A DNA stretch of 64,000 bases from assembly GCF_041248615.1 (NCBI RefSeq), contig NZ_CP158426.1, one strand, 5' to 3'. The translations under genes were made by a program, and so were the position numbers. This document shows positions 1-64,000 of the stretch, in pieces; position 1 is the first letter of the stretch, and every line of letters starts with the position of its first letter. The notes under the pieces were generated by a model. That model was not told the origin of the DNA and did not search any database. It saw only the letters and a program-made list of their open reading frames with translations. The DNA is from Escherichia coli (GTDB lineage: Bacteria > Pseudomonadota > Gammaproteobacteria > Enterobacterales > Enterobacteriaceae).

Positions 1-11903: not shown

Positions 11904-11961
11904 ATGTCTGCACCTGCACTGCCTGATGTCAGAACAGTATTTTGATGAATTGCCAGGGTTA

Positions 11962-12138
11962 CAATGGCACAAATACGGCACAGGAGGAAAATGTGGTGTA
12001 ATTGAATGTGAGGTAACTACTTCACCTTTCAGCCGGGCATCTCACCGAGCACGCGAGCAAAATCGATGCGATTATAAGTCGCAATGGCACAAATACGGCA
12101 CAAGAGGAGAACGTGGTTTACTTAAATGTGAGGTAACT
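11962..12138. repeat. Two 57-bp direct repeats (~89% identical) with 120-bp period next to thrW
   Basis: Copy 1 at 11962-12018 and copy 2 at 12082-12138, both beginning caatggcacaaatacggcaca and ending aatgtgaggtaact. Confidence 0.7.
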
Positions 12139-12150
12139 TATTGATTTAAA

Positions 12151-12226
12151 TGGTGCCGATAATAGGAGTCGAACCTACGACCTTCGCATTACGAATGCGC
12201 TGCTCTACCAACTGAGCTATATCGGC
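12151..12226 (-). tRNA. thrW: tRNA-Thr (anticodon CGT)
   Basis: 76-nt reverse-strand sequence GCCGATATAGCTCAGTTGGTAGAGCAGCGCATTCGTAATGCGAAGGTCGTAGGTTCGACTCCTATTATCGGCACCA with cloverleaf features. Confidence 0.9.
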
Positions 12227-12340
12227 CCTGAAAGGACATGTTCACGAACGTGAATCACGGTGGACAAGGTTAAAACTAACCGGGCGATGCGTCAATGGCC
12301 TTGTGAATCAAATGGCTACTTTTGCATCACCCGGTTTTAT

Positions 12341-13594
12341 TTACGCACGAATGGTGTAATCACCAATGCCGATCCACTTGTAAGTGGTCAGTGCTTCCAG
12401 CCCCATCGGGCCACGCGCGTGAAGTTTTTGTGTGCTTACCGCGACTTCCGCTCCCAGACCAAACTGGCCGCCGTCGGTAAAACGCGTAGAGGCGTTAACG
12501 TAAACAGCGGACGAATCCACTTCGTTAACAAAACGCTGGGCGTTGCGCATATCACGGGTCAGGATCGCATCGGAGTGTTGTGTGCCGTGTTCACGAATAT
12601 GGGCGATGGCATCGTCAAGATCGCTGACGATTTTGACGTTCAAATCTAATGACAGAAACTCATCGTCATACTCTTCGGCTTTAACAGCCACCACCTTCGC
12701 GGGGCCTGCCTGCAACTGCGCCAGCGCAGCTACATCTGCGTGTAATGTCACGCCGCTTTCCGCCATTTGCTTGCTTAATGCGGGCAGGAAGCTATCGGCG
12801 ATGTTTTTATTTACCAGCAACGTTTCTACCGTATTACATGTGCTCGGACGCTGAGTTTTTGCGTTAACGATTACTTTCATGGCTTCAGCGATCTCTGCAC
12901 TTTCATCAACGTAAATATGGCATACGCCTATACCGCCTGTGATCACCGGGATTGTCGACTGTTCGCGGCACAGCTTATGCAGGCCAGCGCCACCACGCGG
13001 GATCAGCATGTCGATGTATTTATCCATACGCAGCATTTCACTTACCAGCGCACGGTCAGGATTATCAATCGCCTGCACGGCACCCGCCGGTAAGCTGCAG
13101 GATTTCAGGGCGTCCTGAATCACCGCCACCGTTGCAGCGTTAGTGCGACAGGTTTCTTTGCCACCACGCAGGATCACTGCGTTACCGGTTTTCAGGCACA
13201 GGGAAGCAACATCAACCGTCACGTTCGGGCGCGCTTCATAAATCACGCCAATAACCCCCAGCGGTACGCGACGACGCTCAAGACGCAGGCCGCTGTCCAG
13301 TACGCCACCATCAATCACCTGCCCCACCGGATCGGCGAGGTTGCACACCTGGCGCACATCATCGGCAATGCCTTTCAGCCGTGCGGGCGTCAGTGCCAGA
13401 CGGTCAAGCATCGCTTCGCTAAGGCCATTGGCACGCGCGTCAGCAACATCCTGGGCGTTAGCGTTGAGGATGATTTCGCTTTGTGCTTCCAGTTCATCGG
13501 CGATTTTTTCCAGCACGCGATTTTTTTCGCGGCTGGAGAGTTGCGCTAATTTATACGAGGCTTGCTTTGCGGCAATGCCCATTTGTTCCAGCAT
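12341..13594 (-). CDS. proA: Gamma-glutamyl phosphate reductase
   Basis: 417 aa, unmistakable ProA sequence. Confidence 0.95.
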
Positions 13595-13605
13595 CGGCCA
13601 GCTCC

Positions 13606-14709
13606 TTAACGGGTAATCATGTCATCACGGTGAACGGCAACCGGGCCATATTCATATCCCAGTATTGCATCAATTTCTTGCGAGTGGTGTCCGGCAATGC
13701 GGCGTAATGCATCGCTGTTGTAACGACTGACGCCGTGGGCGATATCGCGACCTTCGAGGTTGCAAATGCGGATGACTTCACCACGCGAGAAATTGCCAGT
13801 CACGCTTTTAATGCCTTTCGGCAACAGGGAGCTGCCGCGTTCAAGAATGGCGGCAGTTGCGCCTTCATCTACCGTGATTTCACCCGCCGGCGGCGCACCG
13901 AAAATCCAGCGTTTGCGGTTTTCAAGCGGAGTCGCCTGGGCATGGAACAACGTACCGACGGAGATGCCTTCCATCACATCACCAATAACGCCCGGCTTGC
14001 TGCCCGCGGCAATAATGGTGTCGATACCCGCACGGCAAGCCACGTCTGCGGCCTGCAATTTGGTACTCATGCCGCCAGTTCCGAGGCCTGAAACGCTGTC
14101 ACCGGCAATCGCGCGCAGTGCGTCATCAATGCCGTAAACATCTTTAATCAGTTCTGCCTGCGGATTGCTGCGCGGGTCAGCGGTGTACAAACCTTTTTGA
14201 TCGGTCAGCAGCAACAGTTTATCGGCACCCGCCAGAATCGCCGCCAGCGCAGAAAGGTTATCGTTATCGCCGACCTTAATCTCTGCAGTAGCGACAGCAT
14301 CGTTCTCATTGATTACCGGAACGATATTGTTATCGAGCAACGCACGCAGGGTGTCGCGGGCGTTCAGGAAGCGTTCACGGTCTTCCATATCAGCACGGGT
14401 CAGCAGCATTTGCCCGACGTGAATGCCATAAATCGAAAACAGCTGTTCCCACAGTTGAATCAGTCGACTCTGCCCTACCGCCGCCAGCAATTGTTTCGAG
14501 GCGATAGTCGCTGGTAGTTCTGGGTAACCCAGGTGCTCACGTCCGGCGGCGATCGCGCCCGACGTCACAATAACAATCCGATGCCCGGCGGCATGTAACT
14601 GCGCACACTGGCGAACAAGTTCAACGATATGGGCACGGTTCAGACGGCGCGATCCGCCTGTTAGCACACTGGTGCCGAGTTTTACCACCAGCGTCTGGCT
14701 GTCACTCAT
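13606..14709 (-). CDS. proB: Glutamate 5-kinase
   Basis: Start taken at [16 protein letters not shown] (367 aa); ORF-track N-terminal extension rejected. Confidence 0.9.
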
Positions 14710-14897
14710 GATTCTCTGCCATTCAATTTTAGAAAAAATGATATCAAACGAACGTTTTAGCAGGACTGTCGTCGGTTGCCAACCATCTGCGAGCAAAGCA
14801 TGGTGTTTTGTTGCGCGGGATCAGCAAGCGTAGCGGCAGTTGTTTACGCTTTTATTACAGATTTAATAAATTACCACATTTTAAGAATATTATTAAT

Positions 14898-14916
14898 CTG
14901 TAATATATCTTTAACA
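14898..14916 (+). promoter_or_regulatory. Pho box (PhoB binding site) upstream of phoE
   Basis: CTGTAAT-ATAT-CTTTAAC direct 7-bp repeats with 4-bp spacer about 80 bp upstream of phoE start. Confidence 0.6.
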
Positions 14917-14996
14917 ATCTCAGGTTAAAAACTTTCCTGTTTTCAACGGGACTCTCCCGCTGAATATTCGCGCGTTAATTAAAATCAGGAATGAAA

Positions 14997-16052
14997 ATGA
15001 AAAAGAGCACTCTGGCATTAGTGGTGATGGGCATTGTGGCATCTGCATCCGTACAGGCCGCAGAAATATATAACAAAGACGGTAATAAACTGGATGTCTA
15101 TGGCAAAGTTAAAGCCATGCATTATATGAGTGATAATGACAGTAAAGATGGCGACCAGAGTTATATCCGTTTTGGTTTTAAAGGCGAAACACAAATTAAC
15201 GATCAACTGACGGGTTATGGTCGTTGGGAAGCGGAGTTCGCCGGTAATAAAGCGGAGAGTGATACTGCACAGCAAAAAACGCGTCTCGCTTTTGCCGGGT
15301 TGAAATATAAAGATTTGGGTTCTTTCGATTATGGTCGTAACCTGGGCGCGTTGTATGACGTGGAAGCCTGGACCGATATGTTTCCGGAATTTGGTGGCGA
15401 CTCCTCGGCGCAGACCGACAACTTTATGACCAAACGCGCCAGCGGTCTGGCGACGTATCGGAACACCGACTTCTTCGGCGTTATCGATGGCCTGAACTTA
15501 ACCCTGCAATATCAAGGGAAAAACGAAAACCGCGACGTTAAAAAGCAAAACGGCGATGGCTTCGGTACGTCATTGACATATGACTTTGGTGGCAGCGATT
15601 TCGCCATCAGTGGGGCCTATACCAACTCCGATCGCACTAACGAGCAGAACCTGCAAAGCCGTGGCACAGGCAAGCGTGCAGAAGCATGGGCAACAGGTCT
15701 GAAATACGATGCCAATAATATTTATCTGGCAACTTTCTATTCTGAAACTCGCAAAATGACGCCAATAACTGGCGGCTTTGCCAATAAGACACAGAACTTT
15801 GAAGCGGTCGCTCAATACCAGTTTGACTTTGGTCTGCGTCCGTCGCTGGGTTATGTCTTATCGAAAGGGAAAGATATTGAAGGCATCGGTGATGAAGATC
15901 TGGTCAATTATATCGATGTTGGTGCTACGTATTATTTCAACAAAAATATGTCGGCATTTGTTGATTATAAAATAAACCAACTGGATAGCGATAATAAGCT
16001 GAACATCAATAATGATGATATTGTCGCGGTTGGCATGACCTATCAGTTTTAA
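14997..16052 (+). CDS. phoE: Phosphate-starvation outer-membrane porin PhoE
   Basis: 351 aa starting [10 protein letters not shown] with signal peptide, ending in C-terminal Phe (porin signature); alternative ATG at 14991. Confidence 0.9.
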
Positions 16053-16059
16053 TGGATAT

Positions 16060-16081
16060 TGCCGGATGTGATGCATCCGGC
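16060..16081. terminator. Bidirectional hairpin between convergent phoE and crl
   Basis: tgccggatg-tgatg-catccggca. Confidence 0.5.
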
Positions 16082-16090
16082 ACATTTCAC

Positions 16091-16549
<459 letters not shown>

Positions 16550-17794
16550 TTAACACAATCGTTTTTCAATCCAGTCTGTGATTTCCTGAAGGCCTTTGTC
16601 AAAATTCCGATACACCGGGTTAAATGGGATCTCTAATAATTTACCGTCAGCAGATGATGAGGTGATTAAGCGTGAGTCCTCTTCCGGGCTGAACGGATCG
16701 TTCTTCCAGTAGCCTGATAACATTGGCGTTGGGCAACGACGTCCCAGCAATCCTTGCACTTTTAATGAATAGCGATTCAACTCCACGCGTAACGCTTCGT
16801 CGGAAGCATCATGCATACCCAAACGACTCGCCAGAACGTCAAGATACATTTCCGGCACCTGTTGCTGGCACTTAAAATCACTCAACAGGGTATGAACTAC
16901 CGGACCAAGACAGGCAACCGCTTTCAGACGCGGCGATTCAAGGTATGCCAGACGTACGGCAACGTTAGCGCCGAAACGGAAACCAAAGGCCGCGACGCGA
17001 GTGTGATCTACCCACGGTACGTTAGGCAGCGCCTTTAAGACGTGCTGATGCAACAGGCTGGAGTCCTGGGTGAGCTTCCATTTTGAAGAAAAGCCCACCG
17101 ACGGCATATCAATAGTCAGCATCGCAATGCCGCGCGGCGCAAAATAACGTTCATACAGGCTGTAATAGTCCGTCTGCATCGCATCCAGACCACCACACAT
17201 TAATACTGTCGGGAACGGGCCATCCCCTTTCGGCATATGCAAAAAGCCGGTGCTGGGCGCACCGCCGGGTACGGTAAACTCCATCTGCCGCATGGTGCCC
17301 GGCAGACGCTGGGCGGCCTCTTCATAGGCGCGGTTTGACAAAGCCTGCGCTTGCTCGGCCAGGTCATCTCCTTTTAGATGAGGATAGGCGGCAATGTTGT
17401 ACAACGTAGCCGCATGCAGCCAGTGACGACCACTGAGTTGCGGATCTTCTTCTGCACAGGCTTTTTGTTGCCACACCATCGCCTGGGTGGCCCACTCATA
17501 AATCCAGTTGCCACCACGGTAGCCAATCACCGTATCGTATAAATCATCGTCGGTACGTTCGGCATCGCTCATCACAATACGTGCCTGGACGTCGAGGATT
17601 TCACGTGGGTCAATGCCGCGCCAGATCCACATCAGACGGTTAATCATGCGATACCAGTGAGGGATGGTTTTACCATCAAGGGCCGACTGCACAGGCGGTT
17701 GTGCGCCGTGATTAAAGCGGCGGACTAGCGTCGAGGTTTCAGGATGTTTAAAGCGGGGTTTGAACAGGGTTTCGCTCAGGTTTGCCTGTGTCAT
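16550..17794 (-). CDS. frsA: Fermentation/respiration switch esterase FrsA
   Basis: 414 aa alpha/beta hydrolase in conserved position between crl and gpt. Confidence 0.9.
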
Positions 17795-17885
17795 GGATGC
17801 AGCCTCCAGAATACTTACTGGAAACTATTGTAACCTGCCTGAAGTTAAAAAGAACAACGCCCGGCAGTGCCAGGCGTTGAAAAGA

Positions 17886-18344
17886 TTAGCGACCGGAGAT
17901 TGGCGGGACGAATACGACGCCCATATCCCACGGCTGTTCGATCCAGGTATCTTGCGGGATATCAACAACATAATCATCAACCAGCGGGCGACCAGCCGGT
18001 TTTGCGAAGATGGTGACAAAGTGCGCTTTTGGATACATTTCACGAATCGCAACCGCAGTACCACCGGTATCCACCAGGTCATCAATAACGATGAAGCCTT
18101 CGCCATCGCCTTCTGCGCGTTTCAGCACTTTAAGCTCGCGCTGGTTGTCGTGATCGTAGCTGGAAATACAAACGGTATCGACATGACGAATACCCAGTTC
18201 ACGCGCCAGTAACGCACCCGGTACCAGACCGCCACGGCTTACGGCAATAATGCCTTTCCATTGTTCAGAAGGCATCAGTCGGCTTGCGAGTTTACGTGCA
18301 TGGATCTGCAACATGTCCCAGGTGACGATGTATTTTTCGCTCAT
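17886..18344 (-). CDS. gpt: Xanthine-guanine phosphoribosyltransferase
   Basis: 152 aa, PRTase motif [11 protein letters not shown]. Confidence 0.95.
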
Positions 18345-18604
18345 GTGAAGTGTCCCAGCCTGTTTATCTACGGCTTAAAAAGTGTTCGAGGGGAAAATAG
18401 GTTGCGCGAGATTATAGAGATCTGGCGCACTAAAAACCAGTATTTCACATGAGTCCGCGTCTTTTTACGCACTGCCTCTCCCTGACGCGGGATAAAGTGG
18501 TATTCTCAAACATATCTCGCAAGCCTGTCTTGTGTTGACAACATTTTCTGCTAACCCTGTGACCTGCAATACTGTTTTGCGGGTGATCGACAAGGAGACT
18601 TAAC

Positions 18605-20062
18605 GTGTCTGAACTGTCTCAATTATCTCCACAGCCGCTGTGGGATATTTTTGCCAAAATCTGTTCTATTCCTCACCCGTCCTATCATGAAGAGCAACTC
18701 GCTGAATACATTGTTGGTTGGGCAAAAGAGAAAGGTTTCCATGTCGAACGCGATCAGGTAGGTAATATCCTGATTCGTAAACCTGCTACCGCAGGTATGG
18801 AAAATCGTAAACCGGTCGTCTTGCAGGCCCACCTCGATATGGTGCCACAGAAAAATAACGACACCGTGCATGACTTCACTAAAGATCCTATCCAGCCTTA
18901 TATTGATGGCGAATGGGTTAAAGCGCGCGGCACCACGCTGGGTGCGGATAACGGCATTGGTATGGCGTCTGCGCTGGCGGTTCTGGCTGACGAAAACGTG
19001 GTTCACGGCCCGCTGGAAGTGCTGCTGACCATGACCGAAGAAGCCGGTATGGATGGTGCTTTTGGCTTACAGAGCAACTGGTTGCAGGCTGATATTCTGA
19101 TTAACACCGACTCCGAAGAGGAAGGTGAAATCTACATGGGTTGCGCGGGGGGTATCGACTTCACCTCCAACCTGCATTTAGATCGTGAAGCGGTTCCAGC
19201 TGGTTTTGAAACCTTCAAGTTAACCTTAAAAGGCCTGAAAGGCGGTCACTCCGGCGGTGAAATCCACGTTGGCCTGGGTAATGCCAACAAACTGCTGGTG
19301 CGCTTCCTGGCGGGTCATGCAGAAGAGCTGGACCTGCGCCTTATCGATTTCAACGGTGGCACACTGCGTAACGCCATCCCGCGTGAAGCCTTTGCGACCA
19401 TTGCTGTCGCAGCTGATAAAGTCGACGCCCTGAAATCTCTGGTGAATACCTATCAGGAGATCCTGAAAAACGAGCTGGCAGAGAAAGAGAAAAATCTGGC
19501 ATTGCTGCTGGACTCTGTTGCGAACGATAAAGCTGCCCTGATTGCGAAATCTCGCGATACCTTTATTCGTCTGCTGAACGCCACCCCGAACGGTGTGATC
19601 CGCAATTCCGATGTGGCAAAAGGTGTGGTGGAAACCTCCCTGAACGTCGGTGTGGTGACCATGACTGACAATAACGTAGAAATTCACTGCCTGATCCGTT
19701 CTCTGATCGACAGCGGTAAAGACTACGTGGTGAGCATGCTGGATTCGCTGGGTAAACTGGCTGGCGCGAAAACCGAAGCGAAAGGCGCATATCCTGGCTG
19801 GCAGCCGGACGCTAATTCTCCGGTGATGCATCTGGTACGTGAAACTTATCAGCGTCTGTTCAACAAGACGCCGAACATCCAGATTATCCACGCGGGCCTG
19901 GAATGTGGTCTGTTCAAAAAACCGTATCCGGAAATGGACATGGTTTCTATCGGGCCAACAATCACCGGTCCACACTCTCCGGATGAGCAAGTTCACATCG
20001 AAAGCGTAGGTCATTACTGGACACTGCTGACTGAGCTGCTGAAAGAAATTCCGGCGAAGTAA
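18605..20062 (+). CDS. pepD: Cytosol non-specific dipeptidase (aminoacyl-histidine dipeptidase), GTG start
   Basis: 485 aa, M20-family peptidase matching PepD. Confidence 0.95.
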   Translation: MSELSQLSPQPLWDIFAKICSIPHPSYHEEQLAEYIVGWAKEKGFHVERDQVGNILIRKPATAGMENRKPVVLQAHLDMVPQKNNDTVHDFTKDPIQPYIDGEWVKARGTTLGADNGIGMASALAVLADENVVHGPLEVLLTMTEEAGMDGAFGLQSNWLQADILINTDSEEEGEIYMGCAGGIDFTSNLHLDREAVPAGFETFKLTLKGLKGGHSGGEIHVGLGNANKLLVRFLAGHAEELDLRLIDFNGGTLRNAIPREAFATIAVAADKVDALKSLVNTYQEILKNELAEKEKNLALLLDSVANDKAALIAKSRDTFIRLLNATPNGVIRNSDVAKGVVETSLNVGVVTMTDNNVEIHCLIRSLIDSGKDYVVSMLDSLGKLAGAKTEAKGAYPGWQPDANSPVMHLVRETYQRLFNKTPNIQIIHAGLECGLFKKPYPEMDMVSIGPTITGPHSPDEQVHIESVGHYWTLLTELLKEIPAK

Positions 20063-20074
20063 TTATTTGATTTG

Positions 20075-20106
20075 CTGCCGGATGGCGTTTAATCGCCTTC
20101 CGGCAG
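20075..20106 (+). terminator. Hairpin terminator after pepD
   Basis: ctgccggatggcg...cgccttccggcag followed by T-rich tract. Confidence 0.5.
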
Positions 20107-20118
20107 TTTCATCCTTCA

Positions 20119-20673
20119 TTATCCTTCGATAAAAGCCATCCCTGTAAATGTCCGTCTCGGGTTGCCACGTTCAATCTGGTGATGGAACATTCGCCGCCGC
20201 GATTTCAGCACCGCGCTATTTTCCTGTTGCTGTTGTTCCAGCGTCCAGGCAATCAGCAATCGCGCCAGCCGCTTGTTAGCATGCCCAGAAACAAGTTTTT
20301 GCGCCCATGATGAGGCCGATACGGACTCGGACAAATCCACTGAATAGTGCCGCACCAACTTTCGCTTAATGCCCATGCGTTATCGCCATCCAGAGAAATC
20401 AGCGCCGAACGCAGCGTGTCAGAGTAGCGGCCCGTTTCTGTTTCCAGCACCGTTACCGCGACGTCTTGCCGGGTAAAAACGACCAACAGAGAATAACGCT
20501 GCGCCAATCGGGTAGCCGCGTCCGGGGTGTAAATCTGGCATCCCTACTACGCGCTGCATGTTGGGTAAATTTGCCGTGGTGTGTAATTGTTGAATCGCTA
20601 AACTCTCGATCCACAGGTCATCAGATGCGATGGTAAATACCGCATCGGATAAGGGACGAATATATTTGCCCAT
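20119..20673 (-). pseudogene. prfH: Decayed prfH (release-factor homologue) and upstream rtcB-like fragment (ykfJ-like)
   Basis: Three overlapping ORFs in different frames; the 5' piece has an RtcB N-terminal motif ([14 protein letters not shown]), the 3' pieces are release-factor-like. Confidence 0.55.
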
Positions 20674-20917
20674 GTATCATTCCATTTATACTCGTCATAC
20701 TTCAAGTTGCATGTACTGCGACTCGAATTATTTAGAGTATATAAATATAAAAATCAGGAAATGGCAGACGAATCCAGGGCAAGAAAAAAGAATTAATCCT
20801 GGAAAGGTCTGCAAAGAGTCATTGATAAAGGATTTGTCATGATTTACCTCCTTGCAGTTTGTGGAATAAGAAAACGCGCACATACCAGGCGGGCGTTATT
20901 TTCATTGCAAGCTGGAT

Positions 20918-21370
20918 TTAATGTTGCGGTTTATATCGCATAGAAAAATTAGTAAACCACGCTCCCCTGCATTCAACGCGCTGCTGCTTAACTGTCTGAA
21001 AACCATAACGTTCAAAAAAGGGTTTTGCGGTTATGCTGGCGTCCACTGTAAGTTCGGATTCAGACTTAATCAAAGGTTTTAACAAAGCGCTGGCAACCCC
21101 ACGGCGGGTGTATTCAGGGTCAACAAATAACATATCGATATAGTGTTCAACGCAGGTAATAAAGCCGACCAGTTTTGCATTAATGACTGCAACCCGCACT
21201 TGTGATTTCGCGAGTTTCTCCTTCCAGCGAGATTCGTCAATCTGCGCCCAGGCGGCAATTTGTTGTGGTGAATAATGCTGACTGGCGGTCATCGTAACCG
21301 CTCTAATGAAAATAGCGCATAGTTGCTGAAAATCGCCAGGCTGATAATCTCTTATTTGTATGTTATTCAT
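20918..21370 (-). CDS. yafP: GNAT-family acetyltransferase YafP
   Basis: 150 aa, last gene of dinB-yafNOP operon. Confidence 0.8.
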   Translation of the reverse strand: MNNIQIRDYQPGDFQQLCAIFIRAVTMTASQHYSPQQIAAWAQIDESRWKEKLAKSQVRVAVINAKLVGFITCVEHYIDMLFVDPEYTRRGVASALLKPLIKSESELTVDASITAKPFFERYGFQTVKQQRVECRGAWFTNFSMRYKPQH

Positions 21371-21379
21371 AATATAAAT

Positions 21380-21778
21380 TCAAAAACGCATGCGAAACGC
21401 TTCTGCCATTTTTCCAATTTTATGCATTTGGTTGTTATCTCGAGCCAGTTTATGAGGTTCAGGCTTCAGAATGGCAATGAGCAACCATGCTTGCTCATCA
21501 AACGCCCCCTGACAATATACCAAATGCGCTTCGTCATTCGTTCTGCTGAATTGGCGCAACTGTGGCGGAAATGGATTATTCACATTTGCCAGATGAATAT
21601 GAGCAACTCGCTCAAATTTGATTAATGGCCAGGTAAACGAGTCGTCGTAGAGTGCATCGCGACCAAATATATCTGGCAAAATACCGTCACGCTTATAGGA
21701 AATAAAATCCGCCGTTAACGCATCAAGTTCCTCTGCTGTAAGTTGCAGGCGAATAAGTTTTGTTTTGAATACCCGCAT
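21380..21778 (-). CDS. yafO: YafO ribosome-dependent mRNA interferase toxin
   Basis: 132 aa, immediately downstream of yafN. Confidence 0.8.
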   Translation of the reverse strand: MRVFKTKLIRLQLTAEELDALTADFISYKRDGILPDIFGRDALYDDSFTWPLIKFERVAHIHLANVNNPFPPQLRQFSRTNDEAHLVYCQGAFDEQAWLLIAILKPEPHKLARDNNQMHKIGKMAEAFRMRF

Positions 21779-21780
21779 CC

Positions 21781-22074
21781 TTATTCCTTAAAGTCATTGA
21801 AATCATCATCCGTCATATCATTAAGATATTGTTCAGCGCGGCGTGTAATTTCCTCTAATCTTGCAGCACTCGGACGGAAGCGCGCCTTTATGGGCTTTTT
21901 CTCCTCTTGTTCAGCAAGCATGTCCATTAACGCTTCGAATGCGCTGGCACTTAAGAGATATCCTGCGGGGCGATTATTAGAAAGAACCGCAACCGGTTGA
22001 TCAATAAAGTATTTAGCTGGGTTTTTACGTAACTCAGTGATATTGACCGATTTTTCAGCGAGAATTCGATGCAT
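21781..22074 (-). CDS. yafN: YafN antitoxin (Phd/YefM-like)
   Basis: 97 aa, acidic C-terminus, upstream of yafO. Confidence 0.8.
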   Translation of the reverse strand: MHRILAEKSVNITELRKNPAKYFIDQPVAVLSNNRPAGYLLSASAFEALMDMLAEQEEKKPIKARFRPSAARLEEITRRAEQYLNDMTDDDFNDFKE

Positions 22075-22125
22075 ACAGTGATCCCCTCATAATAATGCAC
22101 ACCAGAATAGACATAATAGTATACA

Positions 22126-23181
22126 TCATAATCCCAGCACCAGTTGTCTTTCCATTTGAGGGTCAAGCAACGTCACATGCAGCCCCACCAGTCGCACACC
22201 GCGCCCGCCGCGGCGTTCATCCCAGGTTTTACGCGCGGTGGCGATTAGATCAGCTTTATTCAGCCGCGGCCAGACGTGCTCCTGAGTAGTTTGCTGAAAA
22301 TCGTCGAACTTTAATTTCACCCCCTGGCGAGCAATCAGTAAATCAGGTTTTACTTTTGCCAGACGACGTTCAAGTTCCGGATACAGCCGCTCGATAATCG
22401 CTTCACATTCAGACCAGTGATGAATATCTTCCGCCATCGTGCGTTCCACGCCGACAGATTTTCGCAACCGTTCGCTGTTAACGTCGCGCTCGTCAATCCC
22501 CTGACTACGCTCCCACAAAATGCGGCCAAATTTGCCAAAACGTTTGAGCAGAGTCACCAGATCACACTTTTGCACATCACCGCAGGTCCGCAGCCCCATC
22601 GCTTCCAGTTTTGCCGCCGAGACTTTGCCGACGCCGGGGATTTTTGCCAGCGGTAAGGTTTGTAAAAATGTCGGAACTTCTGCCGGCGTAATCACAAACT
22701 GGCCGTTGGGTTTATTCATGTCGGAGGCGATTTTGGCGAGAAACTTTACTGGTGCCACGCCCGCAGACGCCGTCAGTTGCAGCTCGTTGAAGATTGTCTG
22801 GCGGATTTCCTGGGCGATGAGGGTCGCAGAACCGTGGCAATGGACGCTATCAGTGACATCGAGATAGGCTTCATCCAGTGACAACGGTTCAATACGCGAG
22901 GTGTAGCGCGAGAAGATTTCACGGATATGATTTGAGGCTTCTTTGTAGGCGTCAAAGCGCCCCGGAAGCAAGGTGAGATGTGGGCATAATTTGAGCGCCA
23001 TCCCTGTCGGCATAGCGCTACGTACGCCAAATTTACGCGCGGGATAATTGGCGGTGCTGATCACCCCCCGACGTTCGCGGCTGCCGCCAATAGCAATAGG
23101 GATATCGCGCAGGGCGGGATTGTCGCGCATCTCCACTGCGGCGAAAAAGCAGTCCATATCCACATGAATGATTTTACGCAT
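22126..23181 (-). CDS. dinB: DNA polymerase IV (Y-family translesion polymerase)
   Basis: 351 aa, begins [22 protein letters not shown]. Confidence 0.95.
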
Positions 23182-23195
23182 TGCTCACCTCTCAA

Positions 23196-23215
23196 CACTG
23201 GTAAAGTATACAGTG
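23196..23215 (-). promoter_or_regulatory. LexA box (SOS operator) of dinB
   Basis: Reverse strand reads CACTGTATACTTTACCAGTG (CTGT-N8-ACAG) 15 bp upstream of dinB start. Confidence 0.8.
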
Positions 23216-23251
23216 ATTTCAGGGTTTGAGAAATGCGTAAAGATTCAGCAT

Positions 23252-24175
23252 CTAGCGCGTTCGCTGCGAAAGCACCTGCTGCTTATCCAGCTTTTGCACC
23301 AGCGGCTGCACCACTTTATCCCCATGCTGACCAAAGTATTGATACAGCGTATCGGACGCACTTTTGGTCAGCACCATAATCTCAATGCGTCGGTTGCCCG
23401 CGCTTTGCGGATTTTTGGCATCCAGCAGCATCTGGTCCGCCATTGCGCTTACCTGCATCACTTTATCTTCCGGCATTCCAGCCTCTTCCAGCACCCGACG
23501 GGCCGAAAGCGCGCGATCGCCCGAAAGGTTCCAGTTGTTGTAGATATTGTTTTTGTAGGCCATCGCATCGGTATGCCCGGTGATGATGATCTTATTGTCG
23601 AGCGAATCAAAAACCGGCGCTAACTCCACCAGCAAAGTTTTAAAGAACGGCATAATCTGCGCGCTGCCGCGTTCAAACATATTGCGGTTCTGGTCATCTT
23701 TAATCAGCACGCGCAGTCCCTGGGGAACAATCTCCATCTCCAGATTCGCTTCCATATGCGCATCACGGGCGATGGTGTTGATACTGGTTGCCAGCTCACC
23801 AAGCTCAGTAGCGGATTTCTTCTTCAGCAGCGCCGTTTTCTCATTGACGTCACGCGCTTTTTTCTCCGTCTCTTCCGGCACCGCCACGGTGGCAGGTTTT
23901 GGCGGATGAGACGGGCTGATTTTATTTAACGGCGACAACCCGCCGCCATTGAAAATCGACTGCCCGTGCAGCGCGGCGATAATGCTTTCACGCTCGGATT
24001 TACTGACGCTGTTGACAATCCACAGCGTCATAAACAGCGCCATCATTGCCAAAGTAAAGTCGGCGAACGCCACCTTCCACGCCCCGCCGTGGTGCCCGGC
24101 ATGATTCTTTTTGATCTGCCGCCGGACGATGGTGGTTTTTGCCCCACGCTCGCGGCGGTTGCCCGTCTTTCTCAT
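23252..24175 (-). CDS. lafU: Lateral-flagellar stator protein MotB homologue (OmpA-like C-terminus)
   Basis: TM helix then peptidoglycan-binding domain; start at MRKTG two nt after lafT stop; appears full length (K-12 mbhA is the truncated counterpart). Confidence 0.8.
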   Translation of the reverse strand: MRKTGNRRERGAKTTIVRRQIKKNHAGHHGGAWKVAFADFTLAMMALFMTLWIVNSVSKSERESIIAALHGQSIFNGGGLSPLNKISPSHPPKPATVAVPEETEKKARDVNEKTALLKKKSATELGELATSINTIARDAHMEANLEMEIVPQGLRVLIKDDQNRNMFERGSAQIMPFFKTLLVELAPVFDSLDNKIIITGHTDAMAYKNNIYNNWNLSGDRALSARRVLEEAGMPEDKVMQVSAMADQMLLDAKNPQSAGNRRIEIMVLTKSASDTLYQYFGQHGDKVVQPLVQKLDKQQVLSQRTR

Positions 24176-24177
24176 GC

Positions 24178-25041
24178 TTATTCTTGCTCCAGCATCGCAT
24201 TCACCCACGCGTCGAGGTTGGCGAAGGTCGGTTTGGACGCCAGATGCAGCAGCTTACGCCCGGCGTCCACTGCCAGCAGCGTCGGTTTGCCGCCTGCCTG
24301 CGCCACCAGCACGGTGCGCACGCATTCCAGCAAAGAATGTTCTGCCCGCGCCTGTTGTTCCATGGCGTTGGCGAGCGGGTCCATCAGGCAGTAGCAGATA
24401 AAGACGCCTAAAAACGTCCCCACCAGCGCTGCCGCCACTTTCAGGCCAATCAGTGCGATAGAGCCGTCAATCGACTGCATGGTGATGATGATGCCCAACA
24501 CCGCCGCACAAATGCCAAACCCCGGCATCGCTTCGGCGGTACGTTGCAGCGAGCGCGACGGCGTTAGCAGCGACTCTTCCGCGGTGTCCAGTTCCTGATC
24601 GAGAATGCCTTCCAGTTCATGGGCGTCGATTTTACCCATCGCCATCAGGCGAAAGTTATCGGCAATAAAGGTCACCAGCCGCTTCTGGGTTAACACCAGC
24701 GGGTATTTCTGGAAAATGGTGCTCTCTTCCGGTTGCTCGATATGCTGATCCAGCATGCGCAGGCCGCCGTTTTGCACCATTTCGAGCAACTCATACAGGC
24801 ACATTAATAGCTGACGCTGAAACTCCGGCCCGAGCTGTTTTTTACTGATCACGCCTTTAATTTGATGAGCAATCTCTTTCAGCACATGTTTCGGATTACC
24901 AATAATCATCGCCCCGAAGCCCGCGCCTAAAATAATGATCATTTCCGCCGGTTGCCAGATAGCCACTAATTGCCCGCCCGCTTCAAAATAACCGCCAAAT
25001 ACGCAGCCGAGCACCACCAGTAAACCTAATATTTTTTGCAT
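24178..25041 (-). CDS. lafT: Lateral-flagellar stator protein MotA homologue
   Basis: 287 aa four-TM MotA/TolQ/ExbB family. Confidence 0.85.
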   Translation of the reverse strand: MQKILGLLVVLGCVFGGYFEAGGQLVAIWQPAEMIIILGAGFGAMIIGNPKHVLKEIAHQIKGVISKKQLGPEFQRQLLMCLYELLEMVQNGGLRMLDQHIEQPEESTIFQKYPLVLTQKRLVTFIADNFRLMAMGKIDAHELEGILDQELDTAEESLLTPSRSLQRTAEAMPGFGICAAVLGIIITMQSIDGSIALIGLKVAAALVGTFLGVFICYCLMDPLANAMEQQARAEHSLLECVRTVLVAQAGGKPTLLAVDAGRKLLHLASKPTFANLDAWVNAMLEQE

Positions 25042-25053
25042 GATTTCTTCACT

Positions 25054-25773
25054 TTAATTCGGATAGACAAAATCACGAATTTTCTGCGCGATCTGTTTAT
25101 TCAGTTGACAAATACGGGCTTCGGTTAGCCCTAATACCAGCGCAATCTCTTTGAGATTCATCTCATGCTGGTAATACATGGAGAGGATCAGTTGCTCTTT
25201 TTCGCTTAATAGTGAAAGTGCGTGTTGCAGCATTTGCTGGGTGACAAACTGATCTTCCAGTTCCCTGCCAGCAAGTGGAATGCCTTGCCCTTCGCCGTTC
25301 AGCAGTTCGTCAAGGCTGGCGAGCGTTTCCGCCCCTTCCAGTTGCTGATATTCGAGATAATCTTCATGCGAGATCCCTTCCACGGCCAGTTCTGACCACT
25401 CAGGCTCGTGCCCCAGTTTTTTACGCGTTTCGCGAATCAGGTCTTTCATCTGATGATATTTCTGTCGCAGCTGGCGCGGTCGCCAGTCGAGAGCGCGCAG
25501 CTCATCCAGGATCGCGCCGCGAATACGGTGCACGGCATAGCCCGCAAAACCTTCGTCCGGCAGTCCGTAGCGGCGAATGGCATTAAGCAGCCCCATTAAC
25601 GCCGTTTGTTCCATATCCTGACGATCAATAATGCAATTACACTGCGGGGCAAGTTGCCGCACAACTTTACGCACCAGTGGTAAATAGGCCTGCAAGTAGT
25701 GGCTCTCCTGCTGCGGGGTTAATACCGGCGCGGCAGCAAATTCTTCTGACTCGAATAATACGTCCTGTAGCAT
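25054..25773 (-). CDS. lafS: Flagellar sigma-28 (FliA-like) factor
   Basis: 239 aa with sigma-70 regions 2 and 4. Confidence 0.85.
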   Translation of the reverse strand: MLQDVLFESEEFAAAPVLTPQQESHYLQAYLPLVRKVVRQLAPQCNCIIDRQDMEQTALMGLLNAIRRYGLPDEGFAGYAVHRIRGAILDELRALDWRPRQLRQKYHQMKDLIRETRKKLGHEPEWSELAVEGISHEDYLEYQQLEGAETLASLDELLNGEGQGIPLAGRELEDQFVTQQMLQHALSLLSEKEQLILSMYYQHEMNLKEIALVLGLTEARICQLNKQIAQKIRDFVYPN

Positions 25774-25792
25774 GTTTATATCCGCCTGGTGA

Positions 25793-26260
25793 TTACTGGA
25801 AGACCACTTTTTTCACCAGCAAATCCTTATATGGTGCGCTCATTTTGCGACGTTGAAGGTCTTTCTTTAACGCATCCGAAATCAGTTTGCGGATGGCAGA
25901 TATTTTCATGCCGCGCAAATCTTCAAATTTCATTTCCGTCAGGCATTCAACCGCAATACTTTGATACAGCGGCTCCTGATGTTTTATTTTTTCCGCTTCT
26001 TTGTCACTGGCGACCACCATCACTAATTCCGCCGACAAATAATGGTCCGCGCCGTTGTTGTCATGCAGCGTGACAATGGTTTCCGGCAACGTCACAAATA
26101 CGCTTTTGCTTTCATCCAGGGTTTCCACCGTTTCCGTCTGCGCGGCGGCAGTCGGTTTTCCTTTTCCGGCATAATGATGCCAGACACCCCATCCAGCTCC
26201 GGCCCCCACCACCAACGCCAGAACGGCGCTGACCACGCCCGCCACCACGATTTTCTTCAT
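25793..26260 (-). CDS. lafF: FliL-like basal-body-associated protein
   Basis: 155 aa, single N-terminal TM segment. Confidence 0.6.
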   Translation of the reverse strand: MKKIVVAGVVSAVLALVVGAGAGWGVWHHYAGKGKPTAAAQTETVETLDESKSVFVTLPETIVTLHDNNGADHYLSAELVMVVASDKEAEKIKHQEPLYQSIAVECLTEMKFEDLRGMKISAIRKLISDALKKDLQRRKMSAPYKDLLVKKVVFQ

Positions 26261-26267
26261 ATTGCCT

Positions 26268-27329
26268 TTACACTTTGATCAAAACGGATTCGTTCTGTTG
26301 AAATTGAGGCGCATCATCAAGCTGTAAGGCGGCACTCACCTCTTCCTGCTGATGGCCCGACTGTTGTTGTTGCTGCGACTGCCCTTCGGAGGAAACCTGT
26401 ACGTTCACCTCCATAAAATTTTGCGCCGTCAGATGCTGGCGGAGATCGTCGCTAAACTGTTGTAACGCGCGGCAAACTTCACTTTGGTTCGCGCCGATGT
26501 GCACCATCAGTTTGCCGTTATCGAGTTGTACGACGATCTCGAGCTTGCCAAGCGACGGTGGATCGAGACGGATGGTGGAGATCTGCTGTTGTTTGTTGAG
26601 CTGAAAGTGGATCTGATCTTTCAACAGCGTCGTCAGTTTTTCGCCCAGTTCGTCCATTGAAAGCGTGGCTGGTTTGGCGACAATCTCCTGATGCTGGCTG
26701 ACCAGCTCCGGCGTCTTAACCTGCAACACCGCACGCGCAATAACCGGTTCGCTGTCCGGCACTTTTTCCGTTTTACGCTCGACCTGTGGGCGCGCGGTCA
26801 CACGGGTTAGTTCAGGTTTCGGGCGAGCGGGCTGTGTTGAGACGCGCGGCTGCGTCGGCGCAATGGCATGTAAATCTTCACTGGCGTAAGTCGCCAGCCT
26901 GGCCTGCTGTTCGGGTTTCGCCTGCGGCAACTGACCGATCAGCTCCTGCAACTGCGGCGGCAACGGCGTGAGTTCCTGCTGTTGCGTCGGGCGTTGCGGC
27001 GCTTTTTGCACCACCGCTTTCGTCACTTGCTGGATAACCGGCGATGTTGCGACGTTTCGCGGCTGCGGCGTGTCCTGATGCGGCGCGGTAGGTTGCGGAA
27101 GTAACAGCGCCATTAGCGCCTGCATCGCCACCGGATCGTTCTCCTGCGGGCGCGTCGCCTGTTGCTGACTGGTTTTAGCGCTATGAACGCGCTCCGCCAC
27201 CGCCGCGACCGCCATTTTCGGCAGGGTAAACGCGGGCGCGTTTTCACCGCTCACCGGCGGTAAAATACCCGTTTTCAGCGACGCCGTTTCCACAAGCGTT
27301 CCGAGCGTGGCAAGCAATGCCGGATTCAT
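26268..27329 (-). CDS. lafE: Hook-length control protein (FliK-like)
   Basis: 353 aa, Pro/Gln-rich central region, conserved C-terminal domain. Confidence 0.6.
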   Translation of the reverse strand: MNPALLATLGTLVETASLKTGILPPVSGENAPAFTLPKMAVAAVAERVHSAKTSQQQATRPQENDPVAMQALMALLLPQPTAPHQDTPQPRNVATSPVIQQVTKAVVQKAPQRPTQQQELTPLPPQLQELIGQLPQAKPEQQARLATYASEDLHAIAPTQPRVSTQPARPKPELTRVTARPQVERKTEKVPDSEPVIARAVLQVKTPELVSQHQEIVAKPATLSMDELGEKLTTLLKDQIHFQLNKQQQISTIRLDPPSLGKLEIVVQLDNGKLMVHIGANQSEVCRALQQFSDDLRQHLTAQNFMEVNVQVSSEGQSQQQQQSGHQQEEVSAALQLDDAPQFQQNESVLIKV

Positions 27330-27637
27330 GACTTCTCCGAAAGTAAATTAACAATTGAGTAGGCCAGTACGCCTTCCTGATGCCGCTGATGCTGTTCCAT
27401 ACGCGCCTTCAACACTTCTGCACGCTGCTCGCGCCGTTTAATCAGGGCATTAAACGCGCCGTACAGCTGCGCCTTCACCGCACACAACTGCGCCGCGTCG
27501 GTTTCCGCCGCCACGTAATCGTGAAACTGGCGCATCAACTGCTGATGCAGTGCCGGAAGCCGTCGCCAGCGTTGCTTGTCGAGGGCTTCGTTCATCGCCT
27601 CAACCAGTGCGAAAAGTTGCCTGCGTTGTTTTTCCAT
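27326..27637 (-). CDS. lafD: Small flagellar export chaperone/regulator (FliT-like)
   Basis: 103 aa helical protein downstream of fliS homologue. Confidence 0.45.
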   Translation of the reverse strand: MEKQRRQLFALVEAMNEALDKQRWRRLPALHQQLMRQFHDYVAAETDAAQLCAVKAQLYGAFNALIKRREQRAEVLKARMEQHQRHQEGVLAYSIVNLLSEKS

Positions 27638-27641
27638 CGTC

Positions 27642-28034
27642 TTAACCCAGCTTGCCCGAAAGCCCTTCCCAGCCTTCGCGCAGGTTACTTAAGATCAGCA
27701 TCACTTCATCGATTTTCTCTGCCGACAGTTCGCCGCTGGCTTCATACAATCGGTAAACGCAGTGGTCATAGAGGCGCGAAAGGTTGACCACCAGCTCGCC
27801 GCCGGTTTCAAACTCCAGCGAACTGGTGAGCGCATTGAGAATGTCGATGCATTTATTGATGCTCTGGGCTTTCTTCTCGAAACGCCGCCCTTCAATATGG
27901 CTTTTGGCGCGTTCCAGCTCGTCCATCAGGCCAGAAAACAGCACCAGCACCAGTTCCAGAGGCGATGCCGCCGCGGTACGCGCCGCGAGATCGATCTCTT
28001 TATATTGCGAATAGCCGTCCTGTACATGGTACAT
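27642..28034 (-). CDS. lafC: Flagellin-specific chaperone FliS homologue
   Basis: 130 aa with FliS-like core. Confidence 0.75.
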   Translation of the reverse strand: MYHVQDGYSQYKEIDLAARTAAASPLELVLVLFSGLMDELERAKSHIEGRRFEKKAQSINKCIDILNALTSSLEFETGGELVVNLSRLYDHCVYRLYEASGELSAEKIDEVMLILSNLREGWEGLSGKLG

Positions 28035-28056
28035 CTTTAGGGATATTCCTTCTGAG

Positions 28057-29373
28057 TTACGCGAATGCCGCCATGCTGGCTTTCATGGTGTACACCTCGA
28101 CCAGCGTGTTGGTGTACTCCTCGAGATAACGGTCGTAGTTGGCGTTATAGGTATCAGTAAGCTGATCGCCTTCGTCCTGAATTTTGCTCATCTGATCGTC
28201 AATGTTCTGCTGGCGCAGGGTGATGATGCCGTTGCTGGAGTCCGTGTAGGTGTTAATCAGGTCGTCCATCTGCGCTACCATGCTGTTGTCGCCAACGAAA
28301 ATAGAGGTCAGACCGTCAGGATTTTTCGCCATTTCGTCGTTGAACTGGTCGGAGTCAATCTGTAAGTGGCCGTGAGAATCGAGGGTGATGCCATAGTCAA
28401 CAATCGACACGCCGTTGTAGCTGGCATGGGCGATGTCATCGAGCTGGTTCGCCAGTGAACTGAGTCCGGCGTCGCCTGCAAATACCCCGGCGCTGGTACT
28501 GTCATCACCGTGAGTGGTTAGCGAATCAACCGTATCGATCAGGGTGTTATAGGCATCGACAAAGGTCTGCACTTTCTCCTGGCTGGCGCTGGAATCTTCG
28601 CTAATGTTAAAGGTAGTGAGGTCGCTGTCAGAATCGCTGACTTCGGTGAAAGTCATGGTGACGCCGGGGATCACATCATCAAACGTATTGCTGCTGTTGG
28701 TGATCGCCGGGCCCGTGGCGCTACCGAGATGAATAATCGCGTCCTGGGCTGAGGAAACAACCGTGGCAACGGGCGCGCTGGTGCTATCGTTGCTGGCATC
28801 ATGCCCCGTTACGCTCACCGAAAACGCGCTCTGCGCCCCGGTGCTATCGGAGGTGAGCATAATGGTGGTGGTGCCGTCGGTTTTCACCAACGCCGCTGAA
28901 ACGCCTGGATTATCATCGGAGTCGTTAATCGCGTTCACCAGTTCGCTGGCATCGATAAAACCGTCGCCGTCACCGTTCTGATCTGCCGCCGACAGATCGA
29001 TATCCATGGTGCTGTCGCCCATCGTCAGTTCAAAAGTACCGGTAGCGGAAAAGGCGTCGTCGCCCATACTGAACGTGGTTTGCTGCCCCTGCGCCAGTTG
29101 CTCAACGAAAAACGAGTAGCTTCCCGCCTGCGCCTGGGAATTGGCGGAAATGGTCGCCGAGTCATTATTGCTGGTGGCGGCAAAAGTCACCGGGCCGTCG
29201 GTATCGCTGTTCAGCGCGTCAACGGCGCTCTGGAAATCGCTTAACGCCGAGCTGAGCGAGTCCAGGCCGCTGCTTTCAGCGTCCAGCTCGGTCTGCTTCT
29301 CCTGCAAATTTGCCGCCTGGGTGGCGACATCCGCATAAGCAATTTCTTGCGCAATGGTTCTTGGGTTAATCAT
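28057..29373 (-). CDS. lafB: Filament cap protein (FliD/HAP2 homologue)
   Basis: 438 aa, conserved N- and C-terminal heptad regions, Ser/Thr/Asp-rich centre. Confidence 0.75.
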   Translation of the reverse strand: MINPRTIAQEIAYADVATQAANLQEKQTELDAESSGLDSLSSALSDFQSAVDALNSDTDGPVTFAATSNNDSATISANSQAQAGSYSFFVEQLAQGQQTTFSMGDDAFSATGTFELTMGDSTMDIDLSAADQNGDGDGFIDASELVNAINDSDDNPGVSAALVKTDGTTTIMLTSDSTGAQSAFSVSVTGHDASNDSTSAPVATVVSSAQDAIIHLGSATGPAITNSSNTFDDVIPGVTMTFTEVSDSDSDLTTFNISEDSSASQEKVQTFVDAYNTLIDTVDSLTTHGDDSTSAGVFAGDAGLSSLANQLDDIAHASYNGVSIVDYGITLDSHGHLQIDSDQFNDEMAKNPDGLTSIFVGDNSMVAQMDDLINTYTDSSNGIITLRQQNIDDQMSKIQDEGDQLTDTYNANYDRYLEEYTNTLVEVYTMKASMAAFA

Positions 29374-29404
29374 TGATGACTCCGGGTAACGATGTCAGGT
29401 TAAT

Positions 29405-29420
29405 GGCAAAAGGCGTGCCA
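29405..29420 (-). promoter_or_regulatory. Sigma-54 promoter (-24/-12) for lafB operon
   Basis: Reverse strand TGGCAC-GCCTT-TTGCC, perfect GG-N10-GC spacing, ~32 bp upstream of lafB start. Confidence 0.6.
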
Positions 29421-29506
29421 ATATTTTTTATGTGAAAAATCAATAGATTGAAAAACAGGCGGAAATGGTGTTTCCGGTCTGGCGGAAAAAAGCCTGCCGC
29501 TGAAAG

Positions 29507-29567
29507 CACAACACCGCCTGCAGGCGGTGTTGTTCGTGGCCGGATAAGGCGTTTACGCCGCATCGGC
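29507..29567. terminator. Perfect 13-bp-stem palindrome plus REP element downstream of lafA
   Basis: acaacaccgcctg/caggcggtgttgt followed by gccggataaggcgtttacgccgcatcggc. Confidence 0.55.
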
Positions 29568-29577
29568 AAGTCCGCCA

Positions 29578-30492
29578 TTACTGCAGCAGGCTGGAAACCA
29601 TGCTGGACATGCTGTTGGACTGTTTCAGCATGGTGATGCCGGTCTGCATCAGCACCTGCTGTTTGGTCATGTTGGACGCTTCCGTCGCGTAGTCGGTATC
29701 CATGATGTTACCGATAGCGACTTCGGTGTTGTCTTGCATACTGGTCAGGTTGTTGGCAGTGTCGTTCAGACGGTTGATAGAGGCACCCAGCTTGGACTGG
29801 ATCTGAGACACGTCATCCATCGCGGTAGAAATGCTGGTGATCATCTGGTTAGCCGAGCCAGACGCAGTCAGCTCAGTACCGCCAGAAACGCCTGCGGTGC
29901 CCGTGGTGTCAGCCTGATCCGCACTAAAGGAGTTGCTGATAGCAGAAAGATCAGTCACCAGGGTATTCAGCTGGCTTGAAATATTCACGGTCATGGTGTC
30001 GGAAGATTCCGCGCCCACCTGGAAAGTTACCGCGCTCTGGAACAGACCGTCAGTACCGGTGTTGCTGGTGCCGGAAACACCGAACAGGTTGGTGCCGCCG
30101 TAAGTGGTGTTTTGCAGCATGTCAGACATCTGCTGGCCCAGTTCGTCGTATTCGTCCTGCATCGCCTGCAGGTCGTCGTCGCTGTAGGTGCCGTTCGCTG
30201 CCTGAGTTGACAGGTCTTTCATACGACCCAGCACGTCAGACATTTCGTCGAACATGCTGTCGGCGGTTTGCAGCATCGCGGTGGCATCATTGATGTTGCT
30301 CAGCGCAACACCCATACCGCTGGACTGTGCTGTCAGACGGTTAGCAATTTGTTTGCCTGCGGCGTCATCGGCAGAAGAGTTAATCCGGTTACCTGTCGCC
30401 AGGCGTTCCATAGATGTAGACAGAGAAGAGCTGCTTTTGCTGATTGCATTAACGGCAGCCATTGAGGCGTTATTGGTGTTAATAGATAACAT
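29578..30492 (-). CDS. lafA: Lateral flagellin
   Basis: Start at MLSINTNNASM with RBS AAGGAG; conserved flagellin N and C termini; short (~305 aa). Confidence 0.9.
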   Translation of the reverse strand: MLSINTNNASMAAVNAISKSSSSLSTSMERLATGNRINSSADDAAGKQIANRLTAQSSGMGVALSNINDATAMLQTADSMFDEMSDVLGRMKDLSTQAANGTYSDDDLQAMQDEYDELGQQMSDMLQNTTYGGTNLFGVSGTSNTGTDGLFQSAVTFQVGAESSDTMTVNISSQLNTLVTDLSAISNSFSADQADTTGTAGVSGGTELTASGSANQMITSISTAMDDVSQIQSKLGASINRLNDTANNLTSMQDNTEVAIGNIMDTDYATEASNMTKQQVLMQTGITMLKQSNSMSSMVSSLLQ

Positions 30493-30926
30493 GATACTGC
30501 TCCTTGGGATTAATCGTTTTCGTTTCGATACCCTGTAAAAACGACACCTCAGGAGCAAACTTAAAATCGCCGTTAAAATTTTTTTGCCACGTATTATCCG
30601 ATGCCACTTTTAGCTAAAAAAAGCAGAGTTTAAATTCAGATAAAAAGATTATTAGCAATATCTGCCACATGGCCAGGTATCAAAATATGTCTTTATCAAA
30701 CGCTTGATATAGTTAAGATTGTCATCAATTATCGCGTTTTGTTCTCAATGTACTGATGCCAAAATTTACATTGCGTTGCAAATAGTACACATTTGGCTAT
30801 TGTACCTGTCCTGTCATTTCGTTACATTTCCACGCCATATAGTGATTAAGAATAATCCTATTACCGTAAAATATTAATTATCACGCAGAAAAATCATCTT
30901 CTCAGGGACGTATAAGACTGTGCTTT

Positions 30927-31820
30927 ATGCAAAGCACTATCAGGAAACATTTATCCCTTGCTAAGGTAAACTCAACTATGAGTATTATTATCAACAACTG
31001 GCGGATGGACCCGTCGCTTAATGCCTTAATACATTGCGAAACGGGTGAAACACGTCGTCTCGGCGAATACCATTTTATTTTGCTGGAAACATTAGCAAAA
31101 AATGCCGATGTGGTTTTATCGCGATCTTATTTATGTGCCGAAGTATGGAAGAACCGTATTGTCGGCGGAAATAGCCTGCCGACGGCGATCCATGCGTTGC
31201 GCGTTGCTATCGACGATGATGGCAAACAACAGAACATTATTAAAACAATTCCGAAGAAAGGTTACTTATGCAATAAAGAGTATGTATCTTTGCCGGAGTC
31301 ATCGCCTGCAGAAGCGCTGATTATTACCGACCAGATACAGGATACAGCCCCAGAAGAGATATCTTCGACTACACCGTATGTACCTGTTAGAAAAAAACAT
31401 AAAGGACTGATGGGGTTAGCGTTGGCCGCAGCTGTTATATTGGTTGGCTCAACCGTGGGGTATTCACACTTGAAAAGTACACCTGACGCTCCACAACTGG
31501 TAAAAGAGTCAATCAACAGTCCAAGAATAAAAATATTTCATCTTAGTTCTGGAAAAGAAAATAATTCCGCACCGTTACTGTCACAAACCCTCGCACCAGG
31601 AAAAGACAAACTCGATAATTTATTGTCAGCGCATAATATGACAATGACAACCTATTATAAATATGTTCGTAACCGACTGGAAAGTGATATTGTTCTGCAC
31701 AACCAGTGCAATGGTAGCTGGCAATTAACTTTTAATGTGGATAGCTGGCAGAATAGCGATATTAATAGCGCGATGTATCAGAATTTAGAGAAGTTGTTAA
31801 ATACTGTGCAGAAATGCTGA
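30927..31820 (+). CDS. Membrane-anchored winged-helix regulator (ToxR/CadC-like)
   Basis: N-terminal OmpR-type DNA-binding domain, single TM segment (LMGLALAAAVILVG), C-terminal periplasmic domain; AT-rich, low-GC gene. Confidence 0.6.
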   Translation: MQSTIRKHLSLAKVNSTMSIIINNWRMDPSLNALIHCETGETRRLGEYHFILLETLAKNADVVLSRSYLCAEVWKNRIVGGNSLPTAIHALRVAIDDDGKQQNIIKTIPKKGYLCNKEYVSLPESSPAEALIITDQIQDTAPEEISSTTPYVPVRKKHKGLMGLALAAAVILVGSTVGYSHLKSTPDAPQLVKESINSPRIKIFHLSSGKENNSAPLLSQTLAPGKDKLDNLLSAHNMTMTTYYKYVRNRLESDIVLHNQCNGSWQLTFNVDSWQNSDINSAMYQNLEKLLNTVQKC

Positions 31821-31835
31821 CGAGTGCCAATATAT

Positions 31836-31868
31836 GCCGGATGCGACGCTAAAGGCGTCTTATCCGGC
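31836..31868. repeat. REP-like palindromic element
   Basis: gccggatgcgacgctaaaggcgtcttatccggc. Confidence 0.55.
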
Positions 31869-31878
31869 ATACCGATAA

Positions 31879-32856
31879 TTACCCCAATAAACTCCTCACC
31901 GTCTGGCTGGAAATTCGCGCCTGACCGTTCACCGCCTGCAATAAAACCTGATAGTTATGATTGGCGCTATCCAGCACGCCGCCGAGATTTTCCGACGCCT
32001 GCACGGCGCTTTCCGTTTGCGGGAAGCGCGACATGCCGTCGATCAACTGCCGCGCCTTTTCCTGCTGTACCGCCATCTGCACACGCTGCTGATTAATGCT
32101 TTCTAACGTCTGAGAAATCCCCGCTCCGCCCTGTTGCAGGCTTTGCACTAAGCGGTCCGCCTGCGACGGTTCGGCAAAGGTTTTTAGTGGCATAAACGCT
32201 GATTTATCACCATCGGTGCGCACGCTTAGGGTGCTTTCAATGTTGGGCCACTGTTTTTCAGTGGTGGAGAAACTTATACCATCGGCGTTTTGATGCATCT
32301 GCACGCCCACGCGGCGCAGGGCGTTGGTCAGCCGCGTTTGATACTGCGCGGCGCTGTCATCCTCAGACAGCATCACCGCCGAAAGCTGAGTCTGCCGCCC
32401 GTCAGAGACGCTGAACATCCGCGTTCCCGGCGTGGGATTGTGTACCAGATTCGCCAGATCCGGCGAGTGAAAGCTCACCCGCGCTTCCCCCTGCAACACT
32501 GGCTGCAACTGGCGGTCCACCGCACCGCCGGAAAGCGCGGTGCGTTTGTCCAGCATCTGCATCAGCGCCGTACTCTGCGCCTGCCCGCCCTTACGCTGGC
32601 TGTGACGGTAATCGAGCAACTGCTGCTCCAGTTGCCCGAGATAATGATCCGCCTGCTGCAACGTGGTGAGCTGGTCGTTAAGCTGCACGCTGTAACGCTG
32701 CGGGCGAGTGGTAATCAGCGGCGAGGCCGGATATTCACTCGCCGTCGCCGGGAGTTTTTGCCGCACCGCCTGAGTGGGCGCAACGGTTGACGACGATACC
32801 GCAGCGCTATGCGCGCCGCCGGTGGTGAGTGACGAAGAAGTAAGTCCGACCTGCAT
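31879..32856 (-). CDS. Flag-2-associated protein of unknown function, co-oriented with flgL homologue
   Basis: 325 aa Gln/Ser-rich, no recognisable enzymatic motif; 16-bp gap to upstream gene. Confidence 0.45.
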   Translation of the reverse strand: MQVGLTSSSLTTGGAHSAAVSSSTVAPTQAVRQKLPATASEYPASPLITTRPQRYSVQLNDQLTTLQQADHYLGQLEQQLLDYRHSQRKGGQAQSTALMQMLDKRTALSGGAVDRQLQPVLQGEARVSFHSPDLANLVHNPTPGTRMFSVSDGRQTQLSAVMLSEDDSAAQYQTRLTNALRRVGVQMHQNADGISFSTTEKQWPNIESTLSVRTDGDKSAFMPLKTFAEPSQADRLVQSLQQGGAGISQTLESINQQRVQMAVQQEKARQLIDGMSRFPQTESAVQASENLGGVLDSANHNYQVLLQAVNGQARISSQTVRSLLG

Positions 32857-32872
32857 ACTGCTCCTGAAAGAG

Positions 32873-33802
32873 TTAGAGAACGCTGAATAAATTCAACTCA
32901 CTCACTTTCGAGTAAGTCTTGAGGGTAGCTTCCATTGCTACTTCCAGTCCGGTAAAGGTGATCGACGCCGGGCCGTAATCGAGATCCTGTAATGAACCAA
33001 TCAACTCATCATTAGAAGTAGAGATATCGGTCTGCGCATCGCTCAGCATCGACATGGTGTTCTGCGTCTCGCCGAGCGACGCAATCGAGGCGTTGAGGTC
33101 GTCCGAGGCGGTGTCCACCACGTTAACTGCGTTCTGAATATCGCTCTGCACCTGCGGATCGGCCGGGTCAACGTTTGGGTCTTGCAACTCCTGCGACAGG
33201 GTATTCAGTGTGTTGAGCACATCTAAATTGCTGCCGAAGAAATCGCTCGCCGCCACGTTGGTATCCACTTCCACGCCGTTCGACACCGTGGTCTGGCGGT
33301 GGTCGCTGTTGCCCTGATAGCTGTAGCTGTCGGTCACGCCATCGCCGTCATCGTCCACCGCCACAATCGGCGGCTGATCGTTGATGGTACCGCCAAACAC
33401 GTAATGCCCGTCTTCGTCCTGATAGTTCAGCGCCGCGACCATTGATTCGGTGAGCGACTCAATATCCTGCCCGAGACTTGCGAGCGAATCGGCGGTATTG
33501 GTACCATTCGCCGCTTCCAGCAGGTCGTCGCGCACCGCCAGCAGGCTGTTGTTGACGCCATCAAGAATTGATTCCTGCTGACTTAACCCCGCCGACGCGG
33601 AGTCGATATTGCTCTGATACTGCTCAATCGCCGACTGTTGGCGGTTCAACTGGGTGATGCGCGTGGCGGCGATCGGGTCATCCGACGGCTGCAAAATCTG
33701 CTTGCCGGTTGCCATCTGCTCGACCACATGCGCCAGATCGCCGGAGAGATTATTAAAACTTTGCGTCATCGAGACGTAGGTTTGTTGGGTGGTTACTCGC
33801 AT
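32873..33802 (-). CDS. lfgL: Hook-filament junction protein FlgL (HAP3) homologue
   Basis: Flagellin-like N-terminal domain (DPIAATRITQLNRQQ); start at MRVTTQ. Confidence 0.75.
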   Translation of the reverse strand: MRVTTQQTYVSMTQSFNNLSGDLAHVVEQMATGKQILQPSDDPIAATRITQLNRQQSAIEQYQSNIDSASAGLSQQESILDGVNNSLLAVRDDLLEAANGTNTADSLASLGQDIESLTESMVAALNYQDEDGHYVFGGTINDQPPIVAVDDDGDGVTDSYSYQGNSDHRQTTVSNGVEVDTNVAASDFFGSNLDVLNTLNTLSQELQDPNVDPADPQVQSDIQNAVNVVDTASDDLNASIASLGETQNTMSMLSDAQTDISTSNDELIGSLQDLDYGPASITFTGLEVAMEATLKTYSKVSELNLFSVL

Positions 33803-33816
33803 TTTCGCGCTCCCGC

Positions 33817-35193
33817 TTAGCTGCACATTTCCAGCACCGAATCGAAAATCTCGGCCCCGGCGGAAATGACTTTCAGATTGGCTTCATAAATTTGTTGATA
33901 GGTGATCAGGTTAACCGCCTCTTCGTCCATGCTGACGCCGCTGACGCTGCTCTGCTGGTTTTGCGCTGCGGAATAGACATTGGACGCGGCATCGACTTCC
34001 GTCTGGTTTTGCTGGCTGTAAATGCCGATATTGCTGATGATTGACGAGCACGCCTGCCCGACCGTCACGCTGCCGAGGTTGGCTATTTCCAGCGGTTCGG
34101 TGGAGATATTGATCAGCGCCTGGAGGTTGTCGCTGTTGCCGCTTTCGTCCGGCGAACTGGAGAACGCCAGCTCATCGGCGGTGATATCCGGGTTAACGGT
34201 CAGCGGGCCATCGGCGTTGCTGGCGTCATAAATAAACAGCGGCTCGCCGGGGTTACCGTTGAGATCGTAGCCCTGCGCCAGCTGGTTGTTAACCGCATCG
34301 GCGAACTGCGACGCCATACTGTTGATGGTGTCGGTCAGCGGCGTCAGCACGTCGTTTTGATAATCAAACAGTGCGCCTAATGAACCGCCGGTGTCGGTAG
34401 TCATCGTCGAGGTGGTGCCAGCGAAAGTCAGCGACATGGTCGGCGTGCCGTCGGCGTTGGTTTCCAGCGCGATGGTCGAGCTTTGCTGCCCGCTCACCAG
34501 CGGTTGACCGTTTTTCAGGGTAACGTTGTAGTTGCCCTGGTCGTCGATATTGACCTGCACATCCATCATCCCGCTGAGTTCTTCCACCATCTGGTCGCGG
34601 GCGTCGTACAGCGCGGAGGCGTTATCGCCGTTGGCTTCGGCCTGAGCGATTTGCTGGTTATAGCTGGCGATGCCGCTGGTGAGCGTGTTGATTTGCGACA
34701 CCATCGCCTGCTGCTGGCTGATGATTTCCGTGCTTTGCGAGTCGATGTAATCCAGCGTGTTGTCGATACGCAGCGACAGCGCCCCGGCTTCGCTGATCAC
34801 CTGCTCGCGCAGGGCGGAATCATCAGGGCTGGTGGTCGCTTCGTTAAGGGCGGCGAAGAAGTTATCGAACCCGCCGCTCAGGCTGCTGTTATCGTCGCTC
34901 AGTACCGCTTCCAGTTGCGTGAGATACCCCTGCTGGGTGCTGTAATAGCCGTAATCGCTGGCGGCATACCACACCTGATTCACCTGATACTGGTTAGAGA
35001 CGCGGCGAATGCTGTCGACCTGCACGCCGTTACCGGCGCTGTTTGGCGAACCGCCGCTGGCACCGATGGTGCTGATCTCCGCCACCTGACGGGTGTAGCC
35101 CGTGGTCATGGCGTTGGCGGTGTTTTGCGCCGTGACGTTCAGCTCCACCTGCGCGGTTGATGCCCCGCTGTAGCCGATGTTAATCATGTCCAT
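33817..35193 (-). CDS. lfgK: Hook-associated protein FlgK (HAP1) homologue
   Basis: 458 aa, conserved FlgK N-terminus (INIGYSGASTAQVELNVTAQNTANA) and C-terminus. Confidence 0.85.
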   Translation of the reverse strand: MDMINIGYSGASTAQVELNVTAQNTANAMTTGYTRQVAEISTIGASGGSPNSAGNGVQVDSIRRVSNQYQVNQVWYAASDYGYYSTQQGYLTQLEAVLSDDNSSLSGGFDNFFAALNEATTSPDDSALREQVISEAGALSLRIDNTLDYIDSQSTEIISQQQAMVSQINTLTSGIASYNQQIAQAEANGDNASALYDARDQMVEELSGMMDVQVNIDDQGNYNVTLKNGQPLVSGQQSSTIALETNADGTPTMSLTFAGTTSTMTTDTGGSLGALFDYQNDVLTPLTDTINSMASQFADAVNNQLAQGYDLNGNPGEPLFIYDASNADGPLTVNPDITADELAFSSSPDESGNSDNLQALINISTEPLEIANLGSVTVGQACSSIISNIGIYSQQNQTEVDAASNVYSAAQNQQSSVSGVSMDEEAVNLITYQQIYEANLKVISAGAEIFDSVLEMCS

Positions 35194-35269
35194 GTTGGAT
35201 CCTTACCGGTAAATCGTGCCGGTTAAAAGCGGCGTTAGGTTGGGGATTCTTAAGTTCCTTAAACCGGGT

Positions 35270-35351
35270 GCCGGATGCGGCGTGAACGCCTTATCCGGCC
35301 TACATATGGGCGACTCGTAGGCCTGATAAGACGCGCCAGCATCGCATCAGG
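35270..35351. repeat. BIME: two inverted REP elements between lfgJ and lfgK
   Basis: gccggatgcggcgtgaacgccttatccggcctaca and inverted gtaggcctgataagacgcgccagcatcgcatcaggc. Confidence 0.7.
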
Positions 35352-35368
35352 CACCGAACGTCGGAGCC

Positions 35369-35668
35369 TCATTTATGCTTCGGCGATAACTGCTTCACAA
35401 TCATCGCCGCGATCCCAATCCCGTGCTGCTGCGCTAGGGTGTTACACAACTCATCGTCATAAAACCCCTGCATCATGCGCACCGAATCGCTGTTAAATGG
35501 GTTATCTTTCGAATCAAACAACTCGTTGGTTTTACGCATCTCTTTGAGCATGTTGCGTAAAAAAATCGCCTCAAACTGTTCCGCGGCCTGCCTGATATCA
35601 TTGGCCTGAACCTTCGGCCCCATTAACGCATCGCTGCCGTCAATCCCGCCACTGGCATTCACTTTCAT
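35369..35668 (-). CDS. lfgJ: FlgJ-like rod-binding protein (N-terminal domain only)
   Basis: 99 aa with rod-binding motif (AAEQFEAIFLRNMLKEMR); no muramidase domain. Confidence 0.7.
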   Translation of the reverse strand: MKVNASGGIDGSDALMGPKVQANDIRQAAEQFEAIFLRNMLKEMRKTNELFDSKDNPFNSDSVRMMQGFYDDELCNTLAQQHGIGIAAMIVKQLSPKHK

Positions 35669-36783
35669 CAGATCACCTCCAGGTCGGCATCCAGCGCGCC
35701 CGCTTCATGCAGCGCCTGCAAAATCGACATAATGTCGTCCGGCGTCGCGCCTAAACTGTTCAGCGCATTGACCAGCGTTTTCAGGCTGCTCGACTCCGGC
35801 AAACTCACCACGCCAGGGCGCGCATGATTCACCGCGATATTACTCTGCGGCGTTACCGCCGTGCGCCCGCCCGCAAAGGCATTCGGCTGGCTGACGTTGC
35901 TGGTTTCGTTAATCGAAACGGTCAAACTACCGTGCGACACCGCCGCCGCGTGTAGCGCAACGCCATCGCCCATCACCACCGTGCCGGTACGCGAGTTAAA
36001 CACCACGCGAGCGCGGATTTTCTCCGCCTGCACCTGCACATCGTCCAGTTGCGACATAAACGCCACCCGCGCACCGGGGCTGGTAGGCGCGCGCACGGTG
36101 ACGTTGGTGGAACTCTGCGCCGTGGCAATGCCGCCAAACGAGGCGTTGATCGCCGCTGCAATATTATTGGCATCTTTAAACGACGGGCGTTTCAGATTGA
36201 GCGTGATGGTATCGCCCATCTGAAAATCGCTGGGGATCTCACGCTCCACCGTTGCGCCGTTGGGAATTAACCCGGCGGTCGGCGTGTTAACCGTCACGCT
36301 GGAACCGCTGGCCCCGGTGGCGTTCATCCCGCCCACCACCACGCTGCCCTGCGCGAGGGCATAAACTTCGCCATCCGCGCCGTGCAACTGCGTCAGCAAC
36401 AAAGTGCCGCCACGAATACTTTTCGCATCGCCAATCGACGAAACGGTGACATCAATGGTCTGCCCGCGCGAGTACATCGGCGGCAGCGTGGCGCTCACCG
36501 CCACCGCGGCGACGTTTTTCACCTTCGGGTCGATTTTATTCGGCAACTGCACGCCAAACTGGCGCAGCATATTGGTGATGGTCTGGTTAGTGAATTTGAC
36601 CTGGTTTTTATCGCCCGTACCGTCGAGGCCTACCACCAGGCTGTAGCCCACCAGTTGGTTTTCACGCACGCCCTGTACGTTGACCAACGACTCCAGCGAT
36701 TGCGCCAGCGCCACACCGGGCAGCGCCAGGCTTACGGCGATCGCTGCGGCCTTTATCCAGTTTTGCATTGCACTCTCCGGCAT
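35668..36783 (-). CDS. lfgI: P-ring protein FlgI homologue
   Basis: 371 aa, signal peptide, conserved [27 protein letters not shown]. Confidence 0.9.
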
Positions 36784-37448
36784 TAAATCGGGAACAGAGG
36801 ATGGTTAAACAGCCGCGTCAGCCAGCCTGCGGCGTTGGCGTCGCTTAACGCGCCGCGTCCGGCATAGGAGATACGGGCGTCGGCGATCCGCTGGGAGGAA
36901 ACCGAGTTGTCGTTCTGAATATCGTCGGCGCGTACCAGGCCGCTTAAGCGGATGTACTCATCGCCCTGGTTGAGGGTCAGCCATTTTTCGCCGCGAATTT
37001 CCAGGATGCCGTTGGGCTGCACCGCATGGACGGAAACGGTGATCTCCCCGCGCAGGCTGTTCTGCTGCTGGGAAGTGGCGCTGCCGTCAAAGTCGCGGTT
37101 GGCATCGATGGAGCCGGAAAGCTTATCTTTGGTGTGACCAAAAATGGTCGGTGCGCCGATGTCGACGGTGTTGTTTTTACCGAAGTTGGTTTTCGCCTGT
37201 TTGCTCGACTGGGTGGATTCTTCGAGGATCACCGTCAGGATATCGCCCACGCGGTAAGCCCGCCGATCGGCGGTGAGCGACCAGTTGTAGCCGGTTTCAA
37301 ACACGCCCCCGGCACGCCCGTCTGCCGGAGGCGGTGCTTCGGTTTTCGGTGGCGCAAAGTATGCGTCGTCTTTTTTGACCAGAATGGCCTGCGATTCACA
37401 CCCGCTAAGCAGGGGAAGCAGCGCCACCAGCCAGAGATAATTTTTCAC
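36783..37448 (-). CDS. lfgH: L-ring lipoprotein FlgH homologue (start reassigned to GTG at 37448)
   Basis: Lipobox LLSGC; the first 25 codons of the ORF-track call are encoded by a REP element and are likely not translated. Confidence 0.8.
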
Positions 37449-37485
37449 GTTCTGCCTGTTTAAATACAGTGAGTTATGCGCTTTT

Positions 37486-37523
37486 GTAGGTCGGATAAGA
37501 CGCGTCAGCGTCGCATCCGACAT
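37486..37523. repeat. REP element between lfgG and lfgH
   Basis: gtaggtcggataagacgcgtcagcgtcgcatccgacat. Confidence 0.6.
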
Positions 37524-37530
37524 TTCGGCC

Positions 37531-38316
37531 TTACAGCGTCTGGCTGATGTACTGCAACATATCGTCCGCCGCCGACACCATTTTGGCGTTCATCTCGTAA
37601 GCGCGTTGCACCGTAATCATCGCCACCATTTCGTTGACGATATCCACGTTCGAGCCTTCCAGCGCATTGTCCTGCAAGGTGCCAAGCCCATCTTCGCCCG
37701 GTACGCCTTCGGTCGGCTGACCGCTGGCAGCGGTTTCCAGATAGAGGTTGTCGCCTTCAGCGGAAAGCCCCGCCGGGTTGGCGAAGTTCACCAGCGTCAG
37801 TTGCCCTAACTCAGTCACGTCGCTGTCGCCGGGTAAGATCGCTGTCACCGTGCCGTCCTCACCAAACGCAACATTCGTCGCCCCCGCCGGAACGTCGATT
37901 TCCGGCTGTAACGGCAAGCCTTGCGAGTTGGTCAGCACGCCGTCGGCGTTCACCTGCAAGTTGCCGTCGCGGGTATAGGCGATATCGCCGTTGGCCTTTT
38001 GCACCTGCAAAAACCCCTGCCCCATAATGGCGACATTCATCGCGTTGTCGGTGGTTTCGACGTTGCCTTCGGTGAAGGTTTTCTGAGTGCCAACAATGCG
38101 CACGCCGCTACCGAATTGCAGCCCGGTCGGCATGATGTTGTTCTGGTCGAGCATCGCGCCCGGCGCTTCCTGGGTCTGGTAGAACAGATCCTGAAACATC
38201 ACCCGGTCGCGCTTGAAGCCGGTGGTGTTAACGTTGGCGATGTTGTTGGCAATCGCGCTCATTTCAGCATCCTGCGCCGAGAGGCCGGTTTTGCTGATCC
38301 ATAATGCTGCGTTCAT
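37531..38316 (-). CDS. lfgG: Distal rod protein FlgG homologue
   Basis: 261 aa, conserved rod N-terminus (SKTGLSAQDAEMSAIANNIANVNTTGFKRD) and C-terminus. Confidence 0.9.
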   Translation of the reverse strand: MNAALWISKTGLSAQDAEMSAIANNIANVNTTGFKRDRVMFQDLFYQTQEAPGAMLDQNNIMPTGLQFGSGVRIVGTQKTFTEGNVETTDNAMNVAIMGQGFLQVQKANGDIAYTRDGNLQVNADGVLTNSQGLPLQPEIDVPAGATNVAFGEDGTVTAILPGDSDVTELGQLTLVNFANPAGLSAEGDNLYLETAASGQPTEGVPGEDGLGTLQDNALEGSNVDIVNEMVAMITVQRAYEMNAKMVSAADDMLQYISQTL

Positions 38317-38342
38317 GGTGGTTTATTCCCTGGTGTCTGTTA

Positions 38343-39080
38343 TCACGAGCCGCGCAATAAGCGGTTGCCCGCGTCGCTGATATCTTCGGCGGTTTTCATC
38401 ATCTTGATCTGCGCTTCAAACTGGCGGTTCATGGCGATGGACGACATCATCTCGCTCACCGCCGAGACGTTACTGCCCTCCAGAAAACCGCCGCTAACTT
38501 TGATGTTTTCATCACGCTGGGCCGGAACGCCGTCGGCAGTTATCAGCATCCCTTCAGGATTTTTCGCCAGGTTAGCGACAGGAATATCCACCAGCTTCAG
38601 GCGGTCGATATCCATGGTTGCAGTCACGTCGCCGTCATCGGGCGTCACCGACAGCGTGCCGTCGCTGCCAAACGAAGCAATGGCGTTCGGCGGCAGAATG
38701 ATCGGGCCGTTATCCCCCAGCACCAGATTGCCGTCGATGGTCAGTTGCCCCTGGTCGTCCTGCTGAATGTTGCCGTTGCGGGTATACACTTCGTTGCCGT
38801 TTTTATCCTGCACCGCAATGTAACCCGCGCCCTGAATCGCCACGTCCAGCGGGCGTTCGGTTTTCTCCGCTACACCCGTGCTGTCGTTCACGCCGCTGGC
38901 CCCTTCCTGCGCCATATAGCGCGTGTCGAAGCCGCCGCCTTTCACCTTGTCGTTGGTCGCCATCGCCATGTCGGCGCGAAAACCGTTGGTGTTGACGTTC
39001 GCCAGGTTGTTGGCGCTAATCTGCTGCTCGTACAGGGTCTGAGAAGCACCGCTCAGGGCGGTATAAATCAGGCGGTCCAT
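38343..39080 (-). CDS. lfgF: Proximal rod protein FlgF homologue
   Basis: 245 aa rod family. Confidence 0.85.
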   Translation of the reverse strand: MDRLIYTALSGASQTLYEQQISANNLANVNTNGFRADMAMATNDKVKGGGFDTRYMAQEGASGVNDSTGVAEKTERPLDVAIQGAGYIAVQDKNGNEVYTRNGNIQQDDQGQLTIDGNLVLGDNGPIILPPNAIASFGSDGTLSVTPDDGDVTATMDIDRLKLVDIPVANLAKNPEGMLITADGVPAQRDENIKVSGGFLEGSNVSAVSEMMSSIAMNRQFEAQIKMMKTAEDISDAGNRLLRGS

Positions 39081-40282
39081 TACATTGCCTGGAACAGCGC
39101 GTCATCGAGCTGCGTGCTGGTGGCGATAACTTTGGTGTTGGCCTGATAGTTACGCTGGGCGGTCATCAGGTTGACCAGTTCGCTGGTGATATCGACGTTA
39201 GAGCTTTCGAGCACGCCCGACGATAGCGTGCCGCAGGTGCCGGAGCCGGGAACGCCAATCAGCGGGGTGCCGGATTCCCCGGTTTGTACCCACGCGGTGC
39301 CGCTCACCGCTTCGAGTCCGTTTTCATTCGGGAAAGTCGCCAGCACCACCTGGCCCTGCAACATGCGCTCGCCGTTGCTGTAGGTGGCGTAAACTTTGCC
39401 ATCGTCATCGACCTGCACACCGTTTTGCGTTGCGGAGGCGTAGCCGTTGGCGGCGTTGGTGGTGACCGAAAATTCAGAGCCGTATTGCGTACAGGTGGAG
39501 TAATCGACGGTTAAGTCGATGGGTGCGGCGGCGTCGGTCTGAAACTCAATGGTCTGTGGCGTGGTTGGCGAGGTCAGCTTCCCGGTGTTCGGGTCGAAGG
39601 TTAATGTCGTCGCCGGAACGCCAGTCTGCTGCTGACCGTCGAAGGTGTACTGCACTTCCCAGGTGTTGTCGCTGGTTTTGGTGAAATACTGGCATACCGA
39701 GTGTTCGTTACCTAATGAGTCATATACCGTGGTGGTGTAGCTGTCGGTATACGAGCTGCTGTTGGTCGCGTCGAACGGTACGGTTGTACGGTCTATAGCC
39801 GCATCGCTGGCATCGAAGTTAGCGGTAAAGGTCAGGCTGCTGCTGGCCTGCGCCGGGATATTGCCGGTTTTGATCTGGATATCGGTGACCGTACCGGTTT
39901 GCAGAGTGCCCGTGTCATCGACCGGATAACCCTGTAAATAAGCGCCCGAGGCGTTGACAATATAGCCGTTTTTGTCGGTTTCAAACGATCCGGCGCGGGT
40001 ATAAGAAATGTTGCCCGCGCTGTCGCAGGTAACAAAAAAGCCGTCGTTGTTAATCGCCAGATCCAGCGCGTTACCGGTGGAGACCAGCGAACCGCCGCGC
40101 GAAATACTTTGCGCGGTGCCTGCCACGCTGACGCCCATCGCCTGACTTCCGGCATACATGGCTGAAAACTGGGTGGTCATCGACTTATAGCCTACCGTTC
40201 CGGCGTTGGCGATGTTGTTACTGATCCCGTCGAGCTGTTCGTTAACGGCATTCAGCCCCGTTGCGGCAATTTCATAACTCAT
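39080..40282 (-). CDS. lfgE: Hook protein FlgE homologue
   Basis: 400 aa, conserved hook termini. Confidence 0.85.
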   Translation of the reverse strand: MSYEIAATGLNAVNEQLDGISNNIANAGTVGYKSMTTQFSAMYAGSQAMGVSVAGTAQSISRGGSLVSTGNALDLAINNDGFFVTCDSAGNISYTRAGSFETDKNGYIVNASGAYLQGYPVDDTGTLQTGTVTDIQIKTGNIPAQASSSLTFTANFDASDAAIDRTTVPFDATNSSSYTDSYTTTVYDSLGNEHSVCQYFTKTSDNTWEVQYTFDGQQQTGVPATTLTFDPNTGKLTSPTTPQTIEFQTDAAAPIDLTVDYSTCTQYGSEFSVTTNAANGYASATQNGVQVDDDGKVYATYSNGERMLQGQVVLATFPNENGLEAVSGTAWVQTGESGTPLIGVPGSGTCGTLSSGVLESSNVDITSELVNLMTAQRNYQANTKVIATSTQLDDALFQAM

Positions 40283-40328
40283 TGTTTCTTCCTGTTAATT
40301 CAAATTTTGACAGCGTGCCCGTTGTTTT

Positions 40329-40409
40329 GCCGGATGCGGCGTGAACGCCTTATCCGGCCTACAAAACCATGCAGTTTCATGTAGGCCTGATAAGCGAAGC
40401 GCATCAGGC
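40329..40409. repeat. BIME: two inverted REP elements between lfgD and lfgE; first unit identical to the one at 35270
   Basis: gccggatgcggcgtgaacgccttatccggcctaca ... gtaggcctgataagcgaagcgcatcaggc. Confidence 0.7.
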
Positions 40410-40425
40410 AATTTGGCACCGGACA

Positions 40426-41139
40426 TCACGCCACATCACTGTCGGCATCGGGTACGCCAAACTGGCTAATCATGGTGAACGGCACTTCGCCCACGCCTGC
40501 AACATTGAGCACCGGAGAGCTGCCGTCGAGCGGGATGCGCACATCTTCCACTTCGCCGGAGACTTCAATCGGCACCTCTTCTTCCCCGGTGTTGGTGACC
40601 ACCGAGACGTCGTAATCGCCCGGCGGGATACCGTAATCCGCCGGATTAATCGAGAAATCGACCTGGCCTGGCCCGACGGACGAACTGCCTTCCGGGATCA
40701 GCGACACCGTATAGTCATCGCCTGCGGCATCGGTAAAGTGGAGATCGGCGGTGGTACAGGCGTCGTCAAGCGTGGCGCGACCATTAATGGTCTGGTCGCT
40801 CACCTGCAAGGCGGTGGTCTGCACCATAATGTCGTCACCCACCAGGTTGCCGAGCGCCATCACCTGAATGTTGCTCATCAGCACCGCGTTGGTGTTGGCC
40901 TGCACACTCATCTCTTCCATCATCGCCACCTGCGCCATCGAAGAAAGCTGGTCGATATATTCGGTGGCGTCAGTCGGGTCGGTCGGGTCCTGGTTTTGGA
41001 TCTCAGCGACAAACAGCGTCAGGAAAGTATCAACGGGCGAGCTATCGCTGCTACTTTGCGTGTCGCTGGCCGCCACGTTGTTGCTTTCCGCCGTGGCGGT
41101 CGGCTGCGGCGATTGCGCATTCAGCGCCAGGGTATTCAT
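40426..41139 (-). CDS. lfgD: Hook capping/scaffold protein FlgD homologue
   Basis: 237 aa, conserved TFLTLFVAEIQNQDPTDP. Confidence 0.8.
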   Translation of the reverse strand: MNTLALNAQSPQPTATAESNNVAASDTQSSSDSSPVDTFLTLFVAEIQNQDPTDPTDATEYIDQLSSMAQVAMMEEMSVQANTNAVLMSNIQVMALGNLVGDDIMVQTTALQVSDQTINGRATLDDACTTADLHFTDAAGDDYTVSLIPEGSSSVGPGQVDFSINPADYGIPPGDYDVSVVTNTGEEEVPIEVSGEVEDVRIPLDGSSPVLNVAGVGEVPFTMISQFGVPDADSDVA

Positions 41140-41570
41140 CAGGCTTCTCCCAGTTTCAGCAGGCTTTGCTGCATACTTTTCACGTTGTTGAGCACATCGA
41201 CATTGGTTTCAAAATCGCGCGAGGCCGACATCATGTCCGCCATCTGTTCCACCACGTTGACGTCGGGATACCAGACATCCCCGTTAGCATCGGCGAGCGG
41301 CGAATGCGGTTCATAGCGTTTCACCGCCCCGCCGGTTTGCAGCACGTCCTGCACCTGCACGCTGGCACCATCAATGGCATGGCGATGCGTTCCCGCCAGC
41401 AAGCTGTGGTGATACACCGCCGCAAACACCGGGCTGCGCGCTTTATACGCCTGCGCCTCGCTGCCGGCAGGTGCATTGGCATTCGCCAGGTTACTGGCAA
41501 CGGTATTCAGACGTAGCGTTTGCGCCGTCATCGCCGAGCCGGAAATCTGATAGATATCAGTAAATGACAT
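41139..41570 (-). CDS. lfgC: Proximal rod protein FlgC homologue (intact)
   Basis: 143 aa, conserved rod termini. Confidence 0.85.
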   Translation of the reverse strand: MSFTDIYQISGSAMTAQTLRLNTVASNLANANAPAGSEAQAYKARSPVFAAVYHHSLLAGTHRHAIDGASVQVQDVLQTGGAVKRYEPHSPLADANGDVWYPDVNVVEQMADMMSASRDFETNVDVLNNVKSMQQSLLKLGEA

Positions 41571-41572
41571 GC

Positions 41573-41908
41573 TTATTTCCCTTCAATGGCCTCTCTGATG
41601 CCGCTGATTTGCAGATTCAGAAAGGTCAGACTGCTTTGATAATCCATACTATTTTGTGAAAACCGCGCCTGTTCGCTGTTTAGTTCCACGGTGTTGCCAT
41701 CTTCCGACGGCTGCATCGGCACGCGGTACTGGACATCCACCGCCGCGTTATTTGCCCGTTGCATCTCCCTGGCAAAATCAATATCTTTAGCCTTGAAATT
41801 TGGCGTATCGACGTTCGCCAGATTCGCAGTCAGTAGCTCGGTCCTCTCAAGACGTAACTTCACTGCCTGCGGATGCACTCCCAATGCCTGTTGAAAACTG
41901 ATCCCCAT
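41573..41908 (-). CDS. lfgB: Proximal rod protein FlgB homologue (start at internal Met MGISFQQ)
   Basis: Rod N-terminal motif LTANLANVDTPNFKAKD; ORF-track start would place the start codon inside the sigma-54 promoter footprint. Confidence 0.8.
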   Translation of the reverse strand: MGISFQQALGVHPQAVKLRLERTELLTANLANVDTPNFKAKDIDFAREMQRANNAAVDVQYRVPMQPSEDGNTVELNSEQARFSQNSMDYQSSLTFLNLQISGIREAIEGK

Positions 41909-41945
41909 TTCCTGCGTCACTCCTGCTTCAATCCGCATACGCTAA

Positions 41946-41960
41946 GCAATCGCCGTGCCA
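41946..41960 (-). promoter_or_regulatory. Sigma-54 promoter for lfgB-L operon
   Basis: Reverse strand TGGCAC-GGCGA-TTGC, perfect consensus. Confidence 0.6.
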
Positions 41961-41989
41961 TTTTTTAAGTCACTGATGAGAAAGGGTTT

Positions 41990-42727
41990 ATGAGTTTTCA
42001 ATTTTGCAGGCGGAAGTTGTTCTTCCTCCTGGTGCTGGCCTTACCGGGCTACGCCGCCGTCCACCCCGTGCAACACAGCGCGCGGGAACAAGTCAACGCC
42101 CAGGTGCTGAATGCCGCGAGCCAGGAAATTGAATCGATGGCGCAGCAACGGCAGTGGCATGACTATCGCTACACCTTTAAGGTCTACATTCCCTCGCAGA
42201 TTGCGACCGCCGCCCCCTGTGCGACAACACCCGGCGTTACGCTCACTTCGCCTGCGGACATCGCCCTCAACCGGATGAACTTCACCGTCAGTTGCCCGCA
42301 AAGCTGGCAGATGAACGTGGCGGTGCGCCCGGATGTACTGGTGCCCGTGGTGATGACAAAGTCACTGGTTGCCCGCGATACGCCGCTCACGGCGAATGAT
42401 GTGGAGTTGAAGCCCTACAACTTCAGCGCCCAGCGGCGGGATGTGTTGATGGAGCTCGATGACGCAATTGGTTTAAGCAGTAAGCACGCGTTGCAACCGG
42501 GCAGGCCCATCACCAAAGAAGAGCTGGTTTCGCCAGTGCTGGTCGAACGCGATCAGCCGGTGATGATTGTTTACCAGAGCGCGGGGATCACCGCCTCGAT
42601 GCCCGGCGTGGCGCTGAAAAATGGCCGCAAAGGCGAGATGGTGAAAGTACGTAACGCAAGCAGCCAGCGGGTCATCAGCGCGATGGTGGCAGAAAGCGGC
42701 GTGGTGACGACGGTAAGCGCGGAGTAA
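41990..42727 (+). CDS. lfgA: P-ring assembly chaperone FlgA homologue
   Basis: 245 aa, signal peptide, divergent from lfgB. Confidence 0.7.
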   Translation: MSFQFCRRKLFFLLVLALPGYAAVHPVQHSAREQVNAQVLNAASQEIESMAQQRQWHDYRYTFKVYIPSQIATAAPCATTPGVTLTSPADIALNRMNFTVSCPQSWQMNVAVRPDVLVPVVMTKSLVARDTPLTANDVELKPYNFSAQRRDVLMELDDAIGLSSKHALQPGRPITKEELVSPVLVERDQPVMIVYQSAGITASMPGVALKNGRKGEMVKVRNASSQRVISAMVAESGVVTTVSAE

Positions 42728-42914
42728 TTTGCTGTAATACCGCGTAGCATATGTATGACTAGCTCCCAATATTCTGACTTTCTGACAAATTTCATTGTGT
42801 ATTTTGGATAATTATTGAGCACTCAATCACTACTGTTTAAATATCCAGATGATAACTATTTCATCTGGGTCAAATGAGTGATATTGTATCACCAATAAGA
42901 CCTACGGGGGTGCT

Positions 42915-44339
42915 ATGTCTGAATTTGAATTGCTCGTGAAAGATCTTCTTTTAAAATCAGAAGAAGACGAGAAAAAGCGACAAGAAAAAGATCGAGAATT
43001 AATTTCAAAGGTTCTTGAAATCTATGATCAAAAATATGTTGCAGAACTCCTACGAAAAGTAGGAAAAAATGAATGGAGCAGAGAAACACTTAACCGTTGG
43101 ATAAATGGTAAGTGTAACCCTAAACAATTAACTTCTGCTGAGGAAACTTTACTTCGAAAGATGCTCCCAGAACCTCCCGAACATCATCCTAACTATACAT
43201 TTCGTTTTATTGATTTATTCGCAGGGATTGGTGGTATTCGTAAAGGCTTCGAAAATATTGGTGGGCAGTGTGTTTTTACTAGCGAATGGAATAAAGAAGC
43301 GGTAAGAACCTACAAAGCTAATTGGTTTAATGATGAACTAAATCATAAATTTAATCTTGATATACGAGAAGTCACTTTAAGTGATAGAGATGATGTTTCC
43401 GAAATGGAAGCCTATAATCATATAGACAAAAATATTCCAGATCATGATGTCCTTCTGGCCGGTTTTCCATGTCAACCCTTTAGTCTGGCTGGGGTAAGCA
43501 AGAAAAATTCTCTGGGGCGTGCACATGGTTTTGAATGTGAGGCACAAGGAACACTATTTTTTGATGTCGCTCGAATTATTAAATCAAAAAAACCAGCTAT
43601 TTTTGTGCTTGAGAATGTGAAGAACCTTAAAAGTCATGATAAAGGTAAGACTTTTAAAGTCATCATGGAAACACTCAATGAATTAGGGTATGAAGTCGCC
43701 GATGCTGGTGTGACTGGCTCAGATGATCCTAAAATTATAGATGGAAAACATTTTTTACCCCAACATCGTGAGCGTATAGTGTTGGTAGGATTTCGTAGGG
43801 ATCTAAATATTCACAAGGATTTCACGTTACGAAATATTAACCGCTTTTACCCTCAAAACAGGCCAACATTTGGTGAATTATTAGATCATGATGTTGACGA
43901 CAAATATATTTTGACTCCAAGGTTATGGGAATATCTTTACAATTATGCAAAAAAACATGCAGCAAAAGGAAATGGATTTGGTTTTGGTTTAGTGGATCCT
44001 AAAAATCCAGATAGTATCGCACGAACGCTGTCTGCTCGTTACCATAAAGATGGCTCTGAAATACTGATCGATCGTGGCTGGGATAAGGCTGTCGGTGAAA
44101 TCGATTTTAGTAATCCAGCGAATCAAGAGAATCGACCAAGAAGACTGACACCTCATGAATGTGCCAGGTTAATGGGTTTTGAAAAACCAGGGGGAAGACC
44201 TTTTAGAATACCTGTATCAGATACTCAAGCTTATAGACAATTTGGGAACTCAGTTGTTGTGCCAGTATTTGAAGCTGTAGCAAGATTACTAGAACCGTAC
44301 ATACAAAAGGCTGTCAGCATGCAAGTTATTAACGATTAA
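42915..44339 (+). CDS. DNA cytosine-5 methyltransferase, M.EcoRII/Dcm family (predicted CCWGG specificity)
   Basis: Motif I FAGIGG, motif [10 protein letters not shown], motif VI ENV; near full-length match to recalled M.EcoRII/Dcm; AT-rich. Confidence 0.9.
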
Positions 44340-44363
44340 TAATAATTAACTTTCACTATTGTG

Positions 44364-44386
44364 AGGCCTTTTTTATTAAAGGCCTC
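44364..44386. terminator. Bidirectional hairpin between convergent methylase and endonuclease genes
   Basis: gaggcc-ttttttattaaa-ggcctc. Confidence 0.55.
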
Positions 44387-44426
44387 TAAATATATAATCA
44401 TAAGTTATTATAAGTATACTTTTATA

Positions 44427-45632
44427 TTATACAAAATCTTCATACAGCGTTATTAACTGTGTGATAAAACCCTCTAACGTTAATAATCCCTCCCTGATTT
44501 CCTCCGGATATTTTTTATGAAGAGGGGAAGGTACAACCAAGGTGACACCTTCAGCTCTCATTTCGTTAAATTGAGCAACTGAGACACCCTCTTGTAAGGT
44601 AAACAAATATATTTTGTTGATTTTATTTGCTTCATTGAGTGCCTGACGCCACCGATCCTTACATGTTGTTTTTACAGCAAGCATACGGAGTTTTTCTCTT
44701 GGAAAGTGATCATCATGGTAAGCTGCCGCTGATGGAAAAAGAAAATCGGGTTTCTTTTTTCCTTCAGTAATACATTGAGTAGCAAAATGATGCAGTCCAT
44801 GCTCAATAAAAATTTGCTCAAGATGTAGCTCCAGTGATTTCCCGGCTCGAGATTTTCTTCGATTACTAACAGAGTTAGCCATAGCTATAAAATCATCTAC
44901 AGAACCAAACCCTTGACGGATGATGTCCAGTACGTGAATTTCTTCAACCATTAGAAAGAGATCATATTCAATACGGCGGCGTTCTAAAAGTTGGTCATCT
45001 GGACTGGTTACGCCTGTTGGGTAATAACCCGCAGCATATTGAATAATCTCTAAGCCAGAAGGAAAGCTATGTTTCCAGCTTTCCGGAATAACATATTCCT
45101 TTTGAGAGATTTTTGGCCTTGATGCGAGTACACCAAGTATTTCACTGGCAGGCCCAAACATTAAAGTTCCAGGAATGATCTCCCCAATAGCTGATTCCAG
45201 TACATCCTCTTCTTCTGGGCTAACACAAACCCATACATCAACACTTTTGCTGTCTCTCCCTGGCTCATGTTCAAACGCAAGCACAGACAAAGCACCTGTA
45301 TTTTCCGGATCCTGTAGGGGACTGCCAGCCCCCCACCGAGTGATGCGTTTTTCATTTCTTGTTTGCCCGAAATACTTATTATTGTAGTAAATAGCGCGAA
45401 CCTCACTGTCTACACATTCATGAGAGGAATAAGTTGCGCGCAATAAAACCGAAGGATTTTTTTCTGACGTATGATCTATAGATGGGAAAAGTTCAGCGAC
45501 GATACCAGAAGGGATATATACCCCCACTTGATGCCCTCCTGTTGCACCAGTGTCGTTTGCTGAAAGACGTTTAATATAGAGATAGTTGTTACCACCGACC
45601 TTATCAAGCAGCCAATCTTGTAATCCTGACAT
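44427..45632 (-). CDS. Type IIE restriction endonuclease, EcoRII family
   Basis: 401 aa; N-terminus YIKRLSANDTGATGGHQVG and catalytic domain match recalled R.EcoRII closely. Confidence 0.9.
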   Translation of the reverse strand: MSGLQDWLLDKVGGNNYLYIKRLSANDTGATGGHQVGVYIPSGIVAELFPSIDHTSEKNPSVLLRATYSSHECVDSEVRAIYYNNKYFGQTRNEKRITRWGAGSPLQDPENTGALSVLAFEHEPGRDSKSVDVWVCVSPEEEDVLESAIGEIIPGTLMFGPASEILGVLASRPKISQKEYVIPESWKHSFPSGLEIIQYAAGYYPTGVTSPDDQLLERRRIEYDLFLMVEEIHVLDIIRQGFGSVDDFIAMANSVSNRRKSRAGKSLELHLEQIFIEHGLHHFATQCITEGKKKPDFLFPSAAAYHDDHFPREKLRMLAVKTTCKDRWRQALNEANKINKIYLFTLQEGVSVAQFNEMRAEGVTLVVPSPLHKKYPEEIREGLLTLEGFITQLITLYEDFV

Positions 45633-45728
45633 AAGACATCCTTATTTTTGCATAGTATCCGATTCAGATTTTTCCACATATCCATCAGAACGACCAGAAC
45701 CAACATATCTGAACAAAAAGTAAATATG

Positions 45729-45736
45729 CGATAACG
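45729..45736 (+). promoter_or_regulatory. Possible sigma-28 -35 element (TAAAGTTT) upstream of lfgM; -10 match weak
   Basis: Perfect -35 consensus, but downstream -10 (aaccgctt) matches GCCGATAA at only 4 of 8 positions. Confidence 0.25.
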
Positions 45737-45804
45737 ATTAAAGTTTTGCCGCCTGTTAACCGCTTTACCGGAGTAACCCACCTAAATACCGAGACGAGGT
45801 TGCG

Positions 45805-46080
45805 ATGAAAATCACCCCGACTATGCCAGGCAATCGCCCGACAGTCACAACGGCAGGCTCCAGCCAGCCGCGCAAAGGCACGGCGACCACCACGACGCTA
45901 AGCGCCGACGACATTACCCAGGCGGGATTGCAGTCTGCCCAGCAAACACTGAACGACCAGCAAGAGAGCGATATCGACAGCGATAAAGTGGCGCAAATGC
46001 AGGCGATGCTGGCCTCCGGCAGCCTGCAAGTGGACACCGAACAGTTAGCCAGCGACATGCTGAGTTTTTTCCAGAACTAA
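45805..46080 (+). CDS. lfgM: Anti-sigma-28 factor FlgM homologue
   Basis: 91 aa, conserved C-terminal sigma-28-binding region. Confidence 0.75.
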   Translation: MKITPTMPGNRPTVTTAGSSQPRKGTATTTTLSADDITQAGLQSAQQTLNDQQESDIDSDKVAQMQAMLASGSLQVDTEQLASDMLSFFQN

Positions 46081-46092
46081 GAGGCCGATGAA

Positions 46093-46521
46093 GTGAGTAT
46101 CCGGTTACAACAGGTGAAGGCGTTGTTGCAGGGAATTCGTGACGATGACGCGCTGTATGATTCCCTGCGCGAACTTCTCCAGCGTCAGCGGATCTGCATG
46201 ATTCGCCGCGCCAGCGAAGAGCTGCTGGCGGTAAACGAGGAGATAACCCATCACTATGAGCAGTTGCATGGGCATAGCCATCAGCGGCACAGCCTGCTGA
46301 AAATGCTTAATGTCAGTGTAAATCGTGACGGTCTGGCGCAGGTTTTTGCCTGGCTTCCGGCGGTACAAAAAGCGGCAGCACAACAGTTGTGGCAACGCCT
46401 TGAGCAAAAAGCGGAACGCTGCAAAGCCTACAACGACAAAAACGGCGAGCTGTTGATTCGCCAGTATGAATTTATTCAGTCTTTTTTAGGTAGCGAAGCA
46501 GATTTTCTCTATCAGGAATAA
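46093..46521 (+). CDS. lfgN: FlgN-like export chaperone (GTG start)
   Basis: 142 aa helical protein immediately after flgM homologue. Confidence 0.6.
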   Translation: MSIRLQQVKALLQGIRDDDALYDSLRELLQRQRICMIRRASEELLAVNEEITHHYEQLHGHSHQRHSLLKMLNVSVNRDGLAQVFAWLPAVQKAAAQQLWQRLEQKAERCKAYNDKNGELLIRQYEFIQSFLGSEADFLYQE

Positions 46522-46597
46522 CGCGAATACCTTCCCCATAGCGGAAATGGATTTTCCGCCTGATTCACAATCCTTTGTTTTTGATTATAAAAATTCC

Positions 46598-46613
46598 CGG
46601 CACGCTTATTGCA
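46598..46613 (+). promoter_or_regulatory. Sigma-54 promoter upstream of the unknown 311-aa gene and transferase gene
   Basis: CGGCAC-GCTTA-TTGCA with correct GG-N10-GC spacing; lies inside the ORF-track N-terminus, implying the real start is at 46648. Confidence 0.5.
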
Positions 46614-46647
46614 CATTCCGCAAAGTAATAAAGACTGGAAGCCACCT

Positions 46648-47580
46648 ATGAGTTTTATTGAATGTTACGAACCGGAATACGTGCGCAATTTTATGACGCA
46701 ATATCCCGATTCGCCTTTGTACATCCGCAAGGTGTGGAAAAACGAGATTCGCCAGAGCCTGATGCTGACAGAGCCAGAAAGCTGCGAAGCGGTGCTCAAC
46801 GATGCCAGGGCCTTTGATTTACAGCTCACCTACCGCCCGGCGGAAGATAATGCCGCAGAACTCTCCGCGCGCGATGCGATAGTAAACCAGGTCATTTTGA
46901 GCACCCTTACGCTCCCCGATTTACCCCCGGAGCTTTCACTGTACGCCGTCGGGATTTTGCTCTCCCGCGCCAGCAAAATGCCGGGCAGAGACGGAGATAT
47001 TCTTGCCCGCTTGACGACGCTGCCACAGGCGCTGGCCGATCATGCACAAAAAGGCACGCTACAGGCACAGTTCGCCCAGCTGCCGCCCGTGCCACAGCTG
47101 GCGCGCCAGTTGATGACGCTGCTCGGCAGTTGTGCGTTTGACTGGTCGATTCTGCCGGAAAGCCCGCGCAAAACTTCGCTGCCGTTGCAGATGCCTTTGC
47201 TGGCGCTACATGACGCCAACAGCGAAGCCCTGTTACAACAGCAGCTTCAGGCACAGTGGCAAACCACCTGGCAACAGCATTTTGCCACCGCGCCCTGGAT
47301 GATGCGTAACTGGCTGATTTACCGCGTTTACCATGAGGTGATTGGGCAGGCAGACGGAGCAGATTATTGCCCGCTGGTGTGCGATTTTTATCTTATCCGC
47401 ACGTTAATCAGTTTATGGACGCTGGATGGTTCTCCGCTGCGACAGGAGGATATTTTCGCCCTCTTTGCCATGTTTGAACGCTGGCGAGCCAGTGAAAATG
47501 CTGTGCTGATTCGCCAACAAATTCAGGCTGAACGTTCCGCAGATCCCCTGCTTTATGCGTTTTCACTGCTGTCTTGCTAA
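46648..47580 (+). CDS. Hypothetical protein (311 aa), no recognisable domain; start at MSFIECYEPE
   Basis: ORF with RBS ggaag 7 nt upstream; sits between flgN homologue and the large transferase gene. Confidence 0.5.
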   Translation: MSFIECYEPEYVRNFMTQYPDSPLYIRKVWKNEIRQSLMLTEPESCEAVLNDARAFDLQLTYRPAEDNAAELSARDAIVNQVILSTLTLPDLPPELSLYAVGILLSRASKMPGRDGDILARLTTLPQALADHAQKGTLQAQFAQLPPVPQLARQLMTLLGSCAFDWSILPESPRKTSLPLQMPLLALHDANSEALLQQQLQAQWQTTWQQHFATAPWMMRNWLIYRVYHEVIGQADGADYCPLVCDFYLIRTLISLWTLDGSPLRQEDIFALFAMFERWRASENAVLIRQQIQAERSADPLLYAFSLLSC

Positions 47581-47626
47581 CGCTTTTTGGCCGGTTTTCC
47601 CGGCCTTATCGACTTCGTAAACTATC

Positions 47627-50092
47627 ATGCAAACCCTCATCAAAACACTCGCCACCCAGCGCGAAAAACCGTTCGTCAGCGTCGTCACGCCCACATGGAA
47701 CCGTAGCGCATTCCTGCCGTACCTGCTCTATATGTACCGCTATCAGGACTACCCGGCAGACCGCCGCGAACTGGTCATCCTCGACGACTCGCCGCAAAGC
47801 CATCAGCACATCATCGACCGTTTGACCGATGGCACGCCGGAAGCCTTTAACATCCGCTACATCCATCATCAGGAAAGACTGCCGCTGGGCAAAAAACGCA
47901 ACATGCTCAATGAACTGGCAGTGGGGGAATATATCCTCTGCATGGATGACGACGACTACTACCCGGCAGATAAAATCTCTTACACCATCGCCATAATGCA
48001 AAAACACCGGGCGCTCATCTCCGGTTCCGACCAGATCCCCATCTGGTACAGCCACATCAATCGCATCTTCCAAAGCCGCAGCTTTGGCTCACATAACATC
48101 CTCAACGGCACCTTTTGCTATCACCGTAACTACCTGAAAAAGCACCGTTACGACGATGATTGTAATTTAGGCGAAGAGAAAAGTTTCACCAACAATTTCA
48201 GCGTTAACCCGCTACAACTGCCCGGCGAGCGCACGATTTTGTGTATCTCGCATAGCCACAACACCTTTGATAAAGACTTTATTCTCGGGGCCAGCACGCC
48301 AGTAAACGCGGCGCTTACGGATATCGTCCGCGATCCGCTGCTCCGCAACGCCTATCTGAGTCTGCATAACGCCACTCATCACCAGGCGATCAACCATCAG
48401 GCGATCGATCAGGTCGTACTGATCAATCTGGATAAACGCCCGGATCGCTTACAACAGATCCGTGAAGAACTGGCATTGCTGCATATTCCACCTGAGAAGA
48501 TCACCCGCCTTGCCGCCAGTGAAGATCAAAACGGCCAACGGGGACGACGCCAGTCGCACTTGCAGGCGCTGCGCCTGGCGCAACAGCACGGCTGGCAAAA
48601 CTACCTGCTGCTGGAAGATGACGCGGTTATTCTCAAGCAGGAAAAACATATTCAGGTACTGAACACGCTGCTGGCGAGCCTGGCGAAAATTCCCTGGCAG
48701 GTGATGATCCTTGGCGGCGAAATTTCGCAGGGAACGATGCTAAAAAGTTTGCCGGGGCTGGTGCACGCGCGGGACTGCCGCAAGGTGTGCGCTTATCTGG
48801 TGAACAGCCGCTACTACCCGCAACTGGCGCAGCAGATGAGCAACGATGAGCACTCGCTGGAAGAGTGCTGGCAGCCGCTGCTACACGCCGACAAATGGCT
48901 GGCCTGTTACCCGAGCCTTTGTTACCAGCGACCGGGCTTTAGTGATATCGAGAAAAAAACGACTGACAACATTGCTCACTATTTCAATAAGTTACCCGTA
49001 GCCACCAAGCCATCTACATTACCCATCGCCGATACCATCGGCTTTTTTATGGAAACCTCATTCCACTACGCGCTCTACCGCCCAATCATCACCGCTCTGC
49101 AGGCGCAGGGGCAGAGCTGTACGCTGGTGATCAATGACCGCGTATTTAAACCATTTCTGGATGAAATGCTGGCGACGCTAAAAAGCATTGACGATCCGCA
49201 GCTCAAAGGTATGCGCTTATCTGAAATGCAGGCGCACGGTCAGCGGGTAAAATGCCTGGTCAGCCCCTATCACACGCCCGCGCTCAGTGGCCTGGCAGCG
49301 GTGAACGTCCGCGCCATGTACGGCTTAGCCAAAGAGGCGTGGAACCACGCCGACTGGAATCGTTTTTACCAACGCATTTTGTGTTATAGCCACTACAGCC
49401 AGCAGACACTGGCGCATTTCGGTAGCGCAAAAGTGGTCGGCAATCCACGTTTCGACGCCTGGCATAACGGCACGTTTGCCCGCACTCTGCCGGAAAATAT
49501 TCAACCCGATTCCCGTAAACCTACGGTGCTCTACGCCCCCACGTTTGGCGCATTAAGCTCCCTGCCCCACTGGGCAGAAAAATTGGGGCGCTTAAGCGGT
49601 GATGTGAACCTGATTTGCAAACTGCACCACGGCACCTGCTCGCGCCCGGAAGAAGCTGCATCGCTGGCACTGGCGCGCAGGCATTTAAAACAGCGCACCG
49701 ACTCCGCCCGCCACACGCTGGCGCTACTGGCAAAGGCCGATTACGTGCTGACCGATAACAGCGGCTTTATTTTCGATGCTATCCACGTTGATAAGCGGGT
49801 GATCCTGCTCGACTTTCCGGGCATGAGTGAATTACTCGAAGGCGAGAAAAGCTACTCCACGCCGGAGAGCGCCGATCAGCAAATCCGCGAAATATTGCCG
49901 GTGGCTCATGATATGGCAGAGTTGCGTTACTTGTTGTCAGAGGCGTTTGACTGGGGGGCGGTGCAGGCGCGGCTTACGAAGATTCGTCATCACTATTGCG
50001 ATGCGTTTATGGATGGCAAGGCGGGAGAACGGGCGGCGATGGTGATTGTGGAGGCGCTGGCGGACAAGGAATCGTCAGGGATATGTCGATAA
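47627..50092 (+). CDS. Three-domain transferase: GT2 glycosyltransferase + GT25-like domain + TagF-like CDP-glycerol glycerophosphotransferase domain
   Basis: N-terminal DxD-containing GT2 (CMDDDDYY), central GT25-like (VVLINLDKRPDRL), C-terminal TagF/TagB-type motif (LYAPTFG). Confidence 0.75.
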   Translation: MQTLIKTLATQREKPFVSVVTPTWNRSAFLPYLLYMYRYQDYPADRRELVILDDSPQSHQHIIDRLTDGTPEAFNIRYIHHQERLPLGKKRNMLNELAVGEYILCMDDDDYYPADKISYTIAIMQKHRALISGSDQIPIWYSHINRIFQSRSFGSHNILNGTFCYHRNYLKKHRYDDDCNLGEEKSFTNNFSVNPLQLPGERTILCISHSHNTFDKDFILGASTPVNAALTDIVRDPLLRNAYLSLHNATHHQAINHQAIDQVVLINLDKRPDRLQQIREELALLHIPPEKITRLAASEDQNGQRGRRQSHLQALRLAQQHGWQNYLLLEDDAVILKQEKHIQVLNTLLASLAKIPWQVMILGGEISQGTMLKSLPGLVHARDCRKVCAYLVNSRYYPQLAQQMSNDEHSLEECWQPLLHADKWLACYPSLCYQRPGFSDIEKKTTDNIAHYFNKLPVATKPSTLPIADTIGFFMETSFHYALYRPIITALQAQGQSCTLVINDRVFKPFLDEMLATLKSIDDPQLKGMRLSEMQAHGQRVKCLVSPYHTPALSGLAAVNVRAMYGLAKEAWNHADWNRFYQRILCYSHYSQQTLAHFGSAKVVGNPRFDAWHNGTFARTLPENIQPDSRKPTVLYAPTFGALSSLPHWAEKLGRLSGDVNLICKLHHGTCSRPEEAASLALARRHLKQRTDSARHTLALLAKADYVLTDNSGFIFDAIHVDKRVILLDFPGMSELLEGEKSYSTPESADQQIREILPVAHDMAELRYLLSEAFDWGAVQARLTKIRHHYCDAFMDGKAGERAAMVIVEALADKESSGICR

Positions 50093-50106
50093 AATTCGAT
50101 TTTTTA

Positions 50107-50144
50107 AACATGTCGTTGGAATACGTTTATGCCATCGACATGTT
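50107..50144. terminator. Hairpin between convergent transferase gene and tagD-like gene
   Basis: aacatgtcg ... cgacatgtt 9-bp stem. Confidence 0.45.
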
Positions 50145-50236
50145 TTAGGGATATGTCGAAAAAACGCGATTATTTAAACATATTTAACATAGCCAAACGG
50201 CAGACGGCATCATCTTCTCTCACTACGGGAATTAAA

Positions 50237-50641
50237 TCAGTAGGTGGCTGATTTACCCCTAATCACCTCAATAATCCCCGTCGTCGATACCGACGGCGTA
50301 CGGGGAAAATAGACCACCTCACAGACACACGAGAAATCGTCAAACTTCCCTGCCCAGTCATCACCCATCACTAAAATATCCGCACCGTACCCCCGCAAAT
50401 ACTCCGCTTTCTGCTCCAGCGATTCCTCCAGAAATACGCCATCCACGCACGCCAGCCCGGCGATAATCGCCATGCGGTCATCCTGATGGTAAACCGGTGC
50501 CCTGCCCTTTTTGGCGATGTTCAGGGCGTCGGACGATACGCCGACCAGCAGCCGCTCGCCCAGCTTGCGGGCGCGTTGTAAAAGGCGCAGATGACCGACG
50601 TGAAACACATCGAAGGTGCCGAAGGTGATGACCGTTTTCAT
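50237..50641 (-). CDS. Glycerol-3-phosphate cytidylyltransferase (TagD-like), makes CDP-glycerol
   Basis: FGTFDVFHVGHLRLL (HxGH) and RTPSVSTTGI motifs; start at MKTVITFG two nt after lfiJ stop. Confidence 0.8.
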   Translation of the reverse strand: MKTVITFGTFDVFHVGHLRLLQRARKLGERLLVGVSSDALNIAKKGRAPVYHQDDRMAIIAGLACVDGVFLEESLEQKAEYLRGYGADILVMGDDWAGKFDDFSCVCEVVYFPRTPSVSTTGIIEVIRGKSATY

Positions 50642-50643
50642 CG

Positions 50644-51078
50644 CTACTCCGCTAATTTGTGCCGCAACCAGCACTGAACGGCGATGTCATCCACCGCTTT
50701 CTGCGCTTTCGCCGTGGCGCTTTCCTGCTGCTCGCGGCGTTTGTCGTCCAGCGTCAGGGCCACCACTTTCTCTTCGCACGCCGCCGCCGTCAGGTTTTTC
50801 TGCATTCGCGTGGCTTTGATGTTAGCCAGCGTTTTTTCCTGTTCCTGCCAGGCGATTACCTTGCGCAAAGTACCTTTGTAGCCGCTGACATTTTTCAGCG
50901 ATTCCACCGATGCCGCCGCGCCCGCAGACGTTTTCTCCACCAGGTAGCCTAATGCTTTGATATTGTTGTCATAGCCCGCACAAATCTGTTTTTGCTTTGC
51001 CAGCTCGACGGTTTTGTCTTTGACCGATTTATCCCGCAGGCGCTGCAACTGCGCCAGGGTGTCGATGATTTGTCGCAT
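50644..51078 (-). CDS. lfiJ: FliJ-like export-apparatus stalk protein
   Basis: 144 aa coiled-coil protein immediately downstream of fliI homologue. Confidence 0.6.
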   Translation of the reverse strand: MRQIIDTLAQLQRLRDKSVKDKTVELAKQKQICAGYDNNIKALGYLVEKTSAGAAASVESLKNVSGYKGTLRKVIAWQEQEKTLANIKATRMQKNLTAAACEEKVVALTLDDKRREQQESATAKAQKAVDDIAVQCWLRHKLAE

Positions 51079-51080
51079 AG

Positions 51081-52418
51081 TTACTGTTCTGCCTTTTTGG
51101 CACCAGGAAAGAGAATTTGCAGGCGGCTTTGCACCAGTTCCAGGGAGGCGGGTTCGCGCATCTCCTGGCGCAAAAACCGCTCGATAGCCGGGAACATTTT
51201 CACCGCTTTGTCGACGCTGGCGTCGGCACCTGCCACGTAGCCGCCGAGTGGGATCAGCGGTTTGATCTCCATATAGGCGACGTAGTTTTGCTTTAACGCG
51301 CGGGCAGATTGCTGATGTTCCAGGCTGGTCACCTGGTTCATGCAGCGGCTGATCGACTGGCCGATATCAATGGCCGGATAGAGCCCCGCTTCCGCCAGTT
51401 TGCGGGTTAATACGATATGCCCGTCCAGCACCGCACGGGCGCAGTCGACAATCGGATCTTGCTGGTCGTCGCCTTCCGCCAGCACGGTGTAGATAGCGGT
51501 CATCGATCCCGCGCTTTCGCTGTTGCCTGCGCTCTCGACCAGTTTGGGGATCATGCCGAATGCCGATGGCGGATAGCCTTTGGTGGCGGGTGGTTCGCCG
51601 AGCGAGAGGGCGATTTCCCGCTGCGCCATCGCGTAGCGGGTCAGGGAATCCACCAGCAGTAAAACGTGATGCCCGCGGTCGCGAAACCAGGCGGCGATGG
51701 AGTGGCACAGTTCGGTGGCTTTCAGGCGCATCAGCGGCGATTCATCGGCGGGGGCGACAACGACGATAGACTTCGCCAGCCCGTCCGCGCCCAGCGAGTG
51801 GTCGATAAACTCTTTCACTTCGCGCCCGCGTTCGCCAATCAGCCCAACCACCACGATATCGGCTTTGGTCTGGCGGGTGATCATCCCCAGCAGCACGCTT
51901 TTCCCGACGCCGCTGCCCGCCATCAGCCCGACGCGCTGGCCTTTGCCGATGGTCAGTAGGCCGTTGATCGCTTTCACGCCCACGTCCAGCGGTTCGTCCA
52001 CTGAACGGCGGGTTAAGGGATTGACCGACGGCGGCAGCGGCGGCAGAAGGTCGTTGCCGTTCAGGCGGCCTTTGCCATCCAGCGGTTCGCCGAGGCCATT
52101 CACCACGCGGCCTAACCAGCTTTCGCCAATCAGGATGTCGTGGGCTTTTTCTTCCGGGAAGACGCGCGCCCCCGCCATCAGGCCGACCGGCTGTTTAAAG
52201 GGCATTAAGTAGGTGATGTCGCGGTTAAAGCCCACGGCCTGCGCGTCGATAAGCGTGTGATTGGCGCTTTCGATGCGGCACAGCTGCCCGGTCATTAGCG
52301 GGCAGCCGACACTCTCCAGCAGGATGCCGTTTAGGCGCACCAGCCGCCCGGCGACGCGGGCCAGCGGGATCGACTCCAGCGAGCGCAGCGCGTTATCGAA
52401 AGCGGAAAAATCACTCAC
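51081..52418 (-). CDS. lfiI: Flagellum-specific type III secretion ATPase FliI homologue
   Basis: 445 aa, Walker A GSGVGKS, F1-ATPase beta-like. Confidence 0.9.
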   Translation of the reverse strand: MSDFSAFDNALRSLESIPLARVAGRLVRLNGILLESVGCPLMTGQLCRIESANHTLIDAQAVGFNRDITYLMPFKQPVGLMAGARVFPEEKAHDILIGESWLGRVVNGLGEPLDGKGRLNGNDLLPPLPPSVNPLTRRSVDEPLDVGVKAINGLLTIGKGQRVGLMAGSGVGKSVLLGMITRQTKADIVVVGLIGERGREVKEFIDHSLGADGLAKSIVVVAPADESPLMRLKATELCHSIAAWFRDRGHHVLLLVDSLTRYAMAQREIALSLGEPPATKGYPPSAFGMIPKLVESAGNSESAGSMTAIYTVLAEGDDQQDPIVDCARAVLDGHIVLTRKLAEAGLYPAIDIGQSISRCMNQVTSLEHQQSARALKQNYVAYMEIKPLIPLGGYVAGADASVDKAVKMFPAIERFLRQEMREPASLELVQSRLQILFPGAKKAEQ

Positions 52419-53121
52419 CCTGAGACTCCGGCGTGAGTGTTTCTTTCAGTGCGGTCATGCATTGTTCCAGGCGATGCTCGCAGCCGATATCCAGTTCAGA
52501 TTTGTCGGTGATCACCCGGCATTCGCCCGGCGGCAGATCCGGCGTAGGCGTCAGCCCCCATTCACTGACCTTTTCCGGTACCGCGTCGCGCAGGCGGTTA
52601 AACTCTTCTGTACTCAGCATCACTCGCAGGGTCTCCGGCATCGCCGGGAAGGCCGCCAGCGCCTCTTCCACCAGCGCCAGTAACTGCGTCGGTTGCAGCG
52701 CCAGTTCGCAGCGGATCACCTGGCGGGTGACTTTTTCCACCAGTTGCAGCAAATCTTCCCGCTGTTTACGTTCGATATGGGCGAGGAAATCGTTCACTTT
52801 ACCGGTGATGGCTTCCAGCGGCTGCGCCGCCTCAACAAACTGTTTGCGCCCTTCCTGCTGCCCGGCGAGGCTGCCTTCGGTGTAACCCTGGCGTCGCCCC
52901 TCGGCAAAACCTTGCTGATGACCTTCGCTAAAGCCCTGTTCCTGGCCTTCGGTCATTCCCTGAGCAAACCCTTTTTGCAGCCCTTCCTGAAAACCGTCCA
53001 TCAGCTGGCGCTGGTAATCGGCGGCGCTAATGCTGGCGGTGAGCGGTTCTCCGGTCACCGCACGCTGGCGCGGCGGAAAACGGTGCAGGCGATAGCGCCC
53101 GCGCAGTGTTTCAATGGTCAT
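52411..53121 (-). CDS. lfiH: FliH-like ATPase regulator
   Basis: 236 aa with repeated FxEG motifs, overlaps fliI homologue start. Confidence 0.7.
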   Translation of the reverse strand: MTIETLRGRYRLHRFPPRQRAVTGEPLTASISAADYQRQLMDGFQEGLQKGFAQGMTEGQEQGFSEGHQQGFAEGRRQGYTEGSLAGQQEGRKQFVEAAQPLEAITGKVNDFLAHIERKQREDLLQLVEKVTRQVIRCELALQPTQLLALVEEALAAFPAMPETLRVMLSTEEFNRLRDAVPEKVSEWGLTPTPDLPPGECRVITDKSELDIGCEHRLEQCMTALKETLTPESQGE

Positions 53122-53124
53122 GGG

Positions 53125-54135
53125 TTACTCCGCCGTCTGTTCCGCAAAGAGCTGTAGCTGAATTTCGCCCGCCTCTTCCAGTTCACGGGCGATGCCCATG
53201 ATTTCGCGGCGGATCTGTTCGATACGGCTGACCGGCACCGGCCCCAGGCGCGCGGTGATCGCTTCCAGTTGCTGCGCCTGACGTTTTGGCATTACCGCGT
53301 AAATCGAGCGGCGCAACAGGGCTTCGGTGCCTTTCAGCGCCACCGCCCAGTCTTCCATCGGCACTTCGTCGAGCAGACGTCGACGCACCTCTTCGTTCTG
53401 GCGGCTGAGGATAAAGAAGTCGTACATCTCATCCTGAAGCTGCTCCAGCACGTCCTCGTCGCGCTCGCGCATCTGGTCGAGGATCACCTGCTGGTTACCC
53501 TGGAAGCGGTTGACGATATCCGCCGCCTGTTTGATGCCTTTCACCTTCGAGCCGTGTTCAGAGAGCACCGACAGACCGCGTTCGATCAGCCTGTCCAGTT
53601 CATCCACCACGTCGCGGTTGACGTCGTTGAGTTTCGCCACCCGATAGAGAATTTCGTTTTGCACTGATTCGTTGAGATACGAGAGCACCGCCGCCGAGAT
53701 TTCCGGCGTCAGAAACGCGAGGAACACCGCCTGCAATTGCAGATGTTCTTCGGAGATCAGCATCGCCAGCTGGCGTGGTTCCACCCATTGCAGGCGCGCC
53801 ATCCGCGAGCGGATCTCATCGCCATAAATGCCGTTGATCACGCTGCTGGCGATCTCGGTGCCGAGGGCTTTGTTGAGAATGCCCTGCAACATGGATCGCG
53901 ACGCACCGTTGATCCCGCTCTGCTCCCTGAATTCATCAAAGAAGTTGTTGATCACTTTGCGCGCCATGCTGGTTTTAACGCCGGAAAGCCGCGCCATGTT
54001 TTCGCTCAGGCGCACCACTTCTTCGCGGCTGAGTTTTTGCATCACCGTCGCCGCCGCTTCTTCGCCAAGGCACAGCAGCAGGATCGCCGCCTGTTCCAGG
54101 TAGCTGTTGCTCTTATTTGTTGTCAATTCGCTCAT
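53125..54135 (-). CDS. lfiG: Rotor/switch protein FliG homologue
   Basis: 336 aa FliG family. Confidence 0.85.
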   Translation of the reverse strand: MSELTTNKSNSYLEQAAILLLCLGEEAAATVMQKLSREEVVRLSENMARLSGVKTSMARKVINNFFDEFREQSGINGASRSMLQGILNKALGTEIASSVINGIYGDEIRSRMARLQWVEPRQLAMLISEEHLQLQAVFLAFLTPEISAAVLSYLNESVQNEILYRVAKLNDVNRDVVDELDRLIERGLSVLSEHGSKVKGIKQAADIVNRFQGNQQVILDQMRERDEDVLEQLQDEMYDFFILSRQNEEVRRRLLDEVPMEDWAVALKGTEALLRRSIYAVMPKRQAQQLEAITARLGPVPVSRIEQIRREIMGIARELEEAGEIQLQLFAEQTAE

Positions 54136-55759
54136 TGCTGGTGATCCATTGTCTGAGAACTTCGGCTACGCGATCGGTGTCGCTCATGGCCAGTTTTTGC
54201 AGGAACTCGAGTTTTACTTCCAGGCCGGAACTCTGAGACGGCAGGCTGTCATCGCCGGGCAGCGACGGCAGATCGACGTTTTTGCGCTCCTCTTCCGGCA
54301 TGGCAATCCACGGTTCGCTGACGGCTTCCGGTTCTGGTGTGATAACCGGCGCACGCACCGCCATCAGGCGTTTCATTACCGGGCGCACCACAAAGAACAG
54401 CAACAACAGAGCCAGCAGGCCGCAACCAATCAGCCGCACCCAGGCCAGCACGCTGTCATCTTTCCACAGCGGGATCACCGGTTCGACCGGAGCCACCTGC
54501 GGCACAAAGTTCAGCAGCGATAAGGTGAGATTGTCTCCACGTTGCACGTCGATCCCGGCAGCATTGTTCAGCAATGCGGTAAGCTGCGTGGTCTGCTCCG
54601 GCTTCCAGTTTTTCAGCGCCGGAGCGTTTTGATTGAGCACCACCGCCACGTTAAGGCGTTTCACCGCAAATCCGGGATGCTGAATATGCTGGACGCTGCG
54701 GTCGTAAGAGTAATCGCGCTTGCTTTCGCTGTGTTTGGATAACGCTTCCGGCGAGCGATTTTCTTCCGTACCGTTGGTCATCTGATTCGCCGCAACGGGC
54801 GGACGGTTGCTGAGCGAGCCGGGTACGCCCATCGCCACCTGATTAGTGTCGCTGTCCAGCACGTTTTCTTCGCGGTTGATTTTCGGCGTGTCGCCGTAGT
54901 GTTCCTGGGTTTCGTCGATGGTGCTGAGATCGAGATCCGGCATCACGCTGACGCGGTAATTCCCGCTGCCGACCAGCGAATCCAGCACGTTCGCCACGCT
55001 GGCGCGGGTTTTGTCCTGGATGTCTTTGAGGATCTGATCGCGTTTACGGGTTGCGGCAGAAACCGCCTCGCCTGCGCCAATGCCGTCGGTCAGCAGATTT
55101 CCCGCCTGATCGACGACGCTAACTTTGCTGGCGTGCAGCCCCGGAATGCTGCCGGACACCAGATGCACAATGGCGTTCACCTGGTCCATATTCAGCTTCG
55201 CGCCGTAGTGCAGGCGCACCACCACCGAGGCGCTGTTTTGCGGCTCATCGCTGACCACAAACGAACTTTCTTCGTTAAGCGCCAGATGCACCCGCGCACT
55301 CTCCACCGCGTCCAGCGACATAATGCTCTGCGCCAGCTCCCCTTCGAGGCTGCGTTTGTAGCGCACGTTCTGCACGAACTGGCTGCTGCCGAGCACTTCG
55401 TCTTTGTCCATCAGCTCGTAGCCGCTGGGCAATATCGCCTGCACGCCTTTGGCGGCAAGGGTCATGCGCGTTTTCGACAGTTCATCTTCCGGCACCAGAA
55501 TTTGCCCGCTCTGCGGGTCAATGCGGTAGCTGAGCTTTTCACCGTCCAGCACGGTGACAATCTGCGACACGGGCAGATTTTCCTGGCGTCCGTAGAGCGA
55601 GACGTAGCCGCGATTACCGGTCCACAGCACACTAACGATAATCGCCGTCGCCGCAACGGCAAGCCCCACTCCCGCCATCAATGCCCAGCGTTTGTTATCT
55701 GCAAGACGCAGTCGAAACGCCGGAAACGCCTGGGTTAACTTCTTTATTTGTGCATTCAT
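54113..55759 (-). CDS. lfiF: MS-ring protein FliF homologue
   Basis: 548 aa with two TM segments. Confidence 0.85.
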   Translation of the reverse strand: MNAQIKKLTQAFPAFRLRLADNKRWALMAGVGLAVAATAIIVSVLWTGNRGYVSLYGRQENLPVSQIVTVLDGEKLSYRIDPQSGQILVPEDELSKTRMTLAAKGVQAILPSGYELMDKDEVLGSSQFVQNVRYKRSLEGELAQSIMSLDAVESARVHLALNEESSFVVSDEPQNSASVVVRLHYGAKLNMDQVNAIVHLVSGSIPGLHASKVSVVDQAGNLLTDGIGAGEAVSAATRKRDQILKDIQDKTRASVANVLDSLVGSGNYRVSVMPDLDLSTIDETQEHYGDTPKINREENVLDSDTNQVAMGVPGSLSNRPPVAANQMTNGTEENRSPEALSKHSESKRDYSYDRSVQHIQHPGFAVKRLNVAVVLNQNAPALKNWKPEQTTQLTALLNNAAGIDVQRGDNLTLSLLNFVPQVAPVEPVIPLWKDDSVLAWVRLIGCGLLALLLLFFVVRPVMKRLMAVRAPVITPEPEAVSEPWIAMPEEERKNVDLPSLPGDDSLPSQSSGLEVKLEFLQKLAMSDTDRVAEVLRQWITSNERIDNK

Positions 55760-55763
55760 AGGG

Positions 55764-56105
55764 TTAGATCGACATACTCATCAGATCGTTAAATCCGGTG
55801 GCGATTTTGTTGCGCACCTGCACCAGCGCGGAGAAAGAGAGCGACGCCTGCTGGCTGGCGATCATCGCACCTGCTAAATCATCACTTTTGCCCGTGTCGA
55901 TAGCTGTTTGCTGCTGCTCCGCCACCTGCTGGAACTGGTCAACGTGACCGAGCGCGCCGGACATAATGCGGTTAAACGAAACGTCCGGGTCGGTGGAACT
56001 GAAGGCCATGGCGGGCAGCACCGGTGCCTGGGCGTTGGCCTGCATCCGCTGCACGTCCTGCATGATTTGCGCCTGCATGGTGCTGTTGATTGTGGTAATG
56101 CTCAT
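55764..56105 (-). CDS. lfiE: Basal-body protein FliE homologue
   Basis: 113 aa, conserved C-terminus. Confidence 0.75.
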   Translation of the reverse strand: MSITTINSTMQAQIMQDVQRMQANAQAPVLPAMAFSSTDPDVSFNRIMSGALGHVDQFQQVAEQQQTAIDTGKSDDLAGAMIASQQASLSFSALVQVRNKIATGFNDLMSMSI

Positions 56106-56119
56106 TTTTAACTTCCGGG

Positions 56120-57106
56120 TCAGGAGAAAACTTCGATACCTTGCTTGCGCATGGAGGCCAGTCGATAGCGCAGTGCGCGCGGGGTAATGCCTAACAGGTC
56201 GGCAATTTTGCTGCGGTTGCCCTGATATTTACGCATCAGGTCGGCGATATATTGATACTGGGCGCTACGTCCGGCCTGGCCTAAATCGCTGGTTTCCGCA
56301 ACAGATACGGAGGGCTGAACAGGCCATTGCAGTTCACTGTGATCGGCAACGTCTATTTCCGGCAGGCCTAAGGCATCCGGGAAAATCACGCCGTCGCGAT
56401 TTAAAATCATTCCACGCTGAATGGCGTTCTCCAGCTGGCGCACGTTGCCGGGCCAGCGGTAATTGAGCAGCGCCCGGCGAGTAGATTCTGAAAGGGTGAT
56501 ATTTTTCACCAGCACTGTGGAGTATTTTTTAATAAATGACTCTGCCAGCGGGATAATATCGTTCAGGCGTTCACGCAGCGGCGGCATGGTAATAGGAATA
56601 ACCGCCAGACGATAATAGAGATCTTCACGAAAACGCCCGGCGGCGACTTCCTGCTCAAGGTTTTTATTGGTGCAGGCAATCAGGCGAAAATTGAGTTTAA
56701 TTTGTCGGTTACTGCCTAATCGCTCAACCTGCTGTTCCTGCAATACGCGTAATATTTTGGCCTGTAGCGCCAGCGGCATATCGCCAATTTCATCGAGCAA
56801 TAAGGTGCCGTTATTCGCCAGTTCCATTTTTCCTGGCACGCTGGCAATTGCGCCGGTAAATGCGCCTTTGTCGTAGCCAAATAAGGTAGATTCCAGCATG
56901 TTTTCCGGGATCGCCGCGCAGTTCACGCCGATATAGGGCGCGTTATCATTTTCACCAAAGGCTACGGTGTGAATATATTTCGCCACGCATTCTTTGCCCG
57001 CGCCGGTTTCGCCCTGAATGAGCACCGGCACGTTAAATGCGGCGACACGCTTTGCCAGAGTAAAAGCGTTAATGCTGGAAGCGGCAGTTGCAATAAGTTC
57101 AGACAT
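56120..57106 (-). CDS. lafK: Sigma-54-dependent transcriptional activator lacking an N-terminal receiver domain
   Basis: AAA+ domain with Walker A (GETGAGKE) and GAFTGA motif, C-terminal HTH; only 328 aa, in-frame stop upstream. Confidence 0.8.
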   Translation of the reverse strand: MSELIATAASSINAFTLAKRVAAFNVPVLIQGETGAGKECVAKYIHTVAFGENDNAPYIGVNCAAIPENMLESTLFGYDKGAFTGAIASVPGKMELANNGTLLLDEIGDMPLALQAKILRVLQEQQVERLGSNRQIKLNFRLIACTNKNLEQEVAAGRFREDLYYRLAVIPITMPPLRERLNDIIPLAESFIKKYSTVLVKNITLSESTRRALLNYRWPGNVRQLENAIQRGMILNRDGVIFPDALGLPEIDVADHSELQWPVQPSVSVAETSDLGQAGRSAQYQYIADLMRKYQGNRSKIADLLGITPRALRYRLASMRKQGIEVFS

Positions 57107-57260
57107 AGGGTGAACGATATAAGTAGCGACAGAAAACAGGATGTTCTGAAGCGTATCACCGGCGGGATTAACAAGTTCGAATTAAACGATAATAAAAATA
57201 TTATTTGATGGTAAACAATTAGTTAGATATTAATACTGTTAATTTGGACATCTGTGATGC

Positions 57261-57300
57261 CCCCTCACCCTAACCCTCTCCCCGGATGGGGCGAGGGGAC
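57261..57300. repeat. GC-rich palindromic repeat unit
   Basis: cccctcaccctaaccctctccccggatggggcgaggggac; inverted copy at 63737-63762. Confidence 0.6.
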
Positions 57301-57478
57301 AGACCGCAGACTGATTGGCGAAAATCACTCCCATTAAGCAATTAATCGATTAATTATTTTTTCATCCTATTAATAATTTGCCCCTTTCACTCCCCCTCTA
57401 TTTAATACCTCACCTTGTGTCACTGCCTGATTTGCGTGCACAAAATCGCCCATACCATTACAGCAGAGAAAGTAAGCC

Positions 57479-58330
57479 ATGCTGAAGTACAGTAAAACGC
57501 CAGGCATCTTTAAATTAGAAGGTAATCGGCTCGGACGCCCCTACCATCGCCTGCCGACCCTGTTCACGGGGAATTTTGACGTGATTGATTCGCATCTTGG
57601 CAGCTACTTTCTCAAAAAGCATCGCAGCAATATCACCTTAAAAAAGATTGGCTGCGAAATGGATATCATTAATAAAAACGCCGAGCTGATGGTTTCCCAG
57701 GTCGGGCATCTGGCGTTTGATATTGATCGCTCCTTGCTGTTAATGCTGCTGGGCAATTTTTATGGTCTGGAGTCGTCTCTTGAAGAGGCGAAAGACCATA
57801 ATGGCCTGCCGACCAAAACCGAAACGCGGTTAAAGAACCGCCTCGCGCTGGATATCTGTACGCTGATTTTTAATCTGCAAACCTCCGGTATTGCGCTGAA
57901 ATTAAAGCTGGATAGCAGCACGGTGATTACCCACTGGGCGTATCAATTAACCTTTACCCTCGCGGGTGATGAAGAGAGCAGTTTTCGTATTTTGCTCGAC
58001 GACGCCCATACCGATTTTATTTTAAATCTGATCCGCCACAGCGAGCACAGTAAACCGCAGCAGGTGGCGAAATCCGTTAATAAACCGGCCCTGATTAAAG
58101 AAATCATCCGCTCCCTGCCGTTGACTCTGAACGTCAAAATCGCCGAGCTGTCGCTGAATGTCGCGGATCTCACGCAGATAAAAGCCGGGGATATTTTACC
58201 CATCTCGCTGGGAGAAACGTTCCCGGTGGCGATTGGGCAATCTGAATTATTTAGCGCCCTGATTGTGGAAGACAAAGACAAACTGTTTTTGTCGGAGCTG
58301 GCGGGCAAAAATGAGAATAGCCATGAGTAA
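57479..58330 (+). CDS. lfiM: Switch protein FliM homologue
   Basis: 283 aa, C-terminal SpoA-like domain. Confidence 0.7.
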   Translation: MLKYSKTPGIFKLEGNRLGRPYHRLPTLFTGNFDVIDSHLGSYFLKKHRSNITLKKIGCEMDIINKNAELMVSQVGHLAFDIDRSLLLMLLGNFYGLESSLEEAKDHNGLPTKTETRLKNRLALDICTLIFNLQTSGIALKLKLDSSTVITHWAYQLTFTLAGDEESSFRILLDDAHTDFILNLIRHSEHSKPQQVAKSVNKPALIKEIIRSLPLTLNVKIAELSLNVADLTQIKAGDILPISLGETFPVAIGQSELFSALIVEDKDKLFLSELAGKNENSHE

Positions 58331-58694
58331 GCAAGAAGATATTTTAGCCGGGGATTTTGGCCTCACCGATGAAGTTGCGCCTGTCGCGAAATCCGCCGAC
58401 GCTGAAACGCTGGTCACCCGCCTGGAAGACCGCTTTTCCGACTCGATGACGCTGCTGAAACGCATTCCGGTGACCTTAACGCTGGAAGTGTCGTCGGTGG
58501 AAATTATGTTAGCCGACCTGCTTAACATCGACGACGACACGGTGATTGAGCTGGATAAGCTCGCCGGGGAGCCGCTGGATATCAAAGTGAACAATATCCT
58601 GCTGGGCAAAGCGGAAGTGGTGGTGGTCAACGAGAAGTACGGCCTGCGCGTGCTGGAGTTTAACACCCGCGATATCAACGACCTGGCACCATGA
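58323..58694 (+). CDS. lfiN: Switch protein FliN homologue
   Basis: Start at MSKQED overlapping fliM homologue stop; SpoA domain. Confidence 0.8.
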   Translation: MSKQEDILAGDFGLTDEVAPVAKSADAETLVTRLEDRFSDSMTLLKRIPVTLTLEVSSVEIMLADLLNIDDDTVIELDKLAGEPLDIKVNNILLGKAEVVVVNEKYGLRVLEFNTRDINDLAP

Positions 58695-59443
58695 AACGCC
58701 GCACTCAACTGACGCTGGGCCTTGGGCTGCTGGCGCTTGCGCCGCTGGCGTTGGCCCAGGGGGGCGATATTGCGCTGCTTAACGTGGTCACCCACGGCAA
58801 CACTCAGGAGTACAGCGTCAAAATCCAGGTTCTGATTCTGATGACCCTCGTCGGTTTGCTGCCGACGATGGTGCTGATGATGACCTGCTTTACGCGCTTT
58901 ATTATCGTGCTGTCGCTGCTGCGCCAGGCGCTGGGGCTGCAACAAACGCCGCCAAACCGTATTCTGATTGGCATTGCGCTCTCCCTCACCATGCTGGTGA
59001 TGCGCCCTATCTGGCTCAATATTTACGACCACGCGGTGGTGCCGTTCGAAAACGATCGGATTACGCTGACCGATGCGTTAAGCACCGCCGCGACGCCGCT
59101 GAAACGCTTTATGCTGGCGCAGACCGACAAAAAAGCGATGGCGCAAATCATGACCATCGGCGGCGCAAAGGGCAATGCCGCCGACCAGGATCTCTCGATT
59201 GTGGTGCCCGCCTATGTGTTGAGCGAGCTGAAAACGGCCTTCCAGATTGGCTTTATGATTTACATCCCGTTTCTGGTTATCGACCTGATTGTCGCCAGCG
59301 TATTGATGGCGATGGGGATGATGATGCTGTCGCCGCTGATTGTTTCGCTGCCCTTTAAACTGATGCTGTTTGTGCTGATCGACGGCTGGTCGCTGACAAT
59401 CGGTACGCTCACCACCAGCATTCGCGGGCTGGGGCTGGGCTGA
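58691..59443 (+). CDS. lfiP: Export-gate protein FliP homologue
   Basis: 250 aa, signal peptide, conserved FliP core. Confidence 0.9.
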   Translation: MKRRTQLTLGLGLLALAPLALAQGGDIALLNVVTHGNTQEYSVKIQVLILMTLVGLLPTMVLMMTCFTRFIIVLSLLRQALGLQQTPPNRILIGIALSLTMLVMRPIWLNIYDHAVVPFENDRITLTDALSTAATPLKRFMLAQTDKKAMAQIMTIGGAKGNAADQDLSIVVPAYVLSELKTAFQIGFMIYIPFLVIDLIVASVLMAMGMMMLSPLIVSLPFKLMLFVLIDGWSLTIGTLTTSIRGLGLG

Positions 59444-59445
59444 TT

Positions 59446-59718
59446 ATGTTGACCGTAGACGTAGCCGCCGACATTGTCGCCAGCGGCATTAAAGTGGTGA
59501 TTTTACTGGTTTCGGTACTGGTAGTGCCAAGCTTGCTGGTTGGCCTGCTGGTGAGCGTGTTCCAGGCGGTGACGCAGATTAACGAACAGACCCTGAGTTT
59601 TTTGCCGAGGCTGATTGTCACGCTGGTGGTGCTGGGCGTGTGCGGTAAATGGATGATTATCCAGTTGCATGATCTGTGCATTCATCTGTTTACCCAGGCC
59701 GCCCTGCTGGTGCATTAA
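59446..59718 (+). CDS. lfiQ: Export-gate protein FliQ homologue
   Basis: 90 aa, two TM segments. Confidence 0.85.
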   Translation: MLTVDVAADIVASGIKVVILLVSVLVVPSLLVGLLVSVFQAVTQINEQTLSFLPRLIVTLVVLGVCGKWMIIQLHDLCIHLFTQAALLVH

Positions 59719-59719
59719 G

Positions 59720-60502
59720 ATGCGCACAAGCGACGTTACGCAACTGATGGATCTGGCGCTGGGGCTGTGGTTTCCCTTCGTGCGCATTATGGCGTTTCTG
59801 CGCTATGTGCCGGTGCTGGATAACAGCGCCCTGACCGTGCGCGTGCGGATTATTTTGTCGCTGGCGCTGGCAATCATCATCACGCCGTTGATCCCCCATC
59901 CCATTCCCCACGATCTGCTTTCACTCAACAGCCTGATCCTGACGGTGGAGCAAATTTTATGGGGCATGTTGTTCGGGCTGATGTTTCAGTTTCTGTTTCT
60001 CGCGCTACAACTGGCCGGACAAATTCTCTCGTTCAATATGGGGATGAGCATGGCGGTGATGAACGACCCGAGCAGCGGCGCATCGACCACCGTGCTGGCG
60101 GAGTTAATCAACGTCTATGCGATCCTGCTGTTTTTTGCCATGGACGGGCATCTGCTGCTGGTAAGCGTGCTGTATAAGGGCTTCACCTACTGGCCGATTG
60201 GCAACGCGCTGCATCCGCAAACCCTGCGCACCATCGCGCTGGCCTTTAGCTGGGTGCTGGCGTCCGCATCACTGCTGGCGCTGCCGACCACCTTCATCAT
60301 GCTGATTGTGCAGGGCTGCTTTGGCCTGCTCAACCGCATCGCGCCGCCGCTGAACCTCTTTTCGCTCGGCTTTCCCATCAACATGCTGGCGGGGCTGGTT
60401 TGCTTTGCCACCCTGCTCTACAACCTGCCGGATCACTATCTGCATCTGGCGAATTTTGTGTTGCAGCAACTCGACGCGCTGAAAGGTCACTATGGCGGAT
60501 AG
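59720..60502 (+). CDS. lfiR: Export-gate protein FliR homologue
   Basis: Start at MRTSDVTQL right after fliQ homologue stop; polytopic membrane protein. Confidence 0.85.
   Translation: MRTSDVTQLMDLALGLWFPFVRIMAFLRYVPVLDNSALTVRVRIILSLALAIIITPLIPHPIPHDLLSLNSLILTVEQILWGMLFGLMFQFLFLALQLAGQILSFNMGMSMAVMNDPSSGASTTVLAELINVYAILLFFAMDGHLLLVSVLYKGFTYWPIGNALHPQTLRTIALAFSWVLASASLLALPTTFIMLIVQGCFGLLNRIAPPLNLFSLGFPINMLAGLVCFATLLYNLPDHYLHLANFVLQQLDALKGHYGG

Positions 60503-64000: not shown

Follow-up and report, generated by a model that had tools for sequence, protein, structure and literature searches.

In lambda attL (BOP'), which lies beside int, the core is followed by the H' IHF site and then by the tandem P' arm-type sites. 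The 3' end of the DLP12 int gene reportedly overlaps an att site derived from argU, an observation ascribed to Lindsey, Mullin and Walker in 1989. At thrW, integration has been published for SfX, SfI, SfV, SfIV and P22, with a 46-bp attP for SfI, SfIV and SfV (PMC3851460), and sequential tandem integration, SfX and then SfI, has been described at this gene in Shigella flexneri. Panis et al. described argU-intD and thrW-intH as 'opposite convergent' shapes. In lambdoid and P22-like phages with an integrase of the HK75/mEp043/SfX type, int is convergent with thrW, and 14 nt separate its stop codon from a 46-nt copy of the thrW 3' end; the int tail thus doubles as the int-proximal arm of attP. 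Next to thrW in a 64-kb stretch of Escherichia coli DNA (the window), we find an interval that is very probably a double prophage scar, the trace of two prophages that were acquired separately at the thrW attachment site and have both since been deleted. This reading is based on sequence homologies, on a junction, on the pattern of alleles and on the distribution of the arrangement among genomes.

The tRNA gene thrW is intact and is the only tRNA called in the window by ARAGORN (Table 1). An earlier note on this DNA had remarked that proA, thrW and a LysR remnant are close together and that integrase and phage genes are missing from their surroundings. This was borne out: all three lie within ~440 bp, and between positions 8000 and 16000 there are 0 ORFs for an integrase or phage gene. 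The LysR remnant, yagP', is labelled 'LysR substrate-binding domain-containing protein, missing N-terminus' in all related genomes, and in K-12-type genomes it adjoins the distal end of CP4-6. As annotated, yagP' is 231 bp long here and 339 bp long in K-12-type genomes. From paoD to yagP' (7852-11690) this strain has a block that encodes an MFS transporter and an alpha/beta hydrolase, together with a complete LysR regulator at 10228-11112 and a fragment of ykgR; E. coli isolates 362 and 118UI share the block, and K-12-type genomes are without it. Farther away, beside yagU, positions 1427-1627 on the - strand match the Rfam IS009 sRNA family (187.8 bits), as expected in E. coli.

Table 1. Features of the thrW attachment site, in window coordinates.
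Feature	Position	Strand	Basis or remark
yagP', C-terminal remnant of a LysR-family regulator, 71-aa ORF	11688-11903	+	Far-side landmark of the thrW integration site
Copy 1 of the 57-nt repeat = int1', decayed int tail (about 18-19 codons + stop)	11962-12018	+	HK75 int homology
Putative arm-type Int-binding pair, GGCACAA-N4-GGCACAG, 11 bp apart	11966-11983	+	Copy 1, predicted
ACTT, opening 4 nt of the old linker, as far as the deletion junction 12022|12023	12019-12022	+	
int2', last 37 codons + TAA of an HK75-type tyrosine integrase	12023-12136	+	Translation, HK75 homology
Copy 2 of the 57-nt repeat	12082-12138	+	int2' 3' end plus 2 nt
Putative arm-type Int-binding pair, GGCACAA-N4-GGCACAA, 11 bp apart	12086-12103	+	Copy 2, predicted
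Putative IHF site, AATCAATAAGTTA, matching the consensus WATCAANNNNTTR	12134-12146	-	Overlaps the int stop and the linker
14-nt linker from int stop to thrW 3' end, phage allele CTTATTGATTTAAA	12137-12150	+	Identical to HK75
attP/thrW 46-nt identity block, phage allele, tRNA nt 31-76 (anticodon loop to CCA end)	12151-12196	-	
thrW, tRNA-Thr(CGT), intact	12151-12226	-	ARAGORN; Rfam RF00005, 71.8 bits
proA	12341-13594	-	

Between yagP' and thrW lies a direct repeat whose two 57-nt copies are 89% identical. The copies start 120 nt apart, and the 63-nt spacer that separates them (12019-12081) is present once. A 19-nt core of the repeat occurs twice in the 64-kb window, where shuffled sequences led us to expect 0 occurrences. 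The repeat had been described in the earlier note as tandem and as lying immediately next to the tRNA 3' end. Its length, orientation and identity stood, whereas the tandem arrangement was dropped: the spacer is unique, and Tandem Repeats Finder reported no tandem repeat. Copy 2 does adjoin the tRNA, at a distance of 12 nt, but copy 1 is 132 nt away. Local alignment in the direction of yagP' detected no homology upstream of copy 1 beyond the 57 nt.

Translation of the + strand in the frame that ends with the TAA at 12134-12136 reads HLSAGHLTEHASKIDAIISRNGTNTAQEENVVYLNVR up to the stop. This reading frame, int2', takes in the spacer from 12023 to 12081 and most of copy 2, the four nucleotides at 12019-12022 being part of an old linker. 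Over 12023-12196 the window is identical to HK75 at 171 of 174 positions (98.3%), across the int 3' end, the linker and the 46-nt core, and the identity stops exactly at the start of the phage P arm, the other att arm. For tblastn we used a 67-aa query made up of the 37 window codons and 30 upstream residues from strain R4, with Tyr put back at the R4 stop codon; it showed 97% identity over 67 aa to the integrases of HK75, mEp043, mEp213, mEpX2, HK542, HK446, ECP1 and SfX. The 38-aa tail alone gave no Pfam match because PF00589 spans residues 184-353 of HK75 Int (1.5e-34) and the fragment is outside the domain. int2' begins at His350, two residues past the catalytic Tyr in the sequence RYAHL, and has neither the catalytic residues (R-K-H-R-H/W-Y) nor a start codon. 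Since it starts two codons past the catalytic tyrosine it cannot encode anything active, and it is a pseudogene remnant, not a gene. In R4, the homologous 204-bp stretch is annotated by PGAP as an integrase pseudogene.

The same reading frame bears on the GGAGG-like motif and the very short ORF that the earlier note had seen in each copy. Both are present in the sequence, but they are by-products of integrase codons: the 'GGAGG' is formed by CAG GAG GAA (Gln-Glu-Glu) in the integrase frame, the 'ORF' of copy 2 is the int frame itself, and the mini-ORFs in the repeats are artefacts. A 92-aa ORF on the + strand (11866-12144), which spans both repeats in a frame different from that of int (...QWHKYGTGGKCGV...QWHKYGTRGERGL...), is an artefact produced by the duplicated sequence and ought to be left out of annotations. 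It is extremely unlikely that the repeats regulate a neighbouring gene, be it as a small RNA or through duplicated leader peptides. Copy 1 does contain GGAGG followed by ATG and a 4-codon ORF, and it folds slightly better than shuffled sequences (z = -2.2), but over both copies and both strands the folds differ, with the other z-scores at -0.3, -0.8 and +0.1. Apart from the tRNA, a search of Rfam at permissive E-values produced no match; a weak + strand match over the tRNA to 'Plastid-ycf2' was below the gathering score and was rejected as spurious. The interval 11900-12150 contains no promoter-like site, the scan for promoters and terminators being at or below the shuffle expectation, and no + strand gene follows downstream before the convergent tRNA is reached. 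Moreover, this very part is altered by an indel and several substitutions in the K-12-type allele. The tRNA-only result in Rfam, the inconsistent folds and the lack of a promoter-like site told in the same way against the uncharacterised repeat family that the earlier note had also offered.

The boundary of the HK75-like DNA was defined by comparison with single-copy relatives. Window positions 11900-12022 are 100% identical to E. coli isolate 362, and a query covering 11880-12022 is 100% identical to strain 118UI. In both isolates a single copy is followed by the old linker ACTTGATTTAAA and then by thrW. These relatives (loci L007 and L014) read GTAACTACTTGATTTAAATGGTGCC, whereas the window reads GTAACTACTT|CACCTTTCAGCC, with CACCTTTCAGCC being inside int. 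The resulting junction, ACTT|CACC at 12022|12023, has at most 1 bp of microhomology. Not one of 5,426 complete E. coli genomes contains a 60-mer that spans it, the junction is absent from the GTDB representative genomes, and neither collection contains another example of the two-copy arrangement. As the junction is absent from the genomes searched, the arrangement is specific to this strain or lineage. Intact prophages with an HK75-type int at the same position and in the same orientation exist in other E. coli, and intermediate stages of decay are provided by the 204-bp int pseudogene of R4 and by a longer one in Escherichia sp. E1V33, the latter with the same tail allele (NVR and stop) as copy 2.

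If the second copy had been produced in situ by slippage or unequal crossing-over, then a 120-nt segment would have been duplicated and no phage would have been involved. The two direct copies do lie 120 nt apart, and both carry the variant AATGTGAGG, where most genomes have AATATGGGG. However, only 57 of the 120 nt are repeated, the 63-nt spacer being single. The spacer, copy 2, the linker and the core are colinear with HK75 at 98.3% identity, as against just 84% for copy 1, and the linker and tRNA alleles by copy 2 are of the phage type, unlike those of the single-copy relatives. We give such a duplication almost no credence. The variant shared by the copies could reflect gene conversion rather than independent origin; it is carried independently by E1V33 and by isolates 362 and 118UI.

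Of the two phage remnants, copy 1 is the old, decayed one. Its translation, NGTNTAQEENVV-stop-LNVR-stop, is interrupted by an in-frame stop, and it is identical to the HK75 int 3' end at 48 of 57 positions (84%). The K-12-type allele has a 1-nt deletion, and hence a frameshift, in place of the in-frame stop. The block consisting of yagP', 58 nt and copy 1, counted as present at a coverage of at least 80%, occurs in 3,248 of 5,426 complete E. coli genomes (~60%), and ~40% are without it. Many element-free genomes carry a lone copy, then a 12-nt linker and then thrW, and in K-12 derivatives copy 1 is followed by the linker, a ~49-nt thrW fragment (ptwF) and the intF gene of CP4-6. The presence of a single copy in many element-free genomes and in K-12 derivatives indicates that copy 1 is an old scar, left by an earlier int that was likewise of this type, and that it has become fixed across much of the species. 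The earlier note had allowed that the repeat might simply belong to the tRNA flank of all E. coli regardless of prophage state, with no similarity to att sites. Copy 1 is indeed part of the common flank between thrW and yagP', whatever occupies the site, in the 3,248 genomes; both copies, on the other hand, are clearly similar to the phage att region.

The phage-like sequence extends from int2' into the tRNA gene. HK75 and P22 are identical to the window over 12151-12196 and diverge just beyond. The window has a single example of this 46-nt core, at 12151, and a second tRNA fragment, the attR partner for excision, is absent. Isolates 362 and 118UI differ from the window at two paired T-stem positions of thrW, 12163 and 12177, where the changes compensate each other and where the window is identical to HK75 (the thrW genes compared were L007 6932-7007 and L014 3152-3227). 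The allele of this pair is U-A in the window, in K-12-type genomes, in HK75 and in P22, and G-C in isolates 362 and 118UI. The linker reads CTACTTGATTTAAA in the nearest single-copy relatives and CTCTTTGATTTTAA in K-12-type genomes. At both the linker and the T-stem the window thus has the HK75 type, unlike isolates 362 and 118UI, which supports the view that the 3' part of thrW in this strain was probably supplied by a phage. For thrW the argument compares the window with two close relatives, most E. coli carrying the phage-like allele, and the ancestor might already have had it. Phage traffic may spread tRNA alleles, both changes being inside the replaced 46-nt block.

These comparisons qualify the claim that the attachment site is unoccupied. 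No element is present, but phage DNA makes up the last 46 nt of thrW and continues for 128 nt downstream. With its thrW core undamaged, the site should remain open to elements that target thrW. The proposal that the repeats are remnants of past integration or excision was essentially right, in that both copies are 3' fragments of phage int. As to the mode, prophage deletion fits and excision does not, since clean excision leaves nothing. The two repeats are the int-proximal arm of attP and not copies of the att core, that is, of the duplicated tRNA 3' end.

An arm of attP would be expected to carry binding sites for Int, and candidates can be recognised by their distribution in phage DNA. The word GGCACAA occurs 5 times in 5.2 kb of HK75, against 0.74 expected from shuffles, and four of the five share a strand and fall inside a 230-bp stretch around the att core. 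Two are in the int tail and two on the other, phage-specific arm, where a GTCACAA motif lies 11 bp before the second GGCACAA. The 2 + 1 + 2 layout recurs in P22, where the word is TGTCCCA instead; the P22 att site is said to have been footprinted by Smith-Mungo et al. in 1994. From this pattern we infer that the GGCACAA clusters look like arm-type Int sites. In the window, the putative arm sites fill the first 21 nt of each repeat copy. The IHF consensus has just 8 matches in the 64-kb window, and it is also matched at the homologous position in HK75, P22, K-12-type and isolate-362-type sequences.

The 19-mer ATGGCACAAATACGGCACA is found exactly, beside tRNA genes, in the otherwise diverged integrase tails of Serratia, Shimwellia and Vogesella, of an Enterobacterales isolate and of an unclassified proteobacterial MAG. 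At least two of these integrase loci seem, by eye and from their differing 3' sequence, to lie beside a different tRNA gene. Conservation of the 19-mer is consistent with selection on the DNA sequence, as a qualitative argument only, the alignment being biased towards loci that were retrieved with that 19-mer; about 2 exact matches are expected by chance in the scanned collection. The scan also matched contigs binned to Segatella, Gallionellaceae, Lokiarchaeia and Zixiibacteriota MAGs. The Segatella copri MAG contig (L015) has a clearly HK75-type enterobacterial int and is probably misbinned. In two others (L018 and L021) the 19-mer is near sequences that by eye resemble tRNA ends and might be att arms, and in L025 no tRNA-like sequence was present in the stretch examined around the 19-mer.

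Descent could also have run in the reverse direction, in which case the 57 nt would be native thrW flank that was captured by an ancestral phage, and copy 1 would not be a scar. The tails of thrW-specific integrases are hypervariable while the position of the stop is fixed (P22 ends ...SKNKEGTNNT, HK75 ...EENVVYLNAR and a Klebsiella phage ...GNQAGLKLA, each before the stop), and at least one apparently intact prophage int ends with the chromosomal-type QEETWCI and a stop, so the tail may be dispensable for the protein. All of this would suit a captured flank. Still, we regard it as very unlikely, because the tail, down to the exact 19-mer, is shared with integrases from Serratia, Shimwellia, Vogesella and two further genomes, because GGCACAA recurs on the other att arm of HK75 and so belongs to phage-specific DNA, and because the in-frame stop of copy 1, replaced by a frameshift in the K-12 type, fits a decaying copy. 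Copy 2 would be phage-derived under either reading.

With copy 1 again taken as a scar, one may ask whether it was kept because it is useful. The putative arm and IHF sites would make the site attL-like and would thereby alter integration, excision or superinfection. Copy 2 and the single copies of the K-12 and isolate-362 types all retain the putative arm pair and the IHF consensus in intact form, whereas the 30 nt that lie between these motifs vary. SfI is known to integrate at attL of a resident SfX, and the prophage int with the chromosomal-type tail suggests exchange between phage and scar. Yet only about six alleles were compared, and the 6 differences all fall in the last 36 of the 57 nt with a chance probability of ~0.06. 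Repeated gene conversion by incoming phages gives the same pattern, and ~40% of genomes are without the block. Retention for such a use is, in our judgement, quite unlikely. A more general proposition, which we think unlikely, is that the scar carried by ~60% of E. coli keeps intact putative arm and IHF sites at their native distance from the core, such that the 'attB' of HK75 and SfX would be an attL-like half-site. If this were true, the attL-like scar could alter the efficiency of integration and excision, favour the stacking of elements and allow int tails to be swapped by homologous recombination, and the putative Int and IHF sites would be present twice in this strain.

The strain Z1323CEC0012 provides a separate view of traffic at thrW. 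Its locus (L013 617-49427) shows tandem occupancy of thrW in the order yagP', scar, ~20-nt tRNA fragment, ~13-kb element, full 46-nt core, P22-like prophage, int and thrW, and the ~13-kb element has a tyrosine recombinase of its own, WP_001269639. The int of the P22-like prophage (L009 3960-5102 = L013 48184-49326) is apparently intact and ends with ...NGTNTAQEETWCI and a stop. This tail is the chromosomal, frameshifted K-12-type one, and it is followed by the K-12-type linker. The arrangement suggests homologous exchange between a phage int tail and the chromosomal scar in Z1323CEC0012, and its int tail suggests that the last ~10 residues of Int are dispensable. A 44.8-kb circular record, plasmid pCE-O153H30-A, contains a lambdoid int (WP_001132557) followed by a thrW-type attP (L005 1886-3044), with an Avs2 defence gene adjoining att; this 'plasmid' is probably an excised or episomal prophage genome.

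We propose the following history for the window. In an ancient first step, a phage of the same type would have entered thrW and would later have been deleted, leaving its int tail as copy 1. More recently, and in this lineage, Int would have recombined an HK75-like phage into the site at that end of the core which lies in the anticodon loop, whereby the 3' 46 nt of thrW would have been replaced and the phage int set beside the tRNA. With this second prophage still intact, the locus would have read ...GTAACTACTTGATTTAAA, the 46-nt core and CTGTAGCACC... ahead of the prophage and its int. At least one non-homologous deletion, with its junction at 12022|12023, would then have taken out what was left of the old linker, along with attR (the duplicated tRNA fragment) and all of the prophage as far as the codon past the catalytic Tyr. 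The survivors would be 37 int codons, the stop and the linker, together 128 nt of phage-specific DNA, and the resulting order would be yagP' - int1' - junction - int2' - linker - thrW. We infer the order, the number and the size of the deletions, since no ancestor with an intact second prophage in an isolate-362-type background was retrieved. We expect neither expression nor any benefit to the cell from this interval.

As an instance of prophage decay at a tRNA integration hotspot the feature is ordinary and well understood, its kind is already known, and it has little importance beyond annotation. It does illustrate that a seemingly empty tRNA integration site can hold a readable record of at least two past lysogenies, and that short 'repeats with SD-like motifs and mini-ORFs' by tRNA genes can be explained as remnants of integrase tails and att arms. 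The junction 12022|12023 could serve as a lineage marker.

Among known systems, the attP-int modules of P22, ST64T, SfV, SfI, SfIV, SfX, HK75, mEp043 and mEp213 have the same convergent arrangement of int and thrW and the same geometry, P22 included, in which the int stop is followed by 14 nt and then by the 46 nt that correspond to nt 31-76 of tRNA-Thr. In contrast to these modules, the window keeps 37 int codons and a second fragment of ~19 codons, it has no xis, no other att arm and no attR, and nothing in it can be expressed or excised. The overlap between the int 3' end and a tRNA-derived att site is the same as that at DLP12/argU. With respect to lambda attL, the parallel lies in the order of the core, the putative IHF site at 12134-12146 and the putative arm pair at 12086-12103 on the int side; the recognition sequences differ, being GGCACAA here, and the assignment is made by sequence pattern. 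In the tandem lysogeny of SfX and SfI a new element enters the tRNA-proximal att of the resident one, and in this successive use of the thrW core the window is similar. It differs from both SfX/SfI and the tandem of Z1323CEC0012 in that both of its elements are nearly all deleted and no internal att core remains.

CP4-6, with ptwF and thrW, occupies the same hotspot between proA-thrW and yagP' and has likewise decayed by deletion. The K-12-type locus has the order yagP', int-tail remnant, linker, ~49-nt ptwF and intF, where the P4-like intF is unrelated, lies beside ptwF and is transcribed away from it. The earlier note had pointed to CP4-6 attL and attR for comparison, and an attachment remnant of CP4-6 was considered and rejected: the two loci have in common only yagP', a single int-tail remnant, the linker and a tRNA fragment, which amount to the old scar and the tRNA piece with no CP4-6 DNA. 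The window has no counterpart of intF or of the CP4-6 interior, and its remnant is ~0.1 kb.

Follow-up and report, generated by a model that had tools for sequence, protein, structure and literature searches.

A doubly deleted remnant of the rtcB2-prfH ribosome-repair operon between pepD and yafP in Escherichia coli

A short minus-strand segment between pepD and yafP, within a 64,000-nucleotide stretch of Escherichia coli DNA (hereafter the window), is best read as the defunct remains of the rtcB2-prfH operon for ribosome rescue and repair, formed by the 1027-bp deletion known from K-12, a later 169-bp deletion and neutral decay, and we put the probability of this reading at about 0.96. The assignment rests on homology and orthologous position, on mapped deletions that remove the catalytic motifs, and on population frequencies, all obtained in this work. 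The sequence-only reading of this DNA had already seen a decayed pair here and taken it as loss of a cassette, which is borne out; the update is that the pair is the long-known ykfJ/prfH pseudogene pair of K-12 (PMC1586002), found in about half of E. coli genomes. The remnant pair was described in 2006 and is in itself nothing new.

Introduction

What the intact pair does, and that its K-12 truncation is non-functional, is known from the literature. Baranov et al. (2006) described a deletion of ~1000 nt in K-12 MG1655, W3110 and O157:H7 relative to CFT073, which cost the upstream gene its C-terminal part and the release-factor homologue RFH its N-terminus (PMC1586002). In the work of Tian et al. 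(2022), peptide release by PrfH was confined to 70S ribosomes with a cut in the decoding centre, RtcB2 religated damaged 30S subunits and not tRNAs, and the RtcB2-PrfH pair reversed damage by ColE3-like toxin in vivo; the same authors called the K-12 rtcB2 and prfH genes "presumably inactive" owing to the deletion (PMC9304027). Furthermore, Maviza et al. (2022) found that ATCC 25922 is protected from colicin E3 by its intact operon, and that knockouts of the truncated genes in BW25113 left colicin E3 sensitivity unchanged (PMC9223846). The sequence-only reading had therefore named the right role in calling such pairs a ribosome/RNA-repair module, but its wording that they are "thought to" act in this way is outdated, as the 2022 experiments showed that the pair rescues and repairs ribosomes damaged by colicin E3 or CdiA-CT (PMC9304027, PMC9223846).

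Results

Identity and position of the remnants

The gene order in the window is frsA, gpt and pepD (18605-20062, plus strand), then the remnant, then yafP (20918-21370, minus strand), yafO, yafN, dinB and lafU. The minus strand of the pepD-yafP gap contains three overlapping ORFs, at 20419-20673, 20253-20507 and 20119-20376. These had been described as three overlapping frames; the three ORFs do overlap, but they occupy only two reading frames, with the RtcB piece and the PrfH C-terminal piece in the same one, and PrfH sequence is found in only two of the three. The outer limits first assigned to the pair proved exact, as on the minus strand the rtcB2 ATG starts at 20673 and the prfH stop codon ends at 20119. 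The features of the segment are as follows.

20674-20917, minus strand: former yafP-rtcB2 intergenic region, conserved with intact loci, with a short ERIC at about 20683-20751
20474-20673, minus strand: rtcB2 remnant (ykfJ in K-12), with its start codon at 20671-20673 and codons 1-66 plus 2 nt; the ORF then runs out of frame to a stop at 20419-20421
20473-20474: junction of the 1027-bp deletion, joining rtcB2 codon 67 to prfH codon 31
20285-20473, minus strand: prfH remnant part A, codons 31 (partial) to 93, from the TIGR03072 match, tblastn and alignment
20284-20285: junction of the 169-bp deletion, with prfH codons 94-150 gone and GCAT at both ends
20119-20284, minus strand: prfH remnant part B, codons 150 (partial) to 204 plus the stop codon at 20119-20121, out of frame with part A

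Comparison with NCBIfam resolved each ORF. The ORF at 20419-20673 (minus) matched positions 1-69 of 379 in NF007153, "RNA ligase RtcB family protein" (E = 1.7e-30), as well as TIGR03073, release_rtcB (E = 1.8e-28), and the RtcB remnant scored 106 bits against a full-length cut-off of 407 bits. Release_prfH (TIGR03072) was matched at positions 31-94 of 200 by the ORF at 20253-20507 (minus, E = 2.1e-24) and at positions 143-200 by the ORF at 20119-20376 (minus, E = 1.7e-15), each piece scoring under the 166.65-bit cut-off, as expected of fragments. The sole Pfam match was to RtcB positions 1-35 and lay below threshold (E = 4.3e-5, 23.4 bits versus a cut-off of 27); a Pfam search of the prfH pieces gave no match, and these fragments were resolved with NCBIfam instead.

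Searching the intact proteins against the whole 64 kb with tblastn recovered RtcB2 residues 1-69 (97% identity), PrfH residues 26-95 (89%) and PrfH residues 149-204 (95%), and revealed no second copy of rtcB2 or prfH in the window. Protein identity of the remnants to the intact proteins is 88-97%. What survives, in shifted frames, amounts to only 69 of the 379 residues of RtcB2 and about 120 of the 204 of PrfH, and the window copy shows amino-acid replacements. The concern that the fragments might not correspond to rtcB and prfH was addressed by alignment, in which they do match rtcB2 and prfH; the proposed identity as an rtcB-like N-terminus plus a release-factor homologue is likewise upheld by NCBIfam, by tblastn and by the orthologous position of intact operons.

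The RtcB2 remnant lies directly upstream of the prfH remnant, at the place of the intact operon between yafP and pepD. In strain 503829 that operon comprises rtcB2 (379 aa) and prfH (204 aa) with a 4-nt overlap, again between yafP and pepD, and Nissle 1917 has the same intact arrangement at the orthologous position. The flanking genes are the same in the window and around the intact RtcB2-PrfH operons of ATCC 25922, CFT073, Nissle 1917 and 503829, which marks the locus as orthologous. In contrast to these operons, the window lacks all catalytic motifs and no function is expected of it. The MG1655 annotation places the pseudogenes ykfJ (b0235) and prfH (b0236) between yafP and pepD, and PGAP labels the 100% identical sequence of strain 7/2 as two pseudogenes, a partial RtcB and a frameshifted, partial prfH. 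The PGAP entry for the strain 7/2 RtcB remnant (3405-3611 of the extracted locus) also carries the note "compromised ability for drug-inducible mexXY expression", which looks like a carry-over from a Pseudomonas homologue and is irrelevant to the E. coli pseudogene.

A second presence/absence polymorphism adjoins that of rtcB2-prfH. Between yafP and dinB, the window (region 20918-23181), K-12 and strain 7/2 carry the yafN-yafO toxin-antitoxin pair; it is absent from 503829 (3953-5457 of the extracted locus), where yafP abuts dinB directly with overlapping coordinates.

Two deletions account for the open reading frames

The 855-bp pepD-yafP interval of the window was aligned with the 2052-bp interval of the intact E. 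coli strain 503829 and with the corresponding intervals of K-12, O157:H7, FT130 and MS 115-1. Relative to the intact locus, just two large differences fall within the genes, deletions of 1027 bp and 169 bp, each of 3n+1 length. As these two deletions account for the ORF pattern, no small point frameshifts are needed. Alignment with intact loci had been suggested beforehand as a means of mapping frameshifts and deletions; the damage indeed maps to deletions, and small frameshifts need not be invoked. The earlier proposal that both partners are degraded and the cassette lost agrees with the two deletions and the missing catalytic motifs.

The 1027-bp deletion (junction 20474/20473) begins with the third base of rtcB2 codon 67, ends with the first base of prfH codon 31 and joins the genes out of frame. 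In intact alleles its left border, (T/C)CCGGCA, and its right border, CCCGACA, form an imperfect 7-nt direct repeat, and in the alignment the position of the junction is identical in the window, K-12, O157:H7, FT130 and MS 115-1. Lost with the segment are the DIGCG metal-binding motif of RtcB2 (residues 74-78), His294, the overlap of the rtcB2 stop and prfH start, and PrfH residues 1-30. The catalytic core of RtcB2, consisting of the D-x-G-C-G motif and the His294 nucleophile, is consequently missing from the window, all catalytic residues having been deleted.

The 169-bp deletion (junction 20285/20284) removes prfH codons 94-150, shifts the frame by one base and is bordered by GCAT on each side. 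The GGQ motif of PrfH (residues 120-122 of the intact protein, with Q122) lies inside the deleted segment, and no GGQ is encoded in the window copy. An uninterrupted PrfH ORF of about 200 codons with its own start is also absent, since codons 1-30 and 94-150 are deleted and the two remaining parts lie in different frames. Replacement of single residues within these lost motifs is known to be damaging, as H294N in RtcB2 and Q122E in PrfH are the inactivating mutants of Tian et al. (PMC9304027). With neither catalytic centre left, the locus is predicted from its sequence to be inert in ribosome repair.

All 169-bp-deleted alleles that we inspected (5 loci read) also have the 1027-bp deletion, and this nesting suggests that the 169-bp deletion is the later of the two. 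The K-12 ykfJ/prfH pair resembles the window in its chromosomal position, 1027-bp deletion and CCCGGCA junction, with about 98% nucleotide identity over shared columns. Unlike the window, K-12 does not have the 169-bp deletion, and GGQ is still encoded in its prfH remnant.

Allele frequencies among complete genomes

Allele frequencies were determined in 5426 complete E. coli genomes. The full-length locus, called when at least 80% of the 2052-bp intact query was found in one place, is present in 2710 genomes (about 50%). The 1027-bp deletion, called when at least 80% of the window's 855 bp was found in one place, is present in about 2672 (about 49%). Its junction is polymorphic exactly within the 7-nt microhomology, and counts with three variant-specific 36-bp queries sum to 2677, matching the 2672.

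CCCGGCA (K-12, window): 1213 genomes
CCCGACA (O157:H7, FT130): 1127 genomes
TCCGGCA (MS 115-1): 337 genomes

A 60-bp query across the same junction detected 1516 genomes; since megablast requires an exact 28-mer, which SNPs close to the junction can disrupt, this number is too low and was set aside.

The 169-bp segment was detected in 4756 genomes, while about 660 have the locus but not this segment. Queried as an exact 60-bp sequence, the junction of the 169-bp deletion in its window form occurs in 314 complete genomes, and four of four TCCGGCA-type loci read (MS 115-1, 504239, cq9 and UK_Dog_Liverpool) have the 169-bp deletion. Together these two groups (314 + 337 = 651) roughly account for the 660, giving a double-deleted share of about 12%. 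Strain 7/2, a complete genome, matches the window over the whole 855-bp pepD-yafP interval with 100% identity, and an IS1 element is inserted at the locus in at least one strain (H81).

One 169-bp deletion on two haplotypes

The identical 169-bp deletion is thus found on two haplotypes, the window type (CCCGGCA, short ERIC, about 314 genomes) and the MS 115-1 type (TCCGGCA, full ERIC, about 337 genomes). The latter shares both deletions with the window, with identical end points, but differs from it in having T rather than C at the 1027-bp junction, a full ERIC upstream and a different flanking SNP haplotype. In the 222 bp 3' of the 169-bp deletion, MS 115-1 shows 0 differences from FT130, a strain that does not have this deletion, versus 7 sites that differ from the window. 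The two 169-bp-deleted haplotypes are therefore not mutual closest relatives in their flanks.

We found no repeats flanking the 169-bp deletion longer than the 4-nt GCAT, and no secondary structure that would favour its recurrence, as the DNA of the segment folds no more stably than shuffled sequence (z = -0.01). Spread by homologous recombination seems more likely than recurrence as the origin of the 169-bp deletion on two backgrounds. The three variants of the 1027-bp junction would fit recurrent deletion, matching different crossover points or parental alleles in the imperfect repeat; one original deletion, later modified by point mutation or through recombination with intact alleles, would explain them equally well.

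Upstream region and candidate RNA signals

The gap between yafP and rtcB2 contains an ERIC (enterobacterial repetitive intergenic consensus) element, with the window copy at 20683-20751 (minus strand), upstream of the rtcB2 start. A 72-bp central ERIC segment is present in K-12 (about 2840-2970 of the extracted locus), O157:H7 and MS 115-1, and matches the ERIC2 and ERIC1R primers with one mismatch each. This core is missing from the window, in contrast to K-12, and also from FT130 and the intact 503829, so that the outer arms alone are left in all three (short ERIC); in Nissle 1917 a further 55 bp are gone. The 72-bp K-12 segment had been considered as a "BoxC" repeat, an assignment rejected in favour of ERIC on comparison with the ERIC primer sequences.

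An Rfam scan of 19900-21100 yielded no family at gathering score. The partial match to isrH at 20685-20751 (minus strand; 26.8 bits versus a gathering score of 45) is probably due to the ERIC repeat, and matches to sR28 and STnc350 were dismissed on E-values of 0.28-0.39. Scans of the region for promoters and terminators gave site numbers no higher than those of shuffled sequence.

Visual inspection of 20075-20107, between the stop codons of the convergent genes pepD and prfH, showed an imperfect palindrome (GCTGCCGGATGGCG...CGCCTTCCGGCAG then TTT). This may be a terminator that both genes share, or a REP-like hairpin; a simple terminator scan did not flag it.

Discussion

The proposed history begins from strains with the intact operon. 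In these, PrfH, a release-factor homologue without domain 1, acts on 70S ribosomes in which colicin E3 or CdiA-CT has cleaved the 16S rRNA between A1493 and G1494, entering at the A site. The GGQ of PrfH releases the peptide, and RtcB2 next religates the 16S rRNA in the freed 30S subunit. In the lineage of the window, a 1027-bp deletion between the imperfect 7-nt direct repeats, presumably the same event as in K-12 ykfJ/prfH, truncated both genes, and a lineage-specific 169-bp deletion, probably the later of the two, took prfH codons 94-150 including GGQ. We infer that the decay of the locus has been neutral, and no observation speaks against this reading as a whole.

Two other explanations for the broken frames deserve consideration. 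As with any frameshifted gene in raw sequence, sequencing or assembly errors in a K-12-like or intact locus could in principle produce such a pattern, although nothing specific speaks for them here. Population data already refute this explanation, to which we give practically no weight: the 855-bp interval recurs without a difference in the complete strain 7/2 genome, the 169-bp junction is seen in 314 independent complete genomes and in about 337 more on the second haplotype, and the lesions are large deletions, not homopolymer-length errors.

Very improbable in our view is a new job for the remnants, as an 84-aa RtcB2 N-terminal peptide or a regulatory RNA, which would explain why the truncated allele persists in half of the species. 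The allele is indeed very common (the roughly 2672 of 5426 genomes above), the rtcB2 start codon and upstream region are conserved, and the 84-codon ORF from the native ATG is still open. A residual transcript, or the 84-aa peptide itself, would be compatible with the sequence. Yet BW25113 lacking the truncated genes behaved no differently in colicin E3 assays (PMC9223846), and Rfam offers no family at gathering score in the region. Decay of the remnant also continues, as seen in the 169-bp deletion of about 650 genomes, the IS1 insertion in H81 and the amino-acid replacements of the window copy. Moreover, high frequency is equally to be expected of an old neutral deletion in a clonal, recombining species.

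The reading of the segment as a dead operon remnant leaves room for a more speculative, and in our judgement unlikely, view of how such alleles became common. The near 50:50 split between functional and null alleles, the three variants of the 1027-bp junction and the 169-bp deletion on two haplotypes together raise the idea that loss of rtcB2-prfH was not one neutral accident. Null alleles might instead arise by recurrent microhomology-mediated deletion at fixed hotspots, or spread by recombination under selection, as a balanced polymorphism. If this were true, a possible source of selection would be the cost of the repair pair where colicin E3-type toxins are absent.

For the strain from which the window derives, the loss of both catalytic centres leads to the prediction that, like K-12, it would be unable to repair 16S rRNA cut by colicin E3 or CdiA-CT via the RtcB2-PrfH pathway. 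Across the species, the allele counts given here may serve as a marker and as background for studies of ribotoxin susceptibility.

Follow-up and report, generated by a model that had tools for sequence, protein, structure and literature searches.

A predicted sigma-54 promoter with a candidate LafK site and an IHF consensus upstream of lafBCDEFSTU in the Escherichia coli Flag-2 locus

The intergenic region between lafA and lafB in this Escherichia coli genome carries a sigma-54 element on the minus strand (29405–29421) that is predicted, with a probability of roughly 0.85, to be the RpoN promoter of the eight-gene lafBCDEFSTU operon, run by LafK and IHF from sites located upstream of it. All coordinates refer to the window, which is the whole stretch of 64,000 nucleotides that was analysed (contig NZ_CP158426.1). 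The discovery is a modest one, as the sigma-54 promoter of lafB has already been published for E. coli PCN033 and the regulatory logic copies the Vibrio model. What is added here is an enhancer-type palindrome with its phasing, an IHF site and a further promoter, the third in the window, built to the same plan. The features are collected in Table 1.

Table 1. Positions of the genes and predicted regulatory features within the 64,000-nucleotide window.
Feature	Position	Strand	Remarks
Sigma-54 promoter element TTGGCACGCCTTTTGCC	29405..29421	-	GG = -25/-24, GC = -13/-12
GGAG ribosome-binding site	29380..29383	-	GGAG kept in relatives
Proximal palindrome GGAAACACCATTTCC (GGAA-N7-TTCC), candidate LafK site UAS1	29461..29475		centre about 74 nt upstream of predicted start
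Distal degenerate copy GGCAGGCTTTTTTCC, candidate UAS2	29484..29498		23 bp upstream of UAS1
Predicted IHF site, perfect consensus AATCAATAGATTG (pattern WATCAANNNNTTR)	29438..29450	+	between palindrome and -24
GC-rich 11-bp hairpin ACAACACCGCC-TGCA-GGCGGTGTTGT, then GCTTTC	29508..29533	-	probable lafA terminator
REP-like element GCGGCGTAAACGCCTTATCCGGCC	29538..29581		just after lafA stop; sub-threshold Rfam naRNA4 (REP-derived)
lafB, filament cap protein (FliD homologue)	28057..29373	-	438 aa
lafC, FliS-type flagellin chaperone	27642..28034	-	
lafD, in FliT-like chaperone position	27326..27637	-	103 aa
lafE, hook-length control protein (FliK)	26268..27329	-	
lafF, FliL family protein	25793..26260	-	
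lafS, lateral sigma-28 (FliA/WhiG family)	25054..25773	-	NF009091, 444 bits
lafT, MotA-type stator protein	24178..25041	-	
lafU, MotB-type stator protein	23252..24175	-	start from E. coli 042 annotation
lafK, sigma-54 activator	56120..57106	-	328 aa; AAA+ from residue 6, AAA lid, C-terminal HTH_8
Sister lfgB promoter	41945..42026	-	sigma-54 ATGGCACGGCGATTGCT 41961-41945; palindrome GGAAGAACAACTTCC 42026-42012
Third promoter	46543..46613	+	palindrome GGAAATGGATTTTCC 46543-46557; sigma-54 CCGGCACGCTTATTGCA 46597-46613

The locus is the Flag-2 (lateral-type flagellar) locus of E. coli, and the genes that follow the element have the content and order of its cluster 3 operon, lafBCDEFSTU. The region surrounding the lafB promoter matches two E. 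coli chromosomes (including NZ_OW967178) at 100% identity and E. coli 042 at 98.4% DNA identity, and in the latter the annotated gene order is unchanged; the annotation of strain 042 under the match reads lafA, fliD, fliS, a hypothetical gene, fliK, fliL, a FliA-type sigma factor, motA, lafU and dinB. The Flag-2 locus of E. coli was reportedly first described by Ren et al. in 2005 (J Bacteriol 187:1430). Cluster 3 has been described for strain 042 and surveyed in the Enterobacterales (PMC6993521). Flag-2 is present in about one quarter of complete E. coli genomes, with the region kept in approximately 1275 of 5426. Within the window, an EcoRII restriction-modification pair sits between lfgA and lfgM.

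The earlier note on this DNA had placed a perfect sigma-54 promoter in front of the fliD homologue, and the motif is found where it was described, with the minus strand reading TGGCAC at 29420–29415, GCCTT at 29414–29410 and TTGCC at 29409–29405. Its distance from the start codon, put at about 32 bp, is 31 nt to the lafB ATG (29373–29371), and the GGAG ribosome-binding site said to lie in the predicted leader is located at 29383–29380, 6 nt upstream of that ATG. The word "perfect" holds for the core TGGCAC-N5-TTGC, which is exact, but is slightly generous for the extended consensus YTGGCACG-N4-TTGCW, where 12 of 13 positions are matched and the last is C in place of A or T. This extended consensus is said to come from Barrios et al. 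1999. The GG and GC doublets are exactly 10 nt apart, as in -24/-12 promoters, and the element lies in the 204-nt non-coding gap between lafA and lafB, oriented toward lafB. By the usual spacing, transcription would start near 29394–29395 and give a leader of about 21 nt.

The exact core TGGCAC-N5-TTGC occurs twice in the 64-kb window, before lafB and before lfgB, against an expectation of 0.25. When GG and GC are made obligatory, a match to the extended consensus at 12 or more of the 13 positions is reached at three sites, where Markov-2 simulations predict 0.31, and all three are correctly oriented just upstream of genes, namely lafB, lfgB and the gene after lfgN. A look-alike upstream of lafA, TGGCAGATATTGCT (30667–30654), has a spacing of only 8 nt and is not counted as a sigma-54 site. 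A sigma-70-like match at 29398–29369 overlaps the lafB start codon and was dismissed. The promoter also contains an inverted repeat of its own, TGGCA-N7-TGCCA, which is not conserved (relatives have TTGCT) and is regarded as a coincidence, because the last consensus position happens to be C.

The element is conserved well beyond E. coli. LafB was aligned with distant homologues and 80 fliD loci were fetched, one per species, among which 36 related lafB loci from Enterobacterales, Pseudomonas/Serpens and Vibrio carry a sigma-54 element upstream of the fliD homologue. All 32 sigma-54-positive loci outside Vibrio, together with Vibrio proteolyticus, match at 10–13 of 13 positions at a distance of 47–111 nt from the fliD homologue, and four further Vibrio loci read TGGCAY-N5-TTGA. 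The positive Enterobacterales belong to Escherichia, Pseudocitrobacter, Phytobacter, Citrobacter, Leminorella, Enterobacter, Pseudescherichia, Pantoea, Rosenbergiella and Tatumella; the other positives are four Pseudomonas/Serpens genomes and V. proteolyticus. None of the remaining 42 fliD loci, mostly from betaproteobacterial flagellar systems, scores above 9/13. Over 47 promoters, TGGCA and TTG carry 2.0 bits per position and the spacer approximately 0.1 bits, and conserved -24 and -12 regions around a free spacer mark a functional element that selection maintains. E. coli alleles with up to 10% divergence here never differ at -24, at -12, in the IHF site or in the half-sites of the palindrome, and the interior of the palindrome changes. 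Consensus, position and deep evolutionary conservation from Vibrio to Escherichia all support the earlier identification of a sigma-54 promoter.

The eight genes from lafB to lafU are as tightly packed as the note had claimed, with successive gaps of 22, 4, -4, 7, 19, 12 and 2 nt. The start of lafU bears on the last value, as its longest ORF would begin at 24208 and produce a 31-nt overlap with lafT instead of the 2-nt gap. Identities were taken from Pfam and NCBIfam assignments. LafD is without a match in either Pfam or NCBIfam and has been named the FliT orthologue (PMC6993521). All eight ORFs are intact and each is as long as its counterpart in strain 042. Inside the lafB–lafU block, terminator-like and sigma-70-like matches are no commoner than in shuffled sequence, and no conserved promoter or terminator signal was found. 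A single sigma-54 promoter for the whole block, which the note had proposed, is the favoured arrangement, because the sole internal LafS-type match is confined to close relatives and is probably due to chance. Co-transcription of all eight genes would follow this arrangement.

Upstream of the block, lafA ends at 29578, and the REP-like element and then the hairpin lie between lafA and the lafB promoter. An Rfam scan of the lafA–lafB intergenic region gave nothing above threshold, the naRNA4 match reaching 30.7 bits where the gathering threshold is 59.5. The RNA fold of the intergenic region has a z-score of -4.6, and the GGCGGTGTTGTGCTTTC block of the hairpin is kept in Citrobacter and other relatives. 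With a probable lafA terminator in this position, lafB is expected to have its own promoter. Some read-through from lafA may occur, as the U-tract of the terminator is poor (GCUUUC).

Late promoters of the lateral system were also sought. Matches to the classical sigma-28 consensus TAAA-N15-GCCGATAA were all weak and unconvincing. Alignment of lafA upstream regions yields a lateral sigma-28-type pattern, TTAAKTT-N12-GYCGYTTT with an A/T tract on its 5' side, that is found before lafA in essentially all enterobacterial loci examined. In the window it is matched at 15 of 15 positions at 30538–30564, before lafA, and at 13 of 15 positions at 45739–45766, before lfgM. A third match of 13/15 at 26281–26307, before lafF, was considered as an internal promoter and rejected, being not conserved beyond close relatives of E. 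coli.

These observations bear on a somewhat unlikely alternative to the single promoter, in which the sigma-54 promoter is genuine but other promoters contribute, with lafS, lafT and lafU also transcribed through LafS-dependent read-through from lafA or from an internal promoter. The operon would then be under mixed class 2/class 3 control, as are fliDST and fliA of Salmonella. The weak U-tract after the lafA hairpin is consistent with such read-through, the lafF match is only 21 nt upstream of its gene, and the leaders of Rosenbergiella and Tatumella have a GCCGAT sigma-28-like box on the 3' side of the sigma-54 site. Against this, the lafA terminator hairpin is conserved, and the lafF match is found only in Escherichia and Pseudocitrobacter relatives and is absent in Citrobacter, Enterobacter, Leminorella and others. 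The operon contains no second match of at least 13/15, its internal terminator-like matches occur at the frequency of shuffled sequence, and the gaps between its genes are too small for separate promoters.

The note had proposed a search for an upstream activator binding site. This search returned a candidate, an inverted repeat common to the three sigma-54 sites that score highest in the window. Of the five copies of the bare form GGAA-N7-TTCC in the window, three are at sigma-54 promoters. The three promoters share a longer flank, GGAAR-N5-YTTCC-GCCTG, which ends 35 nt (lafB), 46 nt (lfgB) and 35 nt (third promoter) before TGGCAC, and the corresponding 20-mer GGAAR-N5-YTTCCGCCTG is found with zero mismatches only at these three sites. 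The palindrome starts approximately 55 nt before TGGCA at lafB and approximately 66 nt before it at lfgB, so that the lafB-type and lfgB-type offsets differ by about 11 bp, or one helical turn.

The palindrome is likewise widespread at lafB promoters, where a perfect copy is present at the expected offset in 32 of 36 related promoters. Measured from the T of TGGCA, it starts at -54 to -60 in the lafB promoters outside Vibrio and at -66 or -67 in Vibrio. The half-sites carry 2.0 bits and the seven inner bases approximately 0.1 bits. Perfect palindromes number 37 in 7.2 kb of promoter DNA from the positive loci; as controls, 240 kb flanking these loci contain 5 and 291 kb from the negative loci contain one. 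A second copy of the UAS2 type is found at the same offset in Pseudocitrobacter, Leminorella, Enterobacter kpr-6, Pseudescherichia and UBA7338, and Pseudomonas/Serpens have a second copy of the palindrome 40–52 nt farther upstream.

Between the palindrome and the -24 region lies the predicted IHF site, to which IHF probably binds. The pattern WATCAANNNNTTR is matched 8 times in the window, with 2.2 matches expected. The block that contains the site, TCAATCTATTGATT, is invariant in the Escherichia/Pseudocitrobacter alignment, and the motif YAA-N4-TTGATW recurs in most enterobacterial lafB promoters.

The locus encodes no sigma-54 activator other than LafK, and LafK is the protein most likely to read the palindrome. 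Its gene is intact in the window and its product is without a sensory N-terminal domain. Not every lateral cluster has the gene, that of Plesiomonas being without lafK. LafK has been classed as a type Ic activator with PspF and HrpRS (Francke et al., PMC3162934). A dimeric HTH protein that reads a 15-bp palindrome, a pair of sites upstream, DNA bent by IHF and strict phasing would amount to a textbook enhancer-dependent design. The assignment of the palindrome to LafK is suggested by co-occurrence and architecture. A description of the LafK DNA site was not found in the searchable literature, which leaves out key primary papers. We give an even chance to the broader proposal that GGAA-N7-TTCC is an undescribed LafK site whose phasing and accompanying IHF site define a gammaproteobacterial lateral LafK regulon in Vibrio, Pseudomonas/Serpens and many Enterobacterales, including a third operon in E. 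coli.

The sister promoters point in the same direction. The palindrome of the lfgB promoter falls within the first codons of the divergent gene lfgA, and lfgB promoters from eight other genera combine a sigma-54 element of 11–13/13 with a palindrome at -66 to -68. The third promoter, located after lfgN, precedes a homologue of a FliB-like lysine methylase and an 821-aa glycosyltransferase (46648–50092), which are putative flagellin-modifying enzymes. In the lafK–lfiM divergent region, there is neither a sigma-54 site of at least 10/13 nor a palindrome, which agrees with reports of a LafK-independent lateral fliM operon in Vibrio.

That the palindrome is instead a second lafA terminator, or the site of another regulator, is unlikely. 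In its favour, the palindrome together with the T-run after it in the window, CCTGTTTTTC, fits a weak terminator pattern, and no published LafK site was found with which it could be compared. As an intrinsic terminator, the sequence at 29460–29476 would have a 6-pair stem with 3 GC pairs; it was rejected, since the T-run is mostly absent elsewhere and the motif also occurs within lfgA. The T-run is missing after the palindrome in most other genera, the stem is of 4–6 pairs, and its bases are conserved around a free loop. The palindrome also stands at a fixed distance before the third promoter and before that of lfgB, where it is inside the lfgA coding sequence, and offsets of -55 and -66, one helical turn apart, fit activation from one face of the helix and not termination. 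As to another regulator, a palindrome of 15 bp is what a dimer with an HTH would naturally recognise, and the locus has no sigma-54 activator besides LafK.

With LafK as the reader of the palindrome, the promoter could work as follows. Sigma-54 holoenzyme would bind the -24 TGGCA and -12 TTGC regions as a closed complex that is unable to open alone. LafK, encoded 27 kb away and made up solely of the AAA+ domain that contacts sigma-54 and a Fis-type HTH, would bind as dimers to the proximal palindrome and to the weaker copy 23 bp upstream. Bending of the AT-rich IHF site would allow the LafK oligomer to touch the closed complex and to open it using ATP. Transcription would then run from near 29394 through all eight genes, and LafS produced from the operon would turn on late promoters with the TTAAKTT-N12-GYCGYTTT pattern, the one before lafA among them. 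The lafB promoter would thus be the middle tier of the Flag-2 cascade, giving rise to the cap, the chaperones, hook-length control, the stator and a sigma-28 factor, which then directs the production of flagellin.

This organisation differs from that of the Flag-1 system. In enteric Flag-1 systems, fliDST, fliK, fliL, fliA and motAB are distributed over several operons controlled by FlhDC/sigma-70 (class 2) and sigma-28 (class 3). The cap, chaperones, sigma-28 and stator of the two systems are homologous, whereas Flag-2 has them in one block behind a sigma-54 promoter. A closer parallel is PspF, which like LafK consists of an AAA+ domain and an HTH without an N-terminal sensor. Promoters of the pspA type have two upstream sites, an IHF site and -24/-12 elements, and the layout at lafB is the same in kind, although the recognition sequence and the regulon are different. 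PspA restrains PspF, and LafK is not known to have an equivalent partner.

The closest published precedent within the species is that of Liu et al. 2015 in BMC Genomics (PMC4578781), whose sigma-54 passage reports sites before lfgB and lafB in E. coli PCN033. Species, locus, consensus and both promoters are the same as here, and the two exact matches of the window are the PCN033 sites. In that passage, the sites serve solely to argue that the locus may be functional; an upstream palindrome, an IHF site, phasing and a third promoter do not appear in it.

The regulatory model itself comes from Vibrio. Sigma-54 without core polymerase is a poor binder of many genuine promoters. For this reason, the result of an EMSA in which purified RpoN alone gave no shift of the V. 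parahaemolyticus lafB promoter fragment (PMC9817140) is weak counter-evidence. In an rpoN mutant of the same species, the mRNA of lafBCD is reduced, and its lafB gene has a predicted sigma-54 site (PMC9817140). LafK and sigma-54 are reported to activate the class 2 lateral genes of V. parahaemolyticus, including the fliD-to-motB operon with its lateral sigma-28 gene, in the passages of three papers that cite Stewart and McCarter 2003 (PMC4481668, PMC3930126, PMC3658858). The two systems share gene order, a sigma-54 element before the cap gene (TAGGCACGTATCTTGCGAT in V. parahaemolyticus), a LafK-type activator without a sensory domain and a sigma-28 gene nested in the sigma-54 operon that leads to the next tier, and related Vibrio loci have the palindrome as well. 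They differ in that the Vibrio palindrome starts approximately 66 and not 55 nt before TGGCA, and several Vibrio species have TTGA for TTGC at -12. The Vibrio system is backed by genetics, whereas its E. coli counterpart is known from sequence.

It is quite unlikely that the promoter is intact yet idle, Flag-2 being cryptic or decaying and unexpressed. LafA was undetected in the ST131 strain EC958 under the laboratory conditions tested (PMC4637896), a result that may mean that the cascade is silent or that it needs a signal. Strain 042 has a frameshift in lfgC, according to the relevant passage of PMC4578781, Flag-2 is affected by deletions or insertions in many lineages, and the EcoRII pair is itself an insertion between lfgA and lfgM. 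In the window, on the other hand, lafK, lfgC and the eight operon genes are all intact. The E. coli alleles keep the functional positions of the promoter, the IHF site and the palindrome while neighbouring bases vary, which points to ongoing purifying selection, and the region is retained in about 1275 of the 5426 complete genomes. Expression of Flag-2 in Yersinia enterocolitica at low temperature has been reported, as related by a citing paper. If an inducing signal is to be sought, the defined promoter, the candidate enhancer and the IHF site offer reporter constructs and targets for mutation, and the palindrome signature could predict LafK targets in other genomes.

A chance sigma-54 match without function is scarcely credible and effectively refuted, for although the one-mismatch 16-mer by itself is not significantly enriched in the window (8 versus 3.5 expected), exact and extended matches are enriched approximately tenfold and are all properly placed before flagellar genes, and the element is conserved across Vibrio, Pseudomonas and Escherichia with a variable spacer.

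The sequence GGAA-N7-TTCC, a palindrome that precedes the sigma-54 element of the lafB promoter, also appears in a third promoter of the same design located after lfgN. The genes downstream of this promoter encode a weak homologue of a FliB-like flagellin lysine-N-methylase and a family-2 glycosyltransferase of 821 aa. This shared design ahead of methylase-like and glycosyltransferase genes suggests that the flagellin-modification genes of variable region 1 are members of the same regulon as the other palindrome/sigma-54 promoters. Within the window, another perfect copy of the palindrome lies inside lfgG (37889-37903, flank GGCTG). This copy is probably a chance occurrence, because no sigma-54 element was seen within 130 nt beyond it on the gene strand.

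Promoter and gene features within the window
Feature	Position	Strand	Context
Sigma-54 look-alike, TGGCAGATATTGCT	30654-30667	-	upstream of lafA
LafS-type pattern	30538-30564	-	upstream of lafA
LafS-type pattern, 13/15 match	45739-45766	+	before lfgM
Third palindrome/sigma-54 promoter, CCGGCACGCTTATTGCA	46543-46613	+	after lfgN
FliB-like methylase homologue (weak)	46648-47580		downstream of third promoter
Family-2 glycosyltransferase	47627-50092		downstream of third promoter
C-5 cytosine methylase	42915-44339	+	EcoRII-type pair
EcoRII endonuclease	44427-45632	-	EcoRII-type pair

Among the fliD loci of other genomes, four lateral Vibrio promoters (L025, L026, L028 and L030, from Vibrio variabilis, V. 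mediterranei, V. barjaei and V. qingdaonensis) read TGGCAY-N5-TTGA, with GA at -12 rather than the canonical GC. These elements are located approximately 80-110 nt upstream of fliD and retain the palindrome at -66/-67 from TGGCA. In Rosenbergiella and Tatumella (L042-L044, L049-L050), the sigma-54 element is followed by a lafB leader of approximately 80-85 nt with a GCCGAT box in it. This box may be an extra sigma-28-type promoter in these genera.

The sigma-54 look-alike upstream of lafA has a GG-GC spacing of only 8 nt instead of the required 10 and is probably non-functional; in V. parahaemolyticus, the lafA promoter is reported to be bound by RpoN (PMC9817140). The lafA upstream region also carries TTAAKTT-N12-GYCGYTTT, a promoter pattern of the lateral sigma-28 (LafS) type with an A/T tract ahead of it; the pattern is kept in lafA upstream regions of approximately 20 genera. 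Its -10 box is different from that of classical sigma-28 promoters, GCCGATAA. Before lfgM, the pattern is matched at 13/15. The normally single unit lfgA-lfgM-lfgN is interrupted here by an EcoRII-type restriction-modification pair between lfgA and lfgM (42915-45632).

At the distal end of the lafB operon, only 70 bp (23182-23251) separate the lafU stop from dinB. This gap contains the dinB LexA box CTGTATACTTTACCAG and no terminator-like hairpin, therefore transcription of the lafB operon might read on into dinB-yafNOP. Immediately 3' of the lafA stop codon, upstream of the terminator hairpin, is a REP-like palindromic element (29538-29581) with a sub-threshold match to Rfam naRNA4.

Follow-up and report, generated by a model that had tools for sequence, protein, structure and literature searches.

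The DNA analyzed, a 64-kb window from E. coli strain NRZ14408, spans the Flag-2 (lateral flagella) locus, whose lfg genes lie on the minus strand. The RefSeq gene positions confirm what a first-pass annotation of the window had reported, namely three REP intervals between co-directional flagellar genes. These intervals are junctions of minus-strand genes, labeled flgD/flgE, flgG/flgH, and rod-binding protein (lfgJ)/flgK in RefSeq, and the only long intergenic gaps in the Flag-2 lfgB-L cluster are the REP-occupied ones. The REP units and spacers are the following.

40381-40410, minus strand: Z1-type REP unit of the lfgD/lfgE gap, TGCCTGATGCGCTTCGCTTATCAGGCCTAC on the mRNA strand, folding within the BIME hairpin
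40363-40380, minus strand: Z1-Y linker of the lfgD/lfgE gap, 17-18 nt
40329-40363, plus strand: Y-type REP unit of the lfgD/lfgE gap, same sequence as the unit at 35270, inverted in the mRNA
38317-38342, minus strand: lfgF/lfgG spacer, 26 nt, without REP in this window
37486-37521, minus strand: single REP unit of the lfgG/lfgH gap, GTCGGATGCGACGCTGACGCGTCTTATCCGACCTAC on the mRNA strand
35317-35353, minus strand: Z2-type REP unit of the lfgJ/lfgK gap, TGCCTGATGCGATGCTGGCGCGTCTTATCAGGCCTAC on the mRNA strand
35270-35304, plus strand: Y-type REP unit of the lfgJ/lfgK gap, same sequence as the unit at 40329

The Z1 unit begins 16 nt past the lfgD stop codon (TGA, 40428-40426), the single lfgG/lfgH unit 9 nt past that of lfgG (TAA, 37533-37531), and the Z2 unit 15 nt past that of lfgJ (TGA, 35371-35369). 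The 3' end of the lfgD/lfgE Y unit is 46 nt upstream of the lfgE ATG (40282), so that the AGGAAG ribosome-binding site stays free, and the lfgG/lfgH unit ends 37 nt ahead of the lfgH GTG. At lfgJ/lfgK, the Y and Z2 units are joined by a 13-nt linker (35304-35316). With the lfgH start placed at 37448 (see below), all REP units are extragenic, between annotated CDSs.

The assignment of these elements to the REP/BIME class is borne out by their core motif, their palindromes, and their matches in K-12. The core CTTATCNGNCCTAC, with which the Y, Z1, and Z2 units end, is found together with palindromic stems at all five units of the three junctions. The 35-nt Y string GCCGGATGCGGCGTGAACGCCTTATCCGGCCTACA is present in exactly two copies in the 64-kb window (35270-35304 and 40329-40363), an exact match that agrees with the 35-bp identity claimed earlier, and it did not occur in 100 dinucleotide shuffles, even with three mismatches allowed. 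The Y and Z2 units are near-identical to the K-12 units flanking rayT, and the REP parts of the query find matches in 5425 of 5426 complete E. coli genomes, at a median of at least 32 places per genome. In the mRNA sense, the three spacers fold with energies of -50.7, -24.9, and -60.9 kcal/mol (z = -3.0, -3.1, and -4.1 versus shuffles), the roughly -25 kcal/mol of the lfgG/lfgH spacer being due chiefly to the REP hairpin. The sole Rfam signal, sub-threshold at all three sites (one at 40324-40359), came from the REP325-derived naRNA4 model.

The alternation of Y with inverted Z units that defines a BIME is seen at 35270-35353 (Y+Z2) and at 40329-40410 (Y+Z1); the unit at 37486-37521 stands alone and does not form a BIME. 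The lfgD/lfgE pair differs from a BIME-1 (RIP/RIB), in which Y and Z1 lie about 34 nt apart with an IHF site, by its 17-18-nt linker. This linker is a shortened version of a 34-nt form, which we take to be the BIME-1 L motif and which carries the IHF-like core ATTCAAtacaTTG (one mismatch to WATCAANNNNTTR) in the 159-nt lfgD/lfgE alleles (locus L007); the window linker lacks the middle 16 nt, which two CTGCA repeats flank and which include ATTCAAtacaTTG. When set against the 355 annotated REP/BIME loci of K-12, the Y unit is canonical, Z1 and Z2 are about 1 base off the K-12 copies, the lfgG/lfgH unit has a variant stem (GTCGGAT/ATCCGAC), and the lfgD/lfgE pair has the shortened linker without the BIME-1-type IHF-like core. 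None of these differences is essential, and the common features are palindromic hairpins, extragenic position, alternating orientation in pairs, high copy number, and variability between strains. The three junctions hold canonical E. coli REP/BIME repeats (Y, Z1, and Z2), with nothing unusual about them.

The lfgG/lfgH unit bears on the annotation of the L-ring gene, for which two 5' ends are at issue.

36783-37448, minus strand: lfgH (Flag-2 FlgH, L-ring lipoprotein), 221 aa, GTG start, RefSeq WP_000800864.1
37449-37523, minus strand: spurious lengthening of the lfgH ORF by 25 codons at its 5' end, from the ATG at 37523, reading through the REP

The mechanical ORF list gives a 246-aa frame with an ATG start (36783-37523), the first 25 codons of which cover the REP, while the RefSeq flgH already begins at the GTG at 37448; the two together corroborate the view that the REP had been misread as coding. 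Indeed, the ORF finder lengthens lfgH because the REP happens to contain an in-frame ATG. The proposal that the true start is the GTG also agrees with the family model, with conservation, with frame closure, and with the lipobox. NCBIfam NF009072 is matched along its whole length at 431.7 bits (cut-off 323), its positions 1-220 aligning with residues 27-246 of the 246-aa frame. The comparison of FlgH homologue N-termini, suggested by the first-pass annotation, revealed a conserved GTG start and an extension that is closed or absent elsewhere: the GTG is kept in 80 related loci and, together with the upstream AGGCAG, as far as Citrobacter, the sequence further upstream diverging, and in three E. 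coli loci (L002, L008, and L089) a 1-nt indel shuts the upstream frame 4 codons ahead of the GTG. Read from the GTG, the signal peptide is a 17-residue stretch, the Cys of the L-S-G-C lipobox being residue 17, and the lipobox falls within the first 30 residues in 81 of 86 homologous loci. A genuine 246-aa LfgH, with a real N-terminal extension encoded by the REP, retains virtually no probability: no stop codon interrupts its frame after the ATG at 37523, which has AAGG 6 nt upstream, but the family model begins only at residue 27, the extension is frameshifted shut in other E. coli strains and absent in other genera, the lipobox Cys would be residue 42, behind a hydrophilic 25-residue leader, and RefSeq takes the GTG. 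The long protein is effectively refuted by the family model, the frame closure in other strains, and the lipobox position. The 246-codon ORF is an artefact, and lfgH starts at the GTG at 37448. A K-12 region annotated as yahH was also matched by the REP parts of the query; yahH is presumably an ORF call composed of REP sequence, in which case it and the long lfgH share one type of annotation error, at different loci.

The lfgJ/lfgK pair is followed by a candidate promoter.

35226-35253, minus strand: predicted sigma-28 (LafS)-type promoter of lfgKL, TTAAGAAT-N12-GCCGCTTT

As sigma-28 (FliA/LafS) promoters we considered sites with a TAAAG-like -35 and a GCCGATAA-like -10 element, spaced by 11-12 nt and conserved across taxa. 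The predicted site follows the BIME after 16 nt and precedes the lfgK ATG (35193) by 32 nt, and it provides the single match to TAAG-N15-GCCGNT in the window. It is kept in Escherichia, Citrobacter, Yersinia, and Pantoea, while its flanks diverge; TTAAGAAT-N12-GCCGCTTT was found in 29 of the 50 loci with a J/K gap of at least 50 nt, including those of Yersinia and Pantoea. A similar motif, TTAAGTTT-N11-GTCGTTTT, stands upstream of lafA (30564-30538). The conserved motif upstream of lfgK is thus predicted to be a sigma-28-type promoter, and its position just downstream of the REP pair makes this pair likelier to be an operon end than an intra-operon site. Probably, the lfgB-J unit has its 3' end at this pair, directly followed by a separate lfgKL promoter. 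The earlier description of all three sites as intra-operon probably fails at lfgJ/lfgK.

The comparison with other genera covered 80 Flag-2 loci, and E. coli allele sizes were taken from spread samples of genomes. Among the 80 loci, REP cores are restricted to Escherichia-type loci and a few Citrobacter lfgG/lfgH gaps. The gaps matching the REP sites are short in Citrobacter (D/E, 22-27 nt; F/G, 30; G/H, 56-69, or 102 in C. youngae ATCC 29220; J/K, 97-100) and in more distant Enterobacterales, and the REP core motif was not found in them, the exception being lfgG/lfgH, at whose corresponding position a small GCCGGAT...ATCCGGC hairpin is already present in Citrobacter. In E. coli, the lfgD/lfgE gap measures 22-23 nt in 11 genomes, 84 in 10, 143-159 in 14, 262-271 in 22, and 438-439 in 2; it holds 0 to about 6 units, REPs being absent from 11 of 59 sampled genomes (19%) and from the prototype strain 042. 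The lfgG/lfgH gap measures 70 nt (2 genomes), 82 (25), 202-206 (8), 271 (3), or 329 (1), and the lfgJ/lfgK gap 175-189 nt (39), about 205 (2), 253 (1), or 420-421 (2); no REP-free allele of either was seen in any sampled E. coli genome. Such constant occupancy could reflect selection rather than mere tolerance.

Beyond the three sites noted at first, the lfgF/lfgG spacer is REP-filled in most other strains examined (78 nt, 1 unit; 178 nt, 3 units). The flgF/flgG gap of the K-12 flag-1 system (171 nt) likewise holds a REP pair inside the primary rod-hook operon, whereas the same junction is empty in the Flag-2 locus of the window. In strain 042, the D/E, F/G, G/H, and J/K gaps measure 23, 178, 206, and 175 nt, respectively. 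Across E. coli strains, the sites hold 0 to about 11 units. The distribution among loci dates the entry of REPs into these gaps to the Escherichia lineage, and the allele sizes show expansion and contraction of the sites between strains. The locus offers a clear small example of REP/BIME turnover in an accessory operon, with insertions specific to Escherichia, junctions of 0 to about 11 units, and a different occupancy in 042 and in the window strain. The natural lfgD/lfgE alleles with 0, 1, 2, and 4 units are possible test material for REP dose effects on polycistronic mRNAs.

That REPs in general may stabilize the mRNA upstream of them or terminate part of the transcription is established: REP325 combines partial Rho-dependent termination with mRNA stabilization, and the 146 K-12 tandem gene pairs with REP have a median log2 upstream/downstream expression of 0.96, versus -0.09 for controls, with a large variance between sites and no uniform effect on half-life (bioRxiv 10.64898/2026.03.23.713779). 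As at REP325 (yjdM-yjdN) and malE-malF, the REPs described here are located in the 3' UTR of an upstream gene whose downstream neighbor is co-directional and co-transcribed; REP325 comprises 12 units, whereas the Flag-2 sites have 1-2. Neither U-tracts resembling intrinsic terminators nor sigma-70 promoter-like sites turned up in a scan of the three spacers. By analogy with other tandem-gene REPs, the units would be transcribed in the lfgB-J mRNA and form stable hairpins that hinder 3'-to-5' exonucleases and terminate a fraction of transcripts in a Rho-dependent manner. Expression would then tilt modestly and in a strain-specific manner to the upstream genes, lfgBCD over lfgE and following genes, and lfgE-G over lfgH-J. 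Such a modest, context-dependent bias is likely here, as for REPs generally; if Flag-2 is poorly expressed in most conditions, as it may be, this RNA effect would rarely matter. Overall, we consider it highly probable that these are ordinary REP/BIME copies, acquired in the Escherichia lineage and variable between strains, which are tolerated as passengers and whose tuning is incidental, not built into flagellar regulation.

Purely neutral passengers, with no measurable effect on Flag-2 expression and located wherever gaps tolerate them, seem rather unlikely. The polymorphism in presence and copy number and the weak or absent effects of REPs at many sites are consistent with neutrality, and the REPs of the window strain may be inert relics, since rayT is missing there from its usual position: K-12 and 042 carry this gene, which is detectable in 3575 of 5426 genomes, in the gap from yafL to lfhA, and the same gap in the window (63709-63805, 97 nt) has only a REP stub. 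However, the spacers form stable hairpins of about -25 to -61 kcal/mol, canonical REPs like these show the strongest genome-wide expression bias, and lfgG/lfgH and lfgJ/lfgK are never free of REPs in the sampled E. coli.

Another reading joins the four REP-prone junctions (D/E, F/G, G/H, and J/K) into a strain-specific control of lateral flagella, in which 0 to about 11 units would grade the attenuation of downstream genes and the REP 9 nt past the lfgG stop would lower LfgG through ribosome stalling and trans-translation. REPs no more than 15 nt from a stop codon are reported, in work ascribed to Liang, Rudd and Deutscher (Mol Cell 2015), to stall terminating ribosomes and trigger trans-translation; the lfgG/lfgH unit falls within this distance, and the other two, at 15-16 nt, are borderline. 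We regard such joint control as improbable; if true, REP copy number would help decide which E. coli lineages build working lateral flagella.

Selection of the REPs for fixing how much hook, rod, and ring protein a single polycistronic mRNA yields, an idea going back to the first-pass annotation, is unsupported and highly improbable. It could draw on the upstream-biased expression associated with tandem-gene REPs, on the occupancy of lfgG/lfgH and lfgJ/lfgK in all sampled E. coli genomes, and on the REPs inside the flgB-J operon of K-12 flag-1, at flgF/flgG. Yet REPs are missing from the matching gaps of nearly all non-Escherichia Flag-2 loci, vary from 0 to about 6 units at lfgD/lfgE (no unit in strain 042 or in 19% of the genomes sampled), and leave lfgF/lfgG empty in the window while filling it elsewhere. 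A flagellum contains about 120 copies of the hook protein and about 5-6 of the rod and cap proteins. The upstream bias at lfgD/lfgE would lower hook relative to rod and cap proteins, disfavoring the most abundant subunit, the opposite of what is needed.

BIMEs are described as binding gyrase, IHF, Pol I, and HU, and an IHF-like core is present in the linker of the 159-nt lfgD/lfgE alleles from other strains. A role at the DNA level, in organizing supercoiling or the nucleoid, is nevertheless very remote, as the lfgD/lfgE linker of the window has lost this core, no REP-dependent nucleoid compaction or REP-REP contacts were found (bioRxiv 10.64898/2026.03.23.713779), and no locus-specific feature points to such action.

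The identity and behavior of these REPs are already known, and they represent no new kind of element or regulatory principle. Their importance goes little beyond annotation hygiene: REP hairpins can provide in-frame start codons that lengthen ORF calls, and the reference annotation of lfgH is already correct.

Two more REPs were observed in the locus.

31836-31872, plus strand: extra single REP between convergent genes
29538-29564, minus strand: degenerate Y-type REP directly after the lafA stop, followed by a terminator-like hairpin

The first is flanked by a transcriptional regulator gene (30978-31820, plus strand) and a hypothetical protein gene (31879-32856, minus strand).

The window carries a complete Flag-2 (lateral flagella) locus between dinB and yafL and, to the left of it, core genes. 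Gene coordinates follow the RefSeq annotation of the E. coli NRZ14408 chromosome (NZ_LT599825.1, 100% identity to the window), the window position being the record position minus 4163545.

RefSeq genes from flgD to flgL in the window, all intact
40426-41139, minus strand, flgD
39080-40282, minus strand, flgE
38343-39080, minus strand, flgF
37531-38316, minus strand, flgG
36783-37448, minus strand, flgH
35668-36768, minus strand, flgI
35369-35668, minus strand, rod-binding protein (lfgJ)
33817-35193, minus strand, flgK
32873-33802, minus strand, flgL

A DNA cytosine methyltransferase gene (42915-44339, plus strand) and a type II restriction endonuclease gene (44427-45632, minus strand) are inserted between lfgA and lfgM, within Flag-2. 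This insert matches the EcoRII/Dcm cargo that De Maayer et al. 2020 (PMC6993521) described for 21 Flag-2 loci of Escherichia; it is absent from strain 042, where flgA adjoins flgM.

Three gaps between the lfg genes contain REP sequences. On the mRNA (minus) strand, the 143-nt lfgD/E gap is composed of a Z1 unit, a 17-18-nt linker and an inverted Y unit, and the 175-nt lfgJ/K gap of a Z2 unit, a 13-nt linker and an inverted Y unit, while the 82-nt lfgG/H gap holds a single unit that begins 9 nt past the lfgG TAA. A search of the window found exact copies of the 35-nt Y unit GCCGGATGCGGCGTGAACGCCTTATCCGGCCTACA at 35270 and 40329, as the first-pass annotation had reported, no further copy, and none in 100 shuffles with 3 mismatches allowed. 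Scanning with the REP core CTTATCNGNCCTAC located units at 35290 (+), 35317 (-), 37486 (-), 40349 (+) and 40381 (-), and also at 31859 (+), to which short-word BLAST added a degenerate Y unit at 29538-29564. All seven units fall in 29.5-40.4 kb of the 64-kb window, a clustering judged post hoc. The REP parts of the region are very similar to the Y and Z2 units flanking rayT in K-12, and of 5426 complete E. coli genomes 5425 have matches to them, with a median of at least 32 places per genome. The spacers have folding energies of -50.7, -24.9 and -60.9 kcal/mol (z = -3.0, -3.1 and -4.1) at lfgD/E, lfgG/H and lfgJ/K, respectively. At gathering thresholds Rfam had no match in the REP region, its only matches in the window being a tRNA-Thr and IS009 (RF02111; full-length, 187.8 bits, 1427-1627, minus strand, between ykgJ and yagU); at an E-value threshold, sub-threshold naRNA4 (REP325) was the sole signal and was present at all three sites. 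The core scan, the Y repeat set against the shuffles, the likeness to the rayT flanks and the naRNA4 signal bear out the proposal of REP/BIME elements in these gaps: they are real, far beyond chance, and their identity as canonical REP/BIME units is certain. By a promoter and terminator consensus scan, the three spacers contain neither a sigma-70 promoter nor an intrinsic terminator. Searching the literature for REPs in Flag-2 yielded nothing relevant, and the comparative Flag-2 paper PMC6993521 makes no mention of them. The elements do not depart from known REP biology.

The two other REPs lie further left. The single one at 31836-31872 sits where a transcriptional regulator gene and a hypothetical gene converge, and the corresponding interval of strain 042 has a RelE/ParE toxin-antitoxin pair. 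The degenerate Y-type REP (GCCGATGCGGCGTAAACGCCTTATCCGGCC) stands directly 3' of the lafA stop codon, ahead of a terminator-like hairpin (AACACCGCCTGCAGGCGGTGTT) whose U-tract is weak (region 29490-29564).

The mechanical lfgH ORF (36783-37523, 246 aa) reads through the REP in its first 25 codons (MSDATLTRLIRPTKAHNSLYLNRQN), whereas the RefSeq flgH start is a GTG at 37448. The NCBIfam equivalog NF009072 scores 431.7 bits on the long ORF (cut-off 323), with model positions 1-220 aligned to residues 27-246. Read from the GTG, the product opens with a standard lipoprotein signal peptide, whose Cys is residue 17, and the lipobox is at most 30 residues from the homologous start in 81 of 86 homologous loci. 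In alignments, the GTG and the preceding aacAGGCAGaac are kept into Citrobacter and the sequence further upstream is not; three E. coli loci (L002, L008 and L089) have a 1-nt indel that brings the upstream frame to a stop 4 codons short of the GTG. On the NF009072 span, the GTG conservation, the frame closure and the lipobox, the long ORF is a miscall and GTG 37448 is the start, as had been suspected, and this correction already stands in the public annotation. The two sources also differ for lfgI, which starts at 36783 in the mechanical list (an ATG overlapping the lfgH stop codon) and at 36768 in RefSeq.

One scan of species-representative genomes with LfgH yielded 80 Flag-2 loci, in which neighbours were placed by tblastn and every junction was measured. 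REP cores are confined to Escherichia-type loci (Escherichia spp., E. whittamii, a Citrobacter-labelled MAG with 99% LfgH identity and Pseudocitrobacter vendiensis) and to a few Citrobacter lfgG/H gaps. Spacer lengths derive from the best HSP per gene only, the paralogous rod proteins FlgE, FlgF and FlgG cross-matching; in Citrobacter, the nearest outgroup (LfgH identity 91-96%), they are 22-27 nt at D/E, 30 at F/G, 56-69 at G/H (102 in one C. youngae locus) and 97-100 at J/K, and in more distant taxa typically 12-40 nt at D/E, 11-35 at G/H and either 3 or 60-110 at J/K. Aligned with Citrobacter, the BIMEs are clean extra blocks. At the lfgG/H REP position Citrobacter carries a short GCCGGAT...ATCCGGC hairpin, which makes this junction an older palindrome site. 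The lfgJ/K gap is empty in E. whittamii (85 nt) and reaches 794 nt, with 11 cores, in Escherichia sp. MOD1-EC7003.

Flag-2 is present in about 1275 of the 5426 complete genomes of E. coli. Its gaps were measured with flank-only queries (150 nt of each neighbour gene, no REP sequence) in genomes sampled at even steps down the ranking.

Gap lengths in E. coli genomes (number of genomes in brackets)
lfgD/E, 59 genomes: 22-23 nt, no REP (11); 84 (10); 143 (6); 152 (2); 159 (6); 262-271 (22); 438-439 (2)
lfgG/H, 39 genomes: 70 nt (2); 82 (25); 202-206 (8); 271 (3); 329 (1)
lfgJ/K, 44 genomes: 175 nt (5); 181-182 (7); 188-189 (27); about 205 (2); 253 (1); 420-421 (2)

In strain 042, the Flag-2 prototype, the D/E, F/G, G/H and J/K gaps measure 23, 178, 206 and 175 nt, so that lfgD/E has no REP there. 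The lfgF/G junction is empty in the window (26 nt), but most of the other strains compared have a single unit (78 nt) or three units (178 nt) there. The window allele (38317-38342; …CAGGGAATAAACCACC ATG) is similar to the Citrobacter spacer, with a good ribosome-binding site; alleles that contain REPs (L002 and L086-L088; …ACACGGAATTTACCACC ATG) have different flanking bases and a weaker site. Given these flanks, the two kinds of allele are not related by simple insertion. The 202-206-nt lfgG/H alleles of E. coli FDAARGOS_1337, E. whittamii and E. coli 042 have an insertion of ~120 nt in which the REP's first 20 nt (GTCGGATGCGACGCTGACGC) are repeated. It includes a REP-like unit whose internal hairpin is long (TGGACGGT...ACCGTCCA), and may be a small mobile element targeting the REP. 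In the lfgG/H gap of Escherichia sp. E1V33 the REP is replaced by another GC-rich palindromic repeat (CCCTCACCCCGGCCCTCTCCC...GGGAGAGGGCTAGGGTGAGGGG), presumably a BoxC element, and the junction has therefore been used by another repeat family too.

That REPs can act as mRNA stability or partial termination elements is established by work on REPs elsewhere: they can block 3'-to-5' exonucleases, stabilising the upstream mRNA, and can be partial Rho-dependent terminators. About 40% of K-12 REPs lie between tandem genes. Over the 146 gene pairs concerned, the log2 ratio of upstream to downstream expression has a median of 0.96 (controls, -0.09); it varies widely, and half-lives are not uniformly affected (bioRxiv 10.64898/2026.03.23.713779). 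By analogy, the lfg hairpins should tilt expression modestly towards the upstream genes, a role that is only generically plausible. None covers the next ribosome-binding site: the end of the Y unit is 46 nt from the lfgE ATG, and that of the single unit 37 nt from the lfgH GTG. Liang, Rudd and Deutscher reportedly used, in 2015, a distance of <15 nt between REP and stop codon as a ribosome-stalling criterion; the lfgG/H unit, at 9 nt, lies within it. That lfgG/H and lfgJ/K are occupied in every sampled E. coli genome would be compatible with a selected role there, but age and common descent explain it equally well. The further suggestion that REPs set the stoichiometry of hook and ring proteins is weak: most Flag-2 loci outside Escherichia lack them, E. 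coli strains differ several-fold in their number, and about a fifth of the sampled genomes, like 042, have none at lfgD/E. The direction of the expected bias is also wrong, as favouring the upstream genes at lfgD/E would leave less hook protein, which is the most abundant of the structural subunits, in proportion to cap and proximal rod proteins.

The sequence TTAAGAAT-N12-GCCGCTTT (35253-35226) lies 16 nt downstream of the lfgJ/K BIME and ends 32 nt before the lfgK ATG. It is kept in 29 of 50 loci with a J/K gap of at least 50 nt, among them loci of Citrobacter, Pseudescherichia, Leminorella, Yersinia and Pantoea as well as Escherichia, and the sequence between the half-sites varies freely; it is the sole match to TAAG-N15-GCCGNT in the window. 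A similar TTAAGTTT-N11-GTCGTTTT precedes lafA (30538-30564). From their sequence, both look like candidate promoters for LafS, a sigma-28-type factor, and the lfgK motif has a parallel in the primary system, where flgKL has a class-3 promoter. From this predicted promoter we infer that the lfgB-J unit has the lfgJ/K BIME at its 3' end; of the three sites previously placed within the operon, those in the co-directional lfgD/E and lfgG/H gaps stay there and the lfgJ/K site probably does not. A candidate sigma-54 site picked by eye in the lfgJ/K gap (GGCACG-N4-ACCG) was rejected, as it has no -12 GC.

The yafL-lfhA gap is only 97 nt long in the window (63709-63805) and contains a REP stub (CCGTCCTAC) adjoining yafL and a GC-rich hairpin (CCCCTCGCCCCTTTGGGGAGAGGG), whereas in K-12 and 042 it contains the REP transposase gene rayT between BIMEs. 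Since rayT is missing from this gap and is detectable in 3575 of 5426 complete E. coli genomes, the strain may lack the enzyme that mobilises REPs. In K-12 (L090) the primary flagellar rod-hook operon has a flgF/flgG gap of 171 nt with two REPs (6580-6690 of that locus), a canonical inverted Y and a degenerate partner, at the same type of junction as the F/G REP site of Flag-2 in other strains.

What the first reader, a model, noticed from the sequence alone, without database searches (positions are those of the whole stretch)
35369..35668. FlgJ homologue is a rod-binding domain only, with no peptidoglycan hydrolase in the cluster
The FlgJ-like protein is only 99 aa and lacks the C-terminal muramidase domain found in enteric FlgJ. 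I found no lytic transglycosylase or muramidase gene elsewhere in the 40-kb cluster, so rod penetration of the cell wall would depend on an enzyme encoded elsewhere, possibly shared with the primary flagellar system.
Basis: inference. Interest (0 to 1): 0.25.

Follow-up and report, generated by a model that had tools for sequence, protein, structure and literature searches.

The report
Short FlgJ; wall-cutting gene next door
The second flagellar system of E. coli has a FlgJ protein that is only a rod cap with no cell-wall-cutting half, which is a known arrangement, but a secreted cell-wall peptidase gene (yafL) that sits just past the cluster and is cut off by the window edge travels with this flagellar island in many genera and is the best candidate for the missing enzyme.

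Summary
The window is the Flag-2 (lateral-type) flagellar island of E. coli NRZ14408. LfgJ (35369-35668, minus strand) is 99 aa and has only a Rod-binding domain. None of the 44 proteins from lafU to lfhA has a glycosidase, SLT, amidase or NlpC/P60 domain, and no glucosaminidase remnant exists in the window.

The short form is not a truncation. It is conserved at 95-132 aa across Enterobacterales flag-2 loci, and RefSeq already calls it "rod-binding protein". Single-domain FlgJ is a known kind.

The title claim of "no peptidoglycan hydrolase" is only partly right. Ninety-seven bp beyond lfhA lies yafL, a secreted C40/NlpC-P60 peptidoglycan endopeptidase gene, of which the window holds only the last 64 codons.

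Its orthologues abut lfhA in seven genera with five different outer flanks. In Tatumella and in one unnamed enterobacterium the gene directly follows lafT-lafU on the same strand. None of about 78 other flhA loci has such a gene within 10 kb.

Tatumella lacks flag-1 yet is reported motile, so borrowing the primary FlgJ is not required.

YafL as Flag-2's wall-remodelling enzyme is a new hypothesis that rests on gene context only.

The parts
35369..35668 (-). lfgJ: single-domain FlgJ homologue (rod-binding protein, 99 aa)
   Evidence: Pfam PF10135 E 3e-14, no other domain. RefSeq WP_001589748.1 'rod-binding protein'. 35% identical to residues 30-102 of flag-1 FlgJ. Orthologues of 95-132 aa occur across Enterobacterales.
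35194..35368 (.). lfgJ-lfgK spacer filled with REP-type palindromes; holds no coding remnant of a hydrolase domain
   Evidence: Sequence read. No glucosaminidase similarity. Tatumella has no spacer here.
35668..36783 (-). lfgI (P-ring); its stop codon overlaps the lfgJ start
   Evidence: Pfam FlgI E 7e-134. Coordinates.
33817..35193 (-). lfgK (hook-associated protein 1), downstream of lfgJ
   Evidence: Pfam FlgK_D1 E 1e-64.
37531..41938 (-). lfgB, C, D, E, F, G: the rod and hook genes whose products LfgJ would cap
   Evidence: Pfam Flg_bb_rod, Flg_bbr_C, FlgD and FlgE_D2. Exact sigma-54 consensus at 41946-41960 upstream of lfgB.
31879..32856 (-). lafW: conserved flag-2 protein with no Pfam hit; predicted flagellin-like fold, not a hydrolase
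   Evidence: AlphaFold2 model from 32 homologues, pLDDT above 80 for residues 55-275. Best Foldseek PDB matches are flagellins (4nx9, E 6e-7).
23252..25041 (-). lafT-lafU (MotA/MotB-type stator). In Tatumella and in locus L096 the yafL orthologue follows lafU directly
   Evidence: Pfam MotA_N, MotA_ExbB, MotB_plug, OmpA. Operon link shown.
29406..29420 (-). Exact sigma-54 promoter consensus upstream of lafB, at the head of the lafB...lafU gene run
   Evidence: TGGCACGCCTTTTGC with 0 mismatches.
61615..63708 (+). lfhA (FlhA), the last gene of the cluster as usually defined; convergent with yafL
   Evidence: NCBIfam TIGR01398 E 1e-232; annotation.
63806..64000 (-). 3' end (last 64 codons) of yafL, a secreted C40/NlpC-P60 peptidoglycan endopeptidase; the gene runs to 64555, outside the window
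   Evidence: NCBIfam NlpC/P60 matches on the fragment. Full gene read in L002 8352-9101: Pfam NLPC_P60 E 3e-33. Cys147 and His202 conserved. PDB relatives are NlpC/P60 wall hydrolases. Linked to flag-2 in other genera.

Best explanation
LfgJ is a genuine single-domain FlgJ. It is exported through the Flag-2 type III apparatus, and its Rod-binding domain caps and scaffolds the growing LfgB/C/F/G rod. It has no catalytic part.

The enzyme that opens the wall is encoded separately. The best candidate is YafL, a Sec-exported C40/NlpC-P60 peptidoglycan endopeptidase. Its gene belongs to the flag-2 island, at the ring junction lafU > yafL > < lfhA.

YafL would cut peptide stems or cross-links around the nascent basal body. 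That would let the rod and P-ring pass, or let the LafT/LafU stator engage the wall. It would replace the GH73 glucosaminidase half of enteric FlgJ and play the part that SltF, PleA or BB0259 play for other single-domain FlgJ proteins.

Shown here: the domain content of LfgJ and of every cluster protein, and the gene linkage of yafL. Inferred: the rod-cap role (by homology) and any role of YafL in flagellar assembly (by gene context only).
For: LfgJ has a Rod-binding domain only, is conserved in length and sequence in many genera, and sits between lfgI and lfgK everywhere examined.

No hydrolase domain is found in 44 cluster proteins. LafW, which has no Pfam hit, is predicted flagellin-like.

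yafL abuts lfhA in E. coli, E. albertii and Citrobacter, Dryocola, Superficieibacter, Kluyvera and Atlantibacter. The outer flank differs between genera: dpaA, LacI/PTS, a fimbrial operon, nqr, or PDDEXK_4.

In locus L096 yafL lies inside the cluster, 6 bp after lafU on the same strand and facing lfhA. In Tatumella ptyseos its start overlaps the lafU stop.

The Tatumella protein groups with the YafL clade and away from E. coli MepH in 87 of 100 NJ bootstraps.

None of about 78 non-flag-2 flhA loci has a YafL-like gene within 10 kb.

The named hits at 50% identity or more among the 120 best come from flag-2-bearing genera or genera with flag-2 remnants. None is named Salmonella, Klebsiella or Enterobacter cloacae. 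Thirteen share a contig with LfgJ or LafW hits.

The catalytic Cys and His and a signal peptide are conserved. The closest solved relatives are NlpC/P60 wall hydrolases, including those of Tn916-like conjugative elements.

The lafB...lafU run has an exact sigma-54 promoter consensus, so an operonic yafL would be expressed along with the basal-body genes.

Tatumella, Budvicia and Pragia lack flag-1 but are reported motile (PMC6993521).
Against: There is no experiment. The link is by gene context only.

In E. coli yafL is a separate convergent gene with no sigma-54 or sigma-28 consensus upstream.

yafL is intact in 5385 of 5426 complete E. coli genomes, while the lfgK-lfgG stretch is present in only 1245. 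Its dN/dS is about 0.03. It may therefore have a role independent of Flag-2. This test is weak, because the same alleles occur in strains with and without Flag-2.

The Leminorella orthologue is not within 6 kb of flagellar genes.

Known partners of single-domain FlgJ proteins cleave glycan strands, not peptides. An endopeptidase alone may not open a hole of the size needed.

The operon position next to the stator genes fits a stator-related role as well as a rod-related one.

Only about ten genera were sampled.
Confidence: 0.5

Rival explanations
1. Housekeeping wall enzymes open the wall for the Flag-2 rod. These would be the lytic transglycosylases Slt70, MltA-G and EmtA, or the endopeptidases MepS, MepM and MepH. 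They might be recruited by LfgJ or the rod proteins. The position of yafL next to the island would then be a historical accident or serve another purpose.
For: No glycan-cleaving enzyme is encoded in or beside the island.

E. coli has many redundant lytic transglycosylases (PMC10139938 abstract). Other single-domain FlgJ systems use SLT-type enzymes (PMC7277832; PMC8517470).

yafL is retained under purifying selection in strains that have deleted Flag-2.

From my own knowledge: Salmonella FlgJ lacking its C-terminal half still allows weak motility (Hirano et al. 2001).
Against: It does not explain why yafL stays next to lfhA or lafU through at least six different chromosomal contexts, nor why it is coupled to lafU in two lineages.
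Confidence: 0.3
2. YafL serves the stator rather than the rod. It would trim the wall so that the OmpA-like domain of LafU can bind around the basal body. Rod passage would then rely on other enzymes.
For: yafL is the gene immediately after lafT-lafU, and is translationally coupled to lafU in Tatumella. LafU has an OmpA-type wall-binding domain.
Against: In most genera sampled yafL is separated from lafU by the whole cluster. No stator system is known to me to need a C40 peptidase.
Confidence: 0.15
3. This is the first reader's idea: the glucosaminidase domain of the primary FlgJ acts in trans on Flag-2 rods.
For: The same genome encodes a full-length flag-1 FlgJ with a Glucosaminidase domain (E 8.5e-35).
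Against: Flag-2-only taxa with the same short LfgJ are reported motile (PMC6993521; Tatumella cluster).

The two rod-binding domains are only 35% identical.

FlgJ acts while attached to its own rod tip (established for Salmonella; my own knowledge).
Confidence: 0.05
4. lfgJ is a decayed, truncated remnant in a non-functional island.
For: Flag-2 is deleted in most E. coli strains, and strain 042 carries a frameshift (PMC6993521).
Against: The length and the Rod-binding motif are conserved down to 58% identity across genera. No pseudogene is annotated in this strain's cluster. There is no remnant of a lost domain. The same short form occurs in Tatumella, which is motile with flag-2 only.
Confidence: 0.03

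Closest known systems
Single-domain FlgJ with a separate flagellar lytic transglycosylase (Rhodobacter sphaeroides Fla1 FlgJ with SltF; Borrelia burgdorferi FlgJ with BB0259)
   Same: The FlgJ is a Rod-binding domain only. It is encoded in the flgG-L gene run, and wall cleavage is delegated to a separately exported protein (PMC7277832; PMC8517470).
   Different: No SLT-domain gene lies in or beside Flag-2. The linked enzyme is a C40/NlpC-P60 cysteine endopeptidase, which cuts peptides rather than glycan strands. It sits at the lafU/lfhA junction and not in the flgG operon. No interaction with LfgJ has been shown.
Dual-domain FlgJ of enteric flag-1 (Salmonella and E. coli FlgJ, TIGR02541)
   Same: The N-terminal Rod-binding domain is homologous (35% identity) and the gene holds the same position between flgI and flgK.
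   Different: It lacks the whole C-terminal GH73 glucosaminidase domain (99 aa against 313 aa). It scores 67.9 bits against a family cut-off of 193.
Lateral-flagellar LfgJ of Vibrio parahaemolyticus (VPA0272) and Plesiomonas shigelloides (FlgJL, 328 aa)
   Same: It belongs to the same type of secondary (lateral) flagellar cluster with the same gene order (PMC4481668).
   Different: Those proteins are listed as 328-aa peptidoglycan hydrolases, the length of a dual-domain FlgJ. No C40 gene appears among the 37 listed Plesiomonas cluster genes. I did not hold their sequences.
NlpC/P60 endopeptidases MepH (YdhO) and MepS (Spr) of E. coli, and the NlpC/P60 wall hydrolases of Tn916-like conjugative elements
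   Same: YafL shares the catalytic domain. It is about 50% identical to MepH and 36% to MepS, with Cys and His aligned. The conjugative-element enzymes are a precedent for a C40 enzyme serving a machine that spans the cell envelope (my own knowledge).
   Different: YafL forms its own clade, has a distinct conserved N-terminal region, and has a flag-2-linked distribution. No growth or vesiculation phenotype is reported for it in K-12 (PMC4475382; PMC9238320).

Membership tests
Dual-domain FlgJ (flagellar assembly peptidoglycan hydrolase, TIGR02541) | N-terminal Rod-binding domain (PF10135) | tested here: met
   E 3.2e-14, residues 42-93.
Dual-domain FlgJ (flagellar assembly peptidoglycan hydrolase, TIGR02541) | C-terminal GH73 glucosaminidase domain (PF01832) | tested here: not met
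   The protein ends at residue 99 and has no PF01832 hit. There is no remnant downstream or elsewhere in the window. The flag-1 FlgJ of the same genome has the domain.
Dual-domain FlgJ (flagellar assembly peptidoglycan hydrolase, TIGR02541) | Score at or above the curated NCBIfam cut-off | tested here: not met
   67.9 bits against a cut-off of 193.
Single-domain FlgJ (rod-binding protein) | A Rod-binding domain as the only domain, in a protein of about 100-190 aa | tested here: met
   Orthologues are 95-132 aa.
Single-domain FlgJ (rod-binding protein) | Encoded between flgI and flgK in the rod/hook operon | tested here: met
Single-domain FlgJ (rod-binding protein) | Acts as rod cap or scaffold and is exported by the flagellar type III system | not testable with these tools
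   Inferred from homology to the N-terminal half of Salmonella FlgJ.
FlgJ with SltF-type partner system | An SLT-domain lytic transglycosylase encoded in the flagellar cluster | tested here: not met
   No SLT domain in 44 cluster proteins, nor in the Tatumella cluster.
C40 / NlpC-P60 peptidoglycan endopeptidases (for YafL) | NLPC_P60 domain above the Pfam threshold | tested here: met
   114.3 bits against a cut-off of 23.
C40 / NlpC-P60 peptidoglycan endopeptidases (for YafL) | Catalytic Cys and His in register with MepS Cys94 and His145 (precursor numbering) | tested here: met
   Cys147 and His202 are invariant in 8 orthologues. The third triad position is Glu or Gln instead of His.
C40 / NlpC-P60 peptidoglycan endopeptidases (for YafL) | Peptidoglycan-cleaving activity and its bond specificity | not testable with these tools
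   No biochemical data on YafL were found.
Flag-2 island (Enterobacterales secondary flagellar locus) | The marker genes lafK, lafW and lafZ together with the lfh, lfi, lfg and laf clusters | tested here: met
   Markers as defined in PMC6993521.
Flag-2 island (whether yafL is a member) | Stays next to flag-2 genes whatever the chromosomal flank | tested here: met
   9 of 10 genera sampled, with at least six different outer contexts, two of them operonic with lafU. The sample is small.
Flag-2 island (whether yafL is a member) | Expressed under the flagellar regulators LafK (with sigma-54) or LafS | tested here: inconclusive
   No consensus promoter lies upstream of E. coli yafL. Operon position in Tatumella and L096 implies co-expression. 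No expression data are available.

The most novel reading that the evidence does not exclude
YafL, an E. coli K-12 gene with no assigned function, is the dedicated wall-opening enzyme of the Flag-2 flagellar system. A Sec-exported C40 cysteine endopeptidase would stand in for the glycosidase half of FlgJ. This would be the first flagellar system shown to breach or remodel peptidoglycan with a peptide-cleaving NlpC/P60 enzyme. In K-12, yafL would then be the only intact gene left from the deleted island.
Probability: 0.4. Interest if true: 0.6.

Novelty: new variant of a known kind. Interest (0 to 1): 0.45.

Why it matters
On its own, the short LfgJ is ordinary. Single-domain FlgJ proteins are well known, and RefSeq already names this one correctly.

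What the follow-up adds is a concrete, cheap-to-test hypothesis for two open points. The first is how a gamma-proteobacterial flagellar system with a cap-only FlgJ gets its rod and rings through the wall. The second is what the uncharacterised E. coli wall hydrolase YafL is for.

If YafL serves Flag-2, the set of enzymes known to open the wall for flagella would grow from glycan-cutting enzymes to include a peptide-cutting C40 enzyme. The accepted boundary of the Flag-2 island would also move by one gene.

Tried and rejected
1. LafW as a hidden hydrolase. It has no Pfam, NCBIfam, PHROG or PDB sequence hit. The AlphaFold2 model matches flagellins. Rejected.

2. A decayed glucosaminidase domain after lfgJ or elsewhere. 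tblastn with 54 C-terminal domains and an HMM found nothing.

3. Other cluster proteins left unnamed. The VR1 protein is weakly FliB-like. LafZ and the VR1 genes are absent from Tatumella, so they cannot be core enzymes.

4. I first dismissed yafL as a chromosomal flank gene, because Tatumella has no such gene after lfhA. I reversed this when the Tatumella orthologue turned up after lafU and other genera showed different outer flanks.

5. The single genome-contig scan, run with LfhA, was swamped by primary-system FlhA. It gave only three useful loci, but it served as a negative control.

6. The plasmid search with Tatumella YafL returned mislabelled E. coli chromosome pieces and MepH.

7. The promoter search upstream of E. 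coli yafL found no sigma-54 or sigma-28 consensus.

8. dN/dS of yafL in strains that have deleted Flag-2, as a test of dependence on Flag-2. This was uninformative, because alleles are shared between strains with and without Flag-2.

9. An apparent 790-bp insertion in other strains was an artefact of joined BLAST pieces.

10. Ren et al. 2005 and Garcia-Ramos et al. 2018 are not in the held library.

Full report
**What the window is.** The region around the finding is 100% identical to the chromosome of E. coli NRZ14408 (NZ_LT599825.1). It is the Flag-2 secondary, lateral-type flagellar island, running from lafU (window 23252) to lfhA (ending at 63708). It lies between dinB on one side and yafL and dpaA on the other. 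No gene of the cluster is flagged as a pseudogene in this strain. The lfgK-lfgG stretch is present in 1245 of 5426 complete E. coli genomes.

**Checking the observation.** The ORF at 35369-35668 on the minus strand encodes 99 aa. Its ATG shares one base with the lfgI stop codon. It ends 175 bp before lfgK, and that spacer is filled with REP-type palindromes.
- Pfam finds one domain, Rod-binding PF10135 (E 3.2e-14, residues 42-93).
- NCBIfam's full-length FlgJ model scores 67.9 bits against a cut-off of 193.
- The same genome encodes the primary FlgJ (313 aa, Rod-binding plus Glucosaminidase).
- LfgJ aligns to residues 30-102 of that protein at 35% identity and stops where its linker begins.

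I scanned all 44 proteins between lafU and lfhA with Pfam or NCBIfam. None has an SLT, glucosaminidase, amidase, LysM or NlpC/P60 domain. A tblastn search with 54 FlgJ C-terminal domains, and an HMM built from them, found no remnant in any frame of the window. The largest spacer between genes is 485 bp. So the description of the protein and of the cluster interior is correct.

- LafW (31879-32856) has no sequence-family hit. An AlphaFold2 model built on 32 homologues is confident over residues 55-275 and matches flagellins best (4nx9, E 6e-7). It is an axial-type protein, not an enzyme.
- The 323-aa variable-region protein is weakly similar to the flagellin lysine methylase FliB.
- Its neighbours are a GT2 glycosyltransferase and a cytidylyltransferase.
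- LafZ is a ToxR-like regulator. It and the variable-region genes are missing from the Tatumella cluster.

**The short form is not a truncation.** Homologues of 95-132 aa that carry only the Rod-binding domain occur in Citrobacter, Leclercia, Scandinavium, Dryocola, Buttiauxella, Pseudescherichia, Enterobacter ludwigii and Tatumella. They range from 97% down to about 45% identity. In Tatumella and in an unnamed metagenomic relative the gene holds the same place between flgI and flgK, with no hydrolase gene nearby.

Single-domain FlgJ is a described kind. Dual-domain FlgJ is typical of beta- and gamma-proteobacteria, while other groups pair a cap-only FlgJ with a separate lytic enzyme such as SltF or BB0259 (PMC7277832; PMC8517470). 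The lateral systems of Plesiomonas and Vibrio parahaemolyticus are listed with a 328-aa LfgJ annotated as a peptidoglycan hydrolase (PMC4481668). Both forms therefore exist among lateral-type clusters. I could not resolve which is ancestral.

**The gene at the window's edge.** Ninety-seven bp beyond the lfhA stop, on the opposite strand, lies yafL. It occupies window 63806-64555, so only its last 64 codons are inside the window. Even that fragment matches NlpC/P60 models.
- The full protein (249 aa) has an NLPC_P60 domain (E 3e-33) and an N-terminal signal peptide.
- Cys147 and His202 are in register with the catalytic residues of MepS.
- Its closest solved relatives are NlpC/P60 wall hydrolases, including LytE, MepS and the hydrolases of Tn916-like conjugative elements.

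**Does yafL belong to the island?** I first took it for a flanking core gene, because Tatumella has no such gene after lfhA. The comparative picture says otherwise.
- Orthologues at 55-93% identity, conserved along their whole length, abut lfhA in E. albertii and Citrobacter werkmanii.
- They also abut lfhA in Dryocola, Superficieibacter, Kluyvera and an Atlantibacter-like contig.
- The gene on the far side of yafL differs from genus to genus: dpaA, LacI/PTS, a fimbrial usher operon, nqr, or a PDDEXK_4 gene.
- In Kluyvera and Atlantibacter only the K-12-like lfhA'-lafU' deletion scar remains, yet yafL is still there.
- In locus L096 (an unnamed enterobacterium) yafL lies inside the cluster. 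It starts 6 bp after lafU on the same strand and faces lfhA.
- In Tatumella ptyseos the C40 gene's start overlaps the lafU stop, which is the arrangement expected for translational coupling.
- That Tatumella protein groups with the YafL clade, and not with the sister paralogue MepH, in 87 of 100 NJ bootstraps.

All three layouts are circular permutations of one gene ring, lafT-lafU-yafL followed by a convergent lfhA.

As a control, none of about 78 other flhA loci from diverse proteobacteria has a YafL-like gene within 10 kb. These include the Aeromonas caviae lateral and polar loci.

Among the 120 best YafL homologues (50% identity or more), the named ones come from genera with flag-2 or a flag-2 remnant. 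None is named Salmonella or Klebsiella. Thirteen share a contig with LfgJ or LafW hits.

The one exception seen is Leminorella, whose orthologue is not within 6 kb of flagellar genes.

The held literature does not connect YafL with Flag-2. The main comparative paper on flag-2 mentions neither yafL nor peptidoglycan.

The idea that the primary system's FlgJ is borrowed is possible in E. coli, since the gene is present. It is not required, however. De Maayer et al. report that Tatumella ptyseos, Budvicia and Pragia lack flag-1, carry flag-2 and are described as motile (PMC6993521). I confirmed that the Tatumella cluster has the same cap-only LfgJ and no glycosidase.

**Most likely mechanism.** LfgJ is the rod cap and scaffold of Flag-2 (by homology). 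Wall opening is done by a separate, Sec-exported enzyme. The island-linked C40 endopeptidase YafL is the best candidate. It would act either on rod and P-ring passage or on stator engagement.

An exact sigma-54 promoter consensus heads the lafB...lafU run in E. coli. Where yafL is operonic, it would therefore be made together with the basal-body genes.

**Cautions.**
- The link rests on gene context only.
- E. coli yafL has no recognisable flagellar promoter.
- yafL is intact in 5385 of 5426 E. coli genomes, although most have deleted Flag-2. Its dN/dS is about 0.03, so it may also have a Flag-2-independent role. This test is weak, because identical alleles occur in strains with and without Flag-2.
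- An endopeptidase differs in chemistry from every known flagellar wall-opening enzyme.
- Housekeeping lytic transglycosylases remain a serious rival.

**Verdict.** The title claim is only partly right, because a peptidoglycan hydrolase gene adjoins the island and appears to belong to it. The short LfgJ is a known kind and is already correctly annotated. The yafL linkage is, as far as I could find, undescribed. It makes this a new variant of the "cap-only FlgJ plus separate enzyme" arrangement and can be tested with one knockout.

Noticed in passing
window 42915-45632: An EcoRII-type restriction-modification pair (a Dcm-like C5 methyltransferase on the plus strand and an EcoRII endonuclease on the minus strand) is inserted between lfgA and lfgM inside the flagellar island. 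Only 28 of 5426 complete E. coli genomes carry it.
   Followed up: partly
L002 8352-9101; L101 3713-4462; L106 2823-3572: The yafL alleles of E. coli are unusually deep. dS is 0.25-0.41 in the mature region, against 0.07-0.12 for the neighbouring dpaA, yafJ, gmhA and dinB, and dN/dS is about 0.03. There are two unrelated signal-peptide versions. The same alleles are shared by strains with and without Flag-2.
   Followed up: partly
window 29406-29420 and 41946-41960 (minus strand): Exact sigma-54 promoter consensus (TGGCAC-N5-TTGC) lies upstream of lafB and lfgB. This fits LafK-dependent expression of these operons.
   Followed up: no
window 31879-32856: LafW, a flag-2 marker protein with no family assignment, is predicted to have a flagellin-like fold with disordered ends.
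   Followed up: yes
L093 6801-7016; L095 6759-7067; L096 6724-6927: A small ORF (67-102 aa) with a hydrophobic C-terminus lies between yafL and lfhA in Dryocola, Kluyvera and L096. The copies are weakly similar to each other. E. coli has none, having only a 97-bp gap there.
   Followed up: partly
window 35194-35368: REP-type palindromes fill the lfgJ-lfgK spacer. Tatumella has no spacer at this junction.
   Followed up: no
window 46609-50674: The variable region between lfgN and lfiJ encodes a weakly FliB-like methylase, an 821-aa GT2 glycosyltransferase and a cytidylyltransferase. These are probably flagellin-modification genes.
   Followed up: partly
Plesiomonas shigelloides lateral cluster (PMC4481668, Table 4): LafU is listed as 455 aa, about 140 aa longer than E. 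coli LafU. The nature of the extra part is unknown, and I did not hold the sequence.
   Followed up: no
window about 20100-20700: RefSeq annotates prfH and rtcB here as truncated or frameshifted pseudogenes. The same genes are intact in CFT073.
   Followed up: no

Follow-up and report, generated by a model that had tools for sequence, protein, structure and literature searches.

A deeply conserved sigma-54 promoter and a candidate LafK enhancer upstream of the Flag-2 rod/hook operon of Escherichia coli

Flagellar sigma-54 promoters and the Flag-2 locus

Stewart and McCarter reportedly found in 2003 that the RpoN-dependent promoters of the lateral flagellar genes of Vibrio parahaemolyticus are activated by LafK. 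The lateral system of this species serves as the model for Flag-2. In it LafK is the sigma-54-dependent activator of class II genes (PMC3930126; PMC4481668), RpoN sites have been located at flgB2 (VPA0264) and lafB (VPA1550), and binding at flgB2 has been detected by EMSA (Gu et al., 2022; PMC9817140). The Flag-2 (lateral-flagella-like) genes of Escherichia coli resemble flgB2/flgB_L and lafB of V. parahaemolyticus in gene orthology, operon layout and location of the -24/-12 element, and the promoter upstream of lfgB (PlfgB) occupies a position orthologous to that of the RpoN-bound flgB_L promoter. The two systems differ in the -12 element, which reads TTGT in Vibrio and TTGC in E. coli, and it is in Vibrio that regulation by surface sensing is established.

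Polar flagellar systems, such as those of Vibrio cholerae (FlrA/FlrC) and Pseudomonas aeruginosa (FleQ/FleR), likewise place flgB-type rod/hook operons under sigma-54 and an activator of the NtrC family, and in polar sigma-54 hierarchies the sigma-28 gene belongs to a lower tier (PMC3930126). Their activators carry receiver or FleQ N-terminal domains and use other binding sites where these are known, whereas LafK lacks an N-terminal regulatory domain. The Flag-1 flgA-flgB region of E. coli and Salmonella shares with Flag-2 the divergent arrangement of flgA and flgBCDEFGHIJ around a short common control region, but the Flag-1 class 2 promoters use sigma-70 together with FlhD4C2 (PMC4481668). 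Unlike its Flag-1 counterpart, the Flag-2 spacer carries a sigma-54 promoter, and a scan for sigma-70 promoters in it found none.

E. coli PCN033 has been described as carrying consensus sigma-54 sites before both lfgB and lafB (Liu et al., 2015, BMC Genomics; PMC4578781), and together with the intact sigma-54 activation domain of LafK in that strain they were argued to show a functional Flag-2 system (PMC4578781). The locus considered here is the same, with the same two promoters and the same TGGCAC-N5-TTGC consensus; the PCN033 report dealt with a different strain and contained no start-site reasoning, comparative analysis or enhancer (PMC4578781).

The window, by which is meant the whole stretch of 64,000 nucleotides of the E. 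coli chromosome that was analysed, contains a Flag-2 locus. Over positions 41000-43000 the sequence equals that of NZ_OW967178.1 (100% identity), and the region is present in 1279 of 5426 complete E. coli genomes. According to the RefSeq annotation of NZ_OW967178.1, the locus adjoins dinB and its genes run as follows:

lafU-motA-sigma28-...-lafA, flgL...flgB, flgA, flgM, flgN, glycosyltransferase region
then fliJ...fliE, a 'sigma-54 interaction domain' protein (LafK), fliM...flhA

This content and order match Flag-2 (lfhAB-lfiRQPNM-lafK-lfiEFGHIJ, lfgNMABCDEFGHIJKL and the laf genes) and agree with its published architecture (PMC6993521). At 42915-45632 the usual lfgA-lfgM-lfgN run is split: between lfgA and lfgM lie a plus-strand gene for a DNA cytosine methyltransferase of 474 aa and a minus-strand gene for a type II restriction endonuclease of 401 aa. 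This insertion is already known, since EcoRII/Dcm genes of equal sizes (401 and 474 aa) have been reported in the Flag-2 loci of 21 Escherichia strains (PMC6993521).

The sigma-54 promoter, its activator and the lfgA-lfgB spacer

The features between the rod/hook genes and the divergent lfgA are:

35369..41570, minus strand: lfgC, D, E, F, G, H, I and J, for rod, hook cap, hook, L/P rings and rod-binding protein (RefSeq and ORF list)
41573..41908, minus strand: lfgB, Flag-2 FlgB rod protein of 111 aa, beginning MGISFQQ (RefSeq WP_000512950.1, Pfam, homologues, structures)
41920..41924, minus strand: Shine-Dalgarno sequence AGGAG, 11 nt before ATG 41908 (16S 3'-end duplex)
41932..41936, minus strand: predicted transcription start, about 41934 (-24/-12 spacing rule)
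41946..41960, minus strand: PlfgB core, TGGCAC-N5-TTGC, matching the consensus at 10/10 positions, then T
41961..41989, minus strand: conserved spacer from the lfgA start codon to the -24 element, CCCTTTCTCATCAGTGACTTAAAAAA (alignment)
41990..42727, plus strand: lfgA, divergent P-ring chaperone gene (ORF list, RefSeq, Pfam)

The minus strand reads TGGCACGGCGATTGC (TGGCAC-GGCGA-TTGC) from 41960 to 41946, with the GG of the -24 element at 41959-41958 and the GC of the -12 element at 41947-41946, so that the doublets are exactly 10 nt apart. TTGC lies 37 nt from ATG 41908 on the correct strand. Perfect TGGCAC-N5-TTGC sites occur twice in the 64 kb, against 0.25 expected, and two perfect matches were found in 1 of 100 shuffled windows; both sites stand directly upstream of flagellar operon starts, those of lfgB and lafB. 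From the tight gene spacing we infer that lfgB and lfgCDEFGHIJ form one operon served by PlfgB.

For comparison, 80 loci with genes for LfgB relatives were collected from other species, covering Escherichia, Citrobacter, Yersinia, Pantoea, Erwinia, Rosenbergiella and Tatumella and reaching out to Pseudomonas flexibilis and Methylomonas; in each, the 110 nt before the conserved lfgB start were scanned. Over the ten specified bases the best match was 10/10 in 41 loci, 9/10 in 32 and 8/10 in 7. TGGCA[CT]-N5-TTGC at 9/10 or better is thus found in 73 of the 80, the 9/10 cases being almost all TGGCAT, compared with 0.56% of control windows from the same loci (n = 1600). The element stands 30-82 nt from the conserved start, and E. 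coli strains themselves have either TGGCAC or TGGCAT at PlfgB. A homologue search that started from the P. flexibilis protein returned Pseudomonas-type relatives and no Vibrio or Aeromonas sequences.

At sigma-54 promoters the closed complex requires an AAA+ activator, whose upstream binding site is expected about 70-150 bp from the start. The sigma factor gene itself, rpoN, is a core E. coli gene located outside the window, while a candidate activator is encoded within it:

56120..57106, minus strand: lafK, sigma-54 activator of 328 aa (RefSeq, Pfam and motif check)

The sigma-54 interaction domain of LafK (Sigma54_activat, 216.7 bits) begins at residue 6, and the protein also has an AAA lid, a C-terminal Fis-type HTH (HTH_8), the Walker A motif GETGAGKE and the sigma-54-contacting GAFTGA loop. 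Judged by these domains and motifs, LafK is encoded intact. It has no receiver domain, as noted previously (PMC3162934), and probably acts by abundance for that reason. LafK is the only sigma-54 activator annotated in the Flag-2 cluster. The AT-rich intergenic region between the divergent lafK and lfiM (57107-57478) is the control region of both operons, and neither a sigma-54 site nor the palindrome described below was found in it. The same region contains a GC-rich element, CCCCCTCACCCTAACCCTCTCCCCGGATGGGGCGAGGGG, at about 57250-57310, which we take to be similar to the boxC-type repeats of E. coli.

The exact motif, its conservation in the 80 loci, the intact LafK and the RpoN binding seen by EMSA at the orthologous Vibrio promoter bear out the proposal of the initial annotation that the rod/hook operon has a sigma-54 promoter. 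On this comparative evidence, the motif at 41960-41946 is a deeply conserved sigma-54 promoter in front of that operon. The distance of 8 bp given earlier between motif and longest open reading frame also holds if the first base of the ATG is counted; otherwise ATG 41938 is 7 nt past the C of TTGC.

In sigma-54 promoters the C of the GC doublet is at -12 and transcription starts about 12 nt past the GC. This standard spacing predicts a start near 41934 and an lfgB leader of about 26 nt, with ATG 41938 outside the mRNA. Since the predicted start falls within or just after ATG 41938-41936, that codon could not be translated from PlfgB. The earlier suggestion that transcription begins inside the annotated coding sequence agrees with the predicted start near 41934, but the sequence in question is merely the longest open reading frame, and the RefSeq/PGAP annotation already begins at 41908.

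The 51-bp intergenic region described initially corresponds in the same way to the interval from 41938 to 41990; with the short start, the true lfgA-lfgB spacer measures 81 bp. Its conserved part (41961..41989) contains the ribosome-binding region of lfgA, an A-rich run and a TCA-N5/6-TTA motif, and the distance from the -24 element to the lfgA ATG is only 29 nt. The TCA-N5/6-TTA motif loosely resembles an IHF site, which is mentioned here as a remark because that stretch holds the lfgA start codon in many species. A mini-ORF, ATGAGAAAGGGTTTATGA (MRKGL*), at 41974-41991 overlaps the lfgA start codon. The claim that the spacer must serve the divergent flgA homologue as well found no backing, as a sigma-70 scan, a plus-strand sigma-54 scan and the sigma-28 consensus revealed no promoter facing lfgA near the gene. 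Should transcription of lfgA begin within or beyond the lfgB leader, the polymerase would have to get past both the sigma-54 closed complex and the candidate enhancer considered next.

A palindrome shared by the sigma-54 sites of the window

Three sigma-54 sites in the window, PlfgB and the two listed here, are each accompanied by a palindrome:

42012..42026: palindrome GGAAG-N5-CTTCC, candidate LafK enhancer at lfgB (comparative scan)
29406..29420, minus strand: PlafB, second perfect sigma-54 site, 32 nt before the lafB/fliD ATG at 29373 (motif scan)
29461..29475: palindrome GGAAACACCATTTCC in the intergenic DNA just past the lafA terminator, 55 nt upstream of the PlafB -24 element
46598..46612, plus strand: third sigma-54-like site CGGCACGCTTATTGC, 9/10, 35 nt before ATG 46648 (motif scan)
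46543..46557: palindrome GGAAATGGATTTTCC, 55 nt upstream of the third sigma-54 site (palindrome scan)

The DNA upstream of both perfect sigma-54 sites shares GGAAR-N5-YTTCCGCCTG, the extended E. coli form of the palindrome. The window contains five exact copies of GGAA-N7-TTCC, where 1.05 would be expected. Three of them are located 55-66 nt upstream of a sigma-54 -24 element, counted from its T; the other two, at 37889 (in lfgG) and 45085 (in the restriction enzyme gene), lack a good sigma-54 partner and were taken as chance occurrences. At lfgB the palindrome begins 66 nt upstream of the T of TGGCAC, in the first 37 nt of lfgA, where it spans codons 8-13 (R-K-L-F-F-L). Its centre is at about -85 from the predicted start, compared with about -74 at the other two promoters, the two positions being one helical turn apart.

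PlafB is conserved in three other species. In lafB loci outside the sample, from three Citrobacter/Enterobacterales genomes, an exact palindrome was present at -56 or -57 in 3/3, together with TGGCAT-N5-TTGC 30-35 nt before the lafB ATG. Across the lafA-lafB spacer (29366-29563, minus strand) RefSeq places a 65-aa 'hypothetical protein' without a Pfam match (WP_023144374.1). Its frame runs over the PlafB sigma-54 site, the palindrome and the terminator hairpin of lafA, and the gene call is probably spurious.

The third site precedes an open reading frame of 310 aa at 46648 that has no Pfam match and is followed by an 821-aa family-2 glycosyltransferase, downstream of lfgN. The module of palindrome and sigma-54 site after lfgN recurs in 15 other loci with offsets of 55-67, and its position ahead of these two genes suggests that the flagellin-glycosylation region belongs to the LafK/sigma-54 tier. 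A position weight matrix built from the orthologous sigma-54 sites also scored 4286-4305, at the paoB/paoC junction, where TGGCATGAAATTTGA has TTGA for TTGC and spans the paoC start codon; this was rejected as a chance match.

The exact palindrome is present in 67 of 81 lfgB loci, and 11 more have one mismatch (mostly GGAA-N7-TTCA). In most Enterobacterales loci it stands at a fixed distance of 55-68 nt from the -24 element. At lfgB the offset is mostly -66 to -69; Rosenbergiella and Tatumella have -76, and the loci of Pseudomonas, Serpens and Lysobacteraceae about -122. A metagenome scan with a 19-mer of V. parahaemolyticus VPA0264 gave five matches. The flagellar one, contig L086, is a Vibrio-type laf locus in which the exact 19-mer occurs together with a gene for a lateral LfgB; the site ATGGCACGTATCTTGTTTG stands 37 nt before the ATG, and the same GGAA-N7-TTCC palindrome, here GGAAGTTTGGCTTCC, lies at -56. 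Three others (L082, L084 and L085) were read as chance. Contig L086 also has a looser second dyad at 7-23, GGAAGTAAGCACTTTCC (GGAA-N9-TTCC), 44 nt upstream of the exact palindrome; this dyad might serve as another activator site.

The palindrome is most likely the LafK site because of its position, its dyad symmetry, its exclusive association with sigma-54 promoters and the presence of LafK as sole activator of the cluster, whose Fis-type HTH is of a kind that typically reads dyad sites. Position and co-occurrence thus make it a candidate LafK binding site, and probably a genuine one. The literature searched, of which coverage was incomplete, contained no described binding site for LafK. On balance we favour the broader reading that GGAA(R)-N5-(Y)TTCC is an undescribed LafK enhancer, or 'LafK box', that defines a regulon of three promoters and is embedded in lfgA at lfgB.

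It is unlikely, though by no means far-fetched, that the palindrome is instead not a LafK enhancer and encodes the x-K-x-x-F-x of the LfgA signal peptide, or binds another regulator such as LafZ or IHF/Fis. The palindrome at lfgB lies inside the lfgA reading frame in 78 of 78 loci, where an in-frame lfgA start codon precedes it by 16-40 nt (up to 84); save for four counted exceptions the phase is the same. The cluster does encode LafZ, an OmpR-type winged-helix regulator with a Trans_reg_C domain. Given this coding location, part of the conservation at lfgB could be protein-driven. Against this reading, the palindrome recurs in non-coding DNA at PlafB and the third promoter, in the window as in other species, with nearly the same offset from the sigma-54 element, and the difference between offsets of 55 and 66, about one helical turn, is typical of enhancers that depend on the face of the helix. 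Inside lfgA, moreover, nucleotides are fixed while amino acids vary: the first palindrome codon is NGG (R, G, W, V, M or L), and TTC, never TTT, is used for every Phe. This codon pattern argues that the constraint on the palindrome inside lfgA is at the nucleotide rather than the amino-acid level.

The surroundings of the palindrome within lfgA vary between genomes. In many other species the in-frame lfgA ATG is 40 nt before the palindrome, compared with 22 nt here, so the lfgA start may have shifted in the Escherichia/Citrobacter lineage. In E. coli IH5 (NZ_CP168949.1; contig L089, 380-560) a truncated T6SS tssG pseudogene takes the place of lfgA, with a breakpoint about 10 bp upstream of the palindrome, and the palindrome, the sigma-54 promoter and lfgB are all kept intact.

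Flag-2 integrity, the lfgB start and the proposed mechanism

A second alternative accepts the ancestral sigma-54 promoter as genuine and regards it as a relic without present function, Flag-2 being silent in this strain. Flag-2 has often been regarded as cryptic in E. coli, and several E. coli and Yersinia strains have been described as having a non-functional or cryptic system (PMC4481668; PMC4578781), and strain 042 carries a frameshift in lfgC (PMC4578781). The EcoRII/Dcm module separates lfgA from lfgM in the present locus, and the AT-rich region upstream of lafK shows no recognisable activator-dependent promoter. This alternative is nevertheless improbable, as all Flag-2 genes of the identical RefSeq record NZ_OW967178.1 are annotated intact, with zero pseudogene flags, and the Walker A, GAFTGA and HTH features of LafK are complete. 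In addition, the promoter, the half-sites of the palindrome and the Shine-Dalgarno sequence are invariant in five E. coli sequences while the spacer of the palindrome varies, which argues for continuing selection. From the comparative work there is strong phylogenetic evidence for selection on the Flag-2 class II promoters in E. coli, and PlfgB is presumed to be active in this strain.

The initial annotation placed the start of the FlgB homologue at the inner Met (MGISFQQ, 41908), and independent lines of evidence agree. The Shine-Dalgarno duplex at ATG 41908 (-6.9 kcal/mol) equals the median at the conserved start over the 80 loci, with a spacing of 11 nt that is on the long side, while that at ATG 41938 (-2.1 kcal/mol) equals the value at random positions. 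GTG 41920 was considered as another start and rejected, its duplex reaching only -3.3 kcal/mol and its position not being conserved. An alignment of 12 relatives shows the -24/-12 element and GCAGGAGTGA, which is kept in Escherichia and Citrobacter, as conserved, and the stretch with the upstream ATG as the most variable part of the spacer.

At the protein level, nearly all homologues in a database of 5.8 billion proteins span residues 11-121 of the long open reading frame and measure 111-116 aa, as does the dominant E. coli LfgB cluster (629 members, 111 aa). Their N-termini nearly all read M[GSA]I[ST]F, with GTG as the start codon there in many species. As proposed earlier, the inner Met is also the better fit to FlgB N-termini: residue 11 of the long frame aligns with residue 1 of the solved FlgB chain 8z5s_b, and residue 17 with residue 7 of Salmonella FlgB (7bin_Q). 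LfgB matches Pfam Flg_bb_rod (PF00460) at 22.2 bits against a cutoff of 20.7, and RefSeq uses the start at 41908 in every E. coli record examined. By these comparisons, the short form of LfgB (111 aa, ATG 41908) is the correct one.

That the 121-aa frame from ATG 41938 is real, transcribed from inside lfgA with the sigma-54-like motif as part of its 5' UTR, can be dismissed as very improbable: the in-frame ATG at -30 (a 10-codon extension) is conserved in the sampled E. coli strains and Pseudocitrobacter, and a transcript reading through from a promoter farther upstream might in principle give the longer protein, but the codon has no ribosome-binding site, no upstream sigma-70-like promoter appeared in the scan, the extension is restricted to Escherichia and Pseudocitrobacter and is missing or out of frame in Citrobacter, about 70 other species and Escherichia sp. 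MOD1-EC7003 (where a 4-bp indel destroys the frame), and the few database gene calls that exceed 111-116 aa have unrelated extensions with Val (GTG) at the conserved Met position.

We consider it highly probable that, as a whole, the rod/hook operon is expressed from PlfgB through sigma-54 and LafK, with a start near 41934 and translation from ATG 41908. RNA polymerase with sigma-54 (RpoN) would transcribe lfgBCDEFGHIJ from the -24/-12 core at 41960-41946, and LafK, encoded in the same cluster, would be the AAA+ activator at PlfgB. LafK would bind the GGAA-N7-TTCC palindrome about 85 bp upstream of the start, within the first lfgA codons, and reach the polymerase through DNA looping. Transcription is predicted to begin near 41934, leaving ATG 41938-41936 unusable, and translation from ATG 41908 behind AGGAG would yield the 111-aa LfgB. 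A common module, consisting of the palindrome, a spacer of 40-51 nt, TGGCAC-N5-TTGC, 32-37 nt and an ATG, would also drive the lafB operon (which extends from the filament cap gene to the sigma-28 and motor genes) and the glycosyltransferase operon, and the three promoters would correspond to the LafK/sigma-54 'class II' tier known from the lateral flagella of V. parahaemolyticus.

The sigma-54 site and the short start of lfgB are not new, since the former was published for PCN033 and the latter is implemented in RefSeq; the start codon serves mainly as a sanity check, showing that longest-ORF tracks over-extend lfgB. The addition made here is modest and consists of the conserved palindrome as a candidate LafK box, located partly in the lfgA coding sequence. 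If this reading is true, LafK would control a three-promoter regulon in E. coli, comprising the lfgB operon, the lafB operon and the glycosyltransferase operon after lfgN. An enhancer in lfgA codons 8-13 would place 15 bp under dual constraint, as the n-region of a signal peptide and as an activator site, and LafK and the sigma-54 holoenzyme would sit astride the lfgA start, so that lfgA transcription would run through them. With this candidate site, a few point mutations could be enough to dissect how lateral flagella are regulated. Conservation of the promoter within E. coli also bears on whether Flag-2, whose locus is carried by about a quarter of complete genomes, is cryptic.

Follow-up and report, generated by a model that had tools for sequence, protein, structure and literature searches.

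What occupies the AT-rich block between flgA and flgM in a Flag-2 lateral-flagellar locus of Escherichia coli, when did it arrive there, and what has kept it? Here, we address this question using a window of 64,000 nucleotides of contig NZ_CP158426.1 (assembly GCF_041248615.1). A preliminary description of this DNA had proposed an EcoRII-like restriction-modification (R-M) gene pair that was acquired late and whose placement deserved attention. We conclude that the pair is an ordinary, already-described R-M module and that the insert carrying it, far from being new or a recent event, is a rare Flag-2 variant of long standing. From the sequence comparisons below, we consider it likely that the module is complete, that it goes back to an old, single insertion into Flag-2, and that it has been kept functional by purifying selection.

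Boundaries and composition of the insert

Based on blastn against the empty site of strain NY1601, the insert is 3,002 bp long, lies between Flag-2 flgA and flgM, and stands in place of 5 bp (GCAGG) that are present in the flgA-flgM spacer when the site is empty. The insert and its neighbors comprise the following features:

41990 to 42727, plus strand: Flag-2 flgA (lfgA), left neighbor (TIGR03170, E = 4e-35; RefSeq annotation)
42733 to 45734, no strand: AT-rich insert (blastn versus the empty site of strain NY1601)
42733 to 42914, plus strand: non-coding leader 5' of the methyltransferase gene (no ORF in the ORF listing)
42915 to 44339, plus strand: methyltransferase gene (M), 474-aa C5-cytosine methyltransferase (NCBIfam NF007772, TIGR00675)
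44340 to 44426, no strand: 87-bp spacer between the convergent genes, with a 9-bp-stem hairpin at 44363-44386
44427 to 45632, minus strand: endonuclease gene (R), 401-aa EcoRII-family type IIE restriction endonuclease (phmmer versus PDB 1NA6, Pfam)
45633 to 45734, minus strand: non-coding region 5' of R up to the right junction (junction and insert comparison)
45739 to 46080, plus strand: right neighbor region, including Flag-2 flgM (lfgM) at 45805-46080 (TIGR03824, E = 6e-13)

The block had first been placed at 42780-45700; the block is real, but the empty-site comparison sets its limits slightly wider on both sides. The contrast noted between an AT-rich block and GC-rich flagellar flanks was borne out, with a GC content of 0.382 for the whole insert compared with 0.533 for the whole window, and with windowed values of 0.35-0.45 across 42800-45600 compared with 0.55-0.61 in the flanking flagellar genes. 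The ORF listing has only two long ORFs within the insert and no mobility ORFs; similarly, there is no transposase or integrase gene in the insert, a search for terminal inverted repeats and flanking direct repeats found none, and the empty-site comparison revealed no target-site duplication but the 5-bp replacement instead. With no mobility gene, repeats, or duplication, the insert does not qualify as an autonomous mobile element, be it an IS, a transposon, an integron cassette, a prophage, or an integrative island. CCWGG is not avoided within the insert (4 sites observed versus 2.5 expected). We also considered whether the empty site of 88COLEC, which has ~75 extra bp, is an excision scar; however, the extra sequence reflects a longer flgA (810 versus 738 bp) and holds no remnant of the insert.

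The two genes and their intergenic hairpin

M scores 911.9 bits against NCBIfam NF007772 (cutoff 710) and 372 bits against TIGR00675 (cutoff 100.65), and in an alignment with K-12 Dcm, the C5-MTase motifs I (FxGxG), IV (PCQ), VI (ENV), VIII (QxRxR), IX, and X (GN; GNSVVVP) are all intact. M shares 83% of its residues with an M.EcoRII-type protein from a plasmid and 66% with K-12 Dcm; the corresponding values are 80% and 34% for residues 1-95 and 78% and 66% for the target-recognition region. The original assignment to the M.EcoRII/Dcm family therefore stands, supported by the 912 bits against NF007772, and can be refined: judged by the 83% versus 66% identity, M is an M.EcoRII orthologue and not a copy of dcm. 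For the M.EcoRII-type N-terminal domain DNA_meth_N (PF18284), there is a precomputed match on the E. marmotae orthologue of 474 aa. Host Dcm-Vsr, the orphan CCWGG methyltransferase of E. coli, shares with M the C5-MTase subfamily model, the catalytic motifs, and the predicted target; unlike host Dcm-Vsr, from which it differs as from K-12 Dcm (66% identity overall, 34% in the N-terminal 95 residues), M has no overlapping vsr gene, is paired with an endonuclease, and has a different genome location. The predicted target of M is the inner cytosine of CCWGG.

R aligns with EcoRII (1NA6) over residues 1-400 with 69.5% identity (phmmer against the PDB, E = 2.9e-188) and matches two Pfam domains, EcoRII-N (residues 16-164, E = 4e-60) and EcoRII-C (residues 226-390, E = 3e-70), in agreement with its initial description as an EcoRII-family endonuclease. 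It has the two-domain architecture of an N-terminal effector domain (B3-like pseudobarrel) and a C-terminal PD-(D/E)XK catalytic domain. Using the catalytic and recognition residues listed in PMC2770665 (EcoRII numbering), we found that the active-site residues E271, D299, K324, and E337 are all identical in R, as E268, D296, K321, and E334. Also identical are all eight residues of the CC:GG readout (K328, D329, R330, N260) and the flipped-base pocket (R222, E225, Y226, F229) as well as the effector-domain base contacts N28, H36, Q37, Y85, R94, E96, and R98 (7/7). Five of the six phosphate contacts are kept, K92Q being the sole change at a DNA contact. The identity to the characterized EcoRII is only ~70%, so that the CCWGG specificity of R is a prediction. 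A loss of catalytic residues had been raised as a possibility; upon alignment, the residues of R and the motifs of M proved to be all kept.

The two genes converge on a hairpin, GAGGCCTTT-TTTATT-AAAGGCCTC, at 44363-44386 with a perfect 9-bp stem. The stem is the same in every E. coli allele class and in E. marmotae, and variation is found around it, in a loop of 6, 5, or 3 nt and a spacer of 87, 86, 84, or 63 bp. The proposal of convergent genes sharing a bidirectional hairpin is correct for the layout and the hairpin, the 94-nt context of which folds with −21.8 kcal/mol (z = −4.5; 0 of 200 shuffles fold as well), but neither strand has a U-tract at the hairpin and the terminator scan called no intrinsic terminator there. 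We suggest that the hairpin probably stops read-through in both directions. Upstream of M, the leader contains only a weak sigma-70-like match, which is on the opposite strand. M.EcoRII has been reported to be autoregulated and, by analogy, we presume that the leader is the promoter/operator region of M. Upstream of R, an imperfect 9-bp tandem repeat, CAGAACGAC CAGAACCAAC, is present at ~45686-45704, and ETEC1738 has an 18-bp expansion.

Relatives of the module

The plasmid-borne EcoRII/M.EcoRII system (1NA6, 3HQF, 3HQG) has the same makeup: its type IIE endonuclease (~401-404 aa) has two domains, its methyltransferase (~474-477 aa) has the N-terminal extension, and the genes converge on an intergenic hairpin. 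The insert pair shares with it all residues published for catalysis and CCWGG recognition. The identity to the plasmid/structural EcoRII proteins is ~70% for R and 83% for M. In contrast to the plasmid module, which has a GC content of 0.51, the insert is at 0.38, chromosomal, and fixed at one Flag-2 site, and its activity is predicted.

The pair forms its own 90%-identity cluster, with members in E. coli and E. marmotae only. The same convergent layout with an intergenic hairpin recurs in the plasmid module and in two chromosomal/prophage relatives. The nearest named relatives (R, 76-77% identity; M, 86.5%) are two-gene convergent cassettes in Klebsiella oxytoca, where the cassette lies in a P2-like prophage between a replication gene and a portal gene, and in Leclercia adecarboxylata, where it lies in the marC/gntP spacer. 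Both cassettes are AT-rich too (GC 0.40-0.42, with flanks at 0.50-0.56), and the sequences of their intergenic hairpins differ from that of the insert. Among 5.8 billion protein clusters, we found no close donor; outside the Escherichia cluster, the next relatives are at 82% and 77%, and the 82% relative is a 1.5-kb contig without context and with a GC content of 0.49.

Distribution and flagellar context

Of the complete E. coli genomes, 5,426 in number, 28 have the insert and 1,250 have nothing between flgA and flgM that interrupts the junction; among the Flag-2-positive complete genomes, 28 of 1,278 carry it and 98% lack it. Thus, the identical pair is not a feature of all Flag-2 loci; its presence in all of them had been named in the preliminary description as the outcome that would speak against an insertion of recent date. 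As a non-flagellar, embedded, and variably present segment between lfgA and lfgM, the insert is Flag-2 cargo. The placement of the pair in flag-2, which had seemed to deserve attention, has been known since 2020: in their account of cargo genes, De Maayer, Pillay and Coutinho (2020, BMC Genomics 21:100, PMC6993521) describe flag-2 loci as general hotspots for unrelated cargo genes and list EcoRII (pfam09019, 401 aa) and Dcm-family (PRK10458, 474 aa) cargo genes in 21 Escherichia strains, the same pair as the present one. The insert sits outside the main variable regions VR1 and VR2 of that account. To its gene content, the present analysis adds boundaries, a single origin, prevalence in complete genomes, codivergence with E. 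marmotae, a selection analysis, and co-occurrence with dcm.

The stop codon of flgA is located 5 bp before the left junction. Beyond the right junction, a TAAAGTTT motif begins after 4 nt and is followed by flgM; it could possibly be a sigma-28-type −35 element. The regular expression TAAAG-N13-17-CCGNTNN matches 6 sites in the window compared with ~1.7 in shuffles, and none upstream of lafA. We speculate that the insert might spare the class-3 flgM promoter. The Flag-2 genes of this strain have no pseudogene flags, i.e., the insert lies within an intact Flag-2 locus. The intact genes, the motif so close to the right junction, and the separation of flgM/N from flgA read-through by the insert would fit a functional link to the lateral flagellum, with selection having favored the site for an effect of the module on flgM/flgN expression or with the R-M genes under the control of flagellar regulators. 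However, flag-2 loci attract cargo in general according to the same account (PMC6993521), close relatives of the module occur in non-flagellar contexts, and the insert is missing from nearly all Flag-2-positive E. coli, making such a link very improbable.

Age of the insertion

In the 10 of the 28 E. coli carriers that we examined for junctions and ORFs, and in five E. marmotae loci, the junctions are identical. Because all ten carriers share them, the junctions indicate that the insertion happened once. Between E. coli and E. marmotae, the insert has diverged by 6.0-7.2% and the flanks by 6.0-7.6%; these similar amounts argue that the insertion is old. Instead of going back to a common ancestor, the pair at the same junctions in the two species might also reflect introgression from E. 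marmotae. Within E. coli, inserts differ by up to 4.1%. Three carriers have inserts that differ by ≤0.1% and flanks that differ by 2-4%; because within E. coli the flanks have diverged more than the insert, the history of the insert includes recombinational spread. On the flank tree, empty-site genomes and carriers are intermingled. The search for an outgroup, one scan of a genome collection with the conserved end of flgA, returned a single locus labeled Pseudocitrobacter vendiensis; its flanks, which differ by 2.3-2.9% from one E. coli allele, fall within the variation seen in E. coli, and it cannot polarize the insertion.

Do these data allow the module to have come recently, by horizontal transfer, from a donor with AT-rich DNA, with the identical junctions reflecting a very recent spread of a single insertion? 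The strong compositional contrast, which has not been ameliorated, and the three nearly identical inserts, which testify to some recent recombinational spread, would be in keeping with this scenario. However, the divergence of the inserts, both within E. coli and from E. marmotae, is in step with that of the flanks, and no close donor was found among the 5.8 billion protein clusters, so that we regard a recent acquisition as hardly likely. The earlier suggestion of a later acquisition holds relative to the order-wide lfgNMABC gene order, but not as a recent event, given the identical junctions in E. marmotae, the divergence of 6-7% in the insert against 6-7.6% in the flanks, and dS values that reach 0.13-0.21 within E. 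coli. We suggest instead that the module would have entered the flgA-flgM spacer once, by illegitimate recombination and with no dedicated mobility gene, around or before the divergence of E. coli and E. marmotae, and that it would afterwards have persisted as a rare presence/absence polymorphism, moved among Flag-2 alleles by homologous recombination.

Selection and predicted function

Both ORFs are full length in all ten E. coli carriers examined, i.e., in this strain and nine others, as well as in the five E. marmotae loci, matching the initial report of full-length genes with no frameshifts. dN/dS is 0.04-0.11 for M and 0.02-0.065 for R, with dS within E. coli of up to 0.13-0.21. These values (0.02-0.11 overall) indicate that both genes are kept by purifying selection. 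AT-rich DNA in E. coli, such as that of the insert with its GC content of 0.38, is a typical target of H-NS and, because of this, expression of the pair may be low. H-NS silencing and a methyltransferase that seems redundant given host Dcm would also suit a silenced or decaying relic, with an inactive or unexpressed endonuclease, that is intact by chance or is kept for a role other than restriction, e.g., extra cytosine methylation affecting expression. At the divergence observed here, a relic would gather frameshifts and nonsynonymous changes; by contrast, the ORFs are full length throughout, R has a dN/dS of at most 0.065, and none of the residues for catalysis or recognition has been lost from R. 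We therefore consider a relic quite unlikely.

In our preferred reading, the pair would act as a two-gene EcoRII-type R-M module of type IIE specific for CCWGG. The methyltransferase would methylate the inner cytosine of CCWGG; the N-terminal effector domain of the endonuclease would bind one unmethylated CCWGG, and the C-terminal catalytic dimer would cut another. As an enzyme of the EcoRII family, R would be expected to cleave a CCWGG site only with a second one occupied, and C5 methylation of the inner cytosine should block it. Incoming DNA without Dcm-type methylation would be restricted, presumably to the benefit of the host in defence.

As had been pointed out, a CCWGG-specific module in E. 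coli coexists with a host Dcm acting on the same site: scored by presence, chromosomal dcm is found in 27 of the 28 carriers, including this strain. This bears on whether the pair is a selfish addiction module that persists not by host defence but by post-segregational killing by residual endonuclease. Type II R-M systems including EcoRII have been described as selfish and can kill after their loss (PMC3424554), and a bare two-gene cassette in unrelated sites (the Flag-2 spacer, the K. oxytoca prophage, and the Leclercia marC/gntP spacer) accords with such behavior. However, Dcm counteracts EcoRII parasitism and protects against it (PMC3424554), and because the Dcm of the carriers methylates the same site, loss of the pair should not be lethal. 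Moreover, the site is empty in 1,250 genomes, empty sites and carriers are intermingled on the flank tree, and addiction alone does not account for strong purifying selection on R over a dS of ~0.1-0.2. Altogether, an addiction module is a doubtful explanation. Tentatively, and as one possibility, the pair could be a long-lived, perhaps trans-species presence/absence polymorphism selected for defence in Dcm-methylating hosts. If so, an EcoRII-type enzyme would still pay against non-Dcm DNA, and its own methyltransferase would be indispensable, with Dcm methylation too incomplete to protect the chromosome.

With textbook families and the exact pair published in 2020, the locus has little value as a discovery. 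It is a natural example of an R-M cassette of just two genes that was inserted with no mobility genes, of an R-M system long coexisting under strong purifying selection with an orphan methyltransferase predicted to have the same specificity, and of presence/absence alleles recombining in a chromosomal locus that is hypervariable. In strain engineering, carriers are expected to restrict DNA from dcm-negative cloning hosts. Among the carriers, DCE7 is a natural strain without dcm.

The EcoRII-type pair is a bare two-gene cassette

The window matches the chromosome of E. coli NRZ14408 (NZ_LT599825.1) at 100% identity and is E. coli chromosome. The EcoRII-like pair, which consists of the endonuclease R and the methyltransferase M, lies in the Flag-2 (lateral-flagellar) locus as follows.

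41990-42727, flgA of Flag-2 (TIGR03170)
42733-45734, insert of 3,002 bp, in place of 5 bp (GCAGG) present in the empty site
42915-44339, + strand, M, 474-aa ORF between flgA and flgM, M.EcoRII-type C5-methyltransferase
44363-44386, perfect hairpin with a 9-bp stem (GAGGCCTTT-TTTATT-AAAGGCCTC) in the 87-bp spacer between the R and M stop codons
44427-45632, - strand, R, 401-aa ORF between flgA and flgM, convergent with M, EcoRII-family endonuclease
45805-46080, flgM of Flag-2 (TIGR03824)

Both R and M are annotated in RefSeq. GC content is 0.35-0.45 over 42.8-45.6 kb versus 0.55-0.61 in the adjoining flagellar genes, and averages 0.382 in the insert versus 0.533 in the window. The boundaries were set by alignment to the empty, i.e., uninterrupted, flgA-flgM junction of strain NY1601. 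Beyond R and M, an ORF scan of the insert found no notable ORF, and a search of its ends found neither terminal inverted repeats nor flanking direct repeats. With two ORFs only and no terminal or flanking repeats, an IS, a transposon, an integron cassette and a prophage are ruled out; the insert is a bare two-gene cassette. Every descriptive point of the preliminary description (the pair, its convergent layout, the hairpin, the AT-richness and the full-length ORFs) holds.

The hairpin has a fold z-score of -4.5, and 0 of 200 shuffles folded equally well. A U-tract is absent on both sides, and a terminator scan gave no call there. The alleles have loops of 6, 5 or 3 nt and spacers of 87, 86, 84 or 63 bp; the stem is invariant in all of them, E. 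marmotae included, and thus provides no covariation evidence. This conservation is consistent with a kept role, most plausibly in halting convergent transcription. Separately, the non-coding DNA upstream of the R gene contains a 9-bp tandem repeat (CAGAACGAC, window ~45686-45704) that is 18 bp, or two copies, longer in ETEC1738 (L006, ~6700-6757); therefore, the number of repeats upstream of R, in its presumed promoter region, differs between strains.

R and M are predicted to recognize CCWGG

R aligns over residues 1-400 with the EcoRII crystal-structure sequence 1NA6 (E = 2.9e-188, 69.5% identity) and contains both Pfam domains, EcoRII-N and EcoRII-C. We checked one by one the functional residues of EcoRII described by Golovenko et al. 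2009 (PMC2770665). The active site (E271, D299, K324, E337), the CC:GG readout (triad K328-D329-R330 and N260), the flipped-base pocket (R222, E225, Y226, F229) and all seven base contacts of the effector domain (N28, H36, Q37, Y85, R94, E96, R98) are identical; among six phosphate contacts, one is altered (K92 to Q). CCWGG specificity and type IIE behaviour of the pair are, thus, strongly predicted from sequence.

M reaches 912 bits against the curated NCBIfam model of the Dcm subfamily (cutoff 710) and keeps C5-methyltransferase motifs I, IV, VI, VIII, IX and X. Its identity is 83% with a plasmid M.EcoRII-type protein (80% in the N-terminal 95 residues) versus 66% with K-12 Dcm (34% in the same residues). 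Because identity is higher to the plasmid protein, M is, judged by sequence, an M.EcoRII orthologue, and we rejected the idea that it is a duplicated dcm.

The insertion appears to be single and old

We searched 5,426 complete genomes of E. coli and matched the flgA-flgM region in 1,278, of which 1,250 have an uninterrupted junction and exactly 28 carry the insert, at the same chromosomal site in 28/28. In ten carriers chosen to span the whole identity range, the left (TAATTTGC followed by T...) and right (...GATAA followed by CGATTAAAGTTTT) junctions are identical, and eight empty sites, taken from highly dissimilar Flag-2 alleles, share the sequence TTTGC-GCNGG-NGATTAAAG. Five E. marmotae loci have the pair in the flgA-flgM interval too, with junctions matching those of E. 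coli; clustering at 90% identity places R in a group of 252 proteins, whose named members are all E. coli or Escherichia marmotae. The shared junctions are evidence for one insertion event behind the E. coli and E. marmotae carriers.

The four insert clades in E. coli differ by ≤4.1%, and their flanks by up to ~6%. Carriers interleave with empty genomes in a neighbour-joining tree built from the flanks; for example, the distance is 1.4% between NRZ14408 and the empty NY1601 and 1.1% between MS1266 and the empty Z1323. Moreover, three carriers have inserts ≤0.1% apart within flanks 2-4% apart. Interleaving and near-identical inserts in divergent flanks indicate that presence and absence have been exchanged by homologous recombination.

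Between E. marmotae and E. coli, the inserts differ by 6.0-7.2% and the flanks by 6.0-7.6%. Insert and flanks have, thus, diverged jointly across the species boundary, which is most simply read as an insertion older than, or about as old as, the split of the two species. Early introgression of the insert along with flanking DNA could have produced the same match. An insertion at or before the split bears on the suggestion that the pair was a later acquisition: the polarity was right, since the available text of De Maayer et al. 2020 (PMC6993521) gives the order lfgNMABC... as order-wide, so that, at a deeper level, the uninterrupted junction is the ancestral state; a reading of "later" as recent is contradicted by the E. 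marmotae co-divergence.

One genome-collection scan for an outgroup junction gave a single hit, labelled Pseudocitrobacter vendiensis (L030, NZ_CALSBS010000002.1), which falls inside E. coli diversity. Its flgA-flgM segment is 2.3-2.9% from one E. coli allele and its junction is of the E. coli empty type, reflecting either inter-genus Flag-2 transfer or a mislabelled or contaminated assembly.

A search for a donor among R relatives beyond the Escherichia cluster identified none; the nearest, at 82%, is on a 1.5-kb contig (GC 0.49). Relatives at 77% and 76% lie in a P2-like prophage of Klebsiella oxytoca and in the marC/gntP spacer of Leclercia adecarboxylata; like the insert, both cassettes are convergent and AT-rich (GC 0.40-0.42) in GC-richer DNA. 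The K. oxytoca cassette (L020, GCA_021373355.1, 4001-6668) is phage cargo, located between the GPA replication gene and the HNH/portal region and adjoining a ParE-like gene and a Dam-type methyltransferase. Plasmid copies of R are ~70% identical, and a homologue is found on 2,641 plasmids; one plasmid module shares the convergent R/M layout and intergenic hairpin with the insert but has a GC content of 0.51.

Both genes are constrained in hosts that mostly carry dcm

The R and M ORFs are full length in 10/10 E. coli carriers, as are the gene calls in 5/5 E. marmotae loci. For M, pairwise Nei-Gojobori estimates among the ten E. coli carriers put dN/dS at 0.04-0.11 with dS of up to 0.21; for R, dN/dS is 0.02-0.065 with dS of up to 0.13. 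These values show long-lasting strong purifying selection on both genes and argue against a decaying relic.

Takahashi et al. 2002 is reportedly the experimental source for Dcm protection against EcoRII parasitism. Using a chimeric query of insert DNA and K-12 dcm, we found dcm-homologous DNA elsewhere in the chromosome of 27/28 carriers, including NRZ14408. At megablast sensitivity, the sole exception is the pig isolate DCE7 (L010, NZ_CP090611.1), a natural dcm-lacking host of the pair; in its Flag-2 locus, an inserted ISEc13 element separates the lysine-N-methylase gene from the glycosyltransferase gene. The mildly interesting point is the strong constraint on both genes despite Dcm, which should render M redundant and any addiction ineffective. 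Orphan Dcm has the same target as EcoRII and protects against EcoRII parasitism (PMC3424554).

The Flag-2 context

The pair is an ordinary EcoRII-type cassette that has been reported before. The placement, which had been singled out as deserving attention, is as described but already in the literature: the available text of De Maayer et al. 2020 (PMC6993521) reports the pair in flag-2 loci (474-aa entry, AAI 98.6%) and describes these loci as hotspots for cargo genes. New here are the base-pair boundaries, the apparent single insertion, the prevalence of 28 versus 1,250, the E. marmotae co-divergence, the purifying selection on both genes and the near-universal co-residence with host dcm. Nothing ties R-M function to motility, and the cassette's relatives occupy non-flagellar sites.

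No Flag-2 gene of the window strain is flagged as a pseudogene. A TAAAGTTT motif, which we take to resemble the -35 element of sigma-28 promoters, starts 4 nt downstream of the right junction; flgM may thus retain its own promoter, without read-through from flgA. Two genes downstream of flgN are probably flagellin-modification genes of flag-2 variable region VR1.

46609-47580, FliB-like lysine-N-methylase, directly downstream of flgN (45.7 bits, under the NCBIfam cutoff of 85)
47627-50092, glycosyltransferase, 821 aa

In ETEC1738, the lysine-N-methylase gene is annotated as frameshifted (L006, locus 7668-8598). In 88COLEC, flgA, the P-ring chaperone gene, has 810 bp versus 738 bp, an in-frame variant of ~72 bp (L004, locus 1501-2310). 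The flgD-flgA and flgM-flgN segments (window 39000-49500, L001-L019) are unusually diverse in E. coli, commonly at 4-6% nucleotide divergence; UCPROB-002 Flag-2 is 7-8% from other strains overall, and its right flank is 13-16% diverged in two comparisons (Pseudocitrobacter-labelled and E. marmotae loci). Such diversity suggests that the alleles split long ago or were imported from other clades of Escherichia.

RefSeq also lists several pseudogenes or gene remnants outside Flag-2.

7756-8883, 11444-12023 and 20119-20673, an MFS transporter pseudogene with an internal stop, fragments of ykgR and LysR next to tRNA-Thr (12151-12226), and truncated prfH and rtcB
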